A stretch of 64,000 nt of DNA from Sporopachydermia quercuum (lineage: Eukaryota): the NCBI GenBank assembly GCA_001599295.1, contig BCGN01000001.1:1178001-1242000 (forward strand). The letters run 5' to 3'. A model generated the notes under the pieces. The model searched no databases. It was not told the DNA's origin and saw only the letters and a list, made by a program, of their open reading frames with translations. Shown here piece by piece: positions 1 to 64,000 of the stretch. How positions within the stretch are numbered: position 1 is the stretch's first letter; every line of letters starts with the position of its first letter. Position numbers and translations under genes: made by a program.

Positions 1-202
1 AGAGGAGAAAGATCTTGCTTATATTCGTCGTTTATCGAATGTTATGATATTCATTAATGTTCCTTACTATGCAACAGCACAGGTTATCAATCGCATTCTA
101 ACCAATTCTTCTAGAAAGTAGAATCCATGATCATCAGCTAATCCGTCAGTCCTTTGTGTGAGATTTATCAACTTTTTCTTCGAAAACTAAATAAGCATCA
201 AT

Positions 203-2530
203 ATGCCATTGGTTAATAACCATTTGGATCAATTTATCTACAAAGAACATACCTGTACAAGTAGTATATCAACAAACAGGAATTTAGCTTTAGAAGTATT
301 TGCATCTGAGTGTCCGTTATATATGACACATTACCAAACAAACAACTCTTCGAAACTCCTGAGGGAGGCTGTATCAGATGAGCTAGATTCTAATCCTGAA
401 GATGACAACCGCTCACAGCAAGTTCTTCCAGATTATGTTGATATTCTGAAGGAATCGGAGTCACTGCCGAACTGGGATCAACATGGTTATGTTGTTGCTT
501 CGGATTCGCAGTCGCTATTGAGTTCATTGGTGAGTAGAGATCATGAAATGGACCCAAGCACTACCAATGAATCAGAATATGTCTCATCACTGACCTCTAA
601 TAGTGAAGAGTTGATGGTTCCTCATATTCATGCGCAACAACCTAGTATGTCTCCAAACAGATCGTCAAGAGACAGTTACCATCAGTTACCATCAATACCT
701 TCATTAGCTACTAAGGTGAATATCGCGATTGAATTGCTGCCGTCTACCGCGAACTTATCAAAAATAACATCTGTAACCGAATATACAAATGGTGATATTT
801 TATCAGGTATAGCAACTGTAACCAACGTATCAATGAAAGCAGTCAAATTCAGTGATTTCATCATTAAGCTACAAGGAGTTGTTGCATCAGAGCTAGATGG
901 TACATTTCAGAGGTCTGTCAATGAGCGAGTGTTTCTGAAAGTATATGATCACACTGCTTGTTTCAATGGTTTTAATAATGAGAATGATCTACCTAAAGAC
1001 CAGATATTACCACCAAAAAGTTCTTTCAAAATCCCTTTCAAATTCGTTATCCCATACAACTTGCTAGAAACAGCTTGCTCTTGCGAGCTGTTAAGTCACC
1101 GAATACTACCGCCTTCGTACGGCATTGATACTAGTTTTGCTTCAGCTTCTACAAAGAAAGACTTCAAAGTGAAGGAACCTTTAGGCTATTTTGCTGCTGG
1201 GAAACCAGGTACGTTACTGGTAATAGATGACAAATCTTCCCCATTATGGTCAACAACCTATTCAATTGTTGCAATAATGACAGCGGATATTGAATCTGAT
1301 CAAAGTAGCAAGAAGATGCAAAAACCTTCATTAATGCCAATGAGATCAGACTCCTCGTCTAATGCAAATTTTCCTATGGCGGTTGGGTTATCGCCCTCAA
1401 CAACTCATGATAGTGGTGGTACGGGCGTTATCAAAAAAAGAACGTTCTATTTAAGGTTCAAACCAACGATTAATGCTTCTCAGAAATTAACTCTGCAAAA
1501 TGATTTAACCCCTAATAACAAACTGAAGTTTCAACAGATGATTAACAGTTATCTTGACTACTGCAGGAGAAACATAGCAACAATTGAGCCAACGTTCGAT
1601 TATGATACAGCTGAAGCTAATGAACTGATCAATTCCTTATCAAGAAATAGCTCCTCTGAGAAAATGAATACTGCTTCATCAACAACAGTCTTCAGAGGTA
1701 AACGGTTCATATTCAATCACCCAGAAATAGAGGAGACTGCTGATATCGATATCATCAATAACTACATTACAGAAAGATTTCAACTAGCAAAAACAAGTAA
1801 ACTTTTCCATAAAACAACTTTTAAGCATAAACATGCAACAAAATCAGATAAGGCAGAGACGTTGCCAGAGTTGACCATCAAATGTAAGTTTGATGAACTG
1901 AAAAATATTCCAACAAAACTTCCAAAAATCATTGAGAAAACAAATGAAAGATTATACTCTTCGGGGTCGTTGGAAGACTATTTAACTCATATTCCCTTAA
2001 AGTTAAATTTGATAGGCCAAAGTAATAGACCTAAGATATCCAAGATCATTTGCAGTTTGCTGATTCATGACGTTCAAACAAAAGCATCTGTTCCTATCGT
2101 TTATGATCTTGGTATGGTTAAAAGTAACGGAAAACTTGATCAACTTCAAAAATATCTGCAATCTAGAGCTAAGCACAATATTTTAGACCCTCAGAATCAA
2201 GACGGTAGCAAGTACTTCAAAGATATGGTAATTACCCATCACAGTATTGAATTGTCAAACAGTGTACTGGCTNATTCTAGTGTTGAGTGGAAACAAGTAA
2301 ACAATACAGACATCGGCGGCTCTTCACAGGTAGAGCTTGAAGGCATGATTAATGTTCCCATTGATTTGTCTTCTGTTTCAACTATTATTCCTTCTTTTCA
2401 GTACTGTAATGTAGCAAGAATGTATTCCATACAAATACAAATCGCATTCGAACGAGGATTTTCTTTTATCAACCACAAGAGCGGAAAAGAAGACAAAAGA
2501 GCAACTATCGAAATACCAATCTCAGCTTAA
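203..2530 (+). CDS. BUL1: Bul1/Bul2-family arrestin-like Rsp5 ubiquitin-ligase adaptor (775 aa)
   Basis: Bul1_N-like segments (EYTNGDILSGIATVTN, FKFVIPYNLLETAC...ILPPSYG), C-terminal IIPSFQYCNVARMYSIQIQI, PY-like LPDY/PPSY motifs; recognised by eye. Confidence 0.75.
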   Translation: MPLVNNHLDQFIYKEHTCTSSISTNRNLALEVFASECPLYMTHYQTNNSSKLLREAVSDELDSNPEDDNRSQQVLPDYVDILKESESLPNWDQHGYVVASDSQSLLSSLVSRDHEMDPSTTNESEYVSSLTSNSEELMVPHIHAQQPSMSPNRSSRDSYHQLPSIPSLATKVNIAIELLPSTANLSKITSVTEYTNGDILSGIATVTNVSMKAVKFSDFIIKLQGVVASELDGTFQRSVNERVFLKVYDHTACFNGFNNENDLPKDQILPPKSSFKIPFKFVIPYNLLETACSCELLSHRILPPSYGIDTSFASASTKKDFKVKEPLGYFAAGKPGTLLVIDDKSSPLWSTTYSIVAIMTADIESDQSSKKMQKPSLMPMRSDSSSNANFPMAVGLSPSTTHDSGGTGVIKKRTFYLRFKPTINASQKLTLQNDLTPNNKLKFQQMINSYLDYCRRNIATIEPTFDYDTAEANELINSLSRNSSSEKMNTASSTTVFRGKRFIFNHPEIEETADIDIINNYITERFQLAKTSKLFHKTTFKHKHATKSDKAETLPELTIKCKFDELKNIPTKLPKIIEKTNERLYSSGSLEDYLTHIPLKLNLIGQSNRPKISKIICSLLIHDVQTKASVPIVYDLGMVKSNGKLDQLQKYLQSRAKHNILDPQNQDGSKYFKDMVITHHSIELSNSVLAXSSVEWKQVNNTDIGGSSQVELEGMINVPIDLSSVSTIIPSFQYCNVARMYSIQIQIAFERGFSFINHKSGKEDKRATIEIPISA

Positions 2531-5402
2531 TCCTCCTAGATTCATTCTTCCATTTTTCCATAGTTAATATATCATCAGGCTGTATTTATGTATGCATATA
2601 TTTGATCCTCACTTTTTCAGGTGCAGTCAGTCATTATACCTAAATCCCATAACTTGCGGTCGGATAAAGACGGACGAAGACATTTAATTATAAGTTTGTT
2701 ATTCAGACAACAACCTCACCTAGTATATGAATTAAACATCGGGATGATTACCCATTATATACATTATCGAGCTGTGCTGTTGGAATAAGGTTTCGATGAG
2801 ATAAGAAGTTTTGATGCCGCATGAGGAAATAGTAGTGCTGACATCAAAATTTTGAGAGCGAGGAAGGAAATTCGGTTAGAGACTCAAATGATTCTAACAC
2901 AATATACATTTAATTCAGTAGTTTCAAGCCCAACAATAGAATGCTAATAGTAAAGAAGATTCGTTACAACTATTATTTGATTCATAAATTCGAAGAGTCT
3001 CTGATAAGTTACCGATGAAGAGAAATTATTAACAATGCATAATAATGCATAAATCCGAACTCTAATATGTATTGGAATTGAGGAAAGGCAAATTAAATTG
3101 TTCATTCTTTCTTTCTGAATTGCCAAATAACACACAATGAGTGATATACAATAAACCATATCAATATAATCAATCGATTGAAACTAAGGATTGTGTAATT
3201 TGATCCCTTTATTGAACGAAGCCGTAATCATTTCTTCTCAATAGTTCATTTTCGCATATAATAACGGATAATCCAGCCAGTACTTGGATGTTGAATAATG
3301 TCAGGTTCGCTAGGTATAGTGAAGAAAGATTGCACACACTTTAACATCTAAGCGACCGGGCATAAGTAGGAAATTTCGAAGGAAACAGATTTTATAATTC
3401 TTTCGAGCATTCATTATCATAATTAACTGCGATTCANTCATTCTCTTTCGCATAGAATGCATTCTGCACGTGATATTACTACTTAAGCAAAGCTGAACTA
3501 TAAAAGGAACACAATGGCAAACGTTCAAAAATCAATACATATTAAGAAAATACACCTATTCCTATCTGTTTCAACAACTAAACCAACTACCATTATCTTG
3601 TCAGCCACAACAACTAACCCATGTCTCACCAGTAGACCTTCTAACAAACGTCCCCAACCATGNAACCTCTGATTCCATTTCACTTTTTTACAAGTTGTAG
3701 ACAGTAAGGGAAGTACATATAGTGCAAAATTCCTGCTTTCTTTCTCTTTAAACGCTAATCTTTCACCGTCCAAATAGGTTGTNAACTTGCACTTCAATCA
3801 GTAAAACACATCTTCTCAGTTTCAAGTTTTCAAGTTTTTCATTTATTCCTTCTTCTTCTTTTGAAAGAACTCGCTTCTCAAGTAACTAGCGCTACAAGAA
3901 GAACTCATTTATTCATTTCAATTGTTAATGCAAGGAGTCCCTTTAACCTTAATTTAATGTTTTCCTACTCAGCTCTACGTCTACTTCACTCTAAAATAAA
4001 GACAGAACTCACATTCGTTTATTGAATAAATAACAAATATCCTGAACAAATTTCTTCTAATCCACACTGCAACTGCAGTACATCAGATACACCATCGATA
4101 GTTAAATAACTTAATAATAAACGGCTTATACCGGTATGGGCGAGTTATGAACTTTCATAGATACGTTCTGGTCGAATTTTATATGTTGTACTGCAGAAGT
4201 GTGCATTGAATTTAACGAATTGGGAAGCTCCCCAAACCAATGTCCAGCGAGTAGTTTGTCGTTTGAATTCATAACATAGTGGAGGTGAAATTACCTGAAT
4301 CCAGTGTTCATTGATGCAGGTTGTGAACTCTGAAAATATGGGTTTATTTGCCTCCATCTGTAGCTCAATTTGTAGTAGTTCTCAATCTAAATTTGCTGGA
4401 AAATTTTGTGCCAGCGCTCTCTGGCATTTGGACTCTTTCGGGCTGAGAAATTTAAGTTTGTATTTTACTCACTTTCACTATTTGGTCAACTTTAAAAAGG
4501 GCCGTTCCCATCATTTCTCGGGAATAGGAGAAACTGGAATTTGTTGCTGAGAAAACCTGGGGAAATTTTACAAAGAAAACAGGCTATCTAGTGAAGGAAT
4601 AACCAAATAGGCCTCATCAGTCCGAAAGAAAGGGAAAAGAACATAGACTAAAGAGCAATTCTAAGGACGTCTATTTAATTATAGCAAAATAATATTATGG
4701 TTTTGTATCTCGCNTNCTNNNAGNANGCGAGATCTTCAGGTCTAGGGGGTCTCTGACCGCCAGACAAGCCTAGCTAATTCTCCAGAAATCGCAACTAAAT
4801 ATTTGAACTGGAGAATTGCTTACACCGTGAAACTCTTTCTTATTGGTATATATCACAAATTTTCATTATTAAATTTTTCTTTTAACTACCATATCTCATC
4901 TTCTTCGTCCGCCTTTTTTTTCTTTCATTCCAGTGAGATTTGCATCTCATCGGAGTCAACGTTGACAGATTAAGATTAGCGTTTACAACTACAGACAACC
5001 TTAAGTGGGGAACTCTAAAACTTTACTTCTATAGCATCATGCTTACCAAGATTTTTCAAGATATTCTCAAGCTTTTCATTATATAAACGAGGATTGGCTA
5101 TTCATTAACAAATAAACATAAATGAAAGAAGTCCACTTGATGAACTTGTTTACTATGGATCATTGTTCTTCCTTAAGCTATAAATTGGACAACTAGTACA
5201 ATCAATAAGGAAATACCCCGTACGAGGTAGATTTTAGATCACAGGGTTGAGTATCATTTCAAGCCATCAATCAGCTATTAAGGAGCAGGGAGTTCCAACA
5301 AAAAATAGTTGCTATCATCAGTTATAGCAGGCACCAAAGAAAATATCAATCAATTAATTGAAATACAAAGGCATTTAATCTAGCTGAACAGTTCAATAAA
5401 AG

Positions 5403-7277
5403 ATGAACTCAATTTCTATTTTAGATCTACCTGATGAGATTCTCTTCAAGATCCTACATGATGTGTTCATGACAACTAATGAACACTCAGGTTTCTATAT
5501 AAACGATAGAAGGAAATGGAAATTTAGTAAAAACGTTCCATATGTTTGCAGAAGATTCAATCAATTGTCTTACCAAATCCTTTATAATTCAGTTGTTTTA
5601 GAAACCGAGACTCAACTGATTGACTTCCTTTCAAATTCAAATCCTCAAAGTCATCAATTTATCAAATACTTCAACGTATCGAAATTGCATGATAGCAGTA
5701 AATCGTTCTCCAAGAGGAAATCAGTGACTGAACAATTGCCAGAATTCCAACTAAAATTCAATTCAACTCTCCAGTTATCAAAAGTAAAGTTATCTCCAGC
5801 AATTGATCGTTTTCTTACTTACAATTCCTTGCTACAGTTACTTTCTGGGCCAAGAGGTCATCTGAAGTATCTTGATATGTCAGGTATTGATACTGAACAT
5901 TTCAATGAATTATGGGTACAGTTAGTCAATGATACCGAAAGGAGAAATGAAGTTGTTCCTTTGTTGAAACAACTAAAAGGCATATCATTTCATGGATGCA
6001 CTACTTTACAACCTGAGGTATTTGAATTTGTTCTCAGGCATTTAAAATCTATCAAGAAGCTTGATTTATCAAAGACCCAGGTCATGGCTGATCACCTAGT
6101 ATCTCTATTGAAGGCCCACGATGATGATGATGATGCTGATGATGAAAATGAAGATAAAGAACTACAATTGACACACCTATCGCTCACAAATTGTACTAAT
6201 CTTTGGAATAGTTNTGAGCTAAACGCATCAATCACATTTTTCTCATTCTTAGCAAGGTTACCGCATCCTGATAAATGTGTTTTCTTGTCAATAGAATCAA
6301 CTACTAAACAACGAAATACTTTCACCCCTACAATGATTAGATCCTTGCTTGAAGTCCTAGATACAAAGGGTTTTGTCAATCTTCAGTATCTGAACATATC
6401 GAATCTAGTACCTTCTTTAACGGATGATCTACTTACCAATTTGAGGACTATTTTGTTGAAATGCAGCAACTCTCTGGTGTCATTATTCTTAAAGAATATC
6501 AACATTGCACCAGGAAGAGTGTTGAAATTGGTCAATGGATTAGAAAAGCTGAACTTCATTGATNTCAGTTTCAATCCGTCAGTAGCCTCATTTACTTTAA
6601 AGGGGACATCGTTTCTATTGGATTTACCAGAAAACGTTTCAGTGTTAGAATTCGAGCCATCAGTTTTAGAGTCAATCAAACCTGAAAGATTGGCCGAGAA
6701 AAATTGGAAAGTTACATCTTTACAAGGATCCAAACGATCATGGATTGTGAAGAATATAATAAAACCGGCAGTATCAACTACACGTTTAGCTGAAAGTTCT
6801 ACTTCCGAAGCAGTTTCAGAATCTCTGGATGACCACTTGTTTCAACCTATTGAAGAAGATGAAACAATATCTATTACTGTTAATTCAGAACCAATGGCAC
6901 CATCAACAGGCTCAGTATTCCGTTCACGATCAAGATCTCGCCACAGAAACAGATCTGTGGCACGGTCACCCAGTTTATCTTCTGCTCACCGGTCAATCTC
7001 TCGTTCCATGTCAAGACCGCGTAACGATTTCTCTCCTCCTCCACCAACAGGTTCAGTATTTACTAGTTCATATGTAAATGCCGACAACTATTCATTAGAT
7101 TCATTAACTACTTATACACATTCTGATAGTATAGCCACAGTGAGAACTAAGACATCAGCTGTACCCAATCTTGATATGGACGCCAGGTTAGTCTATGCAT
7201 CAAAGAAGTTAAGTTTAGATGATGATTCTGAAACAGTGGAAGATGGCGTTTACCGGTTCCTTGCTTTACGAACATAA
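5403..7277 (+). CDS. F-box plus leucine-rich-repeat protein (YLR352W-like), 624 aa
   Basis: N-terminal F-box ILDLPDEILFKIL...VCRRFNQL, then LRR-like repeats (LKYLDMSG, LKGISFHGC, IKKLDLSKT, LTHLSLTNC, LQYLNISN). Confidence 0.75.
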   Translation: MNSISILDLPDEILFKILHDVFMTTNEHSGFYINDRRKWKFSKNVPYVCRRFNQLSYQILYNSVVLETETQLIDFLSNSNPQSHQFIKYFNVSKLHDSSKSFSKRKSVTEQLPEFQLKFNSTLQLSKVKLSPAIDRFLTYNSLLQLLSGPRGHLKYLDMSGIDTEHFNELWVQLVNDTERRNEVVPLLKQLKGISFHGCTTLQPEVFEFVLRHLKSIKKLDLSKTQVMADHLVSLLKAHDDDDDADDENEDKELQLTHLSLTNCTNLWNSXELNASITFFSFLARLPHPDKCVFLSIESTTKQRNTFTPTMIRSLLEVLDTKGFVNLQYLNISNLVPSLTDDLLTNLRTILLKCSNSLVSLFLKNINIAPGRVLKLVNGLEKLNFIDXSFNPSVASFTLKGTSFLLDLPENVSVLEFEPSVLESIKPERLAEKNWKVTSLQGSKRSWIVKNIIKPAVSTTRLAESSTSEAVSESLDDHLFQPIEEDETISITVNSEPMAPSTGSVFRSRSRSRHRNRSVARSPSLSSAHRSISRSMSRPRNDFSPPPPTGSVFTSSYVNADNYSLDSLTTYTHSDSIATVRTKTSAVPNLDMDARLVYASKKLSLDDDSETVEDGVYRFLALRT

Positions 7278-7415
7278 GTAATATCAATTCCAAGATATGA
7301 CCATGTTAAACCTTGCAGTTTATTTTTTGGTTATAATTATATTACATAGGGAATACTATCAATTCTGATGAAATCAACAAATATAAATAAGCATTATGAC
7401 AGCTCGAAGCTTAAT

Positions 7416-9248
7416 CTATCGAGAATGATAATTATCTGATTTCACGTAATTTACTCTTCTGTCAACTGCTTCTATACCATGTTTCTGTTGTAAATAGTTT
7501 CTTGCCTCTTGACTTCTAGTCCCGCGTTTCCTTGTCATTATTAGTATCTGTTTATCATCCTCAGCAGTCCAAATTCCTGGAATATTACTGAAAAGTTCAT
7601 CAATTCTTTTAACCAATGTACCATTATCCAATTCGGGATCAGTTTTTACTAGATCTGACTTCAGTATAGTACTCAAGCACATGTTGAAAGTATGATTATC
7701 ATCACCTAAAAGACTTTCAACAGCTTGTTCCACAAAATGTGGATGTACATCAAAAAGCTCAGATATTATTATTACATATTTTTGGACTTCTTGCTGATAT
7801 ACTGCCGTAGAGAGAAGGAAATCGGGTGCTTCTGGTAATTCAATATCACTTCCTGGCTGTTGACCAAATTGATGGTGATTTGGTGATTCTGACGCTGATA
7901 TAGTAGTTGTAGTTGTGGTAGTGGTAGTTGTTATAGTTCTATGACTATCATTGATATCAGTTTCGCTGTCCCGTCGTTGCTTGGGAAATATTTTGTTGAC
8001 AAATGTTGATAGCAGCCAACCAGCACGGGAAGGACTGGTTCCATCTTGTAAATTGTCTTGATGTGAACGGATTTGACGTTGTGGTGTTGTTTGAAAGAAA
8101 GAAGAGTCCAAATTACGGGATTCGTCTGATAAATGAATATGTGGCGTGTTTGATTGAGAAGTCGGTTCGTCAATTGACGATCTTTGTAAGGTTTCTAAAG
8201 CTCCTCTGTTTATTATTATCGATTCATGTTCTCCAGTTTCTTCCTGTTGCTCTAAAACTGTTGTTTTTTCTTCATTTTTACTTTCTTCTCTTGATTCTTC
8301 GTGGTTTCTGTTCTCCTTCTCGTGAAATTGACTCGTTCTTCTATGATCATCAGCAGATAATATACTATCTAATTTACCTTCTGCCTCAGCTTTGAGTAGT
8401 TTCCGGAGTTTAAATCGTACACCGTAGAAATTCCGCTCTTTGTTAAATTTATCCTTGATATCCTCAACTATTCTTCTACATATTTCTGCTTCCGATTGCT
8501 TTTGGGATTTACCTTGCCTATACTTTGAAATCATAAATCGTACTTCATCTTCCGAATACAACCTTTCGTCTACTTCTTCACCATTAGGATTTTCGTTTTC
8601 AGAATCCGAATTCGATTCCAAATCAATGTCTAAATCTTTCTCTTGGGAAAATTCTACTAATTCATCAACACTCAATGTTTTCTCCTTAAACTTCCGTAAT
8701 TGGTGTTCTTTGACTAACACCCTGACCTTAGCTCGAACTCCATAAAAAGTTCTGTTTGCGCTATCATCTAAATGACGCAGTATTCCACGTACAATTGAAG
8801 CTTCTGAGNGTTGTTTTCTATATCCTGTGGCAATCCTTTGAATCATCATCTTCTCTTCTTGTGGGGTATATACTACTCGTNTAAATTTAGTAGTTTCAAT
8901 TTTTGACCTTGTTTCAAAAGGAGCAAAATCCACCATTTTCTCTTTGGAAATACTCTCATAAACGTAATCAGTATTCAATACTGGCTTCTCAGGTATATTA
9001 TTGATTTCCTCGTTTTTAAACCTATCGACAAGAACAATATCTGCATCATTGATGTTATGTACTACTTTCCCTCCATTTTTTATTATCAAATCTTCTAGCA
9101 TAGAAGTAGCAAATTCCATGTCGTCAATACTCTGAATATAAAATATTAAGGGTACGTTAGAGCCATTTTTAGTGAAAATTGGAGCAATGATAGTGGTNGT
9201 TTCGCTGTTAGATTCATCATCAGTATTGTTTGATGATGCAGTAGTCAT
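7416..9248 (-). CDS. RAP1: Rap1-like telomere protein, paralogue A: BRCT + two Myb-like repeats + Rap1 C-terminal (RCT) domain, 610 aa
   Basis: BRCT-like IFTK...LEDLIIKNGGKVV...DADIVLVD...DYVYESI; repeats YTPQEE...RTFYGVRAKVRVL and YSEDEV...RNFYGVRFKLRKL; RCT signature IPGIWTAEDD...KHG...R. Confidence 0.75.
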   Translation of the reverse strand: MTTASSNNTDDESNSEXTTIIAPIFTKNGSNVPLIFYIQSIDDMEFATSMLEDLIIKNGGKVVHNINDADIVLVDRFKNEEINNIPEKPVLNTDYVYESISKEKMVDFAPFETRSKIETTKFXRVVYTPQEEKMMIQRIATGYRKQXSEASIVRGILRHLDDSANRTFYGVRAKVRVLVKEHQLRKFKEKTLSVDELVEFSQEKDLDIDLESNSDSENENPNGEEVDERLYSEDEVRFMISKYRQGKSQKQSEAEICRRIVEDIKDKFNKERNFYGVRFKLRKLLKAEAEGKLDSILSADDHRRTSQFHEKENRNHEESREESKNEEKTTVLEQQEETGEHESIIINRGALETLQRSSIDEPTSQSNTPHIHLSDESRNLDSSFFQTTPQRQIRSHQDNLQDGTSPSRAGWLLSTFVNKIFPKQRRDSETDINDSHRTITTTTTTTTTTISASESPNHHQFGQQPGSDIELPEAPDFLLSTAVYQQEVQKYVIIISELFDVHPHFVEQAVESLLGDDNHTFNMCLSTILKSDLVKTDPELDNGTLVKRIDELFSNIPGIWTAEDDKQILIMTRKRGTRSQEARNYLQQKHGIEAVDRRVNYVKSDNYHSR

Positions 9249-10556
9249 TGTGCCTGTGATTGCTGATAAGGTAAATCACAACAAGTAGATAGATGTATCT
9301 GATACTGTTGATAAGCAAGTGAAAGTGAAAGTAAGTCAAAAAGAGAAAAATAGTTTACTATTGAGGTTGGCCCTTAATGAAATACGAGTATTTAATTGTG
9401 TAGTTTGACCATAGCAGTTGAGTTCGCTACTGGATAGTAGTATGGTTTCGATAGTAAATAGGAGGAAAGGGAGGGGTGAAGGAGGTTTCGTTTACTCGGA
9501 ATTAAAGTTTGGATTCATGCGAGAGTTATGCAATGTGTATGCAGCTAAGTTATCTAATTGGTGGGTATTCAACATACATACGAAATGATAATAATAAGTT
9601 GATGGATGGTGAAAAAATATAATAAAATAAAATAAAAAATGGGTATTGAGAAGTATTGCAAGTTGACTATTCCTCAAATATCGAGCTGCAACTTAGTATT
9701 CATTGTATGTAATGAGCTAGCGCGATATAGCATATGTAGCTTTTCATAATAGTAAGGAATAAGAAGAGGTAGAGCAAAAGCAAATACTGTAAACTCAAAT
9801 TAAAGTGTATGTCAATCATTGATGGTGAGAAGGGATACTTGTCTCAGTAGGAATGATGGTTGAGAGTATTTCAGTTAAAGGTGTTAGAAGTAGATACTTA
9901 TTTTAAGCTTTCTTTCNTTGAATTTGGTAAGTAGATAGAGCTCGTTATTTGTCTTCCTCACATGTTTGACAACACGCATGGAATCATTGATGTTAAGGTT
10001 TGTTGTTGACAGGCTAAAACCTTATGAAATGGTTATCTTCATTGTACTTCTAAAGCTATTAGCTATAATGAACCAACTATAAGAAAGAAAAACAAAAGGC
10101 TGCTGTATGTCAAGCTATTTATCTTCTCATCAAATAATCTTTCTATCCTGAAAATTAAATCACTGAAGTCTTCCGTATAATAACTATAGAAACTTAACAA
10201 AGAAGTTGCTGGATTATAGTTCTAGCTTAGGTTTTGACCGTTAACTTTAAATTTATTTGAAACTTTAGCTCTACTGATTCATTTCATTTAAAATAATCTG
10301 ATAACATAGAAGTAGGCCGACTTGTCAATAGATAGAGCTGTCCTAGTCTACGTAAAATAAACAACTACACTTACCGTCATGTCTATATCTTCTCAAAAGT
10401 ACTCCTTGAAACATTGATCCGCAAATTTATCTACATTACATCTATACATTCATCTTGAAAATACCTTGTATCTAACTTTGAATTGCATCTTCACTATCTT
10501 CTAATCGTACATACAAATCAATAATAAATTTCACTACAATACACGCTTATCTAAAA

Positions 10557-12563
10557 TCAAAAGCTCAGACAATTACTAGATTGAGCATAGGTTAACCGCA
10601 ATAAATAATTATCTTCGCCATGTTTGTCGATAAGGTTTTGAACAAGTTTCGACCTCTTCGTTGATGAGATTTTTGGGTTCAAAATTCTTTTCAGAGCAAA
10701 ATCATCTCCAGTGGTCCAAATGCCCGGGGTATCAGGGAAAAGATCGTCCAGTGATTGATCCTCTTCTTTCCCATAATCAGATGAAAACACCATTTCATAC
10801 TTTTCAATAAGCTTTTCAGTGTCATTATAATCTATGCCTATTAATGCTTCATATACTTCTCTTGCAGTCATTGCTTCTATTTCGTACCGATTACAGAGAT
10901 AATCAATATGATCAGCCAGAAGTTTTTCGTATTCATCAAATCCAAGATTGAGGTCAGGTCTAAGAGGAATTATATCATTTTTTGTCTCATCATGTTGTCC
11001 ATGATCCGGAATTGCTGATTCTGAATCAGAAGAAGTTGCTTCTATTCTATCAAGTGCTGGTGTCAGATGATCTCCATCACGCTCAATAGTACTTGTAGAT
11101 TTCTCTAGTATATTGAACATCTTCGAACCTTTGAACAGGCTTATCTGGGTATTTACTTCTGATCTTCTGATCTCTGTGGGCTGCTGAGCTGTATTTGATT
11201 TGTTCGCAGCAAGGGTTTGAATTTTCTCTAGTATAGAGGCTGATATACTGCTGCTAGCAAACTTTGACGGCGACTGTGATGCATCAGTTTCTTCTTCGAT
11301 TGGATCATTGGACTCATTCGGTTGTAGTTGTGGTATTAATGAATTCATATCCATCCGTTGACGTTTACTGTCAGGTTCATCGTTTGAGTTTTGTTGTGTA
11401 GAGTTGATGGTGTTTCCTGAGTCAGATAATTGTGATGAATGTTGCGATTGAAGAATAGCAGATTCTACTTGTGAGCTGATTTCGTTTGAATCGTTGCTTT
11501 GAGTAGCTATTTCCGAAATGCTTCCGGAAATGTTCTCCTGCTGCTGTATCTCAGGAATATCTTCAAGAATGTCTTCATTAGAATCTTGCTGTGTTTGTTC
11601 GATCATTGATGGTGTATCATCTGTTGTACTATGATCCAATTGCCGGGGTGGGGATGATGTTCTTTCTTGTGTTTGGTTTTCTCTATTTAGAGAGAGGTCC
11701 TCGTCAGGCTCATTATTTCGTCTGATGCCCATAGTTTCATTGTTATTCGAAGAGGCAGTAGTAGTAGCATTCACACTGAGAGATTCATCGATCTGAGGTC
11801 CATTATCAACTCTAGCAGATTCAGCATCTATTTGAGCCTTAGCCTTGCTCTCTCGACTTGAAGCCTTCTTTGGACTTGATACCTCTTCTTTAGGACTTGG
11901 TGTGTCATCATTTTCAGCGGGTTCATGCTCAATCAATGCTGCTTCCGGAGCAGGCATATAACTTCTTCTTATTTTAAGATCAGAAGGAAGTTTACTAGGA
12001 CGCCAATACTTAGGCGGGTGATCAACATATTCTCCTTTTTCAACCTTCTCCCAGTAAGGTTTCGCTTTCCCAATATCAAATCTTCTTTTATCGGCCAAAA
12101 TCCGTAATTTATAACGAACAGCATCAAATGACCGGCTTGATCCCATCTGTCTCACTATTTCAAACACTGTTTCACGTTCTGTTTTATTTTGCGCTCTATA
12201 TTCTCTGCAAATAGATTCCATCAAATCTTCTTCATCAGATGTGTAGTTGATTGGTCTCCCTGTTGATGTAGTANTTATACCTACCCGAAAATTAACCAAT
12301 GAAGGTAGCTTGTTGTCATGAACAGCTTTGTATAAAAATTCCAGTTTAAATATTTGACATCGTATATTAACAGGCATTGGAGCTCCTTCTTGATATAGAA
12401 CAATATCTGCATTTCTTGTTGACTGTACTATTTCACCCCCACCTTTAAGAATTAGCTTCTCTAATAGCTCTATTCTTGGTGAACGAGGAGGTAAAATTCT
12501 TATTTTCAGAGGTTCGTCATCTTTCGTGAAAAGGTCACTCGCTATTGTTTTTTGAGCTGCCAT
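10557..12563 (-). CDS. RAP1: Rap1-like telomere protein, paralogue B: BRCT + single Myb-like repeat + acidic S/Q-rich linker + RCT, 668 aa
   Basis: BRCT-like LFTKDDEPL...LEKLILKGGGEIV...NADIVL; Myb-like NYTSDEED...RSFDAVRYKLRIL; RCT signature TPGIWTTGDDFAL...LIDKHG...R. Confidence 0.75.
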   Translation of the reverse strand: MAAQKTIASDLFTKDDEPLKIRILPPRSPRIELLEKLILKGGGEIVQSTRNADIVLYQEGAPMPVNIRCQIFKLEFLYKAVHDNKLPSLVNFRVGIXTTSTGRPINYTSDEEDLMESICREYRAQNKTERETVFEIVRQMGSSRSFDAVRYKLRILADKRRFDIGKAKPYWEKVEKGEYVDHPPKYWRPSKLPSDLKIRRSYMPAPEAALIEHEPAENDDTPSPKEEVSSPKKASSRESKAKAQIDAESARVDNGPQIDESLSVNATTTASSNNNETMGIRRNNEPDEDLSLNRENQTQERTSSPPRQLDHSTTDDTPSMIEQTQQDSNEDILEDIPEIQQQENISGSISEIATQSNDSNEISSQVESAILQSQHSSQLSDSGNTINSTQQNSNDEPDSKRQRMDMNSLIPQLQPNESNDPIEEETDASQSPSKFASSSISASILEKIQTLAANKSNTAQQPTEIRRSEVNTQISLFKGSKMFNILEKSTSTIERDGDHLTPALDRIEATSSDSESAIPDHGQHDETKNDIIPLRPDLNLGFDEYEKLLADHIDYLCNRYEIEAMTAREVYEALIGIDYNDTEKLIEKYEMVFSSDYGKEEDQSLDDLFPDTPGIWTTGDDFALKRILNPKISSTKRSKLVQNLIDKHGEDNYLLRLTYAQSSNCLSF

Positions 12564-13618
12564 ATTGGTGTAATGCTTTTGTTTTTAAAGATTGCTGTTT
12601 GTCATTACTTGATAGTTATTCTTTATCGCGCCTAATATGTTTGTTCTACTTATTCAAAGGAAAATGCTATCTGAGTACATATAAACGAAATGAATCAAAC
12701 ATCAGATTGCCAAAGTAAAAGGCAATCCTTTTGATTTGAGCCGTGATACTCTGATTGCGGTCAGATGTGAAGAANAAAAAACTCTTGTCATCACCGACGA
12801 GGTGTTCGAACAGTATAAACTATTGATATCAGAAAAGTAAACAAAAATTATTAGAGAAGAGGCCCGCATCTACGCGGAAGTTAAGTTTCATGCAATACTA
12901 TGCACGTATAGCTTTTTAGGACAGTTCAAGGGGACCATGGGACAAAGTTGCTTCAAAAGAAAATATATTTAGCTGCACTCACTGTTAATGACTGTGTACC
13001 TAGAATAAAATAATTTTATATTATTAGCTGTATATTCTTGAGTTTTATTACTTCCGAAATGTAACCTCAATTAGATCTAATCACTTTCTATTTNAGTGTC
13101 ATGAAGTACATCCTCAGCTTCATTTGCACAATCTTACAGTATCTTGCATATACTTCAATACACTTGCATATCCATCAATTTACTTATTGTTCAGTTTAGT
13201 TCTCTCAAAGAGATCTACACTATACTATCAACCAAAAGAAGAATAGCAATTCCCTACTATTATTCTTATAATGTATACTACTAACATAACAACAATAGTT
13301 TATTTTCGANAATCATGGACTTGTCTTTATTCCTACTTCACAATAAAATCTCAGGAACAGCCCCTTCAACCTCACTAATAAGCGTTTACATAATCTAAAA
13401 ACAATCTTAATCGATCTGATCTGCAAAGCCGTAACCAGAAACAACAACAAAATGGCTATTCATTGAATTCACGTCTGTTGATCTGCATGTTATTTGTTAC
13501 TTAAAAACTATTCTTTTAATCTTTTAAGTCGTGATAAACTTCTTGAATCCACACTCTTTCAAGTTGAAGGAACGTTGATAGCAAAATCAAGTAATTATGG
13601 TTTCAATGAGCTAACAGA

Positions 13619-14384
13619 ATGAGTATAACCTTCTTGTGCATAGCAGTATTGGCTCTGGTGAACATAGTGGTTATTCGGATAGCAATTCTGTTGCCAACTC
13701 TCCAATCTCAACCAGATATAAATAAAACGAAAAGGCATGGAGAACGGACAAAGTTGATGGTTTTCCTTGGGTCAGGAGGCCATACTGGTGAAATGTTCCG
13801 AATGATAGATAAGCTTGATCTCAGTAATTACTTTGAAAGGTATTATATTTACTCTTCAGGCGATAATACATCTAGAGAGAAAGCGGAAAAGTACGAAGAA
13901 CAGAAATGCTCGAAATTGGATGTGGGAGCAAACTCTAGATCTTACAAGCTTTACGAAGTTGTCAGAGCTCGAAAAGTTGGTCAATCATGGATTAGCACAC
14001 CTTTTACTACTGTGATGAGTTTACTGAGTTGTTTGAGGATAGCACTTTTAAGTCCTGAGGTGATCGTTTGTAATGGACCGGGAACAACAGTTCCTTTGTG
14101 TTACCTTTTGTTCTTGTTAAATGTATGTGTGATATGCTTTTCATTTATGAACTAACTTTATGGGAACCGTTAAAGTTTCATTCTGGTACTAACCAAATGG
14201 ATTATAGGTTGTCGGTTCGAATAAAACAAGAATAGTATATATTGAATCTTTGGCTCGGGTGCAATCATTATCATTAACTGGAAAACTTCTTTTGCCAATC
14301 GCCAACAGGTTTATTGTTCAATGGGAACAATTGAGATACAAGTATGGTAAAGGTAGACTAGAGTATTATGGGATCTTAGTTTGA
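13619..14384 (+). CDS. ALG14: UDP-GlcNAc transferase subunit Alg14; exons 13619-14122 and 14208-14384
   Basis: VFLGSGGHTGEM, RARKVGQS, CNGPGT motifs; splicing restores C-terminal IVYIESLARVQSLSLTGKLL...FIVQW. Confidence 0.93.
14123..14207 (+). other. Spliceosomal intron (ALG14), 85 nt
   Basis: GTATGT donor, TACTAAC at 14187-14193, TAG acceptor; phase 0 keeps frame. Confidence 0.92.
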
Positions 14385-15166
14385 AACCAGAGAAGATTAG
14401 AATGAACAAAAAGAAGCAAACGAAGAAACCCAAGACAACAATCTGAACATGAAGCTAGGAGAATCCCCTGTACTGAAGCTCTATTTATGTGGTCCTTGCA
14501 TTTAATCATTCGTTTGCTTATTTATATTATTTATATTTAATAGTAATTTGCATCAAATTCATTAATGGACTCTCTCATTGAACTAAGAAAAATGTCTTTC
14601 AACTTTTGCATTCATCATCTACAATCTCAATTTGTTAGTTATACTCCTAGAAGAGTTCAGCATTTACCTTTACAATTTTCAACATTCTTTTCATCTGTCT
14701 TCATGAAGTTAGCTCTCAATTGTTTCTTTGTTTATCATCTTCATCATTTATTCATCTTANGGTTATTTAGAGGTTGATCCCTGTTTTATATGATTATGTG
14801 ATCCAATAATTGCCCAATTTCATCAATGAGTTGCTCCGCATCCTTCCATGTCATGAATGACAAGACAAATACGCAATGAAAAAAAACTCAATTGTTCATG
14901 ACAAACTATACCAAACAATTGCTGTACGAAAAATGACTAAGACGTCGCACCTATAATGTAATACTCCCTTATATGGGTGCTTGACAGGCAGACCATTCCG
15001 ATATGAAAGACAATTGAGCTGTACTTCTTTCTTCTTCCTTGTTTCAAATAGTTTCTTGTTTTTTCAATTTATATCGAAAGCATTGAATTCCGAATCAAAG
15101 TAATCTGAATTGAACGAACAAGTATTTGATTAACACAAAGATATTTCTAATTTACAAACTATCAAA

Positions 15167-16086
15167 ATGGTAAGTAGATTGTTGACGGAATAGAAGGAGG
15201 AGATGGGATGGGATCATGATTGATGAATCCGAATTGCTTGAAAGATATATACGAATACGGAACATTAAGAACAGAAAGCGAACAATGGTCAGAACATTCC
15301 TACAAACAATTAAACATTACTAACAGTTACAATTAGGCTCGTATTTTTTTTGTTGGAGGTAACTTCAAGATGAACGGCAGTCTAGCCAGCATCAAGAAGA
15401 TTGTTGATGATTTGAATGCTGCAGATTTACCTTCTAATGTTGAAGTTGTTATCTCACCACCTGCACCTTATCTTGCTTTAGCTGCTGCTGAAAACAAACA
15501 ACCTACTGTTTCTGTTGCTGCTCAAAATGCTTTCAACAAGGCATCTGGTGCTTACACTGGTGAAATCTCAGTTGAAAGCATCAAGGATGTTGGTGCCAAG
15601 TGGGTTATTCTTGGTCATTCTGAACGACGAACTATCATCAAGGAATCTTCTGAATTCATTGCCGACAAGACTAAGTTTGCCCTTGATAATGGCGTTCCTG
15701 TTATCTTATGTATCGGCGAAACTTTGGAAGAACGTCAATCTGGCAAGACTTTGGATGTTTGCAAGTCTCAATTGGAGCCTGTCATTGCTAAGTTGACTGC
15801 TGATGACTGGAAGAACGTTGTCATTGCCTACGAACCTGTCTGGGCTATTGGTACCGGTTTGGCTGCTACCCCTGACGATGCTCAAGAAACCCATAAGGGT
15901 ATTAGAGCTTATTTGAAGGAAAAGCTAGGTGAGGAAATCGCCGAAAGCGTTAGAATCTTGTATGGTGGCTCCGTCAATGGCAAGAATGCTACTACTTTCA
16001 AGGACAAGGCTGATATTGACGGTTTCTTGGTTGGTGGTGCTTCCCTCAAGCCTGAATTCATTGATATTATCAAGAGCAGAATCTAA
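15167..16086 (+). CDS. TPI1: Triosephosphate isomerase; exon 1 is the ATG only (15167-15169), exon 2 15337-16086
   Basis: Spliced N-terminus [41 protein letters not shown] motifs; strongly biased codons. Confidence 0.97.
15170..15336 (+). other. Spliceosomal intron directly after TPI1 ATG, 167 nt
   Basis: ATG|GTAAGT, TACTAAC 15318-15324, TAG|GCT CGT in frame. Confidence 0.93.
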
Positions 16087-18002
16087 ACAGGCTTCAGTTT
16101 ATAATATCATCCTTTGAATCGTATTTTTTGATGATCTTACGTATGGGATTACTCAATTCTACCGAATTGTTTATTTGTAATTGTCCTACTTATTAAATGT
16201 AGCTTCCAAAAGCTCAATTATGTCTATGAACATTAACTATTGTAATTTTCTTGACTGTAATAACCCGGCTTATACCATAAATACGTCTACAATCAAATGT
16301 AGGACAACCTGTTCAATTGCATCCATTTCGCTTGCACATCTTGAGCTTGTCTAAAAACAGATATATCTTTACAATCACACCCAATCATCAACGGTGGTTC
16401 TTAGTGTTGATGTAATCAAAAATAGACATGGAGTGAAGAACAAAAAACGACTTGGTTCTTCATCCTCACATCAAATTCATCACAGAATAAGCGAAGCTGT
16501 ACTTTGACTGGGATAATACATAAAGCCGAGATTGGTCTTCTTAGTAGGTAGTGATAAGAAACTCGAAGATCCAATAAAGGTTTTTTTTGCACATATTGCA
16601 TGAAAGCCAAGGGCTAGTCAATTTCCTGCGGGTATTTTTTCTTCCACCTCCGCGTGGAAGAACATATGTTCCCGTATGTTTCCTTGTTTGACGTACGTTC
16701 CTGCAGAGCACATTTGCTAGTCTTTTCAGTGCAGTTTTTGTCTGTTCGTATTTTTACAGTANATCACTACCCACCCATACTCTCTAATAAAAGGTTACTT
16801 GGTAGCATTCTGCAAGATACAGCGCTTGTTCCGCTTTTCCCAGTTATTCTTTTTTCCCATCTAGCAAGAGTGCTCATTTCAACACTAAGTATCCCCTCAT
16901 TTCTTATCAGTTTTATTCCATACAACAAAAAACTCACACAAAAGTGACCATATTCCTACGTATTTATGTGATATCCCTGCACCTCGGGTGACCTACGTAA
17001 ACTCTACAGGTACGTCATTGCCCGTAGTTGGAACGTATTATAACTACGAAACACTCATAAAATATTCACTATTACAAAGGGAGTGTTAGTGTGTTAGTGA
17101 AATTTTTGAAATCATATATCATAAGCAGTCTAATTATATACGTTTCTTACTTTTCTTTTAATAACAAACCAACTATCTCGTTTCTTCTCCCTACATTGTT
17201 ACTACAAAGGTAAGCTTTAGCGGCTGATCATGTGACCAGAACATTTTTGTCCCATTTCCCATTTAATATTCGGTACTTCACCTCAGTTGTTGATTGTAAG
17301 CAATCCTTACAATAGGAAGTATAATAATTCTTGGCTTCTCCTCCTACAAACAAAAGAGCAGAAAGAAGGGTAATAAACCAGCTAGTTATTCGTTATCAAA
17401 ATTATTGTCATTGCAAATCGGAACTTGAATCACTTGCGTATGAGGATTATGGAGAGGGATTAAGAGAAAGAGATTGGCTGCACGATAGTTATCCACGCGG
17501 TGTCGTTAGCTGAAGTGATAGATTCTAAGCAAGTCATTTAGTGACGATCTAAAATAGGTGCCTTAGTGAAAATTGAATTGGGCTTATAGCTGTTCTAAGT
17601 CCAGTTAGTGTCTCTATTTGGTGAATAGATGTTCTGGTAATCTCAAGCAAATTTATCTGCATTGTTGATTGTATATGAGCTTTTCATTGATCACGAGAAA
17701 GTTAGTTTTCTAGAGCAGGTTAATAATCAGAATCATTTTCAATCTGTTATTACTATCATTACCTATCGAACTATACAATAAAGGTACAAAGAGTTTTGTT
17801 AAAATCATCTAATATTTAACTGGGATAACATATACCACGAATTGTATTGCTTGATATACAGGTTTCACAGAACGATAACAACCACAAGTTTTGTTACCTG
17901 GTTGGTAGCGTCCACCAATATTCAGCGCAGTTCTATACGCAACATCGCTGAAAGAATTTTTACTCACTTCTGTATATTATATTTGTAACTGCATGCCTCA
18001 AC

Positions 18003-20324
18003 ATGGATTCTCAGATTAATCGGTCATTAGGATCGTTATCATTGAATTCCCAAGGAACGGAACGAGAACTTCAGAGCTCATCACCAAATCTAATGAATGC
18101 GAGTGCACGCCTTGACTCATTTGCTAAAAGTTTTGAAAACCAAACACAGCAGCAACATCAACAAAATGAACGGAACTATTCTTTTGCTAACTCCAATTTT
18201 GGAAGCTACAATGATAGCAATTTTAATCCTGCTAACAATAGCTACTCAAACACTATGCACAATCATTCTCTTTCAATGAACAACTCAGCTCCAAAAACTA
18301 ATTTCAACAACTTCAGCTCAGGCGTTCATGTGATCAAGAATGAACCTGTGTCTAGCACAATCCCACAATTTCAAACTGCCCATCAATTGAATGTCATTCA
18401 TCCTGTGAGGTCTAATTACTCAGAGATTTCTCAATCTACGAAATCAATTGTTAGCAAAATGCATCAACCGATACCATCTACAGATCGAAGATCTCCTTTT
18501 CATACACCTGTTCCTATAAACTCAAATCCTACTGAAATACTTGCTTCTAGGTTTCAAATCTGGAGAAAAATTATTAGAGGTCTCAATTCGTACTTTCTAG
18601 AGTTTGCTAATGTCCAAGAGGAAGTAGTTAGGCAACACATACGTTTAGCACATGCTGTTAACTTTCCTTTCTTTCAAAACGGGGGAGTGACTTCTGGAAA
18701 TAGATCATCTGGTTCATCTGGTCCTGGTGAAGTAGAGCAAGATTTTCTTGCTGCTAAGAAGTTCTTTCTAGGATCTGGATCGGGAAGCATTCGAGATGTT
18801 CCAGGAACTTTCCTAGCCTTCCATAAAATATCAGCTGCTAATTCATCTAGGATAGCAAGAGAATTACACCAAATTGTAATTCCTCGTTTGGAAGAATTAC
18901 GCAGAGATCTTTTGGTGAAAATCAAGGAAATAAGAAGCTTGGCTTCTGATTTCAAGAATACAGTGGCTAAAGAACAAGCGTTAACTGGAAGAGATTTAGA
19001 AAACTATTCTAATGCTCTTGACATTAGCAAAACAAGTACCAGTGCAGTTTTAAACCCCAAAAGAGATCCTTATTTATTAAAACTTGTCATTGATCGACAA
19101 ATCAGAAAACAGATTCTAGAAGAAAATTATCTTCACGAAGCATTTTTGAACCTACAAGGTTCAGCCAAAGAATTGGAAAAAGTTGTTGTTCAAGAGGTTC
19201 AACAATCTCTCATGACATTCTCTAAATTAGTGTCAGTTGAAGCACATACTATTTTGGAATATTTNGTATCAAAGATTGATTCTGGATTCCCAAGTTTAGA
19301 TCCAGCGAAAGAATGGGACGAATTTATCCATCGTGATGTCAATTTTGTGGATCCTGATTTACCATTAAGAAATGTGTCAGACATCATATATTCGCATATG
19401 AATGATCCCATAGCAACAGAGGTTCGTTCAGGTTATTTAGAAAGAAGATCTAAATTCTTAAAAAGCTATACCAGAGGATGGTATGTCTTGACACCATCAT
19501 TCTTTCACGAATTCAAATTCCCTGATAGAAGGAAAGATCCCATTCCTGTTATGTCGTTATCATTAGATGATTGTCAATTATCTGAGCATTCAAAGGCGAA
19601 TTCAGGGTCCGAATCTTCCAAATTTATCTTATTTGCCAAGCAGAATGGTATTATATCCAGAGGTCATAATTGGGTGTTCCGTGCCGATAGTTATGACGAG
19701 ATGCTTGGTTGGTATAGCGACTTGAAAAGCTTAACTGAGTTAAGCGATTCCAGCACTAGAGCAGCTTTCATTAAGAAACGTAAGAGGAAAGCAGCAATGT
19801 CTCAACCTGGATTACAACTTGATTATGGTCCTGACCAAAACCAACATGTATCTCAAGCACAATGGAATAATCTTCTTCAAGACAACCCGGAAGATCAAGA
19901 AATTCCTTTTGAACTGTATGCTCCAGGAAATGATGTGCCTGAAGAGGGTCCTTCTAATACTCCTATTGACGCTACTAATAAAGTTGCATCTGAGGCGATA
20001 CCAGGTCCTGAATCTAAGGATGTTGTTGATGGGATTCTACTGACACCTATTGATTCAGCTGACTTAGATAAAGCTTCATTCATACCAAGACGCAATGACC
20101 ATAGTTTCGTAGAGGAGCAAGAAGAGAAAGAACGTTCTAAGCATAATGCTAATGCTAATGCTAATGCTCACGCAGGTGCTATTGCTGATACTCATGATCA
20201 TGCTGATGTTAATGACAATGGCAATGAATATAATCTTACTAATAATGAGGAAAGCAGAGATGAGAACGAAGTATATCAAGAAAATGTGCCTGGAGAAGAT
20301 CATCATGCACTGAACGGTAACTAA
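18003..20324 (+). CDS. SLM1: Slm1/Slm2-like BAR + PH domain phosphoinositide-binding TORC2 effector, 773 aa
   Basis: PTEILASRF...WR, RSGYLERRSKFLKSYTRGWYVLTPSFFHEFK PH domain, GHNWVFRADSYDEMLGWY. Confidence 0.85.
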   Translation: MDSQINRSLGSLSLNSQGTERELQSSSPNLMNASARLDSFAKSFENQTQQQHQQNERNYSFANSNFGSYNDSNFNPANNSYSNTMHNHSLSMNNSAPKTNFNNFSSGVHVIKNEPVSSTIPQFQTAHQLNVIHPVRSNYSEISQSTKSIVSKMHQPIPSTDRRSPFHTPVPINSNPTEILASRFQIWRKIIRGLNSYFLEFANVQEEVVRQHIRLAHAVNFPFFQNGGVTSGNRSSGSSGPGEVEQDFLAAKKFFLGSGSGSIRDVPGTFLAFHKISAANSSRIARELHQIVIPRLEELRRDLLVKIKEIRSLASDFKNTVAKEQALTGRDLENYSNALDISKTSTSAVLNPKRDPYLLKLVIDRQIRKQILEENYLHEAFLNLQGSAKELEKVVVQEVQQSLMTFSKLVSVEAHTILEYXVSKIDSGFPSLDPAKEWDEFIHRDVNFVDPDLPLRNVSDIIYSHMNDPIATEVRSGYLERRSKFLKSYTRGWYVLTPSFFHEFKFPDRRKDPIPVMSLSLDDCQLSEHSKANSGSESSKFILFAKQNGIISRGHNWVFRADSYDEMLGWYSDLKSLTELSDSSTRAAFIKKRKRKAAMSQPGLQLDYGPDQNQHVSQAQWNNLLQDNPEDQEIPFELYAPGNDVPEEGPSNTPIDATNKVASEAIPGPESKDVVDGILLTPIDSADLDKASFIPRRNDHSFVEEQEEKERSKHNANANANAHAGAIADTHDHADVNDNGNEYNLTNNEESRDENEVYQENVPGEDHHALNGN

Positions 20325-21005
20325 AATGGAATTTTTCACGTTTTTTTCATATGCTTTTACTTTATAAAAACGTGTATTTTGATCGGTATTTATATTGATA
20401 AGCAGGTCAACTGTAGTGTAGATATAAGCACATGCTTGGTCTTGATGATGTTGATAGACCTATGTAGTAATACAGATTACCATCAAGTATAATAGTAAAT
20501 CAGTACAGCAGCAATGTGTTCTAGTATCAAGACAAATTCCAATAGCCAAACGTCAAAAGAACAAAATGAGGGAAGAGAAAGAAAAAAGAAAAAAGAAAGG
20601 ATGAATAGAAATTAACAAAGAAACAGGCAAAATGAGAAGGATTGTGATAGAACGGAGAACAGAATTAAGGAGAATTAAGCAACAACAAAAAAATAAAATA
20701 AAATAATAAAAAAAGAAGTTAAAGACAAGAAATAGCCAAAAAATAATATAAAAAATAATAATACATATCAATCAAACTGATATACAAAATCGATAGCCCA
20801 ACCAGAAAGAAACAGAAGTATAAGACAGTAAATCAATAAATAATAATAACTAAGTAAATGCATTCATAATTGGCAATAAAAACCATCCTAATAGGTACTT
20901 GATAATTGTTGTGATAGTCCAGTAACAAGACTTAAAAAACAGTAATGACCTGAGACTTATCATTGAATGTTCCCAACGAAGGTTACATCAGAAGAAGTTG
21001 ATCAA

Positions 21006-22115
21006 CTATAGATCAGGGTTTGTAACTTGAAAGATCTTTCTACTGTAGTCAGAAGCGTCAGGTAATGATCCAACAGATAACCTTGAAGTACCTAATACAT
21101 CAGGGTTTAACCTTTGGTCAATAGGGTTAACGTACGTACGATTACTGAATGCGTGATGAGGATCATTACTGATGATAGTCTCGGATATCTGCGTGAGAGC
21201 CTTCTCATCAAATCCGTTGCTGTCTTGATCAGATTGTGGACGACGACGACTGAAATAGGCGTACATTATTATTGCAGCCAGAATAATCACACCAGCAATG
21301 ACACCAACAACTATTCCTGCTATAGCTCCACCAGATAGCCCAGAAGAACTTGAAGACTTTGAAGACTCCTCTACTGTGGTTTCTTGAGAGCCACTGGAAG
21401 CAGATGAAGATGTTGATGTGCTAGTAGAAACTACATCAGCTGTAGAATATACCGATGTGACAATAAGACTAGTTTGAGTATTGGTTACAACTCCGGTCAC
21501 TTCGGAAAGCGATTGGGTGATACTACTGCTTGCAGTAGATGATACTGGTGTCGAGGATGTCATTTTTATCGATGTTGCTTTCAGGGACGAAGAACTAGAC
21601 GTCGATGTTTCAGATGTTGTTTCCTCAGAACTTTCCGATGTCGCAGTGGACAAATCTGAAGATGAGGAAGTAGAACTTGAAGCTCTTGTTCCCTCTTCTG
21701 AAGTAGAGCTCTCCAAACTTTCTGATGAGCTTTGGCCCTCATCTTCATCCGCAATAAAATCCGGCGAGGTATAAACGCTGAATGACGAACTGCCGCCGCA
21801 GTTTTCTTCCGGATATCCATTACAAGTAGTAGTACAACTTCCTGTGCCTGATGAATCCACTAAAGATGAAGGTAATGAACTCCCACAGTAACAACTTCCT
21901 CCGTTAAATGTAGCTGCAACTGAATAGCCTGCTGCATTGCAAGTGTCGCTGCAATACTGTGATGTTTGCCAAGTATAATAATTGTTTTGTGTCAGCAGTC
22001 CCGAGACTTCAGTTTCAGAATAACATCCTAGGTAAGAATAGGTGGCTTGGACAGGTAAGGCTTCAAATGCTGACAAGGCCAAAACCGATAACCAAAACGA
22101 ATTCGTGCTCCTCAT
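21006..22115 (-). CDS. WSC1: WSC-domain cell wall stress sensor (Wsc1/Slg1-like), 369 aa
   Basis: Signal peptide, Cys-rich WSC domain (YLGCY...CYCG...CNGYPEENCGG), Ser/Thr stalk, TM GLSGGAIAGIVVGV, tail DYSRKIFQVTNPD. Confidence 0.85.
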   Translation of the reverse strand: MRSTNSFWLSVLALSAFEALPVQATYSYLGCYSETEVSGLLTQNNYYTWQTSQYCSDTCNAAGYSVAATFNGGSCYCGSSLPSSLVDSSGTGSCTTTCNGYPEENCGGSSSFSVYTSPDFIADEDEGQSSSESLESSTSEEGTRASSSTSSSSDLSTATSESSEETTSETSTSSSSSLKATSIKMTSSTPVSSTASSSITQSLSEVTGVVTNTQTSLIVTSVYSTADVVSTSTSTSSSASSGSQETTVEESSKSSSSSGLSGGAIAGIVVGVIAGVIILAAIIMYAYFSRRRPQSDQDSNGFDEKALTQISETIISNDPHHAFSNRTYVNPIDQRLNPDVLGTSRLSVGSLPDASDYSRKIFQVTNPDL

Positions 22116-24608
22116 TTTGCAAAATCTTTTTGTTTGTTTGTTTCGAATTTATAATATATGCTTTTTGTTTGCCCTAGTATTCAAAGGGTAATATGTGTTG
22201 TTTTATCAAGTGTGCAGCCTTGAGATCAAGTCAAATGTGTGCGCAGGCGAATGTACAACTTAATATTGAGAAGAAATTAAGGAAGAAAGAAAAACAAAGG
22301 AAACATTAACTAGAAAACACTCACTTTCTTACAACAGAATCATTGAGTCAAGTTATTGATTGATATTGATCACTGACTGTCTGTTCATCTGCTAATGTCT
22401 AATAGTATGTATGGTGTTACCAAGATTCCTTTGTGCTTTCTCTATTAGAATTGGTTCATCAACTATCTATGCTGTCTAAATTGTATATGTAATTGACAAA
22501 CTATCCTTCCTCACTCTAACATCTATATATCCTAGTTTTTTGTCTTCAGAGCCAAAGTTATCGATTCTTTTCAATATCTTCAATCTTCTCAACCTCTTTT
22601 ATTACTATGATATCTATTCCTTAACAAGTCATGTTGCTGTTTGCATTGGTTTCGGATTATTATGTGTCGATTCAGTGCTTGTAAACAAACTCATTAAGAT
22701 GAAAATTAAATATTCACATGTAACTGAGCGGTATTGCAATATCCATCTTTTATCTCAAAGTAATAAGGTTAAGGTAAATGAATTTCAGATTTCAGTTTGA
22801 ACTTTTTATAGTAAGGTTTAAACTGTAAGATGAATATCACTTAGTTGGTTGATCTTTGTAGTTGATAGAAAATCCTGTTTGATTGATACAATAAATGCAA
22901 ATCAACTATTAGGCGTTTACTACAAAAATGACCGATTTAATGTGTTCAAAGAAAGTGAAAGCATTGTTACGTTCGGTTATATTCATAAATAAATCAAAAA
23001 CAAAGAACCAAACAGTTTCAATCGTTGCTATGTCGTCAAGCTGTTTCAACAAAACAGCTTTGTTCCCTACAGATTCCATACACGCATCAGTGAAGCGAAA
23101 CCTTAAAAATATCAAAATAGAATTTTGTTCAAGTGCTTTTCACAAGACTCGTTTTTGCTTGATATACGGAAGGAAAGTGGCATCTGGTTTTCAATTGCCA
23201 AAGGAAGATGCAAAGATCGTTAAGGAATCTTTCTCTGAAAGGGTTGTTAGAAGGTGCGGAAAGATAAAAGTAAGAATTCTTCAGTTCAGATTTGGTTCGG
23301 AAGTCAGAAAATTACCTCTCGCAGTAGTCAGATGGTTATCCGATGGTAAATAATGAAGGATATATAGAAGAAATAAGATAATCTGGTACTATTTTCAGCT
23401 TTTCTTTCTAATGAGAAAGGATATCTAAGGAGACAAGTGAGTCAAATGCAAGTTATTTACACTCAATTTCGTTTTGTTGGCATTGTTCTTCATTAGTTAC
23501 TGTTAAATGATTGCTTGTTGATGATGAATACGGAGAAATTGGATTGCTGTGACAATACATCATTAAACCCTTGTAAAATTGTAAGAACAGGTTCAAATTT
23601 ATTCCTCTACATGAAAGTCAAGATGAAATGGAAGGCAATTTGTTCAGAGAGGAGTGGTAGAGTTGAATGAATAATACAATAGAGCATCAGATCGGCAATT
23701 AACAGTCAGCCAACAGTGATTGAAGAAGAGGTAGTGATATAATTGATTTTTTCTGCTGGTTCTCCCTGAAATAAGCGATGTCAAACGTGTTGATATTGAA
23801 TATTGAAGTAGCCTATCATATTGACAAAACTGTTTTCGCTTTCTCAGGCACACTTTCAGTTGTATTTACGCTTATTTCTCATAGGAAAAACTCTTTTTTC
23901 TGATAGTGGTGTTATTGGATTATAATTGTATACCTCACCTCATTCCTTTTCTTTGGAACGTTTTATGAGTTTCCTGGTATTAAACCCAACTAATGAAAGT
24001 TATTAATAAAATCGGAATTAAATAGTTACAAACGAGAAAGCTTTTATTCTATCATCAATCCTGCATGATTATACTATTTAACATATTTTAAATGTATAGA
24101 TCTAGATTGTTGCATTGTTATTACTAGTAAAGGAGCTTTTCATAGTTTCTACTAACGTTGATATCATTTCAGTAAAAAAATGATTATACAATCCAATAAT
24201 AGAATAGGTTCATTAGAAAATGGAGTTCAAAAACTGGCTGGCATTAAGTACAATCTCGTAATAATGATGTATACAGAATAACTTAATCATGAGACATTCC
24301 AAATACATTGGATAGTAGTCTGGAACATTGCTATGACAAGGAATGGGGGGGTAATATATAAATTCCAAACTTGAAATAAGTGGGTCGAGATTTAATTAGC
24401 TATCATGGTTCCAACTCAGNTCACGTTTTGAGTATTAATCCGAGTTTTCCACTATGATGATTAGCGGATGCTAACAAGATAGTATAAACTAGTATAAATA
24501 GAATAAGTGCCGATGTTGTTGCGGGTTTATTAATCCGTGATAACTAGCTATGATATATGTAAACCATCAGAAGCGTACTGAAAAATTCGCAAAGTATTGC
24601 ATGAGACT

Positions 24609-26364
24609 TCATGTTGTGTTAGAAATTATCATGGGTATTGTAATCGTCATGATAATACAAACTCCAACGTAAAAGATATTCAAATGCGACAATTGATCAA
24701 GCGCGTTGTTTTTAATCGAAAAGAAGTTCTTTCCTTTATTTTTGTTTGAATTTTGCTTATGTCTGTTCCTGTCTCGCGTTACTTGATAATTCATCGTTTC
24801 GTCTATTTGTTCAACCATCTTCACTCTTGGTGATTTAAGTTTAGTTTTTCCATCTGCATTAATTATTATATGGTTTGTTGTAAATTTTTCGGGACCTAGA
24901 TTGACATATCTTCCTATCTCTACTTCTACACCAGTATTGATTAGATCATCAGCAATTGATTCAGGAAGTCCCTTTGAAATGTCAAGATTCTCGTACGCAT
25001 CATCGCATGGAACGAACTCTGGCTTCTTTTTTGATGTGATCTTTGAGATGGATGGCTTAGAAGCTTGAGCGTAAATGGTTTTCAGAGTATTGAAGTCAGG
25101 TAGTAGAATTGAATTTCCTTTTTCATCATAATCAACCAATCCATAATTATTTGATTCTTGAGCAAACTCGTAAATAAGCCCTCCACTGAAGACATCAGTC
25201 ATTTCTCTAGAGTAAAGGGCTAAAACTTCTTCAAATAATCTAGGTGTGATTTCGTTGCACCCGTATCTTTTGATAAATCAGTTAATATGGGAACTTGTTT
25301 TCTGAATCAAAAGGATCAAACGTACTCTGATAAAAATACTGGTCGAGAATAATATTCATAATCTTGTACTAGCGTGTCGTATCCACTTGAATGGAAAGTT
25401 TGCGATCCGCACCCTGAAGATGTTAGTCAAACAGAAAATATACAATATTTGATAGCGGCAGCGTAGTAATGACTTCAATCAAATTTAAACAGGGTACTTC
25501 AGACATTGATAGGAATTCACTCCATAAAAGTCCACAGCTTCGGATTCTTCTCCACATTCAAGATATTTGGATAATGAAATACGATATTGTAAATCATCTG
25601 CTGCAGAATAGCCCACAGGTATACTTCTAGGTAAGTTGAAATTGATATAAGCTTTGATATCCCTTATCACACCTTTCATAAAAGTAGAACAAACCTATGT
25701 AAAAAGGGAACATTAGTGTGATGAACATAGTCAAACAAGCTNAATTTGGTATCAGTACTTGTGCAGATCTTCGATCATTAATAACTTCATTTCCAGCGAA
25801 ATAGGCTAAAGTATTGTTGTAATAACCAAACTGTTCGACCACTTGGAAAACATGTTTCATGTAATCGACGTTATATGAGTGCCAGGGGTCATATCTATTC
25901 AAACTTTCGTTGGGACCTGGTGAGTTGANATCAAGAACCAAATATATACCTGCGCTTGCTAAGAGTGTCATACATTGATCGTGATTCAAATTAGGATTTA
26001 CCGAGTAAACACGAATCGTATTGATACCAAGCTCTTGGAACAAGAAAATATCTCGTGCACAATCTTCAATATTTGAGAGAGGGTCCCATGACTCTGATAC
26101 ACCTGATGATCCTCCTGGTTGATAGTCAACTCCACGAATAAAGAACTTTCTAGTTAGTAAATCAGAATCTATCTTGCCCTCGTTTCGCGATCTGATACAG
26201 CATTTTGCTTCTAATTGCTGCTCCTATTAGGTATGTCATACAGGTTCATTAGTAACCACATCAACAAAATATCTACCTCTAATTTCTATTGAATGAATGC
26301 AATATACTGGTAAAACCCAACTGGCCAAAACTACAATGCATTGCAGAAGTAGTTTAGCGCTCAT
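24609..26364 (-). CDS. GAS4: GH72 1,3-beta-glucanosyltransferase Gas4-type (no Cys-box), 5 exons: 26364-26242, 26145-25759, 25694-25505, 25413-25326, 25266-24609; 481 aa
   Basis: Splicing joins signal peptide, [49 protein letters not shown] and hydrophobic C-terminus; closely resembles S. cerevisiae Gas4 as I recall it. Confidence 0.88.
25267..25325 (-). other. GAS4 intron 4, 59 nt, donor GTACGT, branch TATTAAC, acceptor AAG
   Basis: TCA GA|GTACGT...AAAG|A TAC GGG TGC rebuilds catalytic SEYGC. Confidence 0.85.
25414..25504 (-). other. GAS4 intron 3, 91 nt, donor GTCTGA
   Basis: CAA T|GTCTGAAGTACCCT...GACTAACATCTTCAG|GG TGC rebuilds the conserved YQWCG. Confidence 0.85.
25695..25758 (-). other. 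GAS4 intron 2, 64 nt, donor GTACTG, branch CACTAAT
   Basis: CAA|GTACTGATACC...CACTAAT...CATAG|GTT; restores frame between ORF-track fragments. Confidence 0.8.
26146..26241 (-). other. GAS4 intron 1, 96 nt, donor GTATGA, acceptor AAG
   Basis: CCT|GTATGACATACC...TACTAACTAGAAAG|TTC; only this junction gives [11 protein letters not shown]. Confidence 0.85.
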
Positions 26365-26610
26365 TGTGTTCAAATCAAATCAATCCCACTCAACTATTAT
26401 AACTAAATCCAAGCAATTATCTGAACCACTACTGATAGTCAACATTCCTTTGATACGATAAGATAATAGTCTTCTTTCTGATCGCAATACAACTACATCT
26501 ATCCCATATCGTAACTCGTGCCGTATAATAGCGAAATAATAACTGGTGAATTATGAATCAAAACAATACATTATCCATTCCTTCCTTCATGATAGGATGG
26601 ACCCCCACAG

Positions 26611-26619
26611 TTTGTGTCA
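26611..26619 (-). promoter_or_regulatory. Middle sporulation element (MSE)-like site TGACACAAA upstream of GAS4
   Basis: Matches gNCRCAAA core, about 250 bp upstream of GAS4 ATG; single short motif. Confidence 0.4.
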
Positions 26620-26966
26620 ATATTTTTCTATTGAACTTAAAGTTTTGTTTCTGTCATAAGGAACACAATTGAGTAATTTTTGATTAAGTTATTCTTTTGA
26701 AATTGTGGTCAACCGCTATAAACTTTAATGCCTCCCCAAATCAATGTGCCTAAAATGCAAATATTAGTAATGGAAATTGTGTGGGGGTCGAGAATAAGTA
26801 AAAACTCGAAACTACATAAAAAACAAAAATTGTCTTCCAGTGTTGTATCCTGCATTATATTAAGCTCATGTATCAAGGCGATGGGATATTCAAGTAGCAT
26901 TATTTGGTTTGTTGAAAAGAAGCAGAATTTTTAAAGAGAAGAAAAGTGTTTCGAGAATTTTACAAA

Positions 26967-27734
26967 ATGGCATCTCAATTGTTTTCGCTAGAAGGAAAGG
27001 TAGCACTCATAACTGGTGCTACTAGAGGCATTGGTGCTTCTATGGCAATTGCATTGGCAGAAGCTGGAGCATCTATTATTCTTGTTCAGAGAAGTGATAT
27101 TTCTACTACGAAAGCTGGTATTGACAAAACAGGACAAACTGTTAAGATATTGAAAGCTGAACTAGATAATAGAGATGAAGTGAAACAGGTCGTGCCAAAA
27201 GCTGTTGAACTATCACCAACTGGACAGATTGATATTTTAGTTAACTGTGCTGGAATTCAAAGAAGGCATCCTTGCCATGACTTTCCATTAGAAGAATGGG
27301 ATGAAGTCCTTCAAGTCAATTTGACCACACCATTTGTTTTGGCTCGTGACATGGCAGCACATATGATTTCCAAAGGCATTAAAGGAAAGATCATTAACAT
27401 TGCTTCCTTATTAACATTCCAAGGTGGTCTTACTGTTCCTGCTTATGCTGCCTCTAAGGGTGGTATTGGACAATTAACCAAAGCTTTGTCAAATGAGCTT
27501 TCGTCTAAGGGTATCAATGTTAATGCAATAGCTCCTGGTTACATTGACACAGATATGAACACTGCTTTGATTAATGATCCGGTTAGAAGTGAACAAATTA
27601 GTGTTAGAATTCCTGCTGGAAGATGGGGACGTCCTGAAGATTTCAAAGGCCCTGTGGTTTTCCTTGCCAGTCCTGCAAGTGATTATGTCTGTGGTGAAAT
27701 CCTCTTGGTTGATGGGGGATGGATGGGACGTTAA
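26967..27734 (+). CDS. kduD: KduD-like short-chain dehydrogenase (2-dehydro-3-deoxy-D-gluconate 5-dehydrogenase family), 255 aa from ATG 26967
   Basis: TGATRGIG Rossmann motif, NCAGIQRR, KIINIASLLTFQGG, YAASKGG, RIPAGRWG, VDGGWMGR. Confidence 0.8.
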   Translation: MASQLFSLEGKVALITGATRGIGASMAIALAEAGASIILVQRSDISTTKAGIDKTGQTVKILKAELDNRDEVKQVVPKAVELSPTGQIDILVNCAGIQRRHPCHDFPLEEWDEVLQVNLTTPFVLARDMAAHMISKGIKGKIINIASLLTFQGGLTVPAYAASKGGIGQLTKALSNELSSKGINVNAIAPGYIDTDMNTALINDPVRSEQISVRIPAGRWGRPEDFKGPVVFLASPASDYVCGEILLVDGGWMGR

Positions 27735-28653
27735 AAAGTTTGTTACTCACATAAGATAGACGTATCTTTTCATCTATTTTAGTCACGTCTATATTCCATG
27801 CCATATGAGTTCATACTTTCAAACAATCATGTATTATGTNTTTCAACAAAACGTTTCTTTTGAGCTTTTGTATGTTTGGAAGCTATAGATATATATTTGC
27901 GTCAGTGACCTCCCTACATTGATCTCATGCTAGAATTCAATAAACCTGACTATTTGTTGAATTCTAAAAGAGAAGATAAAAACCTTCTCTTTGTCTGCAG
28001 CTGGCTTTTATATACCTCCCAGAATTTATTTTGTCATTCCCATCACATTTTTTTCTCGCTTTTACGTAACCTACAAGTGTCGATAACGTACTTTTATTTT
28101 GTACTCCCAGTCCATATATATCATGTATCAGAATGAAATGATTATTGCCATGAATACTTTTTTGTTTCCTTTTCTCCATATGCTGATAGTTGATAGTTAG
28201 CCGTTAATTTCGGTGAAGTAGAAACAAGCTTTGAATAGAATTTCATAATCATATGCAGGGAAAATCTGTTCTGAATCACGTGATCCAACACTGAATCTCT
28301 TGTTTACTAAACTTAGCATTACATCTCTTATTGTTCACCTGCTATAATGTCTATCTATATAGCATGCGATAAAGAAAGAAACAAAAATATTAAAAAAAAA
28401 TACATTACCTGTTAAGAAGAACACATTCACAATCTACTAGGAACACTTCTGCCTATTAGTTATTCATGTTTTTCATCGAGTGTACTAGCTAGGTCAGAGA
28501 ATCAATTGTTCCTTGTCAGTTTTCCTTCGGTGGCTCACTCAACCTGAGCAGATAGAAAGACAACGGACACGCTCCAGTAAGTAAAGGGAAAAGAAAAGAA
28601 ACTGAATATAAAAGCGTCAAAAACAACCGGCTGAAATACTCTCATAATAAAAG

Positions 28654-30047
28654 ATGGACGAGTCAGATGATGGCGATTATATTGAAAATATAAGTTCTGA
28701 AGGGGAAGGAAACTATGGTATTTCCAAAAGAACCAGAACCAAAACAGATTCTGCTAGTGGGGTGTCAAAAAATTCTGCAGGAAATTACTCATGGGAAGAT
28801 GAATATCAACGAAGTTGGGATATTGTACAGGAAGACGAAGGAGGCACACTGGCAGGAGCTGTTGCAGGATTAGTAGAAGCAAGAAAACGACGCTTACTAA
28901 GAGACGACTCTTCTTTACAAAGAGGAATTATTCGAACAGTGGTTTTAGTTATTGATATGAGTTCCGCAATGAAGGACAAAGATTTACGACCCAACCGATT
29001 TGCTTTGACCATCAATTATGCTATAGAGTTTGTCAATGACTTTTTCGATCAAAATCCTATTTCACAGTTAGGAATACTAGTTATGAAAAATGGAATAGCA
29101 ATAATGATATCAGATGTTGGAAGTAACCCTCATGAGCACGTTGAGCATTTAAGAGATCTTCGATCACAGGATCCTACTGGTGAACCATCATTACAAAATG
29201 CATTGGAAATGGCAAGAGGCTTACTCCTGCATGTTGCTTCACATTGTACGAAAGAGATAATTATGGTATTTGGAGCTTTGCTATCAACAGACCCAGGCGA
29301 TATTAATAAAACTATTCGATGTCTTGTGAGGGAAAAAATAAGAGTGAAAATCATTGGACTAGCAGCACAGGTTGCCATTTGTTCCGAAATAACGAAAAGA
29401 ACCAATTATGGTGATAATAAGAACACCTACGGTGTGATTCTCAATGAATCACATTTTAAAGAATTACTAATGAACCAGGTGACACCCCCTGCCTTATCAA
29501 CAACATCTTCTTTAGCTCAAGAAGGCTATGCATTAGTTAAAATGGGATTTCCTATAAGAGTGTCTGAAGTTTCTCCTTCTTTTTGCTTCTGTCATTCAAA
29601 ACTACGATATGGTGGATTTAGATGCCCTCAATGTAGAGCGAAGATATGTGCTCTACCAACAGCTTGTCCCTGTTGTGGCATAATGTTAATTCTGTCCACT
29701 CATTTGGCTAGATCTCTCCATCATCTACTACCTTTGAAATCATTCAAAGAAGTTCCTCGTAGCGAGTAAGTTTCCGTTTGATGTTAAAGGGAGAAGATAA
29801 AGAATAATAATTATTTGTATTGTTTTGGTATTTAATTACTAACATGATTCTCAATAGAACATACAAATCGACATATTGCTATGGATGTCAAATAAAATTC
29901 CCTACCGAATCCCAAATAAGCTCACGATATGAATGTGAACGCTGTGGACAGCATTTTTGCATAGATTGTGATGTGTTCTGTCATGAAAGTTTACATAATT
30001 GTCCAGGTTGTGAGTCAGGTCTACGGAAGAGCAGACCATTATCCTAA
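28654..30047 (+). CDS. SSL1: TFIIH subunit Ssl1/p44; exons 28654-29765 and 29858-30047; 433 aa
   Basis: vWA domain (FFDQNPISQLG, GEPSLQNALEMA), zinc finger, C-terminal C4C4 RING (CERCGQHFCIDCDVFCHESLHNCPGC). Confidence 0.95.
29766..29857 (+). other. Spliceosomal intron (SSL1), 92 nt
   Basis: GTAAGT, TACTAAC 29837-29843, TAG; phase 2 joins to RING exon. Confidence 0.92.
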
Positions 30048-30405
30048 TGTTGTAAGTAATATCAATTGCATCAACAATTATTGTAATATAAAAGAATATA
30101 TAAAGGGGATATCTAGAAGAAGAAAGATTTACCGATTTCTTTCTGGAAGACACATTTAGAACAACATTCAACATACTGTGGGCAACAGATAATCAGGGAC
30201 ATCTACCATGAAACATGTAAGCATGAATATCTATTATTATTATTATTAATAGAGAAATAAAACATCTGAGAACTAAAAATATTTGTCATTATTCCAATAC
30301 AACCAATTGAAATCCCTATTATTAAGATATTCTTAATACCAACAAACCACCATGATAACCAAAAAAGACCCCAATTAACCCGAACCAATTTATATAATCA
30401 TTCAT

Positions 30406-32199
30406 CTAATTCCAGCCAGATAAAGAGTTATCTTCATTTTTCTTCTTTGGAGTTTTGAACAATAACCTACCAGGCGTATTACCTAACCTAGAAGCGCCAG
30501 AAGTTGCTTTAGGACTGGGAGTAAATATATTCACATAGTCATTCATATTGAAGCCAGATGAAGGCGTACTTGGGAATACCGGTAGATTAATAGGTAACGG
30601 TGTTGAGTTTCTAGGTTTCAAGAACTCATGTTCAGAATCCCAACCGGGGATCTGTTTCCCTCTAGGTGTACCATGTAAAGCAGTAGCAGGTGAAGGGGAA
30701 GTAGCTAGAAACATTAAAAGATCAGCTCCAGTTTCGTCCTCAGCTTTCCTTGGAGTTCTAATTTCAGCTATGTTTGTATATTTTTGAGGTGGAGTATTTG
30801 GAGGGTTAAGATTCTCTTGTTCAGATTGATTGCTTTGCTCGGTTTTGGTAGGTTGCACCCTGGATGGTTTCGTTGGTGTTGGGAAGTTGAACATGGCAGC
30901 ATTCAGGGCAGCCTGAGCAGCAGACTTTTGAGATTTAGCTGATGCAGTGATAGATAAGGAAGAAGAGCTCTTTCTATGTCCTTTTGGTCTTCCACGTTTA
31001 CTCTTAGCACTGTTGGATGGTGTGATGTCATTCGAAGAATCTCCTTCTAGAACACTAGTAATAGAGAGGTTAGAAGTAGAGCTTGGAAGGTTTATTTGAC
31101 GTACTGAGCCAATAGGTCTTGAATTAGAATGAGATCTTTGATGTGACATGGGAGGTCCTTGACGAACAATCGTATCAGGAGAGGATTGAAGGGAAGAGAT
31201 AGAGGAGTTGTTTCTATACATTCTGAAGTCATGAATTGAAGAAGAAGAGCTCTTGTAATAAGGGTTTGATACTGACGCTGCATTTTGAACCATTGACTTG
31301 GAATAAACAACATTATCCATTGAAGGTTGCCTTCTATGGCCTTGAGCATGTGCGATANCCGGTTGAGGTTGTTTACTAATTGACATTGTACGAGCTCTCT
31401 TGCGAACAGGGGGCCCAAATGTTAAACCTGGTCTTAAAGCATCAGCACCATTATTAACAGCAGCAGCAGCAGCAGCTACTGCATTAGACCCACTAGGAGC
31501 ACTGCTATTAATAGTATTCATGAATCCATTAGGTGTTGATGCCAGACTTTTCAGAACAGAATTACTTCCCAGAGACTGCCTTCTGACATTGGAATTCGGT
31601 GTTGTAACAGTTGAAGACACTGGGGTTAAATTCATGGAGGAGTTAGTACTGTACGTGGCAGAGATGGAACTAGAAGTTCTTCTGTGAGTATTAGGACCTT
31701 GAATTGAGATAGAAATAGATTGCTCAGGAGAAGACTTAACCATGGATCGTTGACTCATAGGAGAAGACTCCTCATCATTTTCTTTGTCAATGTTAGTATT
31801 TGAGTCTGAAGAAGCTATTCTGGGTTCTAGATTATCAAGAGCGACCTTCTCCCAGCCATGCTTAGTTTTGAACGATGCTAATGCTAATCTGTTCTTTAAT
31901 TGATGAGTTATTCTTGCAATCTCTGCTCTCTTGAGAACTTTTTCAATGGCCTCTGCTTCTGTTACTTGAGTAGCAACATTTGGTGCATATGAATCTTGAT
32001 TCATCTCTGATGCTTGTGATTGATGTTGAAAAGCTGCAGTAGAAGATGGATGCTGAGATNGATGATAAAACCCAGGCTCTGTTTGAATTCTATGTTGGAA
32101 CTGCATATGAGTAGGAGTCATTGATGAATAATCAGAATTTATAGCAAGGATGGGAGAACCTGTTGCACCNAGATCGTTATTATTATTCATATAGGACAT
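30406..32199 (-). CDS. Whi5/Nrm1/Stb1-like G1/S transcription regulator, 597 aa
   Basis: GTB-like motif LKNRLALASFKTKHGWEKVALDNLE; Stb1-like GADLLMFLATSPSP; many S/T-P sites (TPRK, TPKK). Confidence 0.7.
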   Translation of the reverse strand: MSYMNNNNDXGATGSPILAINSDYSSMTPTHMQFQHRIQTEPGFYHXSQHPSSTAAFQHQSQASEMNQDSYAPNVATQVTEAEAIEKVLKRAEIARITHQLKNRLALASFKTKHGWEKVALDNLEPRIASSDSNTNIDKENDEESSPMSQRSMVKSSPEQSISISIQGPNTHRRTSSSISATYSTNSSMNLTPVSSTVTTPNSNVRRQSLGSNSVLKSLASTPNGFMNTINSSAPSGSNAVAAAAAAVNNGADALRPGLTFGPPVRKRARTMSISKQPQPXIAHAQGHRRQPSMDNVVYSKSMVQNAASVSNPYYKSSSSSIHDFRMYRNNSSISSLQSSPDTIVRQGPPMSHQRSHSNSRPIGSVRQINLPSSTSNLSITSVLEGDSSNDITPSNSAKSKRGRPKGHRKSSSSLSITASAKSQKSAAQAALNAAMFNFPTPTKPSRVQPTKTEQSNQSEQENLNPPNTPPQKYTNIAEIRTPRKAEDETGADLLMFLATSPSPATALHGTPRGKQIPGWDSEHEFLKPRNSTPLPINLPVFPSTPSSGFNMNDYVNIFTPSPKATSGASRLGNTPGRLLFKTPKKKNEDNSLSGWN

Positions 32200-33557
32200 C
32201 CTTAGAGCCTTTCACTTGGATGGTTCCAGATAATTTTCCTTATTCTGATACCAACAAACAAATAGCAAAAGGTTTGTAGGTTTCTCCAGTTGAACGGTCG
32301 ATATAAATTATGGTCCGCCTGAACCAGAGTAAGATACTTGATTGAATTGTAGATTCAATTTTCTTGATGGACAGGAACCAGATGCGATGATCAATACTNA
32401 GTCAATCAGGATATTTTCAATTTAAAGCCAAAAGTGTTATCTTTTGTTCGTTCACTCTTTGTTCATACGAGAGAAGAGATAGCAAAACAGCTAGGTAGTC
32501 GGGGAGTAGGATTGACTAATCTTCTAGTTTGGTAGAGAACCAGTAAAGGAAATATCTCATTAATGATCAAGAACGGTAGTTTTCGATCTGTTCATCGGAA
32601 TTCTGAGAGTGAACTAGACACGAAAGAAGAAGAAAGTCTCTGCTGAAAGAAAGGAAAAGGAACAGGAAAGCTCGTTTGGTGATTACTACAGTGTTTTTAC
32701 CTCATAGGATCCTTCTGGTAGAAAATTAGTTGACAAGATATAAAGACCCCGTCGCGGCCTAATGTAATATTGCCTATTCAAGTAAAGTGGACGCGTTCTT
32801 CGTGTCAGGGTTTCATATAGAAATTCCTATCTAGGAAGGTGAACGAGACACGTCGCGGAACACGAACGCAAAGCTTTTGTTTCTCAAGTAAAGTGGTATT
32901 AAAGGTAAAATGAGACTGAGGTACGGGTGTTATAGAATGCAGTGAAAAGGAGCAATTGTGTAATAAGTAAAGTAGTTCATAAGTAATTGTCAGTAGAGAG
33001 GGTAAGAGAGAAAAGATCATGTCAATATATTATAAGATTTGGTAATAGATAGGTGGTTATCCTTTTAATTTCCATGTGTTTTCAGATTAATACAGTTCTC
33101 AATCACGAACCTCTAGAATCTGATAAGGCTTACGGTATGTACACCTAATGCAGAATGTATGCAGGAGTATGCATTGTAGAATGAAGTTAGTGGATATTTA
33201 GCATCACATCTCCTTACAACAACTGCTGATTGGACTGAGATGTAAGGTCAAATGATATGACGCAAGCCGATAGCTTGTTATAATGGACAGAGAATAATGA
33301 TAGGAAGGTAATTGCAACAGGATTGACAAGGTAACAAACACTATCACAAACCATCGTAAGGCAAATACGCTTAAATTAATAGATAGGAACTCGTAACAGG
33401 TCGTTCAATAAGTATATACATTTCAGGAGATTTCCAGAATAGAATGTAAAAGGGATCTAACTAGAAAACGAAGTTATGATTAGTTATATAATATAAAGAA
33501 AATGATACACAACACAATGACAGATAAATGAATAAAGGCCATTTAACCTCCACTGTT

Positions 33558-34603
33558 TTAGAAGAAGAGCCAGCCAATCAAAAAAGCGATAAAAGCTAAC
33601 AAGGCAGCTGTTGTAACAGGAACACCTTCAATCTTTGAACTTTTGGCAACTTTTTCTTGAGGGGGCTCAACCACAGTTGATCTATCCTTATTAGATTCCA
33701 TCTTTTGATTCAATTGATTAATTCTTTCTTGTGATTTCTTCAATTCACTCTCAACTGTAGGATCAGCAGCCAATGTAGATTTAGTAGTCTGGCCTGGAGA
33801 GTGGAAACCGTTTTCACCATCGGAAGCCGACGAAGCCAAATGAGAGCCACCATGGGCTGCGACAACAGGGGCAGCAGCAGCAGCCGGCTCAACAGGTACA
33901 TGGGATGAAGCCGGAACCGAGCCTTGGTTGGCGGTTGCAACAACAGGAGTTGATTCCTCCTTGGGGCGAAAGTTGTAGACAACCTTGATCTTCTTGTTGA
34001 CGATCTGACCTTTGTTTTCTTGTTCTATCGTTGACCATATTTCATTCAACGGATACTTTGCTTGTTCATCTGAAACAGGAATGGAAACCAAAAGGAACTT
34101 ATCCTTGCAAACGTAATCAGGCGATGGTTCTTCCCTGAATCCTTGCAAAATTACTATGGACTAGTTAGTAGTCATACCTTGGATCAAATATCACACTTTA
34201 TGCAAATGCGGTAAAATCAAAAAAAAATAAAATCATTCCAACGATATATACTTACTAGAAACTTGTACCTCTGCACCTGGCTTCACATAAGCTGAGTTCG
34301 GTCGAACACAGTAGCTAATTTGGTTAGAGCATTAGTCCATAGCCGACCTCATGATCAAACAGACAAGGTCTTAGTATTACCTCTCTAACTAAAGATACAT
34401 ACGTTTTGGGAGCAGTCGTTCGGACTTTGAAGGCATATGTTGTATCTGAACTATTAGAGATAGTGAGCACCTCAGTAGATGATTGCGTGAAAGGTGCTAC
34501 ATGATCTATGTTAGTAGACTAATCAAAAATCAAGCTCAGCAAGCCCAACGCATAGTTATTCTTACGTACCATAAAACTTTAGCGTTCCTGGTGTGACTTC
34601 CAT
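33558..34603 (-). CDS. SCS2: VAP-family ER membrane protein Scs2; exons 34603-34570, 34496-34403, 34314-34256, 34153-33558; 260 aa
   Basis: Spliced MSP domain AFKVRTTAPKTYCVRPN, CKDKFL; C-terminal TM LLAFIAFLIGWLFF. Confidence 0.92.
34154..34255 (-). other. SCS2 intron 3, 102 nt
   Basis: GTAAGT, TACTAAC, TAG; phase 1 into final exon. Confidence 0.88.
34315..34402 (-). other. SCS2 intron 2, 88 nt
   Basis: GTATGT, CTCTAAC or GACTAAT branch, TAG; rebuilds APKTYCVRPN. Confidence 0.88.
34497..34569 (-). other. SCS2 intron 1, 73 nt
   Basis: GTACGT, TACTAAC, TAG; phase 1. Confidence 0.85.
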
Positions 34604-35220
34604 TTTGACTTCAGCTGACTATTTTACTTCCGTGATGTTGATCTTACTGTTAAACGACAAANCCTTTGTTGTATGAATTAACACGCGATTGAATTACTCA
34701 GCACACTCGATTAAACAGTTATCAGTCTCAATATGGTCCTTTTGATCAGAATCAATTCAATGCTGAAAAGGAGCAATCAATTTCTGGATCTACTTCTGAC
34801 TTATAGCTTAAACAGCTTCTGACATTTATTTGATATTTTGATGAATAATGACTTGGTCAATAAAGTCAATAAGAACCGGTTAACTGTTCATTTTTAAGCC
34901 GAATTATCTGGTAAAGCCAACAAGTAGGCATTTGGAGAGTAGAATTAGAAGGGTTCTACTAAGGAGCAAATTAAAGATTACGTTATACTAATAATACTCA
35001 CAAGAATTGAATATGCCGTCATCCTAAAATTAAAAATAAATCTACATTATCTCCGTAATTGTTTTCCTATCATTTCCGTAAATAGATAGAAGTGAAGTAA
35101 ATGTGGAGTAAATGTGAGGTAAATATGGATGGAAAATCGAAGTACGGAGTACGAAAACTCATTATTACTAGTATGAAAACATAATAAACAATTTATTGGA
35201 GTTGTATATAAACACTAAAC

Positions 35221-36637
<1,417 letters not shown>

Positions 36638-37321
36638 TTTCCCTAACAATATTATATATATATACAGTTAGACTAAGTCTATCTAACTATCATAATTTCA
36701 CATCAGCCTTGAAACATGAGCTCTAAGGGCAGTATCAGTAGAAGACTTTTTGAATGGTACTATGACAATGGAACCTGAAAGACAGGGAAAAAGGTTTAAA
36801 AGAATGAATAAGAGTCAGGAACCTCATATGGGACAAATAGCCTTTTGTCCAAAAACAGATGAATGAAATACATACTGCTATCCCGACTGCTCTCTGGGCT
36901 TTGTTCTATAGGTAATGGAATATATCCTGGAGAACTATATAACGAAATAGGGTGATGATAATGAGAGCTNCTACTTAATGTGGATGATTACGTATAGGAC
37001 ATGAGAATAGGTCTTTTGAAGACTCCGGTAATACTCAATGCGCTTAGGAATTGCAGGTTAGAATGTTAGGTAGAGGAGTAGTAGGGACTCATTGGGCTGT
37101 CCAGAAGTGAGAAGTAACAGTGAATGATACAGTAGAGAACTATGTGCATAGTTAATTTTTACTTAGGAAAGAACATGTAGATCTGTTATGGTTGGTTAAA
37201 GCACATTTGATGAAGTAGTGAAAAGGTTGTTTCAACGTTAATATCGAAATACAAAATTTACCTATTCTCAGTGTTGTACGTAAAGTGAAGCAGAAATGCA
37301 TATGCTTTGAATCTATATAAC

Positions 37322-38503
37322 CTAATGGAGTTTCAGCTCCTCTTTTTCCATACCATCCTGATTTCTATCCAAAACCGCGACTTTTCTAACTGACTTCTTG
37401 ACAGTTGGCCTTTTTACTCTGCACCATAAATCAACCCGATCATTGGTAATGAAATCCCAAATCACTCTAGACCAGCTATCATGCTTNGGCAAAGGTTCAT
37501 AAAACTCGTTCGCTATGTCATAAACCTGATATAGCCTAGTCCACGGAATGAACGGGAAGTCATGATGCTCATTATGAAGGCCAACATTATAAACCAGTAT
37601 ATTGAATACTCCATAGTAACTGAAAGTCTCTGGAGGAGGAGCATCATTTTCAACAGTGTAATGCTCCGGTGGATCAAGATTGTAGTGTTCAGCAATGAAA
37701 TGACCAGCCAACGGATGTAGAGAGCCAGCCAGAAATGATGACATTAGAAGATAGAACATTGAATACCATCCTAGATACTTTACGATGAAATAATCAATTG
37801 TGAATTGATATACTAGATTCATCAAATGGAATTTTGTCATCTTGACTTGAGTAACACACATTGGCCGAATAGCATAAAATAATAGTTGAAAAGTGCAGAA
37901 GAATGTTTTCCCTAAGATATTGGAAAACATTATAGCTTCCAGCTTAGTTGGTAAATCAGTATCGTAGGTTTCATCACCTTGAAATTTATGGTGCAGTTGA
38001 TGATATGGTTGAAAGGAAGCACTATAAGGAACACCTATAGGCATATTAGCGAAAATAGAGAATAGCTTATTATGCAAAGGCTTCTTGAATCCTAAGTTAT
38101 GACTTAGCTCATGAATAGCAAGAAAAATGTTTTGATTGCATGTCGCTCCAATAACATAGGCTAGTAATAGGAATTCCCATGAAAATGGATGCGTGTTGCG
38201 TAGGAAGTATGCAATTGAGAATTGGACAAGAATGACAAATAAAACGACATATTTCGTCAAAGGCTCATGACCACATAATTTTGATATCTCAGGATGCTTC
38301 TTCAAGATAGCTTTCCGCCGACTTCTATGAGGCTCTTCTTGATAAGTCCAGAACCAATCAGGAGTAGTATTCTCAACATTATGATCTATAGTAGTTGAGA
38401 TTTTCGCTGTTTGTTCTGAATCAAATCTCGACTTATCAACTTCCCCAAAAGCTCTATGCGGGGTGCCTGTACCATTTGATCCAGGTAATACTTGGACCAC
38501 CAT
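37322..38503 (-). CDS. DES1: Sphingolipid delta-4 desaturase, 393 aa
   Basis: EEPHRSRRKAIL N-terminal motif and three His boxes HELSH, HQLHH, HNEHH. Confidence 0.92.
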   Translation of the reverse strand: MVVQVLPGSNGTGTPHRAFGEVDKSRFDSEQTAKISTTIDHNVENTTPDWFWTYQEEPHRSRRKAILKKHPEISKLCGHEPLTKYVVLFVILVQFSIAYFLRNTHPFSWEFLLLAYVIGATCNQNIFLAIHELSHNLGFKKPLHNKLFSIFANMPIGVPYSASFQPYHQLHHKFQGDETYDTDLPTKLEAIMFSNILGKTFFCTFQLLFYAIRPMCVTQVKMTKFHLMNLVYQFTIDYFIVKYLGWYSMFYLLMSSFLAGSLHPLAGHFIAEHYNLDPPEHYTVENDAPPPETFSYYGVFNILVYNVGLHNEHHDFPFIPWTRLYQVYDIANEFYEPLXKHDSWSRVIWDFITNDRVDLWCRVKRPTVKKSVRKVAVLDRNQDGMEKEELKLH

Positions 38504-39960
38504 TGTAGTTCGAAAGTTCTATTCTAAAGTGCTAAATGATCTGATGAAATCTAACACAAGACAAACTGAGTGTACAGTTAAGCAAACACAGTTTGTTCGT
38601 TGATTATCACTCACTTTATTCGAGAACTACTTCAGATACTGAATACAACCAATGATCAGTTCAGCTGTCGTCGTAGCTATACATTCCATAAAAGAATCGT
38701 AAAGATAGAAACGCATCAATGTATATCGAAAAATAAAATATAAGGTGATCAAAACGAGGATATGTTTTTTAGGTTTGAATAGCACATGTATGTGGTGCAG
38801 GAGCTGCATTAGTTTGCCATACATTTGAGTTCGAAGACAAAATGTTTGATGGGAGATTCATTTGTGCGATTGTCAAGAATTTTCAATTTCAGTTGNCCAG
38901 ATAATAATATAGTATTTGAAAACGGACTCAATAATAAAAANGATTTGCTGAACATATGTTTTCTTAATAGTTTTGAGAATGTCTTGACATATTCCGAGGG
39001 TANTTTTTTCCTGCAACAATCTGCAATAGTCTGTAAGCATCAGTTTGGGCCTTTTGAAAGAATTGATGCATGCATACGCAAGTGTATGTACAAAAGCACT
39101 TTTACGCATTAACATGCATAGTAAATGGCCTTTCTATTCATGCCTGAAATTTTCTACCGAGCATTGTCTCAGTAGTAAGTAGCTCTCAGCAATACTTACC
39201 GAGCTTATCAGTGATGAGAGATGGAAAGNTAGCCCAAATTAAGTACCATCTTGATAAATAGATGCACATTGATTTAATCTTCAACTCAATACAATCAATT
39301 GAGATTGTCCTGTTTCAGAGAATATCTTTTCCTATGAAATCAGGTCTCAGCGATTGAAAATTATACTTTCTTTTGGTTTCGCANCGTCTCTTTTACATTA
39401 CTTCTTGATTCACAAACTTTTACGACCTACTTGATATATTTAGAGCTTTTTATATCAGATATCTAAGCAATTAATACATAGCAGTATTATCAATTTTTTC
39501 TGTGCTTTTCTACTCGTATTTCAGCTATTCTCTCTTCCGTTCATCCTGCTCTCCTTTACCTGCAGAAAATGCATCTAGTACATCAGAGTCCCATAACCCA
39601 CCCACCTCAAACCTCCTTGGGATGCAAATTACCCAACCAGTGGAAAGATCCAAGCTAACATTTTACTCCGCTCACGAGAAAAAGTACCCTTTGTTTAAAA
39701 TTACACGCAATAAAACATAGACAACGTAATCACCCCTCATTGGAATCTGACATAGTCGGGAAATCGGTAAGTTAGCTAAAACATAAGCAAGATACATACA
39801 TACCCTTGAGTACTGAACTGTGTATATAAAACAGGAGTAACCCAATTGGAAAAAAACCTGAATTGTTTGCACAATTGATTACAAATAAGAAATAGTGGTT
39901 ATCATTAGTGATAATAGTATAAAGCCAGGTTAGAGGAAGCAGAAAGTTAGTCAGCAGGCC

Positions 39961-41586
39961 ATGTCATTCAAAAGATTGAGTGGCATTACTAGCTTGAGAT
40001 CAACTATCCGATCAAACAGTTTAAAAATGCCATTAAAAGCAAGAATGAGTACTAGTGCATTACCAAACGTAAGTAATGGAAAGAACATAAAAGGCAACTG
40101 ATCAAATTTGGAGAATCGATTGATGGATTGCCTGATTTTCTGGCTTTTGTTTTTCTTATCTTCTAGTTCCTGATGAGTATTGTAGATGAAATGTGTCATA
40201 CTAACATTGGAATAGAGTCTAGCCTTCGAAGAGGATGCTGATGATGTTCTCTTCAAGGTCAATGGAGTAGTTCGTACTGTTGAGTTGAATAGACCAAAAA
40301 AATTAAACTCACTGAACTATTCAATGGCCAATAAGATTTTACCAAGACTGGTTGAATATGCAAAATCAGATTTGGCCAAGATCATTGTGCTTAAAGGTAA
40401 TGGTGGTAAAGCATTATGTGCTGGTGGTGATGTTGCAGCTCTTTCAAAATTGAATGCTCAAGGACCAGAAGGTAGTAAATTATCAGCCGACTACTTTCAG
40501 AAGGAATATTCGTTAGATTTGTTGATTGCAACATATTCTAAGCCTTATGTTGCTATCATGGATGGTATCACCATGGGTGGAGGATGCGGTTTGAGTATTC
40601 ACGCTCCATTCAGAGTGGCCACTGAAAAGACAAATGTTGCAATGCCAGAAATGGCTATTGGATTTTTCCCTGATGTTGGGGCAACATTTTTCTTACCAAG
40701 ATTAGATGGTAAATTGGGCTATTATCTTGCCTTAACTGGTCAATCATTAAAAGGTGTTGATGCATTAGTTGCAGGATTTGCTACTCATTATGTTCCATCA
40801 GAAAGATTAGCAGACTTAGAAGCAAAACTTGCAGCATTAGAAGCTCCATTTTCTCCCGAACTGGACGAATATTTCTCAATTGTAAATGATACAATTGCAG
40901 ATTATACTGAAAGTATTCCTGAAGATTATGAATTTTCAATTACTGATGCCCAAAGAGATCTTATAGATAAAGCATTCAGCCAAAAGACTGTTGAAGGAAT
41001 CGTTGACTACTTGAAGAAATCAGAAGTGGAACAAGAGTTTGCTACAAAAACCGTTGAATCCCTTTTAGAGCGTAGTCCATTGTCACTAAAGGTTTCATTG
41101 GCCCTTCTTCATAGAGCTGAAGAATTAGATATTACGGTTGCATTAGAACGTGAATTAGAAACAGCAGAGAGTTTCATGTACAAGTCAGATTTCACTGAGG
41201 GTGTTGACGCCAAGCTACTTTCAAAACCTGCCCGCAAGCCAAATTGGAATCCTGCAACCCTCTCCGATGTTACATCAGAGATTGTTCAGTCATATTTAAA
41301 GCCAATGCCAGACACTTCTGTTNCTCCTCTCGATACTTTCACTGATAAGACTTACGATGAGTACCCATATAACTTCGGATTACCAACTGAAAAGGAAGTG
41401 AGATCATACATTACAGGGGAAGATAAATCAAATAGACGTTACTTGCCCACCAAGGATGAAGTTGTGAAGGAGTTTGCAAATAGAACCAAGAACAAGAATG
41501 GTGCCAAATGGAAGGTCAACAATATTTTGAAGAGAAAATCTGCTCCTTCGGAATATGAACCTTCTTATATTGATTGGGTTGACTAA
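39961..41586 (+). CDS. EHD3: 3-hydroxyisobutyryl-CoA hydrolase-like mitochondrial protein; exons 39961-40068 and 40216-41586; 492 aa
   Basis: Basic presequence-like exon 1; LNRPKKLNSLN, CAGGDV, MDGITMGGG, AMPEMAIGFFPDVG, DFTEGV. Confidence 0.9.
40069..40215 (+). other. EHD3 intron, 147 nt
   Basis: GTAAGT, TACTAAC 40199-40205, TAG; phase 0. Confidence 0.9.
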
Positions 41587-42123
41587 TTATATTTAATCTT
41601 TTTTGTATAATTATAGAATGTTTTATAACAACTGGACCCAACCTTACCAATCATCTTGTCTATACTATCATTATACTATGTTTACGTACTTAGGTTTATT
41701 CTATTTGTAGATAGAAATCTGCTTTCATAAAAGTTGTTGAATAACAAGGTTAAGATATCTCGTCTACTTTCAATTCAAACCAACTTGTTGATCGTGAACC
41801 TTTAGGATGAAATAGGCAAGTATCGGAAATAAAAGTGTNACTTATAATTTCCGGAATTGAGGTCCTCTGATTAAGGATTACATAATCACAAATATTTAAA
41901 TGCAAATTATTTCTACTTGTGTTCGAGTATCATCATCTCTTTTATCAGACANTAAATTCTATCTAAGTTTTTTTTTCTTTCTATTTATTAGCAATTGACT
42001 GTCATATAGACAATATTACTAGTGCAAAGTTGAAGTACAGAGAGGGTGCTTATTACCCGAAAGCCAAATTTGGATATTGATTTCGATTTCAGTATATACC
42101 TAAAGTTCTTTCCAATTGTTAGG

Positions 42124-44584
42124 ATGGCTTGCCCACATATCACAAGTACTAATGTTAGAATCCCTTCACCATATGATGCAGTTCATAAAGATGAATGTAC
42201 TATGTGTTTCGACACCACTGTATGTTGAATCAATGAGAAGGAATTTTTTTGNCTGTTGTTTATTGAATTTAATTTTGAGTTTTTGTTTTGTTTATGGATC
42301 CAAGCTAGATTCCCTACTGGCAAGCTACTAACCATATTTCTAGGAATCAGAGTATGGTGTAGATGTATGCTTGGCATGTTTCAATAGTGGATCAAGAGAT
42401 CCAAATATGGATCATACAAGGTTTCACTATCAATTGACATCCCATCCAGTTATTGTGAACATCAAAAAGAGACGTAAGGATGATCTAGACACTCGTAAGA
42501 ATAAAATAGCTAAACTTGAAATCAAAGAAGAGTCTGAAAAAGAACTTTACACTACCACCACACAGGTACTTTGTTTAGAATGTGAAATGGTACTTGAAAA
42601 GGAAGCGAAGTTAGAAAAAGTTGTTGAGGCAGTTCTAAACGCTGACTCTTATTCTAATAAAGCAGAAGTCAAAGCTTGGGAAGCAGAGATCAAACCCTGT
42701 GAACATAGCATTTCATTAGAGCAGCTAGATATAGATAAGAAAATTACCAACGAGTCTTCCTGCAATGACTGTGATTTGAGAGAAAATCTGTGGCTTTGTC
42801 TGACCTGTGGCAACTTAGGTTGTGGTAGAGCTCAATTTGGAGGAGTAGGAGGACAAAGTCATGGCTTATCACATTATGAAGCCACCAAACACCCCATATC
42901 AGTGAAATTAGGGTCATTGTCTCCAGATGGTGGTGCTGATGTATTTTGTTACAGCTGCAATGATGAAGTCGTTGATCCTAGTGTTGGAAAGCATTTGAGA
43001 AAGTTTGGTATAAATATCGCTGATGTTATAAAGACTGAGAAATCAGTTACTGAATTGAATTTAGAGCAAAATTTACAGTGGAATTTTAAAATGACAGAGG
43101 ATGGGAAATTTTTGAAACCAGTATTTGGACCTGGCTTGACTGGGATGAAGAACCTGGGTAATTCTTGTTATATTGCTTCAGTTGTTCAATGCTTGTTTAC
43201 TGATAGATCTTTTATCGACAAGTTTTACAAACCAGAACCGGCAGAATGGCCGATAACAAACGATCCAGCCAATGATCTAGAAACTCAACTATGCAAATTG
43301 GCCCATGGTTTGTTATCAGGTAAATATTCAGTTCCAGATGAGTTTTCTAAGTCCGAAGACAATGAGGAAGGTGTTCAATATCAAAAGGGAATAAAACCAA
43401 CAATGTTCAAAGATTTGATTGGTAAAGGACACGAGGAATTCTCGTCAATGAGACAGCAAGATGCTTTTGAATTTCTTACTTACTTATTCACTAAGATTGA
43501 TGATTTATATAAGAAAAAAGAGAATCCCGTTTCTGCTTTCAAGTTCGAAATGGAGGAACGTCTTGAATGTAAATCATGCAAAAAAGTCCGTTACAACGGA
43601 CTAAAAACCGACAATATATCATTTTCAGTACCTGCAAATGAACTTGACGATGGAAAGTATCAAGAAGTGTGTCTGATTAAATGCTTTGATAGTTTCACTG
43701 AACCAGAAGAGATTGAATATATATGCAAGTCATGTGCAAATAAGGTTTGGATTAAACAGACTAAGTTCAAAACCTTACCCCAAACCTTAATCGTTAATGC
43801 CAGAAAGTTTGCGCTAATCAATTGGGTACCTTCTAAGCTTGAAATACCTGTTACTATTCCTGAAGGTCCTATTAATCTTGAGAAATATATCAGCTTGGGA
43901 ATTCAACCTGGGGAAGAAATACTAGAGGATGACGAAGAAGATTCTTCCGAAGGTAACAATGCAGATTTTACAGTTAATCCTGAAGCTATGATGATNTTAG
44001 AATCTATGGGATTTCCTGCTAATAGATGCATCCGTGCATTATATAATACAGGCAATTCAAATGCTGAAGAAGCTATGAATTGGATTTTTGCTCATATGGA
44101 TGACGCAGATATTGACACACCTTTTGAGGTACCCCAAGAAGATAAGAAGAATAAGAAGAACGCTGTTTCTGAGGAATCGATCAACTCTTTAATGGCCATG
44201 GGTTTCAGCAGACCTCAGGCTGATAAAGCGTTGAAAGAGTGTAGAGGAAATGTGGAAGCTGCAGTTGAATGGGTTTTCAACAATCCTCAAGATCCAGGAA
44301 TGACAGAAGAAGGTGAAGTTGAAGAAGAAGAAGATAATGATAATGATACAACTGAGCCTGGGGTGATTGGCACAGCTGAGAAGCCAGCCAATTATCTTTT
44401 GAAATCAATAGTATGTCATAAAGGTAGTGGCGTTCAAACTGGTCATTATGTTGCATTTATTCGTAAGAAGGTTGATGATGGGGATGAGCAATGGGTTTTG
44501 TTCAACGATGAGAAAGTAGTTATTAGTGGAGAAGCTGATGAGTTAAAGAAACATGCTTATATTTATATCTTTGAACGTGTCTAA
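42124..44584 (+). CDS. UBP14: Ubiquitin-specific protease Ubp14 (USP5/isopeptidase T); exons 42124-42219 and 42344-44584; 778 aa
   Basis: VHKDECTMCFD, ZnF-UBP NLWLCLTCG, Cys box GMKNLGNSCY, two UBA domains, His box GHYVAF. Confidence 0.95.
42220..42343 (+). other. UBP14 intron, 124 nt
   Basis: GTATGT, TACTAAC 42326-42332, TAG; phase 0. Confidence 0.9.
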
Positions 44585-45250
44585 AACAAGANAAGATAAT
44601 AGCCACCGTCGAGGATAAAATTAAATCCATTCAAGTATGTTTGACGAATAAATTGGATATCGTACACTGTTTCAATATTGAATAACAATGTAAATCATAC
44701 GATATATAATACTGAAAAGAAAGTATATGTTGAAAGGGAAGACTAATATGTTTCAAGAGATGATCAAAGAATTCAGGCATTTATATATTTCTCATTCATT
44801 ATTATCCTTTCTTCTGACTACTTAACTTCCCCGTAAATCAGTAGAGTATAGGCATATAACATGAGTTTTCTGATATCTACGAAAGATTCCAGAATATATA
44901 TGTATAAGTGTACAGTTCGAAAAACTATGATTCATAGAGTACTTAATATTCTTATTCTTTAATCCTGTCATTTTAAACGTCATGGTTATAGGGTATTTCA
45001 TTGAGTATCGTAAAAAAAGCCTGCTCATTATGAGTTACTTTTTTATAATGATGACTTTTAATTAGCTAGCTTTCTTTTGAGACAAATCCTATTTAACTCT
45101 ACAAAAAAGCTCTTTTTATTTATATGTCATACCATGTAATAATGCGATTGCTAGAGTATATAGGAAGACATAGGATATATAACCAAATGAACCAAACAAT
45201 ACTTTTTCTCCTTTCTTCTACCTTGATCCGATTTTCTTTTTTTACATCAT

Positions 45251-46393
<1,143 letters not shown>

Positions 46394-47748
46394 CTAAATA
46401 AATATTTTGTTAGTAATCCCAATCGTATTATTGGTGTGTTGATAGTAGTCGTCGATCGTAAAAGTGGTTGAAACGTTGATTAAGCAAGGTAGATATTCTG
46501 GAGGTTAAAGCTATCACCAAAAAGTAAGATAATGGCTTTACCCATCATCTGAACTTTTCATCAATTATAATCAGTATTTAGTTGATAAGGGATTCAAACC
46601 AGTTGATAGTAACAAGAAATGACGATAATAACAAATGTGGAGTGAAAAACTATTAACAGATTCTTCATAGTGTCACATGTCAAATGAAGAATGAATGACC
46701 TGATGAATAAATGATCATATAATCATTTAACTCGGTAGTAACTCAAAATTCACCACAAAAACTGATGGACCGTTTGTTATAATGAGAATAAAACGAGACA
46801 AATATCAATTTCAAGATAATAGTAGTTGTAGGAATAGAGGAGATATTGATGAACATAGGGTAATGAACTATTGTTAAAGCGTAAAAGATGAGAGTGACGT
46901 ATTGAAAGAGCATAGCCTTCTGGTTGCATGTAATGGGCANAATCTAGTAAAGGGTGGGTATTATGTGGACATCAAAAATGAAAACAAAAAAGCTCCTCGC
47001 TCTTCGTCTGACCCGATGTATGTAATGAGAGAAATCGCATGGAATTGAGTCTTAATAAATGTGATTGTTCGAGAAATGTCTGGGAGATCAAGGTGGCTCA
47101 ACATATTGAGGTGTGAGACACAATTGTCCACCGATATCTCAGCGCTCCAACCAGGTAACCCGATGTTGGTCTATTTCAAATTATTTGACACCAGCTTATT
47201 TCNAGCCTTTCCTCAAAGCATATTCAGTTCATTTGCTGCTTCTTGGAAGAAATTCAATAATGATTAGAATACTTTCCGCCAATCACATCCCATTCATTAA
47301 AATTCAACCTCTTGTCAAGAATCTTAAACAACATAAACGAGATGGACAATCTCAATGCCCATTACTTCCAATTCGTAAATTCTTATATAAAGAAATTACC
47401 ATTCAGTTCCACCTCTCAAATCATCGTTTTCCACGTTTCATCTGAACTGTGAACCTTGCTTCATATCTTATTTTCTTTTTCAAGTATAATACTTACTGGC
47501 ATCTTGATATTATCAGTCAATCAATATACACAAGTTCGAAAAGTTTTCACTTTGAGATTAATCTATAATCTTCTATACTGGGATTCTATATTTCCTATTA
47601 TACAACGTAATAAAAAAAGAAGGAACCATATATCAGTTATTCAAACTTTGCACTATCCAATCTAAATATGTGAAAAAGAAGAAAGAATGAAATAAATAGC
47701 GATGATAGAAATAAAAAAAAAAGTAAAGAGATGGGATTCTGAAAACTC

Positions 47749-47755
47749 TGAGTCA
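47749..47755. promoter_or_regulatory. Gcn4/AP-1-type site TGAGTCA in ARO3-GCN20 divergent intergenic region
   Basis: Perfect 7-mer; ARO3 is a known Gcn4 target in yeasts, but the site is 1.4 kb from the ATG. Confidence 0.35.
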
Positions 47756-48417
47756 TAAAAATCAAACCTTATTTTAATCATGCAGTTTGAGTCTTCCAAC
47801 ATATTTACATGTCCACAATGAAAAAGGAAAAAGTTGCCGATGGCGGATGCATAGCTATTTCTATTGCATAAACATGCATCCCACCGGTTGTTGAGCACTT
47901 TTGTCAAAAATTGTCGTAACAACTGCAAAACAGTAGTTACCTATTAACCACTTATGATCAGCACTTGTATTTAAAGCAGCTGTAATTTCAAAACTCTTTG
48001 AATCTATTCACAATTCAATATTCTTTTGTCTTTCATATTCCTCCGTTTTCGGCTCACCGGCTCATTCAATAAAAATTTTTCAGTTTGCACGTGCAGCACA
48101 TTTTGGTCACATGTNNNNNACATGTGACCACTGTCTCATATCAGGGTGTTCTCATTTACTTAATGTCCACTATCTGATTTGTCCCATTATTGTTTCGTCT
48201 CAAGCTTTCTCAAATGTCCTCTAAAACTATAGGACATTTTCCATTATTTTTTTCAACCAAGCAAAATAGAAAAACAAGTTATGTACATCAGTGAAATTGT
48301 TCGCTCTATCCTTTCCTTTTGAATTTAAACAAAGACCCCATTTCGTTTATCAACAACCCAGTCTAATTTGCCAAACACTGTGAAGACTAGCTAAATTCTT
48401 GCGAGAGTGGTTCGAGA

Positions 48418-50670
48418 ATGGCTTCAGTATCAGGCAAGATCCGTAGAGCTGCACCTACTATCGACAGTATAGTAAGTGATTATGCTGTAGGTTATGTGCG
48501 ACATTTAGAACAACAAATAACGGATCCTGATACAGCAAGCAGAGTTGATGTCACCAAAGATGTTTCATTTATATCAAATTTGCTAGTAAGCGCAGGCGGG
48601 TTGCAAGAAGAGGTTGAAAAACTTGGAATTGAGATTCAAAATCATTTGATCAAACTGTATGATGAAAATAGAGCTAAGAATGAACTAATTGGTGATACAA
48701 GTAAACGACTGATTGACAAGTCATTGATGTTGTCAACTCAAAGAGAAGCAGTCTCACTGAATTTAGTGAATGGGTTCACAGACTTAGAACATACTGCCCG
48801 AAAAGTTGAAAGTAAAGTTGATAAGAAGAAGTTGGAGAAAGCAGAGAAGCGAATTCAAGCTAAGTTAGAGAAGAGAGCTAATAAATTCGTGAAATACGAG
48901 GCATCAAAACTCTTGGAAGAAGTTGACAATGAAGACTATGATAGTTTCTTCATGAAGATTAATCCTTTGGACTTTTCAAATGGAGGAGCAGGAAAATCAA
49001 AAGACATTCATATTGATAATATTGACTTGTACATTGGTGATGGTAAAAGAATTCTTAGTGATACATCATTATCATTGTCATATGGTCGAAGGTACGGTCT
49101 GATTGGTCAAAATGGTATTGGTAAATCCACTTTGTTAAGAGCGTTGGCTAGAAGAGAATTAAATGTTCCCCAACATATCACAATTCTTCACGTTGAACAG
49201 GAAGTTCGAGGTGATGACACACCTGCATTACAGTCAGTGTTAGACGCTGATGTATGGAGAAAACAGTTATTATTTGAACGAAGTAAAATCAACGATAGAA
49301 TGAAGGAGATTGAAGACTTGAAGCAAAGTTTTGGTGAAAACACTCAAGAAGCTCATAAACTTGATTCTGAAAGAGATGACTTGTTAGGACATTTACAAGA
49401 AATAGATGAAAAATTGATTGAAATGGAAAGTGACAAAGCAGAAGCTAGGGCTGCTTCTATTTTATTTGGTCTTGGTTTCAGTTTAGAATCCCAGAGTAAA
49501 GCAACAAATACTTTCTCTGGTGGTTGGAGAATGAGATTATCTTTAGCTAGAGCTTTATTCTGTAAACCTGATTTACTACTTCTTGATGAACCTTCCAATA
49601 TGTTGGATGTTCCATCTATTACATATTTGGCTCATTATTTGAAAACATACGAAGGAACAGTCTTGGTAGTATCACACGATCGGTCTTTCCTTAATGAAGT
49701 TGCCACTGATATTATCCATCAACACTCTGAAAGATTAGATTATTACAGAAGTACAAACTTTGACGGGTTCTATGCTACAAGAGAAGAAAGAAGAAAGAAC
49801 GCTTTACGTGAATATGAAAATCAAATGGCATACAGAAAACATTTACAGACATTTATTGATAAGTTCCGATACAACGCTGCTAAATCGTCTGAAGCTCAAT
49901 CGAGAATCAAGAAATTAGAGAAACTTCCAGTGTTAGAACCTCCCGAGGAAGATAAAATTGTTTCATTCAAATTCCCTGACCCTGAAAAACTATCACCACC
50001 TATTATTCAATTACAGGAGGTATCATTTGGTTATTCACCTGATAAGATTTTACTGAGTAATGTTGATCTGGACGTTCAACTTGATTCAAGAATTGCCTTA
50101 GTTGGTGCTAATGGTTGTGGTAAGACTACATTATTGAAAATATTGTTAGAACAACTTCATCCATTATCTGGTATAGTTTCAAGAAACCCACGACTAAGAG
50201 TTGGTTATTTTGCTCAACATCATGTTGATCAGATGGATCTTAACTTGAATGCTGTTGCATGGATGGCTTCAAAATACCCGGGCAAAACTGATGAAGAGTA
50301 TAGAAGACATTTAGGATCATTTGGTATCACTGGTACATTAGGTTTACAGAAGATGGAATTATTATCTGGAGGTCAGAAATCCAGAGTTGCATTTGCTGCT
50401 TTATGTCTGTCGCAACCTCATATTTTAGTTCTTGATGAACCTTCTAATCATTTAGATATCCAAGCTTTAGATGCATTAGCTGACGCTCTCCGTAATTACA
50501 AAGGTGGTATTCTTATGGTTTCTCACGATATTTCAATCATTGAAAGCGTGTGCACGGAGATCTGGGTATCAGAAGAAGGAACAGTCAAGAAGTATGATGG
50601 TGATATTCATGATTATAAGAAATATATTTTGAGTAAAGCAACTGGCGCAGGTGTTGTTGCAAAGCATTGA
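48418..50670 (+). CDS. GCN20: ABCF-family translational regulator Gcn20, 750 aa
   Basis: Two ABC domains (GQNGIGKST, FSGGWRMR; GANGCGKTT, LSGGQKSR), no TM; Gcn20-type N-terminus. Confidence 0.93.
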   Translation: MASVSGKIRRAAPTIDSIVSDYAVGYVRHLEQQITDPDTASRVDVTKDVSFISNLLVSAGGLQEEVEKLGIEIQNHLIKLYDENRAKNELIGDTSKRLIDKSLMLSTQREAVSLNLVNGFTDLEHTARKVESKVDKKKLEKAEKRIQAKLEKRANKFVKYEASKLLEEVDNEDYDSFFMKINPLDFSNGGAGKSKDIHIDNIDLYIGDGKRILSDTSLSLSYGRRYGLIGQNGIGKSTLLRALARRELNVPQHITILHVEQEVRGDDTPALQSVLDADVWRKQLLFERSKINDRMKEIEDLKQSFGENTQEAHKLDSERDDLLGHLQEIDEKLIEMESDKAEARAASILFGLGFSLESQSKATNTFSGGWRMRLSLARALFCKPDLLLLDEPSNMLDVPSITYLAHYLKTYEGTVLVVSHDRSFLNEVATDIIHQHSERLDYYRSTNFDGFYATREERRKNALREYENQMAYRKHLQTFIDKFRYNAAKSSEAQSRIKKLEKLPVLEPPEEDKIVSFKFPDPEKLSPPIIQLQEVSFGYSPDKILLSNVDLDVQLDSRIALVGANGCGKTTLLKILLEQLHPLSGIVSRNPRLRVGYFAQHHVDQMDLNLNAVAWMASKYPGKTDEEYRRHLGSFGITGTLGLQKMELLSGGQKSRVAFAALCLSQPHILVLDEPSNHLDIQALDALADALRNYKGGILMVSHDISIIESVCTEIWVSEEGTVKKYDGDIHDYKKYILSKATGAGVVAKH

Positions 50671-51007
50671 CATATAGAATGAAGTCTTCAATATATGATA
50701 AAGCTATTGCGTCAATGTACTACAATTAATGTTAGATTTAACATAATAATTAGAATTTATTATAATTAGTAAATTAAATTAAAGTCGTGATCTCATAAGT
50801 CGTAAAAAAAAAAAATGGAACTACATTCAATAATGAACGAATTCACCATGAGAGAAAATCGGTAAACATTAAAAAGAAAGTTGAAAGGAAAACTCTAATT
50901 GATCGAAACGAATATAGGGAAGATTGAATGCAATCATTCTTACCCTCAGGTTTGTAGTGGTTACCGATACCCCTTATCACCTGATAAACCATTAGGCTGA
51001 ACGTAGA

Positions 51008-51853
51008 TTAAACTTGGGTTTCTCCAGAAGCTCTTGGGGTTTCAGCAGGAACTTTTTCTTGAACAGGAGCTGCATCAGNTTCATTCCAAGTGAAATAAAC
51101 GAAAATAGCAGGGTAAATCCAGAAGGTACATAAGTTCAAGACACCATAGAAGACAGCTTCAGAATCTGGTTGGATGACGTTACCACCTTCAGATAAACCA
51201 AAACAAATTGGATACAACATCCATAAGAATACCAATGTTGAGGCAGAAAGTGTAAATTTCTTGTTAACAGATTCGGAAACAGCAGAAGCAGATTTTCTTG
51301 TAAACGTGAAAAGATTAGCAGCAACTAATAAGTAGGCAACAAGACCGAACACATAGTAACCCCACTTGTAGGAAGAAGAAATCAAGGAACCAATTAATAA
51401 ACAAACAACGTATGCCATTGTGCATACAACATTGTATAGAGTTCTTTGCCATGGTAAGTTGGCTAACCAAGATAAGTTAGCAACTGACAAGGAAAAAGTA
51501 AAGAACCAACCAACATATCTTGCATAGAAGATTTGTCTTGTACCAGGAACTTCTGAAGGATCTGAAACGGTTACATGATTGAATTGAGCTTGGATTGGTG
51601 TCCAACCTAAATCAGAAGCAACAGTGAAACTTGCTAACATTGCAACGTAAGAAATGGCCAATGTTGAGTAAATGTATAAAGATCTCTTAGCTGGCTTGAG
51701 ATAAGAGACAGCCATGTAAGCAAGGGTTGTAGCACCGAATACAGAAAATACTGCCCAAACCCAGTCGGAACCATGGGTTGTTAAATGGATATCGGCTCCA
51801 GTTGGAGCATTGATTGAAATTACTTCGTTACCAGCTTTCAGTTGATACGACAT
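51008..51853 (-). CDS. Opsin-related 7TM protein (Yro2/Mrh1/Hsp30 family), 281 aa
   Basis: LTTHGSDWVWAVF, RQIFYARYVGW, SSYKWGYY, LYPICFGLSEGGNVIQPDSEAVFYG; no retinal Lys in helix G. Confidence 0.88.
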   Translation of the reverse strand: MSYQLKAGNEVISINAPTGADIHLTTHGSDWVWAVFSVFGATTLAYMAVSYLKPAKRSLYIYSTLAISYVAMLASFTVASDLGWTPIQAQFNHVTVSDPSEVPGTRQIFYARYVGWFFTFSLSVANLSWLANLPWQRTLYNVVCTMAYVVCLLIGSLISSSYKWGYYVFGLVAYLLVAANLFTFTRKSASAVSESVNKKFTLSASTLVFLWMLYPICFGLSEGGNVIQPDSEAVFYGVLNLCTFWIYPAIFVYFTWNEXDAAPVQEKVPAETPRASGETQV

Positions 51854-54800
51854 GATTAGTTAGTTTTTGTTATTGAGGTTAAAGGTATGAAGTAAATCAA
51901 AGATTATTTTGATCTAGTGGTTGAAATAACTGAAACTTGTTATTCGACAATTTTGTTTTGTTTTTCGCTTTTTGTTGTTATATGTGTATGTTTTATAACG
52001 TTTGAATTTTAGACAATTTGATATCTTATCAATTAAATTACTTGATTTTATAATGAATAGTAGTACTACAGGGTTCGAGCATAGGGAGCTCTATTTATAT
52101 GTTTCAAGAACTCCATTTTCAAGAAAAATAAATTTTCATTGATTTGCCAATTGTAATGTAATGTTCCTTAGTTTAGATTTCACTAAAAGGTATATAGTAT
52201 AGTATCGGAAGAATATTCCTTCAAATCAGTCATTTGAGAGAATTGCGAGCCATTGATTGTTAATAAAGGAGTTGACTAAGAAATAAACTTTCATGATGTT
52301 CTTCAAAGAAGGTTTAAGATGACCACCGGAATTGGAATAAGGTTAAGATGGCTCAAATTATAAAGAGAATCGAAAGGAAGAAACATTAAGAAATTTCGTA
52401 AGATTGAAAATATAGTTCAGTAAGATTGAGAGTATATTCTGAATCTGGAAGGTGAATATTAAACTACACCACTAATACAAGCTTGAATGATTATTGAGTC
52501 AAAATGAAACGAAAGATGAGTACTGCGTTGTAGTTGTATCGAGATTTGGAAAACGATTTAGTTTAGTAAAGAAACCGAGACAATTATTAGTTGTGAACGC
52601 TTATGATTTGTGGTCTAATAGTCACCTAGGATTAGAAGTAAAACTGAGACTCACTAGTCCTTAAAAGTGTAGCTGACCAAGTGTACTGGAACCTTAAAGT
52701 CCTTCATGATCAAACATCGAATGTAAGCCGTTGATAAGAAAGGCTGTAATGAAAGATTCTACTCATTATAGTAAAGCTGTTGGTATAAACTTCATAATAC
52801 ACTTGCAAATGTTCTTTTTATTTCTATTTTCTTCATCAGTCCCTCAAGCAAGCGAGATCCTCTTCTTAACCACCCGCTCCAGTAANTATTACTCCGAAGA
52901 CCCCGAAAAACAGTTTCGTTATGTATGTTACTGTATTGTATCCTAGTGAGGATAATTAATGATGTAGACGGTTTTTTTTTTATTTTTGAATTTCACAGGT
53001 TGATGCTGTTTGAATGAAATTGTAATACGACAGGGGCTAGCTTAACCTATTCTGTTTTCCGTAGCTCAACTGTTTCCTATGAATCGAAAATGATATACTT
53101 TTTTTTCTAAACAGATTGAATGGTCATTTAGGAATCTTGNTTGAACGAACATTTGTATCCATACAAGTTTGTCTACTTATTTCTCGGAACCTCCGGTGCT
53201 ATCGAAATATGCCGCGAATTATATGCTTTGATAAGGGTGAGAAATGATACTGCATAGATTATATTATGATTTACATTAATTTTTTATTCTCTCTAGATTG
53301 TAGTTTTCTTTGATTTTTTTTTACTGCCCGATCGATGTTGAATATTTAGATCTCTCTCTTGATAAACCAAGGGATTGAGTTTATGATGCTTAATAATTAT
53401 AAATCCAATAACAACAGAAGATCATATGGCATCAAACACAATAAAGGAGAAAATTAAATCTAATTTAACAGTACAACACCTAACATTGCATTGTTTCAAT
53501 TCAGTTTGACTATTTTCCAATCTTAAGCTCAGAAAATTGTGTAGAGTGTTAACCAAATTAAGGGGTACAATCGAGATACAATGAATAAAGTTAAAATGAA
53601 ATATATCTCAGCTTAACTTTATTTTTCACTCATCGTATGACCGTTGAAAAATTTGTTACTACTAGCATTTCTGAGATTTCAAAGATAAGCAAGCTCAATT
53701 GAAGAGAAAATAATGTGCCAATTATTTACATATTATTGGATTTAGATAACTAAATGTTATAAAGCTGATTGTTATAAAAGAAACCCGAACAATTTGTTTC
53801 CAAGCTTTGAGGACTTCCAGTCCAATTATTTAAGGAGTTTAGACTTTACGGGTAGGTATTATTCTCAGCCGTTACTGATCATCCCTGATGAGTATAATTG
53901 TCTCGAATCTCATGGAAATTTCAGATGAACTGAGCTGCGTTAATCATTTCAACGGTAGGAACTTACTGAAAGAAATCTAAACTTCCTTACTTTGATATCA
54001 ATTAAAACTTGTTACTAAAAGCTTCAATCGATAAGAACTAATTAGGCTATTTCTCCTTGAACTTTGAGATTCATTAACTGAATAAATCTCTCTTACAATA
54101 ACTCAATATTAAGTTTTCAGATTTTCTTCAATTTATAATAACATTTCAAGTGGTACAATAATTTTTCGATAAACTAATAGTTCCAACTCCAATGCCATAA
54201 CCCCTTTGAAGAAGAGATTGAGATAATTAATACAAGGAAACTTTTTATCTAATTCAAGGCTCATGTTTTCACAATACGAAGGTTATTCTTTTTCTTGTGA
54301 AATCTCTTGTAGTTTGGGATAATAGAGGACATAAAAAGAATCTTAACATGAGATGAAGTATCAATATCATCGTAACTACTCTTCACTTTAGAAGATTTCC
54401 AATGTCGGTTGTCGGTTTATATACCTTCTCATAGACTATCTAGGCTTTAAGTTTAGATTTTGGGTAGCGTTATTACGTTAACATCAATCTTCTCGTTTCT
54501 CTTTCATAACCGATTGAAATAGTACCAAATGACTTACTATCAACATTCCTCGATCTGAACAAGGACATATTGATCTCTTGTTGCATTATGTTGAAGCAAC
54601 AATTAATGAGGGATGGCTTCTAATATTCATATTATAGAATAATGCTTCTTAAGGTAGTCAGATCAATATCATATGGAATGAGAAAGGGAATATATAGCAA
54701 CTTTTGCCTACTTAGGGAGTAGGTTAGATTAGATTTACATGAATGAGTCTTTTTGCTAATCGTTTGTTTTATGCTTTACAAATAAATGAAGTTGGAGTGT

Positions 54801-56712
54801 ACAAGGTATCATAGATTAAACTGAGCAAACCAAGTGCATACTTTTCATAAAAAGAAAGCAGGTCACAACTTGAAAGTGATTTTCAGACATACCATGTCGA
54901 TTAGGAAGATGTACTTTCGCTGATACTCCCGAATTTTGGCACTTATATAACCTAAACAGGGTATCTGAACAGAAACTATGAAATCACTCTACTTCCGAGG
55001 AATATTATGTCCAAAGAAAAGCTTGAAGACGCTCCAAGGAAAACAATGATACATCCTATGTCTTTCTGATGGGTTCCAAAAGGACCAAGCCGTTATTGCG
55101 TACGGAGCAATTAGGAATAGTTTATATCCTTTTTGAGATTACATGCAATAGGATAGACACTCTAATTGTGCCCCTTTTCCAAGAGTTGAATGAACGAATA
55201 TGCTATCGAAACCTGGAGAAAATCTGGGGAAGTGTTCCTAGCAGTTAATTTGTCATGATCAATTTATTATCTTTCTTTTCAGTGGNAAAATAAAGTCACG
55301 GCATTATGATAATTCGGGTAATAAAATAGGAAGAAGGACTAATTGGATTTGAAGTTGATGAAGATCGTGATAGAATAATTGCAGTTGTTCTTCATTGCTT
55401 CTTTCTTTGTTTAAAATCCTAATAACCTCAACTACTTCAATCTATCATAATATCTGTTTTAATAGCCCTTNTGTTGTTTTTCCACTACTTTTCACAGCGT
55501 TTACTTCATACTTCATCTGATACTCCAATCAGTCATTTCTTTATTTGCTTAAATTATAGACATTGTTAGTCATGGAGGGAAGTTATCTAAAAAAATGGTT
55601 CGATTTTAAGGTTTAAGTATTTGTCAGGAGCCTAACTTTATTATGGTAAAACTTTGGTGTTGCATTCAATTTTTTTTCGGTCTATCGGAGGAATAATGCG
55701 AATTTCGGTGAAGGAACAATGTGTAATTAACAAAGATTAAGACAAATGGGGTATCCTTTCAGGTGAAATGTCACGTTCTCCACAACTTTATTTAAATTAT
55801 GCATGACTAAATCTGGGGAACAGATAACAGTAGTAATTGTGAAGACTTCTAGTGAAAATAATTTGATAATTATTTTGTGATGCTCCAATTTGGCTTCCTG
55901 TAGTTCAGATGCTGTTATTAGAAATCAGCACAGTACGTATAATGCGCTGATTTGCATACTCTGTTGAATAGTACAGCTCTAATCAGTTCTTTTCGCTACG
56001 AAACAAATAGCCTAAAGTTTGAACCTTCGCTTCAACTCCTGACATAGATTTCAATTTCAATTATAGATTTACAATCAAATGAATCTTTTTTCTTTCATTC
56101 GTTTCCTCACAAAAAAGTTTATGTAACCCATCNTAATTTATATTCGCCTGAAATAATTTTTTTCCAACAGTTAAATCAGTTTCTATGTGTTTTTCTACGT
56201 TTTTTTTAATCCATCTTCCAAATGTTTTACTCATAAGGAAAACTAATTAGTTTNTGTTATAATTAAGGTTTTTTGTTTGTCACGAAATTCTCTGTACACA
56301 CTAAACTTTCCTCAGGCCTGACAAAGTAAGTAATACAAATCATTTGCTGGCTTGAAAAATTATGACTCAATTCGTTCAATCACGACAAGTCTGGGGTTTG
56401 CTATATCATGTATATCTTCTCTCACATCCCTTCTAGTTTGTTTCTTATATAACCTTTGTAATGGCTCAACCAAGATACTAGGATTTTTCTCTCCTTTTTT
56501 GGTACTTTCAAGCTGCTTCAATTGTTTTAAATTCTTTGGTGATATCGTCCTGACTGTCGTCAAGTTCTAGCTGGTCTAAGTTGTCTCGAGGAACGTTTAC
56601 ATATATCTTCTTCAGCTCCTGCTTTTCTGGAACTTCTCGGAGTTAACTAACGAACTGACACTGTTATCAGATTTCGTTTCTAAGTTGCTTCTACTACTAT
56701 TAATTATCACCT

Positions 56713-58236
56713 ATGACGACTTCAAATGCCTTGCAAAAGGCAATCAACCATTATGCTAAGTTCAATCCGAGTAACTTGTCNTTGCCTCAAATGGCAAGGT
56801 TTGGACTAACTCCAACACCTCCGCAGCTTTACAGATCATCACAATTCATCAATAATGAAATGCCTATAAGATTAGCTCAGAGAGTGAAAGATTTGCAGAA
56901 TTTACCCGATGGATTGTCAGAAATGCCTTCTATTGTAAAAGTCCGAAGCTGGTACGAAAGATCTTTTGAAGAATTGATCCACTTTAAGAATACTCAAGAA
57001 CATAAATACATCTCGAAAGAATTAAAGCAGAAATTATTGTCTGCCTCGTCAGCGAATGGTATTTATAGTCATAATTTCCATAATCACCATAAACATCACA
57101 GTCATCACAATCACCATACTCATCATAGTAGCACTCTTTCTCCTTCTCAGAGCATTAATACAGATCGTGAAGTATTATCGAGAATCAACCATCATCAACA
57201 TCAACATAGCACACAATCTGATAGCATATTGAAATTTGCATCAAACTTATTGCTAAACAACTGGGGGAAAAGAACATATGCAACAGCGGAAGACCTCAGT
57301 CTAACTTCATTACAGGATATAAATTCAGTAGAGACACTTCTGAAGAGTGCCAGACAACAATGGCCAAAGGAAGTTAATGATTATAATGAAGCATACTCGA
57401 ATCTAATATCTTCAATACGAAGAAGACACGATGGTGTTGTTATAACAATAGCTCAAGGTATTAAAGAATATCAAGAATTAAAATTAAAAGGAGATATAAA
57501 TAATATTTACCAACCAGAAATTCAAACATTTTTAGATAGATTTTATGCAACAAGAATTGGAATAAGATTTTTATTAGGACAACATATAGCTATAAGCGAT
57601 GTCGGATTAGGGAAGGTCAAAGGGGAAAGACTAAAAGAATTGCAAAAAGATGGTTACATCGGACTTATTTGTTCTAATTCAAATATAAGTGAAATATCAA
57701 CGAATGCTATACAATTAGCTCAATCAATGTGTGAAGATTGGTATGATTTGTATGAGGCACCAAGAGTGGAGTTAGTGTGTGATCCAAATTTGAAATTTAT
57801 TTACATTCCCGGTCATTTATCTCATATGATTTTTGAAATTGTCAAAAATTCATTAAGAGCAACCGTTGAAAGATATGGTGCTGATATTGATTATAGGAAG
57901 TTTCCTCCAATTAAAGTTATTGTTGCTGATGGTAATGAAGATATTACTGTGAAGGTATCTGATCAAGGTGGTGGTATACCAAGATCGTACGTACCAAAGG
58001 TGTTCAACTATTTATTTACTACTGTTAAGGATGCTCCGAATTTGATGGAAAGGGATTTTGGATCGAATATGATGGGTGCACCATTAGCTGGTTTCGGTTA
58101 TGGATTACCAATTAGTAGATTATATGCAAGATACTTTGGTGGTGATATACAATTGATTTCTCTTGAAGGGTACGGAACTGATGTATATATTCATCTACCA
58201 AAGCTTAGTACAAGTAATGAATACTTTGTTGCCTGA
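56713..58236 (+). CDS. Mitochondrial pyruvate dehydrogenase kinase (PDK/BCKDK family), 507 aa
   Basis: EMPIRLAQRV, FLDRFYATRIGIR, FEIVKNSLRA, SDQGGGI, LAGFGYGLPISRLYARYFGG. Confidence 0.9.
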   Translation: MTTSNALQKAINHYAKFNPSNLXLPQMARFGLTPTPPQLYRSSQFINNEMPIRLAQRVKDLQNLPDGLSEMPSIVKVRSWYERSFEELIHFKNTQEHKYISKELKQKLLSASSANGIYSHNFHNHHKHHSHHNHHTHHSSTLSPSQSINTDREVLSRINHHQHQHSTQSDSILKFASNLLLNNWGKRTYATAEDLSLTSLQDINSVETLLKSARQQWPKEVNDYNEAYSNLISSIRRRHDGVVITIAQGIKEYQELKLKGDINNIYQPEIQTFLDRFYATRIGIRFLLGQHIAISDVGLGKVKGERLKELQKDGYIGLICSNSNISEISTNAIQLAQSMCEDWYDLYEAPRVELVCDPNLKFIYIPGHLSHMIFEIVKNSLRATVERYGADIDYRKFPPIKVIVADGNEDITVKVSDQGGGIPRSYVPKVFNYLFTTVKDAPNLMERDFGSNMMGAPLAGFGYGLPISRLYARYFGGDIQLISLEGYGTDVYIHLPKLSTSNEYFVA

Positions 58237-58301
58237 GTTACTTTGTTCAATTGAATAGTTTTGATTGATCTTTGCATTGGCTTATTTGATTGGATTGGAT
58301 G

Positions 58302-58334
58302 ATTTTATTTTATTTTATTTTATTTTATTTTATT
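58302..58334. repeat. (ATTTT)6 pentanucleotide microsatellite downstream of the kinase gene
   Basis: Direct reading of sequence. Confidence 0.9.
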
Positions 58335-59237
58335 GTTAAATGATGGATTGGGAAGAATGGGACAACTGGGTAGAAGAGACAAGAAAAAAGAAATATAAAA
58401 AATAGAAAGCGCTGAAGACAAAATGAAAATTGATATAAAAAAAAACATAAAAGGTGAAAAGAGGACAGTGGAATGAGAGCAAAGAGTGCGAAGAATGGAA
58501 AGAATATAATAATATATAAACTTGAAGATTCTTATGGTTTAATGAAATTGATGATTGTATGGTTTTATATGGGAAGATTAATTGTAGGATAAGATAAAGA
58601 CGATAATCCCATAGAATCCCTCTGAAAGTTCTTATGTGTTAGGTGGAACCAAGGCGTTATAAATATGTAAGAATCACCGTCTTTGTTAAGNAANGTTCCG
58701 TATGTATAATAACTATCAGTTAGGGTCGTTTCGCCAATAATCCAGAACTCGTACTTGAATTACAGTAATTGTTTTCTTGCATCATACTTATGTTATATTG
58801 ATGTTCAAATCCATATCCCTACTTTCTTTAACACAGCACGAGATAATCAACTCGCTTATTCGAAGGAGCCTTTCAAAATATGACGATTATTCATGTTGAT
58901 TATGATTATCACCGTAAGTTCATCATCACCTNCATCGTTTGCACGTCTGAACATCTGGTGAAATGACCAATGATGTAGTTGTCACAATTTGTTCGAGTTA
59001 ATAAAAAGCCCATTAATTCTCGGGCGCAACTCGTGAAATTTGATCACCACTTATAGTTACTCTTTATATCAATCATCTACGTGTCAGAGATGAATCAAAT
59101 GAAGTCCATAGAATACCATTAACATCCAAGACAGCATAGCATAGTGTTCACTTTATTTACACTTTTTGCATCTACAGTTGAAAAGCTTATNAAGAATCAA
59201 TAATCTTCATTTTTATTGCAAATCATATATACAATAA

Positions 59238-61235
59238 CTAAGTGAATAGATACCTCGTTCTTCGTTTCTGTAAGTTTGAACCAATAAAACCATTCTCATT
59301 ATTTAAATCCACCGCATGAATATGACAATAAATTTTACCGTCATAAGTATAATAACCTTGAGCAACAGCATCATGAGAATGACACTTACAGCATTTTAAA
59401 CAATTCAAATGAAATCTTTGGCTAACGTTATTTTCTAAATATTGCCCTTCAATAATTCCATTACATTCGTAACACATTGATTTGTTAAGAACATGATAGT
59501 GAAGCTGACAATATGGTAAATCATCAAACACGTAGAAAGTTTCCTTTGATGAGAATTCTTTCCCACACTGAGCAAACATACATTTGAAACAATGTTTATG
59601 CCATTTACCAGATAATGTACCATCTTTTGACCAAACAGATTTACCATTTATTACCAATCGACAACCTCTGCAATAAGTATCGCTGATTATTGAAGTACTG
59701 TTGCTGTTGGTGTGACTGCTGCTATTATTTGACATCAATGATAAATTTGAAGTAGTATTTGCAGTATCATTTTCTCCGTATTCTGAGGAAATGGGCGAAA
59801 ATGATGGCTGAGAAGTTGATTCAGAATTAGAATCAGAATTAGAATTATTAGCTGAACTATTGCTGGGATTGTTAATATGTAAGGGCGAAGTTCTAATTGA
59901 ATCATACTCCATTTCATTCTCGTATATGGAGGATGATGTTGATAGTCGATTGATATCATTCGTTGGTAACGATAGTAAATTATCATCTCTACTATAGGTA
60001 TAATGAGATTGAGATTGGTTATAATCTTTCCCAACTGGTTCTGGATCAGTTGTGAAAATAAATGAATCTCCACTTTGTTGAGATACACTTGATACATCAT
60101 ATTTATGACCATGTCCCTTATTATAAGGATTATTTATTTTTGAATCCATTGGTGCTCTTTCTTGTTTAGTAACAGTTTGAAATATTCCAATACTATTGTT
60201 GGAGCTATTACTACTATTGTACGAATTTAGTGGTTGTTGCTGATGTGAAAATTGATTGATAGTATTATGGTTCTGAGGTATCAAATTGGTCAATGGAGGT
60301 GTTTCAAAGGAACTATAACCACTTGATAGTGAAGAAGTTTTTGGCTTGTGATTCACATCAATTGGCTTTCCTGGAGGAACAGTTGAATCATTACTATTAT
60401 TCAACTTATTGTATTCTGTGTAGGCTTTATTCAAAGGAATCGTAGTCACTGATGACCAATTTGATCCGTTGTTTATATTGGTATTACCATTGCCATCACC
60501 ATTGGGGCCTTGTAACGTTGCACTTGGCATCAATGTTGATGGTTTTTGAACTGATGAATTGACATCCGGTAAGAATGTTTGACTTGAAAGTGGAGAAGGA
60601 TTTTTAGTTTTCTTGACAGATCCAGTAGAATAATTTGGAACAACTGGTGCCGAGCGTGGACCATTCTCCTTACCATTTGCAAGATGAGTATCAATTCTCA
60701 AAGACCTTTTGTTTGTATGATATGGTTGTTCTTGAAAGCTATCACTTGCTCCTGTTGGCAAACTGGGATTCGAATGGAAATCTTTATCCATCCTCACCAT
60801 ATTTATATTTGAATTACCTTTGATACTATCCAGACTAGTTGTTCGTATTGCATTATAAGGATTGCTGTTGTTGACATTAGGATTTTTTGAATACTGTAAA
60901 GGATAACGTTTATCCTGTAGTCGGTTTAAACTATTAGTATCATTAGTTGTATCATGGATATTACTATTGTAATTAACATTGCTGCTAATGTTATTGCTGA
61001 TATCGGCATTTGACGAACAAGAGGGCATGCTATTGCTCGTTGATGTTCTTTGAACATAACTGGACCCTGAACCTGAACTGGACCTATTCTTCGAGGATCT
61101 GAAACTATTCCTCGGGGATTTTGGATCTCTGATTTCAAATCCTGCTCTTTCATAAACGCTCTTGGGCGGTACTTCAAGTAAAAATGGAGGAAATGGCGTT
61201 GTCCAATTCCTTAGCATCAAGTTGTCACCGGTCAT
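59238..61235 (-). CDS. PXL1: Paxillin-like LIM-domain protein, 665 aa
   Basis: Asn/Ser-rich N-terminus, two C-terminal LIM domains (CRGC...WHKHCFKC...YCQLHYH; CYEC...FHLNCLKC...YCHIH), KRRTR tail. Confidence 0.8.
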   Translation of the reverse strand: MTGDNLMLRNWTTPFPPFLLEVPPKSVYERAGFEIRDPKSPRNSFRSSKNRSSSGSGSSYVQRTSTSNSMPSCSSNADISNNISSNVNYNSNIHDTTNDTNSLNRLQDKRYPLQYSKNPNVNNSNPYNAIRTTSLDSIKGNSNINMVRMDKDFHSNPSLPTGASDSFQEQPYHTNKRSLRIDTHLANGKENGPRSAPVVPNYSTGSVKKTKNPSPLSSQTFLPDVNSSVQKPSTLMPSATLQGPNGDGNGNTNINNGSNWSSVTTIPLNKAYTEYNKLNNSNDSTVPPGKPIDVNHKPKTSSLSSGYSSFETPPLTNLIPQNHNTINQFSHQQQPLNSYNSSNSSNNSIGIFQTVTKQERAPMDSKINNPYNKGHGHKYDVSSVSQQSGDSFIFTTDPEPVGKDYNQSQSHYTYSRDDNLLSLPTNDINRLSTSSSIYENEMEYDSIRTSPLHINNPSNSSANNSNSDSNSESTSQPSFSPISSEYGENDTANTTSNLSLMSNNSSSHTNSNSTSIISDTYCRGCRLVINGKSVWSKDGTLSGKWHKHCFKCMFAQCGKEFSSKETFYVFDDLPYCQLHYHVLNKSMCYECNGIIEGQYLENNVSQRFHLNCLKCCKCHSHDAVAQGYYTYDGKIYCHIHAVDLNNENGFIGSNLQKRRTRYLFT

Positions 61236-64000
61236 TTTCGGTTTGCTGCTGTGATAACTATTCCCTATAGCAATATATGCTATAATGACGTGAACCCTGT
61301 TTGTTTCCAGTTATTTCTAAAAAGAGTTGTTAGTACTCCAATCAAATGGAACAATCCCATAAATCATCCATAAATCAATTCGGGTTTTACTCCCGTTAGA
61401 AATCAACAAAAGCATCATGAATTGTATATTGAAATACGTATTGTTCGGAATTTTGGTAGCATCTATTGCTATAATCAACATACCTATTCAACTTCTTATT
61501 TCCGCTTCACGCCAGCTAACACGTTAAACTGGGTATCAGAGATAAATTACTTCGCAATAATGTCAATAAATGATACCGTACTTTTTTCTATTGGCAGTAG
61601 TTTCCAAAGTTTGAACTAAGACCAATGGTATCAAATTGATCTCTATATCAAATCATTCAACTATCGAACGGCCTAATTCAATCAATTGCAATAGATATCC
61701 TACGCGAAGAACAGAGATCAAACGATCAAACGAAGAGACGATAATGAAAACAAGAAAAAGTAAACAACCTGTCGAATATCTCTGTCATCATACAAGCTGA
61801 AAATGAAAGAAATAAATAATAACGTTCTCGATTATATAATAAAAGGAGCGAAAAAATAGCTTTAACACAGCTTTGAAGCCAAATTACCCTTTCTGGAAAT
61901 AAAACATTAAGGTTTGGTGTAACATATAACAAAGTTTCGTTGAAAAAACTAAGTTAGGATAAAAGTTTATTAAAGTTGAAACATCGTTCCTCCAACTTCA
62001 GCTTTTTCAATCCAGTCTATCCTACTCTTGATGATACATAACAATGCAGTGATTACCTATAGATTTGAATGAGAAAGAAAGAAAAAAAAAAAAGATAAAT
62101 CTCATTTCTATTATTTCTATTTCTTTTTTATTGTTACTATCAAGCAAAAATTGTTGGACTTGTACAAGAGAAATCCATGCTTGATAGAAGTTTTGATACT
62201 TGAATATAGTATTTGATTCGTAGTTATGTCGTTATCGTCTTTAGAGTTTATGTATTTTCATATCGTAGCGATAAAAAATGAATATCAAAAAACAAAGCAG
62301 TACTTGATAAACTTGTAGAATACACAGTGAAAGGAGAATTATGAGCAAGCTAGTTAGTCCGGCCAAGGTAATGTTGGCATTATGGTTTCTTGTGGAATGA
62401 AGCTTCCATTCACTGTCTAGAATGGTATCGATAATTGTATAGACAAGAACCATGAAAACTCCTCTCAATTTATTCAAGCCCCCCTGCGAATTGATCGACA
62501 ATATTTTAATTAATGTGTGAAATAAAAAAGTTTGAGGTGCTAACGATGATTGGATGAGTGTATAGGCATAGGTATGGTATATCAAATATATCATGATACA
62601 ACTTAGTTAACCCCTGCTAGGAAATGTTTTATTGATTCAAACTGTACGTTTTTACTGTGTGAAAAATGGAAAGCATATTTTCGTAGAATCACAGACACAC
62701 TGTTTTGATTTCTCTACTATAAGTCAACCGTAATTGATTTATTCAGTCAAGTGTTTCCTAGATGTGAAAGATGAAAAGTGAACTTCTTAGCTCATTCTAC
62801 TCAATCTGGAAGCTTTCTATCTTTGTCTAATTCTTAAATCAACCATTGGAATTTTGATAATCGAATAGTCAACCCAAGTCGTTTGAGCATAATAACCACC
62901 TGCTTCTTTCTACTACTCCTACAACGTCACAGAATTTATCAGAGAATAATAGAACTCAGTAAATCTATAACCATTGTTGTACATCTCATAGAACTTATTC
63001 GGACTCGTACTTTGATGAAAGAGTAACCTCTCTTAAACTTAATTATAGTTGGAATTTGTTTATTCTTCTTTCCCTTCCAAGCAAAGTTCACACTCAATTT
63101 AGAGAAAATATCGAAAATGTTTCAAATTTGTTTTACTTTTAACTTTACTTTAGCGAGCGCGTTCAATAGCAAGTCTAATATGGTAGCTACATGACAATGC
63201 ATAGGATACGCGTCAAAAAATGAAAGTTGTGATTAAATACGAGAAAAATGAGTTTGATTTTATGGGAACAAAGAGTTATTGAAATGGTAGAATGAAATCA
63301 TCTGCTAATTCAAAATTTTAGTCAACGCGTTTTTTCTTCCGTTTCAATTCCACCACGCCAAAGGAAATGGAACGAAATGGAACTTCTTTTCATAAATTAG
63401 GAATTATTAAAAGGTGCAAGTAGCTTTCAAAATGCAAAGTGCCAATCCATGATGATCCATTTTTGACTTATTTGTCATTTAATATGTCAAACTCCTAAAT
63501 CGATCGCTTTGGTAAACAACCTGTTTTGGTTGCAGGCTGTCACTTTGAAGAGATCATTAGGACTTGAAATGTGTCGATCCTATTGTAGAAGTTTGGTGCT
63601 TTAAGGTTTTGGATCTTCTCATAGTAAATCCAGCTGTATTGAAATTAATGTGGAAAGAACATCAATAAAAATAGCTTAGAATATTCCAAATCAGAATTGA
63701 GTTTTAAAGTTCGTACTAGGTGGTGGCCTTTTTTAACCTTAATTGACTTTTCAGAACTTTATTTGTCACATTATGAGCTTCCTTGCCCTTAGTCTTAGTT
63801 GACTTTAGCCCATAATAGTCCTATGAGTAGGGTGGTACTTCCAAATCGACTTAACTCGAAAGGAAAAACATAAGAGAGAAGAAAAGAGGTATTTGTAGAA
63901 GTCAATCGGTATTATCATCAATTGGATGATTCCACTACGCTTCAGCATCAATGAATATTCAAGTCAAGCCTTTTTTTGCGGTGGTCATTTCAACATCCAA

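Follow-up and report, generated by a model that had tools for sequence, protein, structure and literature searches.

Layout of the locus and state of the two genes

The window, by which we mean the whole 64-kb stretch of DNA analyzed, contains two adjoining Rap1-type genes on the minus strand, here called A and B. The first-pass annotation had claimed such a pair from the letters alone, and the pair is real: at the coordinates that it gave, the ORF list holds two intact minus-strand ORFs only, 1,308 bp apart, and Pfam finds Rap1_C in both products.

7416..9248, minus strand: gene A, Rap1-family protein of 610 aa with a BRCT domain, two three-helix units, a linker, and an RCT
9249..10556, no strand assigned: intergenic spacer, with B upstream of it and A downstream
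10557..12563, minus strand: gene B, Rap1-family protein of 668 aa with a BRCT domain, one three-helix unit, a long linker, and an RCT

Each ORF opens with the earliest ATG between its two flanking stops (frames 7419..9275 for A and 10560..12584 for B), and four codons contain N and are translated as X (A residues 17, 123, and 147; B residue 97). The two genes adjoin in the same orientation, are homologous, and share one domain order, the features by which tandem duplicates are recognized. The spacer, 9249..10556, presumably carries the promoter of A and the terminator of B; it has no coding signature in any frame and no match to an Rfam family, and neither another gene nor an RNA family lies between A and B. 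Scans of the whole window for tRNAs and Rfam families likewise returned no matches.

In-frame codon log-ratios were positive in all 10 segments of A and B (0.26 to 0.42), linkers included, and negative in every frame of both intergenic spacers tested. The whole-gene coding scores, 0.333 for A and 0.364 for B, can be read against the 17 other genes in the window, which range from 0.24 to 0.61. Since the coding signature is positive throughout and both long ORFs are still open, A and B both look like maintained coding genes. The earlier annotation had named neutral evolution of one copy as a sign against its own reading; what was found is an open frame in each gene and a coding signature in every segment.

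The genome has a G+C content of 35%, short introns were found in the window, and its genes include some that are frequent in yeasts outside the Saccharomycetaceae, such as one for a sphingolipid delta-4 desaturase. CTG decodes as Leu in the window: the seven alignable CTG positions in an ABC-F protein and Ssl1 lie opposite L (three), F (two), M (one), and C (one), on which grounds decoding as Ser or Ala was rejected. The neighboring Ssl1 has about 57% of its aligned residues in common with the S. cerevisiae protein (identity counted from the alignment; E 4.5e-134), and this ordinary conservation of neighboring housekeeping proteins argues that the genome is not globally hyper-divergent. Neither a telomere repeat nor a partner gene of the TRF2 or Taz1 type was found in the 64 kb.

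Rap1-type ends and the divergence of A from B

The two proteins divide into the following parts, given in the order in which they are translated.

8916..9176, minus strand: A BRCT domain, residues 25-111 (Pfam BRCT_2, E 7.9e-9, 36.1 bits, cut-off 27.3)
8688..8879, minus strand: A three-helix unit 1, residues 124-187, net charge +8 (alignment; three helices in a low-confidence AF2 model)
8370..8567, minus strand: A three-helix unit 2, residues 228-293, net charge +6 (three helices in a low-confidence AF2 model)
7842..8369, minus strand: A linker, residues 294-469, rich in Ser, Thr, and Glu, with an eleven-Thr run; coding signature 0.337
7419..7838, minus strand: A RCT region, residues 471-610, with the Pfam Rap1_C core at residues 547-602 (7443..7610)
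12267..12548, minus strand: B BRCT-like domain, residues 6-99, below the BRCT_2 cut-off, aligning to the A BRCT
12066..12260, minus strand: B single three-helix unit, residues 102-166, net charge +2 (three-helix bundle in AF2)
10965..12065, minus strand: B linker, residues 167-533, rich in Ser, Glu, and Asp; coding signature 0.422
10560..10964, minus strand: B RCT region, residues 534-668, with the Pfam Rap1_C core at residues 608-659 (10587..10742)

The assignment of A and B to the Rap1/TERF2IP family is supported, at the level of sequence, by an N-terminal BRCT together with a C-terminal RCT. Rap1_C (PF11626) passes its cut-off of 24.2 bits in both proteins, with 37.3 bits in A (E 2.9e-9) and 25.4 bits in B (E 1.5e-5), where the cut-off is exceeded by just 1.2 bits; the alignment covers only profile positions ~35 to 83 of 84, that is, the C-terminal half. 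The motif PGIWT..DD...KHG occurs in both RCTs, with PGIWT, DD, and KHG invariant, and a profile built from the two RCTs gave three matches in the PDB, every one of them an S. cerevisiae Rap1 RCT chain (E 0.03-0.06). For the N-terminal domain, which had been called BRCT in both proteins, the HMM search upholds the call in A; in B, BRCT_2 scores 16.3 bits (E 0.012) and falls under the cut-off of 27.3, yet the domain is colinear with that of A, and a BRCT is probable there. The best PDB matches of a profile built from both BRCTs are to the PARP4 BRCT domain (E 0.22), and the top sequence match of whole B in the PDB is the human TERF2IP BRCT, 7oz0, at E 0.58 and spanning the entire domain. The lack of a Rap1_C or BRCT profile match, on which the first-pass annotation had staked its reading, was thus not encountered, Rap1_C being present in both proteins and BRCT_2 passing in A.

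The same annotation had described high divergence outside the motifs, and the comparison of A with B agrees. BLASTP aligns the N-terminal parts (A 19-190 with B 6-168; 30% identity, E 8e-13) and the C-terminal parts (A 436-609 with B 499-667; 28% identity, E 1e-9), the RCT regions being 29% identical, and gives no alignment of the linkers. Between the two gene regions, blastn detects no more than a pair of short, colinear matches, with E values of 0.007 and 0.024, which fall on the BRCT and PGIWT motifs. Since DNA similarity is left only at these two motif-coding stretches, the comparison indicates that the divergence of A and B is ancient; together with the shared order and strand, this accords with the old tandem duplication proposed at the outset.

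Relatives beyond the window were sought in two ways. A homologue search of a protein collection was made with each full-length protein and with residues 470-610 of A (maximum E of 10, default length range), and A was compared by phmmer with a set of 1.84 billion representative proteins (E <= 0.001). Neither search, in libraries that may lack fungal Rap1 proteins, returned a match, a result that does not imply absence in nature. An exact look-up of six neighboring proteins in the protein collection found none of the six. In the ESM Atlas, X-free pieces of A and B reached best scores of 0.82-0.84 in eukaryotic clusters, were recognized less well than known families are, and gave no useful information. 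Among the papers listed, the literature search turned up no RAP1 genes described as a tandem pair, and the supplement of PMC6510891 holds strain and telomere-repeat tables and no Rap1 alignment.

Number, kinship, and fold of the three-helix units

BLASTP, the alignment, and a repeat profile agree with the earlier description of two central units in A and one in B. The second repeat of A (231-284) aligns with B 107-156 at 35% identity (BLASTP, E 2e-4). The three-helix repeat profile, run over the 301 six-frame ORFs of at least 50 aa in the window, recovered the two units of A and the one of B, these three matches being the sequences from which it was built; B yielded no further unit when the domain E was relaxed to 10, and the other ORFs yielded none. 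Compared with each other, the two units of A reach a local score of 97 (z 16), with 23 of 55 positions identical; their scores against the unit of B are 63 (z 10) and 65 (z 7.4). Since the two units of A are mutually closest, the second looks like an internal duplication and not like one half of a canonical Myb1-Myb2 pair. This closest-pair case, resting on about 55 aligned residues, points to an origin of the second unit within A, and the likeness could instead reflect gene conversion or homogenization of the two units. The parallel that had been drawn between A and the two-Myb Rap1 of S. cerevisiae does not fit, given the mutual kinship of the units. At E <= 1, neither A nor B matched by sequence the PDB chains of the S. 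cerevisiae Rap1 DNA-binding domain.

The description of the units as Myb-like is weakly backed by fold and by no profile. The units matched none of the Pfam Myb, SANT, and Rap1 DNA-binding families even at E 10, and the repeat profile had no Myb or solved Myb-type match in the PDB. Two sets of other matches were set aside: designed helical repeat proteins in the PDB (E down to 6.9e-8) were rejected as compositional, with many sub-threshold stretches against repetitive designed sequence, and the Sina_TRAF and CARME Pfam matches of isolated units were at chance level. The backing by fold comes from B, whose unit AF2 models with moderate confidence from a three-row alignment as a three-helix bundle (mean pLDDT 73.5, core 82-90), with helices at fragment positions 12-27, 32-43, and 49-67. 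Foldseek gave no match for this model at E <= 0.001; among the 43 matches listed, about three-quarters are homeodomain, POU, Myb, or SANT by description, and nine are of the Myb/SANT type, including the S. cerevisiae Rap1-DNA structure 3ukg_A at rank 12 (rmsd 2.4 Å over 55 columns, non-significant). The AF2 model of A residues 115-300, covering both units, has low confidence (pLDDT 50.7), and Foldseek found no match for it at E <= 0.001 and none usable.

Origin of the pair and comparison with known Rap1 systems

The reading that we consider, as a whole, moderately probable is that a Rap1 gene of the TERF2IP family was duplicated in tandem long ago and left two real, intact genes, with a unit gained in A and a division of labor between A and B. 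Its steps would be as follows: (i) an ancestral Rap1 gene would have duplicated in tandem long ago, giving A and B; (ii) both proteins keep the protein-interaction modules that define Rap1, the N-terminal BRCT and the C-terminal RCT, with a putative homeodomain-like (Myb-type) three-helix unit directly after the BRCT and then a long, disordered acidic/Ser-Thr linker; (iii) A would have gained its second unit by internal duplication after parting from B; (iv) with two basic units (+8 and +6) on a flexible spacer, A may bind DNA directly, like two-Myb proteins; (v) B, whose single unit is only weakly basic (+2), would not bind DNA stably alone and would reach chromatin through partners of its BRCT and RCT, like the one-Myb Rap1 of S. 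pombe and human; (vi) the RCT of both A and B may bring in partners at telomeres or at promoters. The division of labor is predicted from the number and net charge of the units, the net charge being a crude proxy for DNA binding.

It is unlikely that A and B have only an accessory role, as Rap1-like paralogues of a canonical double-Myb RAP1 that lies elsewhere in the genome and carries out most of the work at telomeres and in transcription. Such a role would suit two proteins with no Rap1 Myb or DNA-binding profile match, this being the best-conserved part of described budding-yeast Rap1 in excerpts of PMC6510891, and the ordinary conservation of Ssl1 makes their divergence something other than a genome-wide trait; the window holds no further Rap1-like ORF, however, and the excerpts consulted of PMC6510891, PMC7857110, and PMC12449055 mention no budding yeast that has a third gene of the Rap1 family.

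That the pair is a local version of the Rap1A/Rap1B duplication of the "methylotrophs" clade, still in tandem, is quite improbable. The decoding of CTG as Leu fits this clade, most of which reads CTG in that way, and the delta-4 desaturase and the other genes common in non-Saccharomycetaceae yeasts fit as well. The clade (Pichiales and allies) has two Rap1 homologues in eight genomes, according to excerpts of PMC6510891. The same excerpts place the two Rap1 genes of H. polymorpha on different chromosomes and give both HpRap1A and HpRap1B a duplicated Myb, the region most like S. cerevisiae Rap1, whereas B has one unit, the units of A are mutually closest, and neither protein matches a Myb or Rap1 DNA-binding profile or the S. 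cerevisiae Rap1 DNA-binding domain, so that the duplicated ScRap1-like Myb in each paralogue that marks the subfamily is not seen here. The absence of any phmmer match for A is hard to square with close kinship to Pichiaceae Rap1, if the library holds those proteins. Finally, a decaying, functionless copy, most likely B, is highly improbable: its Pfam scores are marginal (Rap1_C at 25.4 against 24.2, BRCT_2 sub-threshold) and its second unit was lost or never there, but it keeps a 668-codon open frame at 35% G+C and a coding signature as strong as that of the 17 control genes, the 365-codon linker (0.422) included, and the residues that A and B share cluster in the three domains, the pattern expected with selection on both.

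To our knowledge, Rap1 is the one telomere protein common to yeasts and mammals. An old tandem duplication with a unit gained in A would bear on the change of Rap1 from a one-Myb, protein-recruited shelterin subunit to the double-Myb direct telomere binder of budding yeasts, as a concrete case of unit gain by internal duplication, and would add a second, independent-looking Rap1 duplication to the unlinked Rap1A/Rap1B of methylotrophic yeasts. It is doubtful, on present evidence, that the locus preserves a natural intermediate, in which a Rap1 with one unit adjoins a Rap1 with two and the extra unit was made by in-gene duplication, in a lineage without detectable relatives. If true, A would fit the Myb-gain scenario, one of two that excerpts of PMC7857110 leave open (an ancestor with one Myb and later gain, or with two and later loss). 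Rap1 could then come to bind DNA directly through duplication of a Myb within the gene, "protein-recruited" and "DNA-binding" forms would be directly comparable within a single cell, and the pair would represent a Rap1 lineage so divergent that the 1.84 billion representative proteins include none recognizably related to it.

Human TERF2IP/RAP1 and S. pombe Rap1 have one Myb and are recruited through the RCT by TRF2 or Taz1. B resembles them in its BRCT, single weakly basic unit (+2), linker, and RCT; its sequence likeness to the human protein is marginal (E 0.58). Such one-Myb forms do not bind DNA directly and two-Myb forms do, as excerpts of PMC7857110 have it. A, with two similar basic units in tandem, recalls Tay1/Teb1, which carry two tandem Mybs and bind TTAGGG-like repeats, a likeness by description only; unlike A, Tay1 has no BRCT or RCT. 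With S. cerevisiae Rap1, both A and B share the order of BRCT, helical unit(s) of DNA-binding type, long linker, and RCT, and their PGIWT..DD...KHG motif aligns with PDB entries 3owt, 3cz6, and 4bj5. The units of A are near-copies, whereas Myb1 and Myb2 of S. cerevisiae Rap1 are dissimilar in size and sequence, the second being the larger in excerpts of PMC12449055. HpRap1A and HpRap1B differ from A and B, which stand in tandem, have unequal unit numbers, and carry units that profiles do not recognize. In H. polymorpha, excerpts of PMC6510891 describe divided roles, with Rap1B found at telomeres and Rap1A at subtelomeres, and with both found at the promoters of ribosomal protein genes, and there, as here, two very divergent Rap1 paralogues share one budding-yeast-type genome.

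Two adjacent genes of the Rap1 family

The first-pass annotation had read this locus as two adjacent, diverged RAP1 paralogues on the same strand, and two minus-strand open reading frames (ORFs) coincide exactly with the genes it had placed there:

7416..9248, minus strand: gene A, 610 amino acids (ORF listing)
10557..12563, minus strand: gene B, 668 amino acids (ORF listing)

Relative to transcription, B lies upstream of A, and the 1308-bp spacer between them shows no coding signature in any frame and no match to an Rfam family. In both genes, the ORF begins with the earliest ATG that its open frame offers. The surrounding DNA is AT-rich (33-39% G+C) and densely packed with yeast-type genes; it contains 65 N bases, most of them standing alone, besides a cluster and a stretch of five (e.g., 4714..4726 and 48115..48119), and four codons with an N translate to X (residues 17, 123, and 147 of A and residue 97 of B). 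A 624-amino-acid ORF (5403..7277, plus strand) converges on gene A, with the stops 139 bp apart; it had no Pfam match at an E value of 1e-5, its N terminus is F-box-like by eye (LDLPDEIL..I), and Ser and Arg abound in its C-terminal part.

Pfam matches of A and B (cut-offs: Rap1_C, 24.2 bits; BRCT_2, 27.3 bits)
A, Rap1_C: E 2.9e-9, 37.3 bits, above cut-off
A, BRCT_2: E 7.9e-9, 36.1 bits, above cut-off
B, Rap1_C: E 1.5e-5, 25.4 bits, above cut-off
B, BRCT_2: E 0.012, 16.3 bits, below cut-off

Judged by sequence, both proteins are members of the Rap1 family, as had been proposed, an assignment based on several lines of evidence: (i) the profile search that the first-pass annotation suggested found Rap1_C, which covers the C-terminal domain of Rap1 (RCT), above the cut-off in both proteins, and BRCT_2 above it in A and below it in B; (ii) A and B align with each other in blocks at both ends, in identical order (residues 19-190 of A pair with 6-168 of B at 30% identity, E 8e-13, and 436-609 of A with 499-667 of B at 28% identity, E 1e-9); and (iii) all three matches of the combined RCT-region profile among solved structures at E <= 10 are the S. 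cerevisiae Rap1 RCT (3owt, 3cz6, and 4bj5; E 0.03-0.06), the top match of whole B is the BRCT domain of human TERF2IP (7oz0; E 0.58), spanning the whole domain, and the top matches of the combined BRCT profile are to the BRCT domain of PARP4 (E 0.22). These structure matches have weak E values, yet they return the expected domains and little besides. The BRCT domain of B would be assigned mainly by its homology to that of A. Word-indexed protein searches with A and B did not find Rap1 of other organisms, and an exhaustive phmmer search of A against 1.84 billion representatives gave no match at E <= 0.001.

Little likeness had been noted outside the shared motifs, and indeed the linkers, i.e., the segments preceding the RCT, gave no alignment with each other. 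In a blastn comparison of the two gene regions, no more than two short matches remained, colinear and 47 and 48 nt long (E 0.007 and 0.024); by coordinate conversion they map to the stretches coding for BRCT 'GG..ADIVL' and RCT 'PGIWT'. Since DNA likeness is reduced to these two motif stretches, the duplication is evidently old, in agreement with the first reading. Within the linker of A, residues 438-448 (7899..7937) form a run of eleven Thr encoded by mixed Thr codons; its periodicity in Tandem Repeats Finder is imperfect (6-15 nt), which rules out a pure trinucleotide microsatellite.

With codon tables derived from 17 further ORFs in the window, we scored the in-frame model against off-frame models. 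The in-frame scores per codon were 0.333 for A and 0.364 for B, within the range of the 17 control genes (0.24-0.61), and the other two frames were negative for both. All ten sub-segments of the two genes scored positive (0.26-0.42), including the linkers (0.337 in A and 0.422 in B), and two flanking intergenic stretches were negative in all frames. That both frames are still open since an old duplication, with conservation concentrated in the domains, argues that both copies have been maintained.

Number, origin, and fold of the central units

Between the BRCT domain and the linker, the alignments of A and B delimit three-helix segments (here, units), two in A and one in B:

A residues 124-187, minus strand: unit 1 of A
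A residues 228-293, minus strand: unit 2 of A
B residues 102-166, minus strand: single unit of B

The sequences firmly support this unequal number, already recognised in the first reading: searched with a profile built from the three units, B gave no further copy at a domain E value of 10, and across all six frames of the window the profile matched only its own three training sequences. In pairwise comparisons (local BLOSUM62 scores, 500 shuffles each), the two units of A are closest to each other (score 97, z 16.2, 23/55 identical), with lower scores between A unit 1 and the B unit (63, z 10.0, 21/54) and between A unit 2 and the B unit (65, z 7.4, 19/50). A unit 1 and the B unit are positional equivalents, each immediately behind the BRCT domain. 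On the simplest interpretation, A and B descend from a form with one unit, and an internal duplication in A made the second. Alternatively, the two units of A may be older and have been homogenised later. Under either origin, the unit pair of A differs from the dissimilar Myb1 and Myb2 of canonical budding-yeast Rap1, in which the second Myb is described as larger, with extra helices (cited part of PMC12449055). The two genes form a tandem Rap1 pair of ancient divergence with an unequal number of three-helix units, the extra unit having probably arisen by internal duplication.

Of the order BRCT, Myb-like, linker, and RCT originally proposed, the RCT was borne out in both proteins and the BRCT domain in A, that of B being probable, and the Myb-like label has no profile match and limited support from models. 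The Pfam Myb, SANT, and Rap1 DNA-binding families did not match A or B, whole or, at an E value of 10, as isolated fragments, and phmmer with whole A and whole B did not return any chain of the Rap1 DNA-binding domain at E <= 1. In the PDB, the three-unit profile matched designed helical repeat proteins only, and we dismissed these as compositional. A model of A residues 115-300 from a two-row alignment was of low confidence (pLDDT 50.7), with helices in two groups of three, and its fold search gave no meaningful match. The model of B residues 98-178, from the three-row alignment of the units, has three helices (mean pLDDT 73.5; core, 82-90). Foldseek found nothing for it at E <= 0.001; below significance, about three quarters of the best 43 rows are of homeodomain, POU, Myb, or SANT type, judged by description, 9 of them Myb/SANT. 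Among these subsignificant rows, the RAD MYB domain ranks second (TM 0.54) and 3ukg_A, S. cerevisiae Rap1 in complex with DNA, twelfth, with the lowest rmsd of the rows listed (2.4 A over 55 columns). The unit is thus plausibly a homeodomain-like three-helix domain at the position of the Myb of Rap1, its membership of the Myb family not being demonstrated. Its third helix may resemble the corresponding helix of the first Myb of Rap1.

Host genome and neighbouring genes

Seven alignable CTG codons, in an ABC-F protein and Ssl1, stand opposite L (three), F (two), M (one), and C (one). CTG is evidently read as Leu, which makes a place of the host in the CUG-Ser or CUG-Ala clades, including Pachysolen, unlikely. 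Ssl1 is about 57% identical to its S. cerevisiae counterpart (counted from the printed alignment; E 4.5e-134), and exact look-up of six neighbouring proteins in a collection of 15 billion found none. Short introns (~55-110 nt) interrupt neighbouring genes, several with ACTAAC-type branch sites, and introns per gene exceed the number usual in Saccharomycetaceae; examples are as follows:

14120..14220: ALG14 intron, GTATGT...TACTAAC
15280..15370: TPI1 intron, apparently just behind the ATG, TACTAAC branch site
24609..26400, minus strand: GH72/GAS-like gene, at least three introns, several 5' sites starting GTAC

The gene order in 13619..16086 and 42407..51853 is ALG14, TPI1 ... UBP14-like, DAHP synthase, ABC-F, and a YRO2/MRH1-like rhodopsin-family protein. 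We take this order to recall paired blocks of S. cerevisiae chromosomes II and IV (ALG14/UBP14/YRO2 and TPI1/ARO3/MRH1), outside which S. cerevisiae RAP1 presumably lies; if this likeness is correct, some synteny has been kept with Saccharomycetaceae. The window also carries genes for a sphingolipid delta-4 desaturase (37322..38503, minus strand) and a mitochondrial PDK/BCKDK-type kinase (56713..58236, plus strand). The desaturase is not known from S. cerevisiae, and its presence fits a non-Saccharomycetaceae yeast.

Possible roles of the pair and comparison with known Rap1 duplications

The first-pass annotation was upheld in its observations and in part in its interpretation. It had also proposed a division of labour between the two proteins. 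Each would use its RCT for the recruitment of partners. A carries two basic units (net charge, +8 and +6) and a flexible acidic spacer and could touch DNA directly, as two-Myb proteins do, and B, with one weakly basic unit (+2), would be akin to the single-Myb Rap1 of S. pombe and human, which according to the cited part of PMC7857110 lacks stable DNA binding and reaches telomeres through a partner. Family knowledge makes such a division plausible, as does the precedent of H. polymorpha, where the portion of PMC6510891 used here places Rap1B at telomeres, Rap1A at subtelomeres, and both at ribosomal protein gene promoters. A canonical RAP1 might instead lie elsewhere in the genome, of which the window covers only 64 kb; we regard this as rather unlikely.

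A description of a tandem RAP1 pair was not found in the literature searched. The locus bears directly on how Rap1 gained its second Myb, and its weight for that question depends on the placement of the host, on orthologues, and on the binding targets of the units. As far as the same portion of PMC6510891 goes, eight 'methylotroph' genomes have two Rap1 homologues, and its authors detected no second Rap1 of B-like type in other Saccharomycotina. The present pair differs from the 'methylotroph' pair at each testable point: (i) A and B are in tandem, whereas the Rap1A and Rap1B genes of H. polymorpha are unlinked; (ii) B has one unit, whereas the Myb is duplicated in both Rap1A and Rap1B; and (iii) the units of A and B are unrecognisable by profile, whereas in Rap1A and Rap1B the Myb is the part most like S. 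cerevisiae Rap1.

What the first reader, a model, noticed from the sequence alone, without database searches (positions are those of the whole stretch)
25267..26241. GAS4 introns pair deviant 5' splice sites with a shared TACC motif: candidate meiosis-regulated (Mer1-like) splicing switch
Seen in sequence: protein conservation forces donors GTATGA (intron 1), GTACTG (intron 2) and GTCTGA (intron 3). Each is followed by TACC at +8/+9 (GTATGACATACCT, GTACTGATACCA, GTCTGAAGTACCCT). The ten other introns I reconstructed (ALG14, TPI1, SSL1, SCS2 x3, MAP2, EHD3, UBP14, GAS4 intron 4) all have GTAHGT donors and none has TACC near the donor. Established: S. cerevisiae GAS4 is sporulation-specific, and Mer1 activates meiotic introns with weak splice signals through an intronic AYACCCUY enhancer near the 5' splice site. 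Inference: this lineage may gate spore-wall gene expression by a triple splicing lock using a Mer1-like or convergent factor, on a gene not known to me as a Mer1 target.
Basis: partly seen in the sequence, partly recalled or inferred. Interest (0 to 1): 0.85.

Follow-up and report, generated by a model that had tools for sequence, protein, structure and literature searches.

The report
Weak GAS4 introns sharing UACC motif
A budding-yeast spore-wall enzyme gene is split by four short introns, three of which have very poor start signals followed at a fixed distance by the same four letters, a pattern that resembles the known meiosis-only splicing switch of baker's yeast but has not been tested on RNA.

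Summary
On the minus strand lies an intact five-exon GH72 gene whose best named relatives are Gas4. All four junctions align without gaps to 22 of 22 orthologs, which fixes the donors as GTATGA, GTACTG, GTCTGA and GTACGT. TACC starts at +9, +8 and +9 of the three deviant introns. It is absent from the first 30 nt of the 10 introns with GTAHGT donors. GAS4 signals are weak overall: 8 of 12 deviate, against 2 of 27 in the nine other introns.

Chance is unlikely but not excluded. Three random GT-anchored stretches share some 4-mer at near-equal offsets with P about 0.004.

The shared A/G-U-A-C-C is the part of the Mer1 enhancer AYACCCUY that mutagenesis showed to matter. MER1 homologs are reported beyond Saccharomycetaceae. 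Against this, no intron matches the full consensus, only one has CCC, and the motif lies much nearer the donor than in S. cerevisiae.

Not testable here: no RNA run was listed, no whole genome is held, and no close relative was found. So splicing behaviour, presence of Mer1 and conservation of the motif all remain open.

Verdict: a real, non-trivial sequence pattern and a plausible, unproven Mer1-type conditional splicing element.

The parts
26242..26364 (-). GAS4-like exon 1 (ATG 26364-26362; signal-peptide-like N-terminus, ends ...VTNEP)
26146..26241 (-). intron 1, 96 nt: donor GTATGA, branch TACTAAC (26159-26153), out-of-frame TAG 4 nt after the branch A, in-frame acceptor AAAG
26229..26234 (-). 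ATACCT element of intron 1 (TACC = +9..+12)
25759..26145 (-). exon 2 (GH72 profile 28-153; contains the AGNE motif)
25695..25758 (-). intron 2, 64 nt: donor GTACTG (or GTA-C-TGA with a bulge), branch CACTAAT (25718-25712), acceptor ATAG; N at 25742
25748..25752 (-). ATACC element of intron 2 (TACC = +8..+11)
25505..25694 (-). exon 3 (GH72 profile 156-216), ends in the first base of the invariant Trp codon
25414..25504 (-). intron 3, 91 nt: donor GTCTGA, branch GACTAAC (25428-25422), acceptor TCAG
25490..25497 (-). GTACCCTG element of intron 3 (TACC = +9..+12); best match to AYACCCUY (6 of 8). It can also pair over 8 bp with CAGGGTGC at 25416-25409, across the 3' splice site
25326..25413 (-). 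exon 4
25267..25325 (-). intron 4, 59 nt: consensus-type donor GTACGT, branch TATTAAC, acceptor AAAG; no TACC
24609..25266 (-). exon 5 with stop TGA 24611-24609 (GH72 profile 247-313, SEYGC motif split by intron 4, hydrophobic C-terminal tail)

Best explanation
This is the intact Gas4 ortholog (a GH72 beta-1,3-glucanosyltransferase) of an AT-rich, fairly intron-rich budding yeast. Its four short introns carry systematically poor splice signals.

Three donors can form only about 3-4 base pairs with the U1 snRNA 5' end. Each is followed, 7-8 nt into the intron, by A/G-U-A-C-C.

My preferred reading is that this element is a donor-proximal intronic splicing enhancer. A KH-domain activator of the Mer1 type would read it and help U1 snRNP engage the weak donors. 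Mature GAS4 mRNA would then be made efficiently only when that activator is present, most plausibly during sporulation, when a spore-wall glucan-remodelling enzyme is needed.

Shown here: the gene model, the forced donors, the motif and its position, and the contrast with the other introns of the window.

Inferred: that the motif acts in splicing, that its reader is Mer1-like, and that splicing is conditional.
For: (1) The junctions are fixed by gap-free alignment to 22 of 22 orthologs and by continuous Pfam GH72 coverage.

(2) GAS4 introns are weak as a set. Donors deviate in 3 of 4, branch points in 3 of 4, and 2 of 4 acceptors are AAG. That is 8 of 12 signals, against 2 of 27 in the nine other introns (Fisher 2.8e-4). 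Qiu et al. describe the same syndrome for SPO22 and MER3: non-consensus 5'SS, GACUAAC or AACUAAC branch, AAG acceptor (PMC3082912, passages).

(3) TACC occurs at +8/+9 in 3 of 3 deviant-donor introns and in 0 of 10 consensus-donor introns (P = 0.0035). The background rate is 39 of 6509 GT sites. A shared 4-mer of any kind has P = 0.0036.

(4) Mutagenesis of the SPO22 enhancer: GCC and CGC variants were dead, UCC reduced splicing to 52% against 86% for the wild type, and CUC and CCU were as good as wild type (PMC3082912, section 17). So AYACC plus a flexible next base is the working core, and it is what the three introns share: AUACCU, AUACCA, GUACCC.

(5) The exons are intact and the conserved AGNE and SEYGC motifs are kept. 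The gene is under selection, so donors this poor call for some compensating feature.

(6) MER1 homologs are reported outside Saccharomycetaceae (PMC8567612, passages; PMC3082912, section 18).

(7) S. cerevisiae GAS4 is repressed in vegetative cells and induced in sporulation (PMC3084680, abstract and passages).
Against: - No intron carries the full AYACCCUY. Matches are 5 of 8, 5 of 8 and 6 of 8. Only intron 3 has the CCC triplet, and CCA (intron 2) was never tested.
- The element starts at +7/+8. The S. cerevisiae enhancers lie 18-25 nt from the 5'SS (PMC11585973, passage).
- The comparison set is small: 10 introns from one 64-kb window.
- The intron 3 element can instead be read as one arm of an 8-bp helix across the 3' splice site.
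- No CRCAAAW element lies between the GAS4 ATG and the neighbouring gene, so nothing in the promoter points to sporulation-specific transcription.
- The known Mer1 regulon is four genes and does not include GAS4. The S. cerevisiae Gas4 ortholog and three of the four metagenome loci are continuous open frames without introns.
- The window's lineage could not be placed. Its Gas4 branch is unresolved (64/14 support) and its Gcn20 is at most 72% identical to any protein found. Whether it falls inside the clade with known MER1 homologs is therefore open.
Confidence: 0.4

Rival explanations
1. The weak signals matter but TACC is incidental. GAS4 splicing would be tuned by how much free spliceosome is available, as when ribosomal-protein gene transcripts fall on starvation or sporulation. 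Or it is simply inefficient in a weakly expressed gene under relaxed selection on splice signals.
For: All three kinds of signal are degraded in GAS4, not only the donors. In S. cerevisiae, introns with non-consensus sites gain most when ribosomal-protein gene expression drops, and several meiotic introns are regulated without a Mer1 site (PMC5570110 and PMC3082912, passages). With post hoc freedom, a shared 4-mer in any 3 of 4 introns has P = 0.014.
Against: TACC is a rare word in this AT-rich DNA (0.29% of positions). It sits within 1 nt of the same offset in exactly the three deviant introns and nowhere else in them. For a pre-named word the chance is about 2e-7.
Confidence: 0.3
2. The element works in splicing but is not a meiotic switch. 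It would be a constitutive compensating feature, read by a general C-rich-binding KH protein or a U1 snRNP protein, or acting through RNA structure such as the intron 3 helix that joins the donor-proximal region to the 3' splice site.
For: The intron 3 GUACCCUG pairs with CAGGGUGC across the acceptor, 8 bp. At +7 to +13 the element abuts the U1-donor duplex, nearer than any Mer1 site described (PMC11585973, passage). The PCBP2 KH domain binds ACCCT (PMC3082912, section 18), so C-rich readers are not unique to Mer1.
Against: Shuffling the +7..+26 stretch gives a helix of 8 bp or more in 8% of trials. Intron 4, which lacks TACC, has one too. Introns 1 and 2 show no comparable pairing of the element. 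None of the three folds is more stable than shuffled sequence.
Confidence: 0.2
3. The gene is not expressed as modelled. It is either a young pseudogene whose splice sites have decayed, or the real mRNA uses other junctions.
For: Donors GTACTG and GTCTGA depart from GTAHGT, the only donor type seen in the 10 other introns of this window. No transcript evidence exists.
Against: There is no stop or frameshift in 1443 coding bases. The conserved motifs are kept, and all four junctions fit 22 of 22 orthologs without gaps. Decay confined to three 6-nt donors while about 1.4 kb of exon stays clean is improbable. No other GT..AG pair restores the frame.
Confidence: 0.07

Closest known systems
Mer1/Nam8-dependent meiotic introns of S. 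cerevisiae (MER2/REC107, MER3/HFM1, SPO22/ZIP4, AMA1/SPO70)
   Same: [quoted passage not shown] There are extra weak signals: a GACUAAC-type branch and an AAG acceptor. The host gene acts in the meiosis/sporulation programme. The shared A/G-U-A-C-C equals the mutationally essential part of AYACCCUY (PMC3082912, sections 17-18 and passages).
   Different: The full 8-mer is absent and CCC occurs in only one of three. The element starts 7-8 nt from the donor, not 18-25 nt (PMC11585973). There are three such introns in one gene instead of one. The target is a spore-wall enzyme, not a recombination or APC gene. The lineage is outside Saccharomyces. The Mer1 protein, Nam8 dependence and meiotic timing are untested.
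Mer1-independent regulated meiotic introns and spliceosome competition (PCH2, SAE3; Swi/Snf and ribosomal-protein gene down-regulation)
   Same: Suboptimal branch points and splice sites make splicing sensitive to cell state without a dedicated enhancer (PMC3082912; PMC5570110, passages).
   Different: Those introns have no shared donor-proximal word. PCH2 has a perfect 5' splice site.
PCBP2-type KH domain bound to ACCCT (PDB 2P2R, as cited in PMC3082912)
   Same: It is the structural model for how a single KH domain reads an A-C-C-C/U stretch like the one shared here.
   Different: It is a human poly(C)-binding protein with no role in yeast splicing. No KH protein of this yeast could be examined.
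S. cerevisiae GAS4 (YOL132W) and GAS2
   Same: The best named hits of exon 2 are Gas4 proteins. The S. cerevisiae 471-aa protein is 72% identical over exon 2 and 56% over 396 aligned residues. The gene is GH72 with no other Pfam domain in exon 5. The S. cerevisiae genes are sporulation-specific and needed for spore wall assembly (PMC3084680).
   Different: The S. cerevisiae protein is found as one continuous frame, whereas this gene has four introns. Expression timing in this yeast is unknown.

Membership tests
Mer1-regulated intron (S. cerevisiae type) | Non-consensus 5' splice site | tested here: met
   GTATGA, GTACTG and GTCTGA, against GTAHGT in 10 of 10 other introns
Mer1-regulated intron (S. 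cerevisiae type) | Intronic enhancer matching AYACCCUY with the CCC triplet | tested here: not met
   AUACCUAA 5 of 8, AUACCAAA 5 of 8, GUACCCUG 6 of 8; CCC only in intron 3. The core AYACC is present in two and GUACC in one. CCU was functionally equal to CCC in SPO22 (PMC3082912, section 17).
Mer1-regulated intron (S. cerevisiae type) | Enhancer close to the donor (within 25 nt; 18-25 nt in the review) | tested here: inconclusive
   It lies within 25 nt but starts at +7/+8, much nearer than described (PMC3082912; PMC11585973).
Mer1-regulated intron (S. cerevisiae type) | A Mer1 protein (N-terminal activation module plus C-terminal KH domain with the Arg214 and Gln243 equivalents) encoded in the genome | not testable with these tools
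   No whole genome is held. No KH domain was found among 31 large and 142 small ORFs of the window. Homologs are reported in other families (PMC8567612; PMC3082912).
Mer1-regulated intron (S. cerevisiae type) | Splicing efficient only in meiosis and dependent on Mer1 and Nam8 | not testable with these tools
   There are no RNA data for this organism in the tools; an experiment is needed.
GH72 glucanosyltransferase, Gas4 orthogroup | Glyco_hydro_72 domain over its full length | tested here: met
   PF03198 E = 2e-52, 4e-21 and 4e-23 for exons 2, 3 and 5, covering profile positions 28-313 of 314
GH72 glucanosyltransferase, Gas4 orthogroup | Closest to Gas4 rather than to other Gas paralogs | tested here: inconclusive
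   The best 120 of 591 hits include those named Gas4 or YOL132W from Saccharomyces, Zygosaccharomyces, Nakaseomyces and Candida. No S. cerevisiae Gas1, 2, 3 or 5 appears among them. Fragments named GAS4 outrank those named GAS5. No tree with the other paralogs was made, and no reciprocal test against this genome's own second GH72 gene (seen) was possible.
GH72 glucanosyltransferase, Gas4 orthogroup | Catalytic glutamates kept (in the AGNE and SEYGC motifs; their catalytic role is recalled, not tested) | tested here: met
   Both motifs are conserved in the alignment with 22 orthologs.

The most novel reading that the evidence does not exclude
A budding yeast outside Saccharomycetaceae gates a spore-wall glucan-remodelling enzyme by a triple splicing lock. 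Three introns in one gene have donors too weak to work alone. Each would be rescued by a short RUACC enhancer abutting the U1 binding site and read by a Mer1 ortholog or a convergent sporulation-specific KH protein. The Mer1 regulon would then be older, differently wired and differently spaced than the four-gene S. cerevisiae set.
Probability: 0.3. Interest if true: 0.75.

Novelty: new variant of a known kind. Interest (0 to 1): 0.5.

Why it matters
Regulated splicing in budding yeasts is known almost only from S. cerevisiae. There, Mer1 controls four introns, and how it helps U1 at weak donors is still unclear.

If this reading holds, it gives a second, independent example in a distant yeast. 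It differs in target (a spore-wall enzyme), in spacing (7-8 nt) and in number (three regulated introns in one gene). That would show how the regulon evolved. It would also supply natural variants of enhancer sequence and spacing for mechanistic work.

If the reading fails, the gene is still a compact natural test set. It holds four introns side by side, graded from near-consensus to very poor, and can show how weak a yeast 5' splice site may be and still work.

Tried and rejected
- **RNA evidence.** The look-up of sequencing runs listed 5 runs, and no RNA holder was listed. Expression and splicing could not be examined.
- **Sequencing error at the donors.** Rejected. Contigs of X1 and X3 show no other letters over 20720-35000, though both may be the source of the window.
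- **Whole genome.** None is held, so there was no genome-wide motif test and no search for Mer1 or Nam8.
- **Close relatives.**
  - Exon 2 against longer proteins: best hit 76% identical.
  - The 198-aa frame that reads from exon 2 into intron 2, tried in order to catch exon-sized frames of relatives that would translate the donor region: best hit 63%.
  - Gcn20: best hit 72%.
  - No same-species or sister-species protein turned up.
- **Metagenome scan**: 4 loci. L001 (67%) and L002 are intronless. L003 and L004 have one GTAAGT intron, four codons away from the position of intron 3, in a GC-rich fungus. None is informative.
- **Earlier notes of this scan:** nothing on this genome.
- **Other weak-donor-plus-YACC introns in the window.** A frame-aware scan gave 123 candidate rows, and apart from GAS4 none looked convincing on inspection. 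Of 142 small ORFs in the inter-gene gaps, none passed Pfam's curated cut-off.
- **U12-type introns.** Considered because RTACC resembles RTATCCTT. Rejected, because a donor at that place breaks the frame, and intron 1 would then carry an in-frame TGA.
- **Donor sequestered in a hairpin, or TACC pairing with the donor.** The stems are 3-5 bp with very small loops, and the folds are no more stable than shuffles.
- **Middle-sporulation element in the promoter.** No CRCAAAW lies in 26365-26966.
- **snRNA or tRNA genes in the window**, to read the U1 5' end: none found.
- **Lineage placement by a Gas4 tree:** unresolved.
- **Supplements.** I opened no supplementary files. Table S3 and Fig. 3 of PMC8567612 may list which species carry MER1.

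Full report
**What is there**

Reading the minus strand of 24400-26450 and joining frames gives a five-exon gene of 481 codons.
- It begins with a signal-peptide-like N-terminus and ends in a hydrophobic tail.
- Exons 2, 3 and 5 each hit Pfam Glyco_hydro_72 (E = 2e-52, 4e-21, 4e-23). The hits cover consecutive profile positions 28-153, 156-216 and 247-313 of 314.
- Exon 2, searched against longer proteins, found 591 proteins with E <= 1e-10 among 715 candidates. Of the best 120 listed, those with informative names are mostly Gas4 or YOL132W. The top identity is 76%.
- I fetched 22 of these. The spliced protein is 49-59% identical to them, and it aligns at all four junctions without a gap in 22 of 22.
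- Moving a junction by one or two bases loses GT..AG.
The AAAG ending at 26146 is the in-frame acceptor. The same TACTAAC-TAG arrangement, with the TAG skipped, occurs in SCS2 intron 3.

**Is the DNA right?**

Contigs of two DNA runs from two studies lie on 20720-35000 with no other letters. Both are flagged as possible sources of the window, so this rules out a local assembly slip but is not independent confirmation. Another contig of the same runs lies on 25966-26033 with 12 other letters, so the genome has at least one more GH72 gene.

**The comparison set**

I rebuilt the other introns of the window from frames, Pfam hits and signal scans.

| Intron | Coordinates or donor position | Donor |
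|---|---|---|
| ALG14 | 14123-14207 | GTATGT |
| TPI1 | 15170-15336 | GTAAGT |
| SSL1 | 29766-29857 | GTAAGT |
| EHD3 | 40069-40215 | GTAAGT |
| UBP14 | 42220-42343 | GTATGT |
| MAP2 | from 36570 | GTAAGT |
| SCS2 i1 | from 34569 | GTACGT |
| SCS2 i2 | from 34402 | GTATGT |
| SCS2 i3 | from 34255 | GTAAGT |
| GAS4 i4 | 25325-25267 | GTACGT |

- All ten donors are GTAHGT. Only one of these introns holds a TACC at all, at +43.
- In 142 small ORFs from the inter-gene gaps, no further exon fragments passed Pfam's curated cut-off.
- GAS4 is weak beyond its donors. Its branch points are TACTAAC, CACTAAT, GACTAAC and TATTAAC. Its acceptors are AAG, TAG, CAG and AAG.
- The nine introns of other genes have TACTAAC in 7 of 9 and TAG in 9 of 9.
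- In total, 8 of 12 GAS4 signals deviate, against 2 of 27 elsewhere (Fisher 2.8e-4).

**The motif and chance**

TACC starts at +9, +8 and +9.

| Test | Result |
|---|---|
| TACC count in the window, both strands | 367 in 128,000 positions |
| GT sites followed by TACC at +8 or +9 | 39 of 6509 |
| Three hits for a word named in advance | about 2e-7 |
| Three random GT-anchored stretches share any 4-mer, offsets within 1 nt, between +7 and +25 | 0.0036 |
| The same, for a 4-mer with two or more G/C | 0.00056 |
| The same, for any three of four stretches | 0.014 |

The pattern is unlikely to be chance.

The donors also resemble each other: GTATGA, GTCTGA, and GTACTGA, which reads as GTA-TGA with one bulged C.

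**What the literature adds**

- Qiu, Schwer and Shuman (PMC3082912; abstract, passages and sections 17 and 18 read):
  - Mer1 targets combine a non-consensus 5'SS with AYACCCUY within 25 nt.
  - GCC and CGC variants of the SPO22 enhancer do not respond. UCC reduced splicing to 52%, against 86% for the wild type. CUC and CCU are as good as wild type, and CCG is partly active.
  - The working core is thus A-Y-A-C-C with a tolerant next base. That is what introns 1 and 2 have (AUACCU, AUACCA). Intron 3 has GUACCCUG.
  - The KH domains of proteins from Debaryomyces hansenii and Pichia pastoris are aligned with Mer1.
- Papaioannou et al. (PMC8567612, passages) report syntenic MER1 homologs in Phaffomycetaceae, Ascoideaceae and Saccharomycopsidaceae.
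- Rolli et al. (PMC3084680, abstract and passages) state that GAS2 and GAS4 are repressed in growth, induced in sporulation and needed for the spore wall.
- A review (PMC11585973, passage) places the S. cerevisiae enhancers 18-25 nt from the donor, whereas here the element begins at +7/+8.
- Venkataramanan et al. (PMC5570110, passages) show that weak meiotic introns also gain when ribosomal-protein gene transcripts fall. That is a route to conditional splicing needing no enhancer.
- A search for Mer1 together with GAS4 found one unrelated paper. Searches turned up no description of Mer1-dependent introns outside Saccharomyces.

**What could not be done**

- No RNA holder was listed for this DNA, and no genome is held.
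- No close relative was found in the protein collection or in the metagenome contigs. There, two Gas4-like loci are intronless, and two share one ordinary intron at a different position.
- The lineage is about equally distant from Pachysolen, Ascoidea, Ogataea, Scheffersomyces, Wickerhamomyces and Saccharomycetaceae, with Gcn20 at 68-72%. Its Gas4 branch is unresolved, with support 64/14.
- I therefore cannot say whether this yeast lies inside the clade with reported MER1 homologs.

**Rivals examined**

- Structure. The intron 3 element pairs over 8 bp with the acceptor region. However, 8% of shuffles do as well, intron 4 has a similar helix, and none of the folds beats shuffled sequence.
- Hairpins that hide the donors are too small to count.
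- A U12-type reading breaks the frame.
- Pseudogene decay does not fit 1443 clean coding bases.
- The promoter has no CRCAAAW element, so nothing independent points to sporulation-specific transcription.

**Verdict**

- The reading as a Mer1-type conditional splicing element is the best single explanation (0.4). It matches the functional core of the known enhancer and the whole syndrome of weak signals.
- It fails the strict consensus test, has a different spacing, and lacks any RNA, protein or comparative evidence.
- Rivals: weak signals tuned by spliceosome availability with an incidental motif (0.3); a constitutive compensating element or structure (0.2); a wrong or dead gene model (0.07).
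- One RT-PCR experiment in vegetative and sporulating cells would settle the main question.

Noticed in passing
window 26153-26146 and 34170-34154 (minus strand): Both GAS4 intron 1 and SCS2 intron 3 have TACTAAC followed at once by TAG, 4 nt after the branch A. That TAG must be skipped for the frame. SCS2 intron 1 uses an acceptor only 5 nt after the branch A. So branch-to-acceptor distances in this yeast are very short, and the cut-off seems to lie between 4 and 5 nt.
   Followed up: partly
window 7416-9275 and 10557-12584 (minus strand): Two neighbouring large ORFs (619 and 675 aa) both carry a Rap1 C-terminal domain, and the first also has a BRCT domain. This looks like a tandem pair of RAP1-like genes.
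   Followed up: no
window 51860-56703: A 4.8-kb stretch has no ORF of 90 aa or more, no Pfam hit in its small ORFs, no Rfam or tRNA match and no repeats. It has the lowest G+C of the window, 0.32-0.33. This is unusual for a compact yeast genome. A centromere-like or otherwise special region is one possibility.
   Followed up: partly
whole window: The middle-sporulation-element core CRCAAAW occurs 18 times, against 49 +/- 6 in dinucleotide-preserving shuffles; all 100 shuffles had 18 or more. The word is strongly depleted.
   Followed up: no
window 61483-61297 (minus strand): GTATGT, then TACTAAC about 148 nt on, then TAG, lying upstream of the 690-aa LIM-domain ORF with no coding exon before it. 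This is a possible 5'-UTR intron. It was not counted in the intron census.
   Followed up: partly
window 46415-46394 (minus strand): TACTAAC plus TAG lies just upstream of the ATG of the DAHP synthase gene. No GTAHGT donor lies within 500 nt upstream. It is either chance or a 5'-UTR intron with an unusual donor.
   Followed up: partly
window 9577-9562 (minus strand): GTATGTTGAATACCCA, a consensus donor followed by ATACCC at +10, lies in the upstream region of the first RAP1-like gene. No coding evidence shows that it is an intron.
   Followed up: partly
window 51008-51859 (minus strand): A 283-aa ORF has a bacteriorhodopsin-like domain, E = 6e-16. It is a fungal opsin or a heat-shock-membrane-protein relative.
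   Followed up: no
whole window: The window holds 65 N's, mostly single and scattered, with small clusters near 4714-4726 and at 48115-48119. Two fall in GAS4: 25929 in exon 2 and 25742 in intron 2 at +17. The laid contigs report no differences there.
   Followed up: partly
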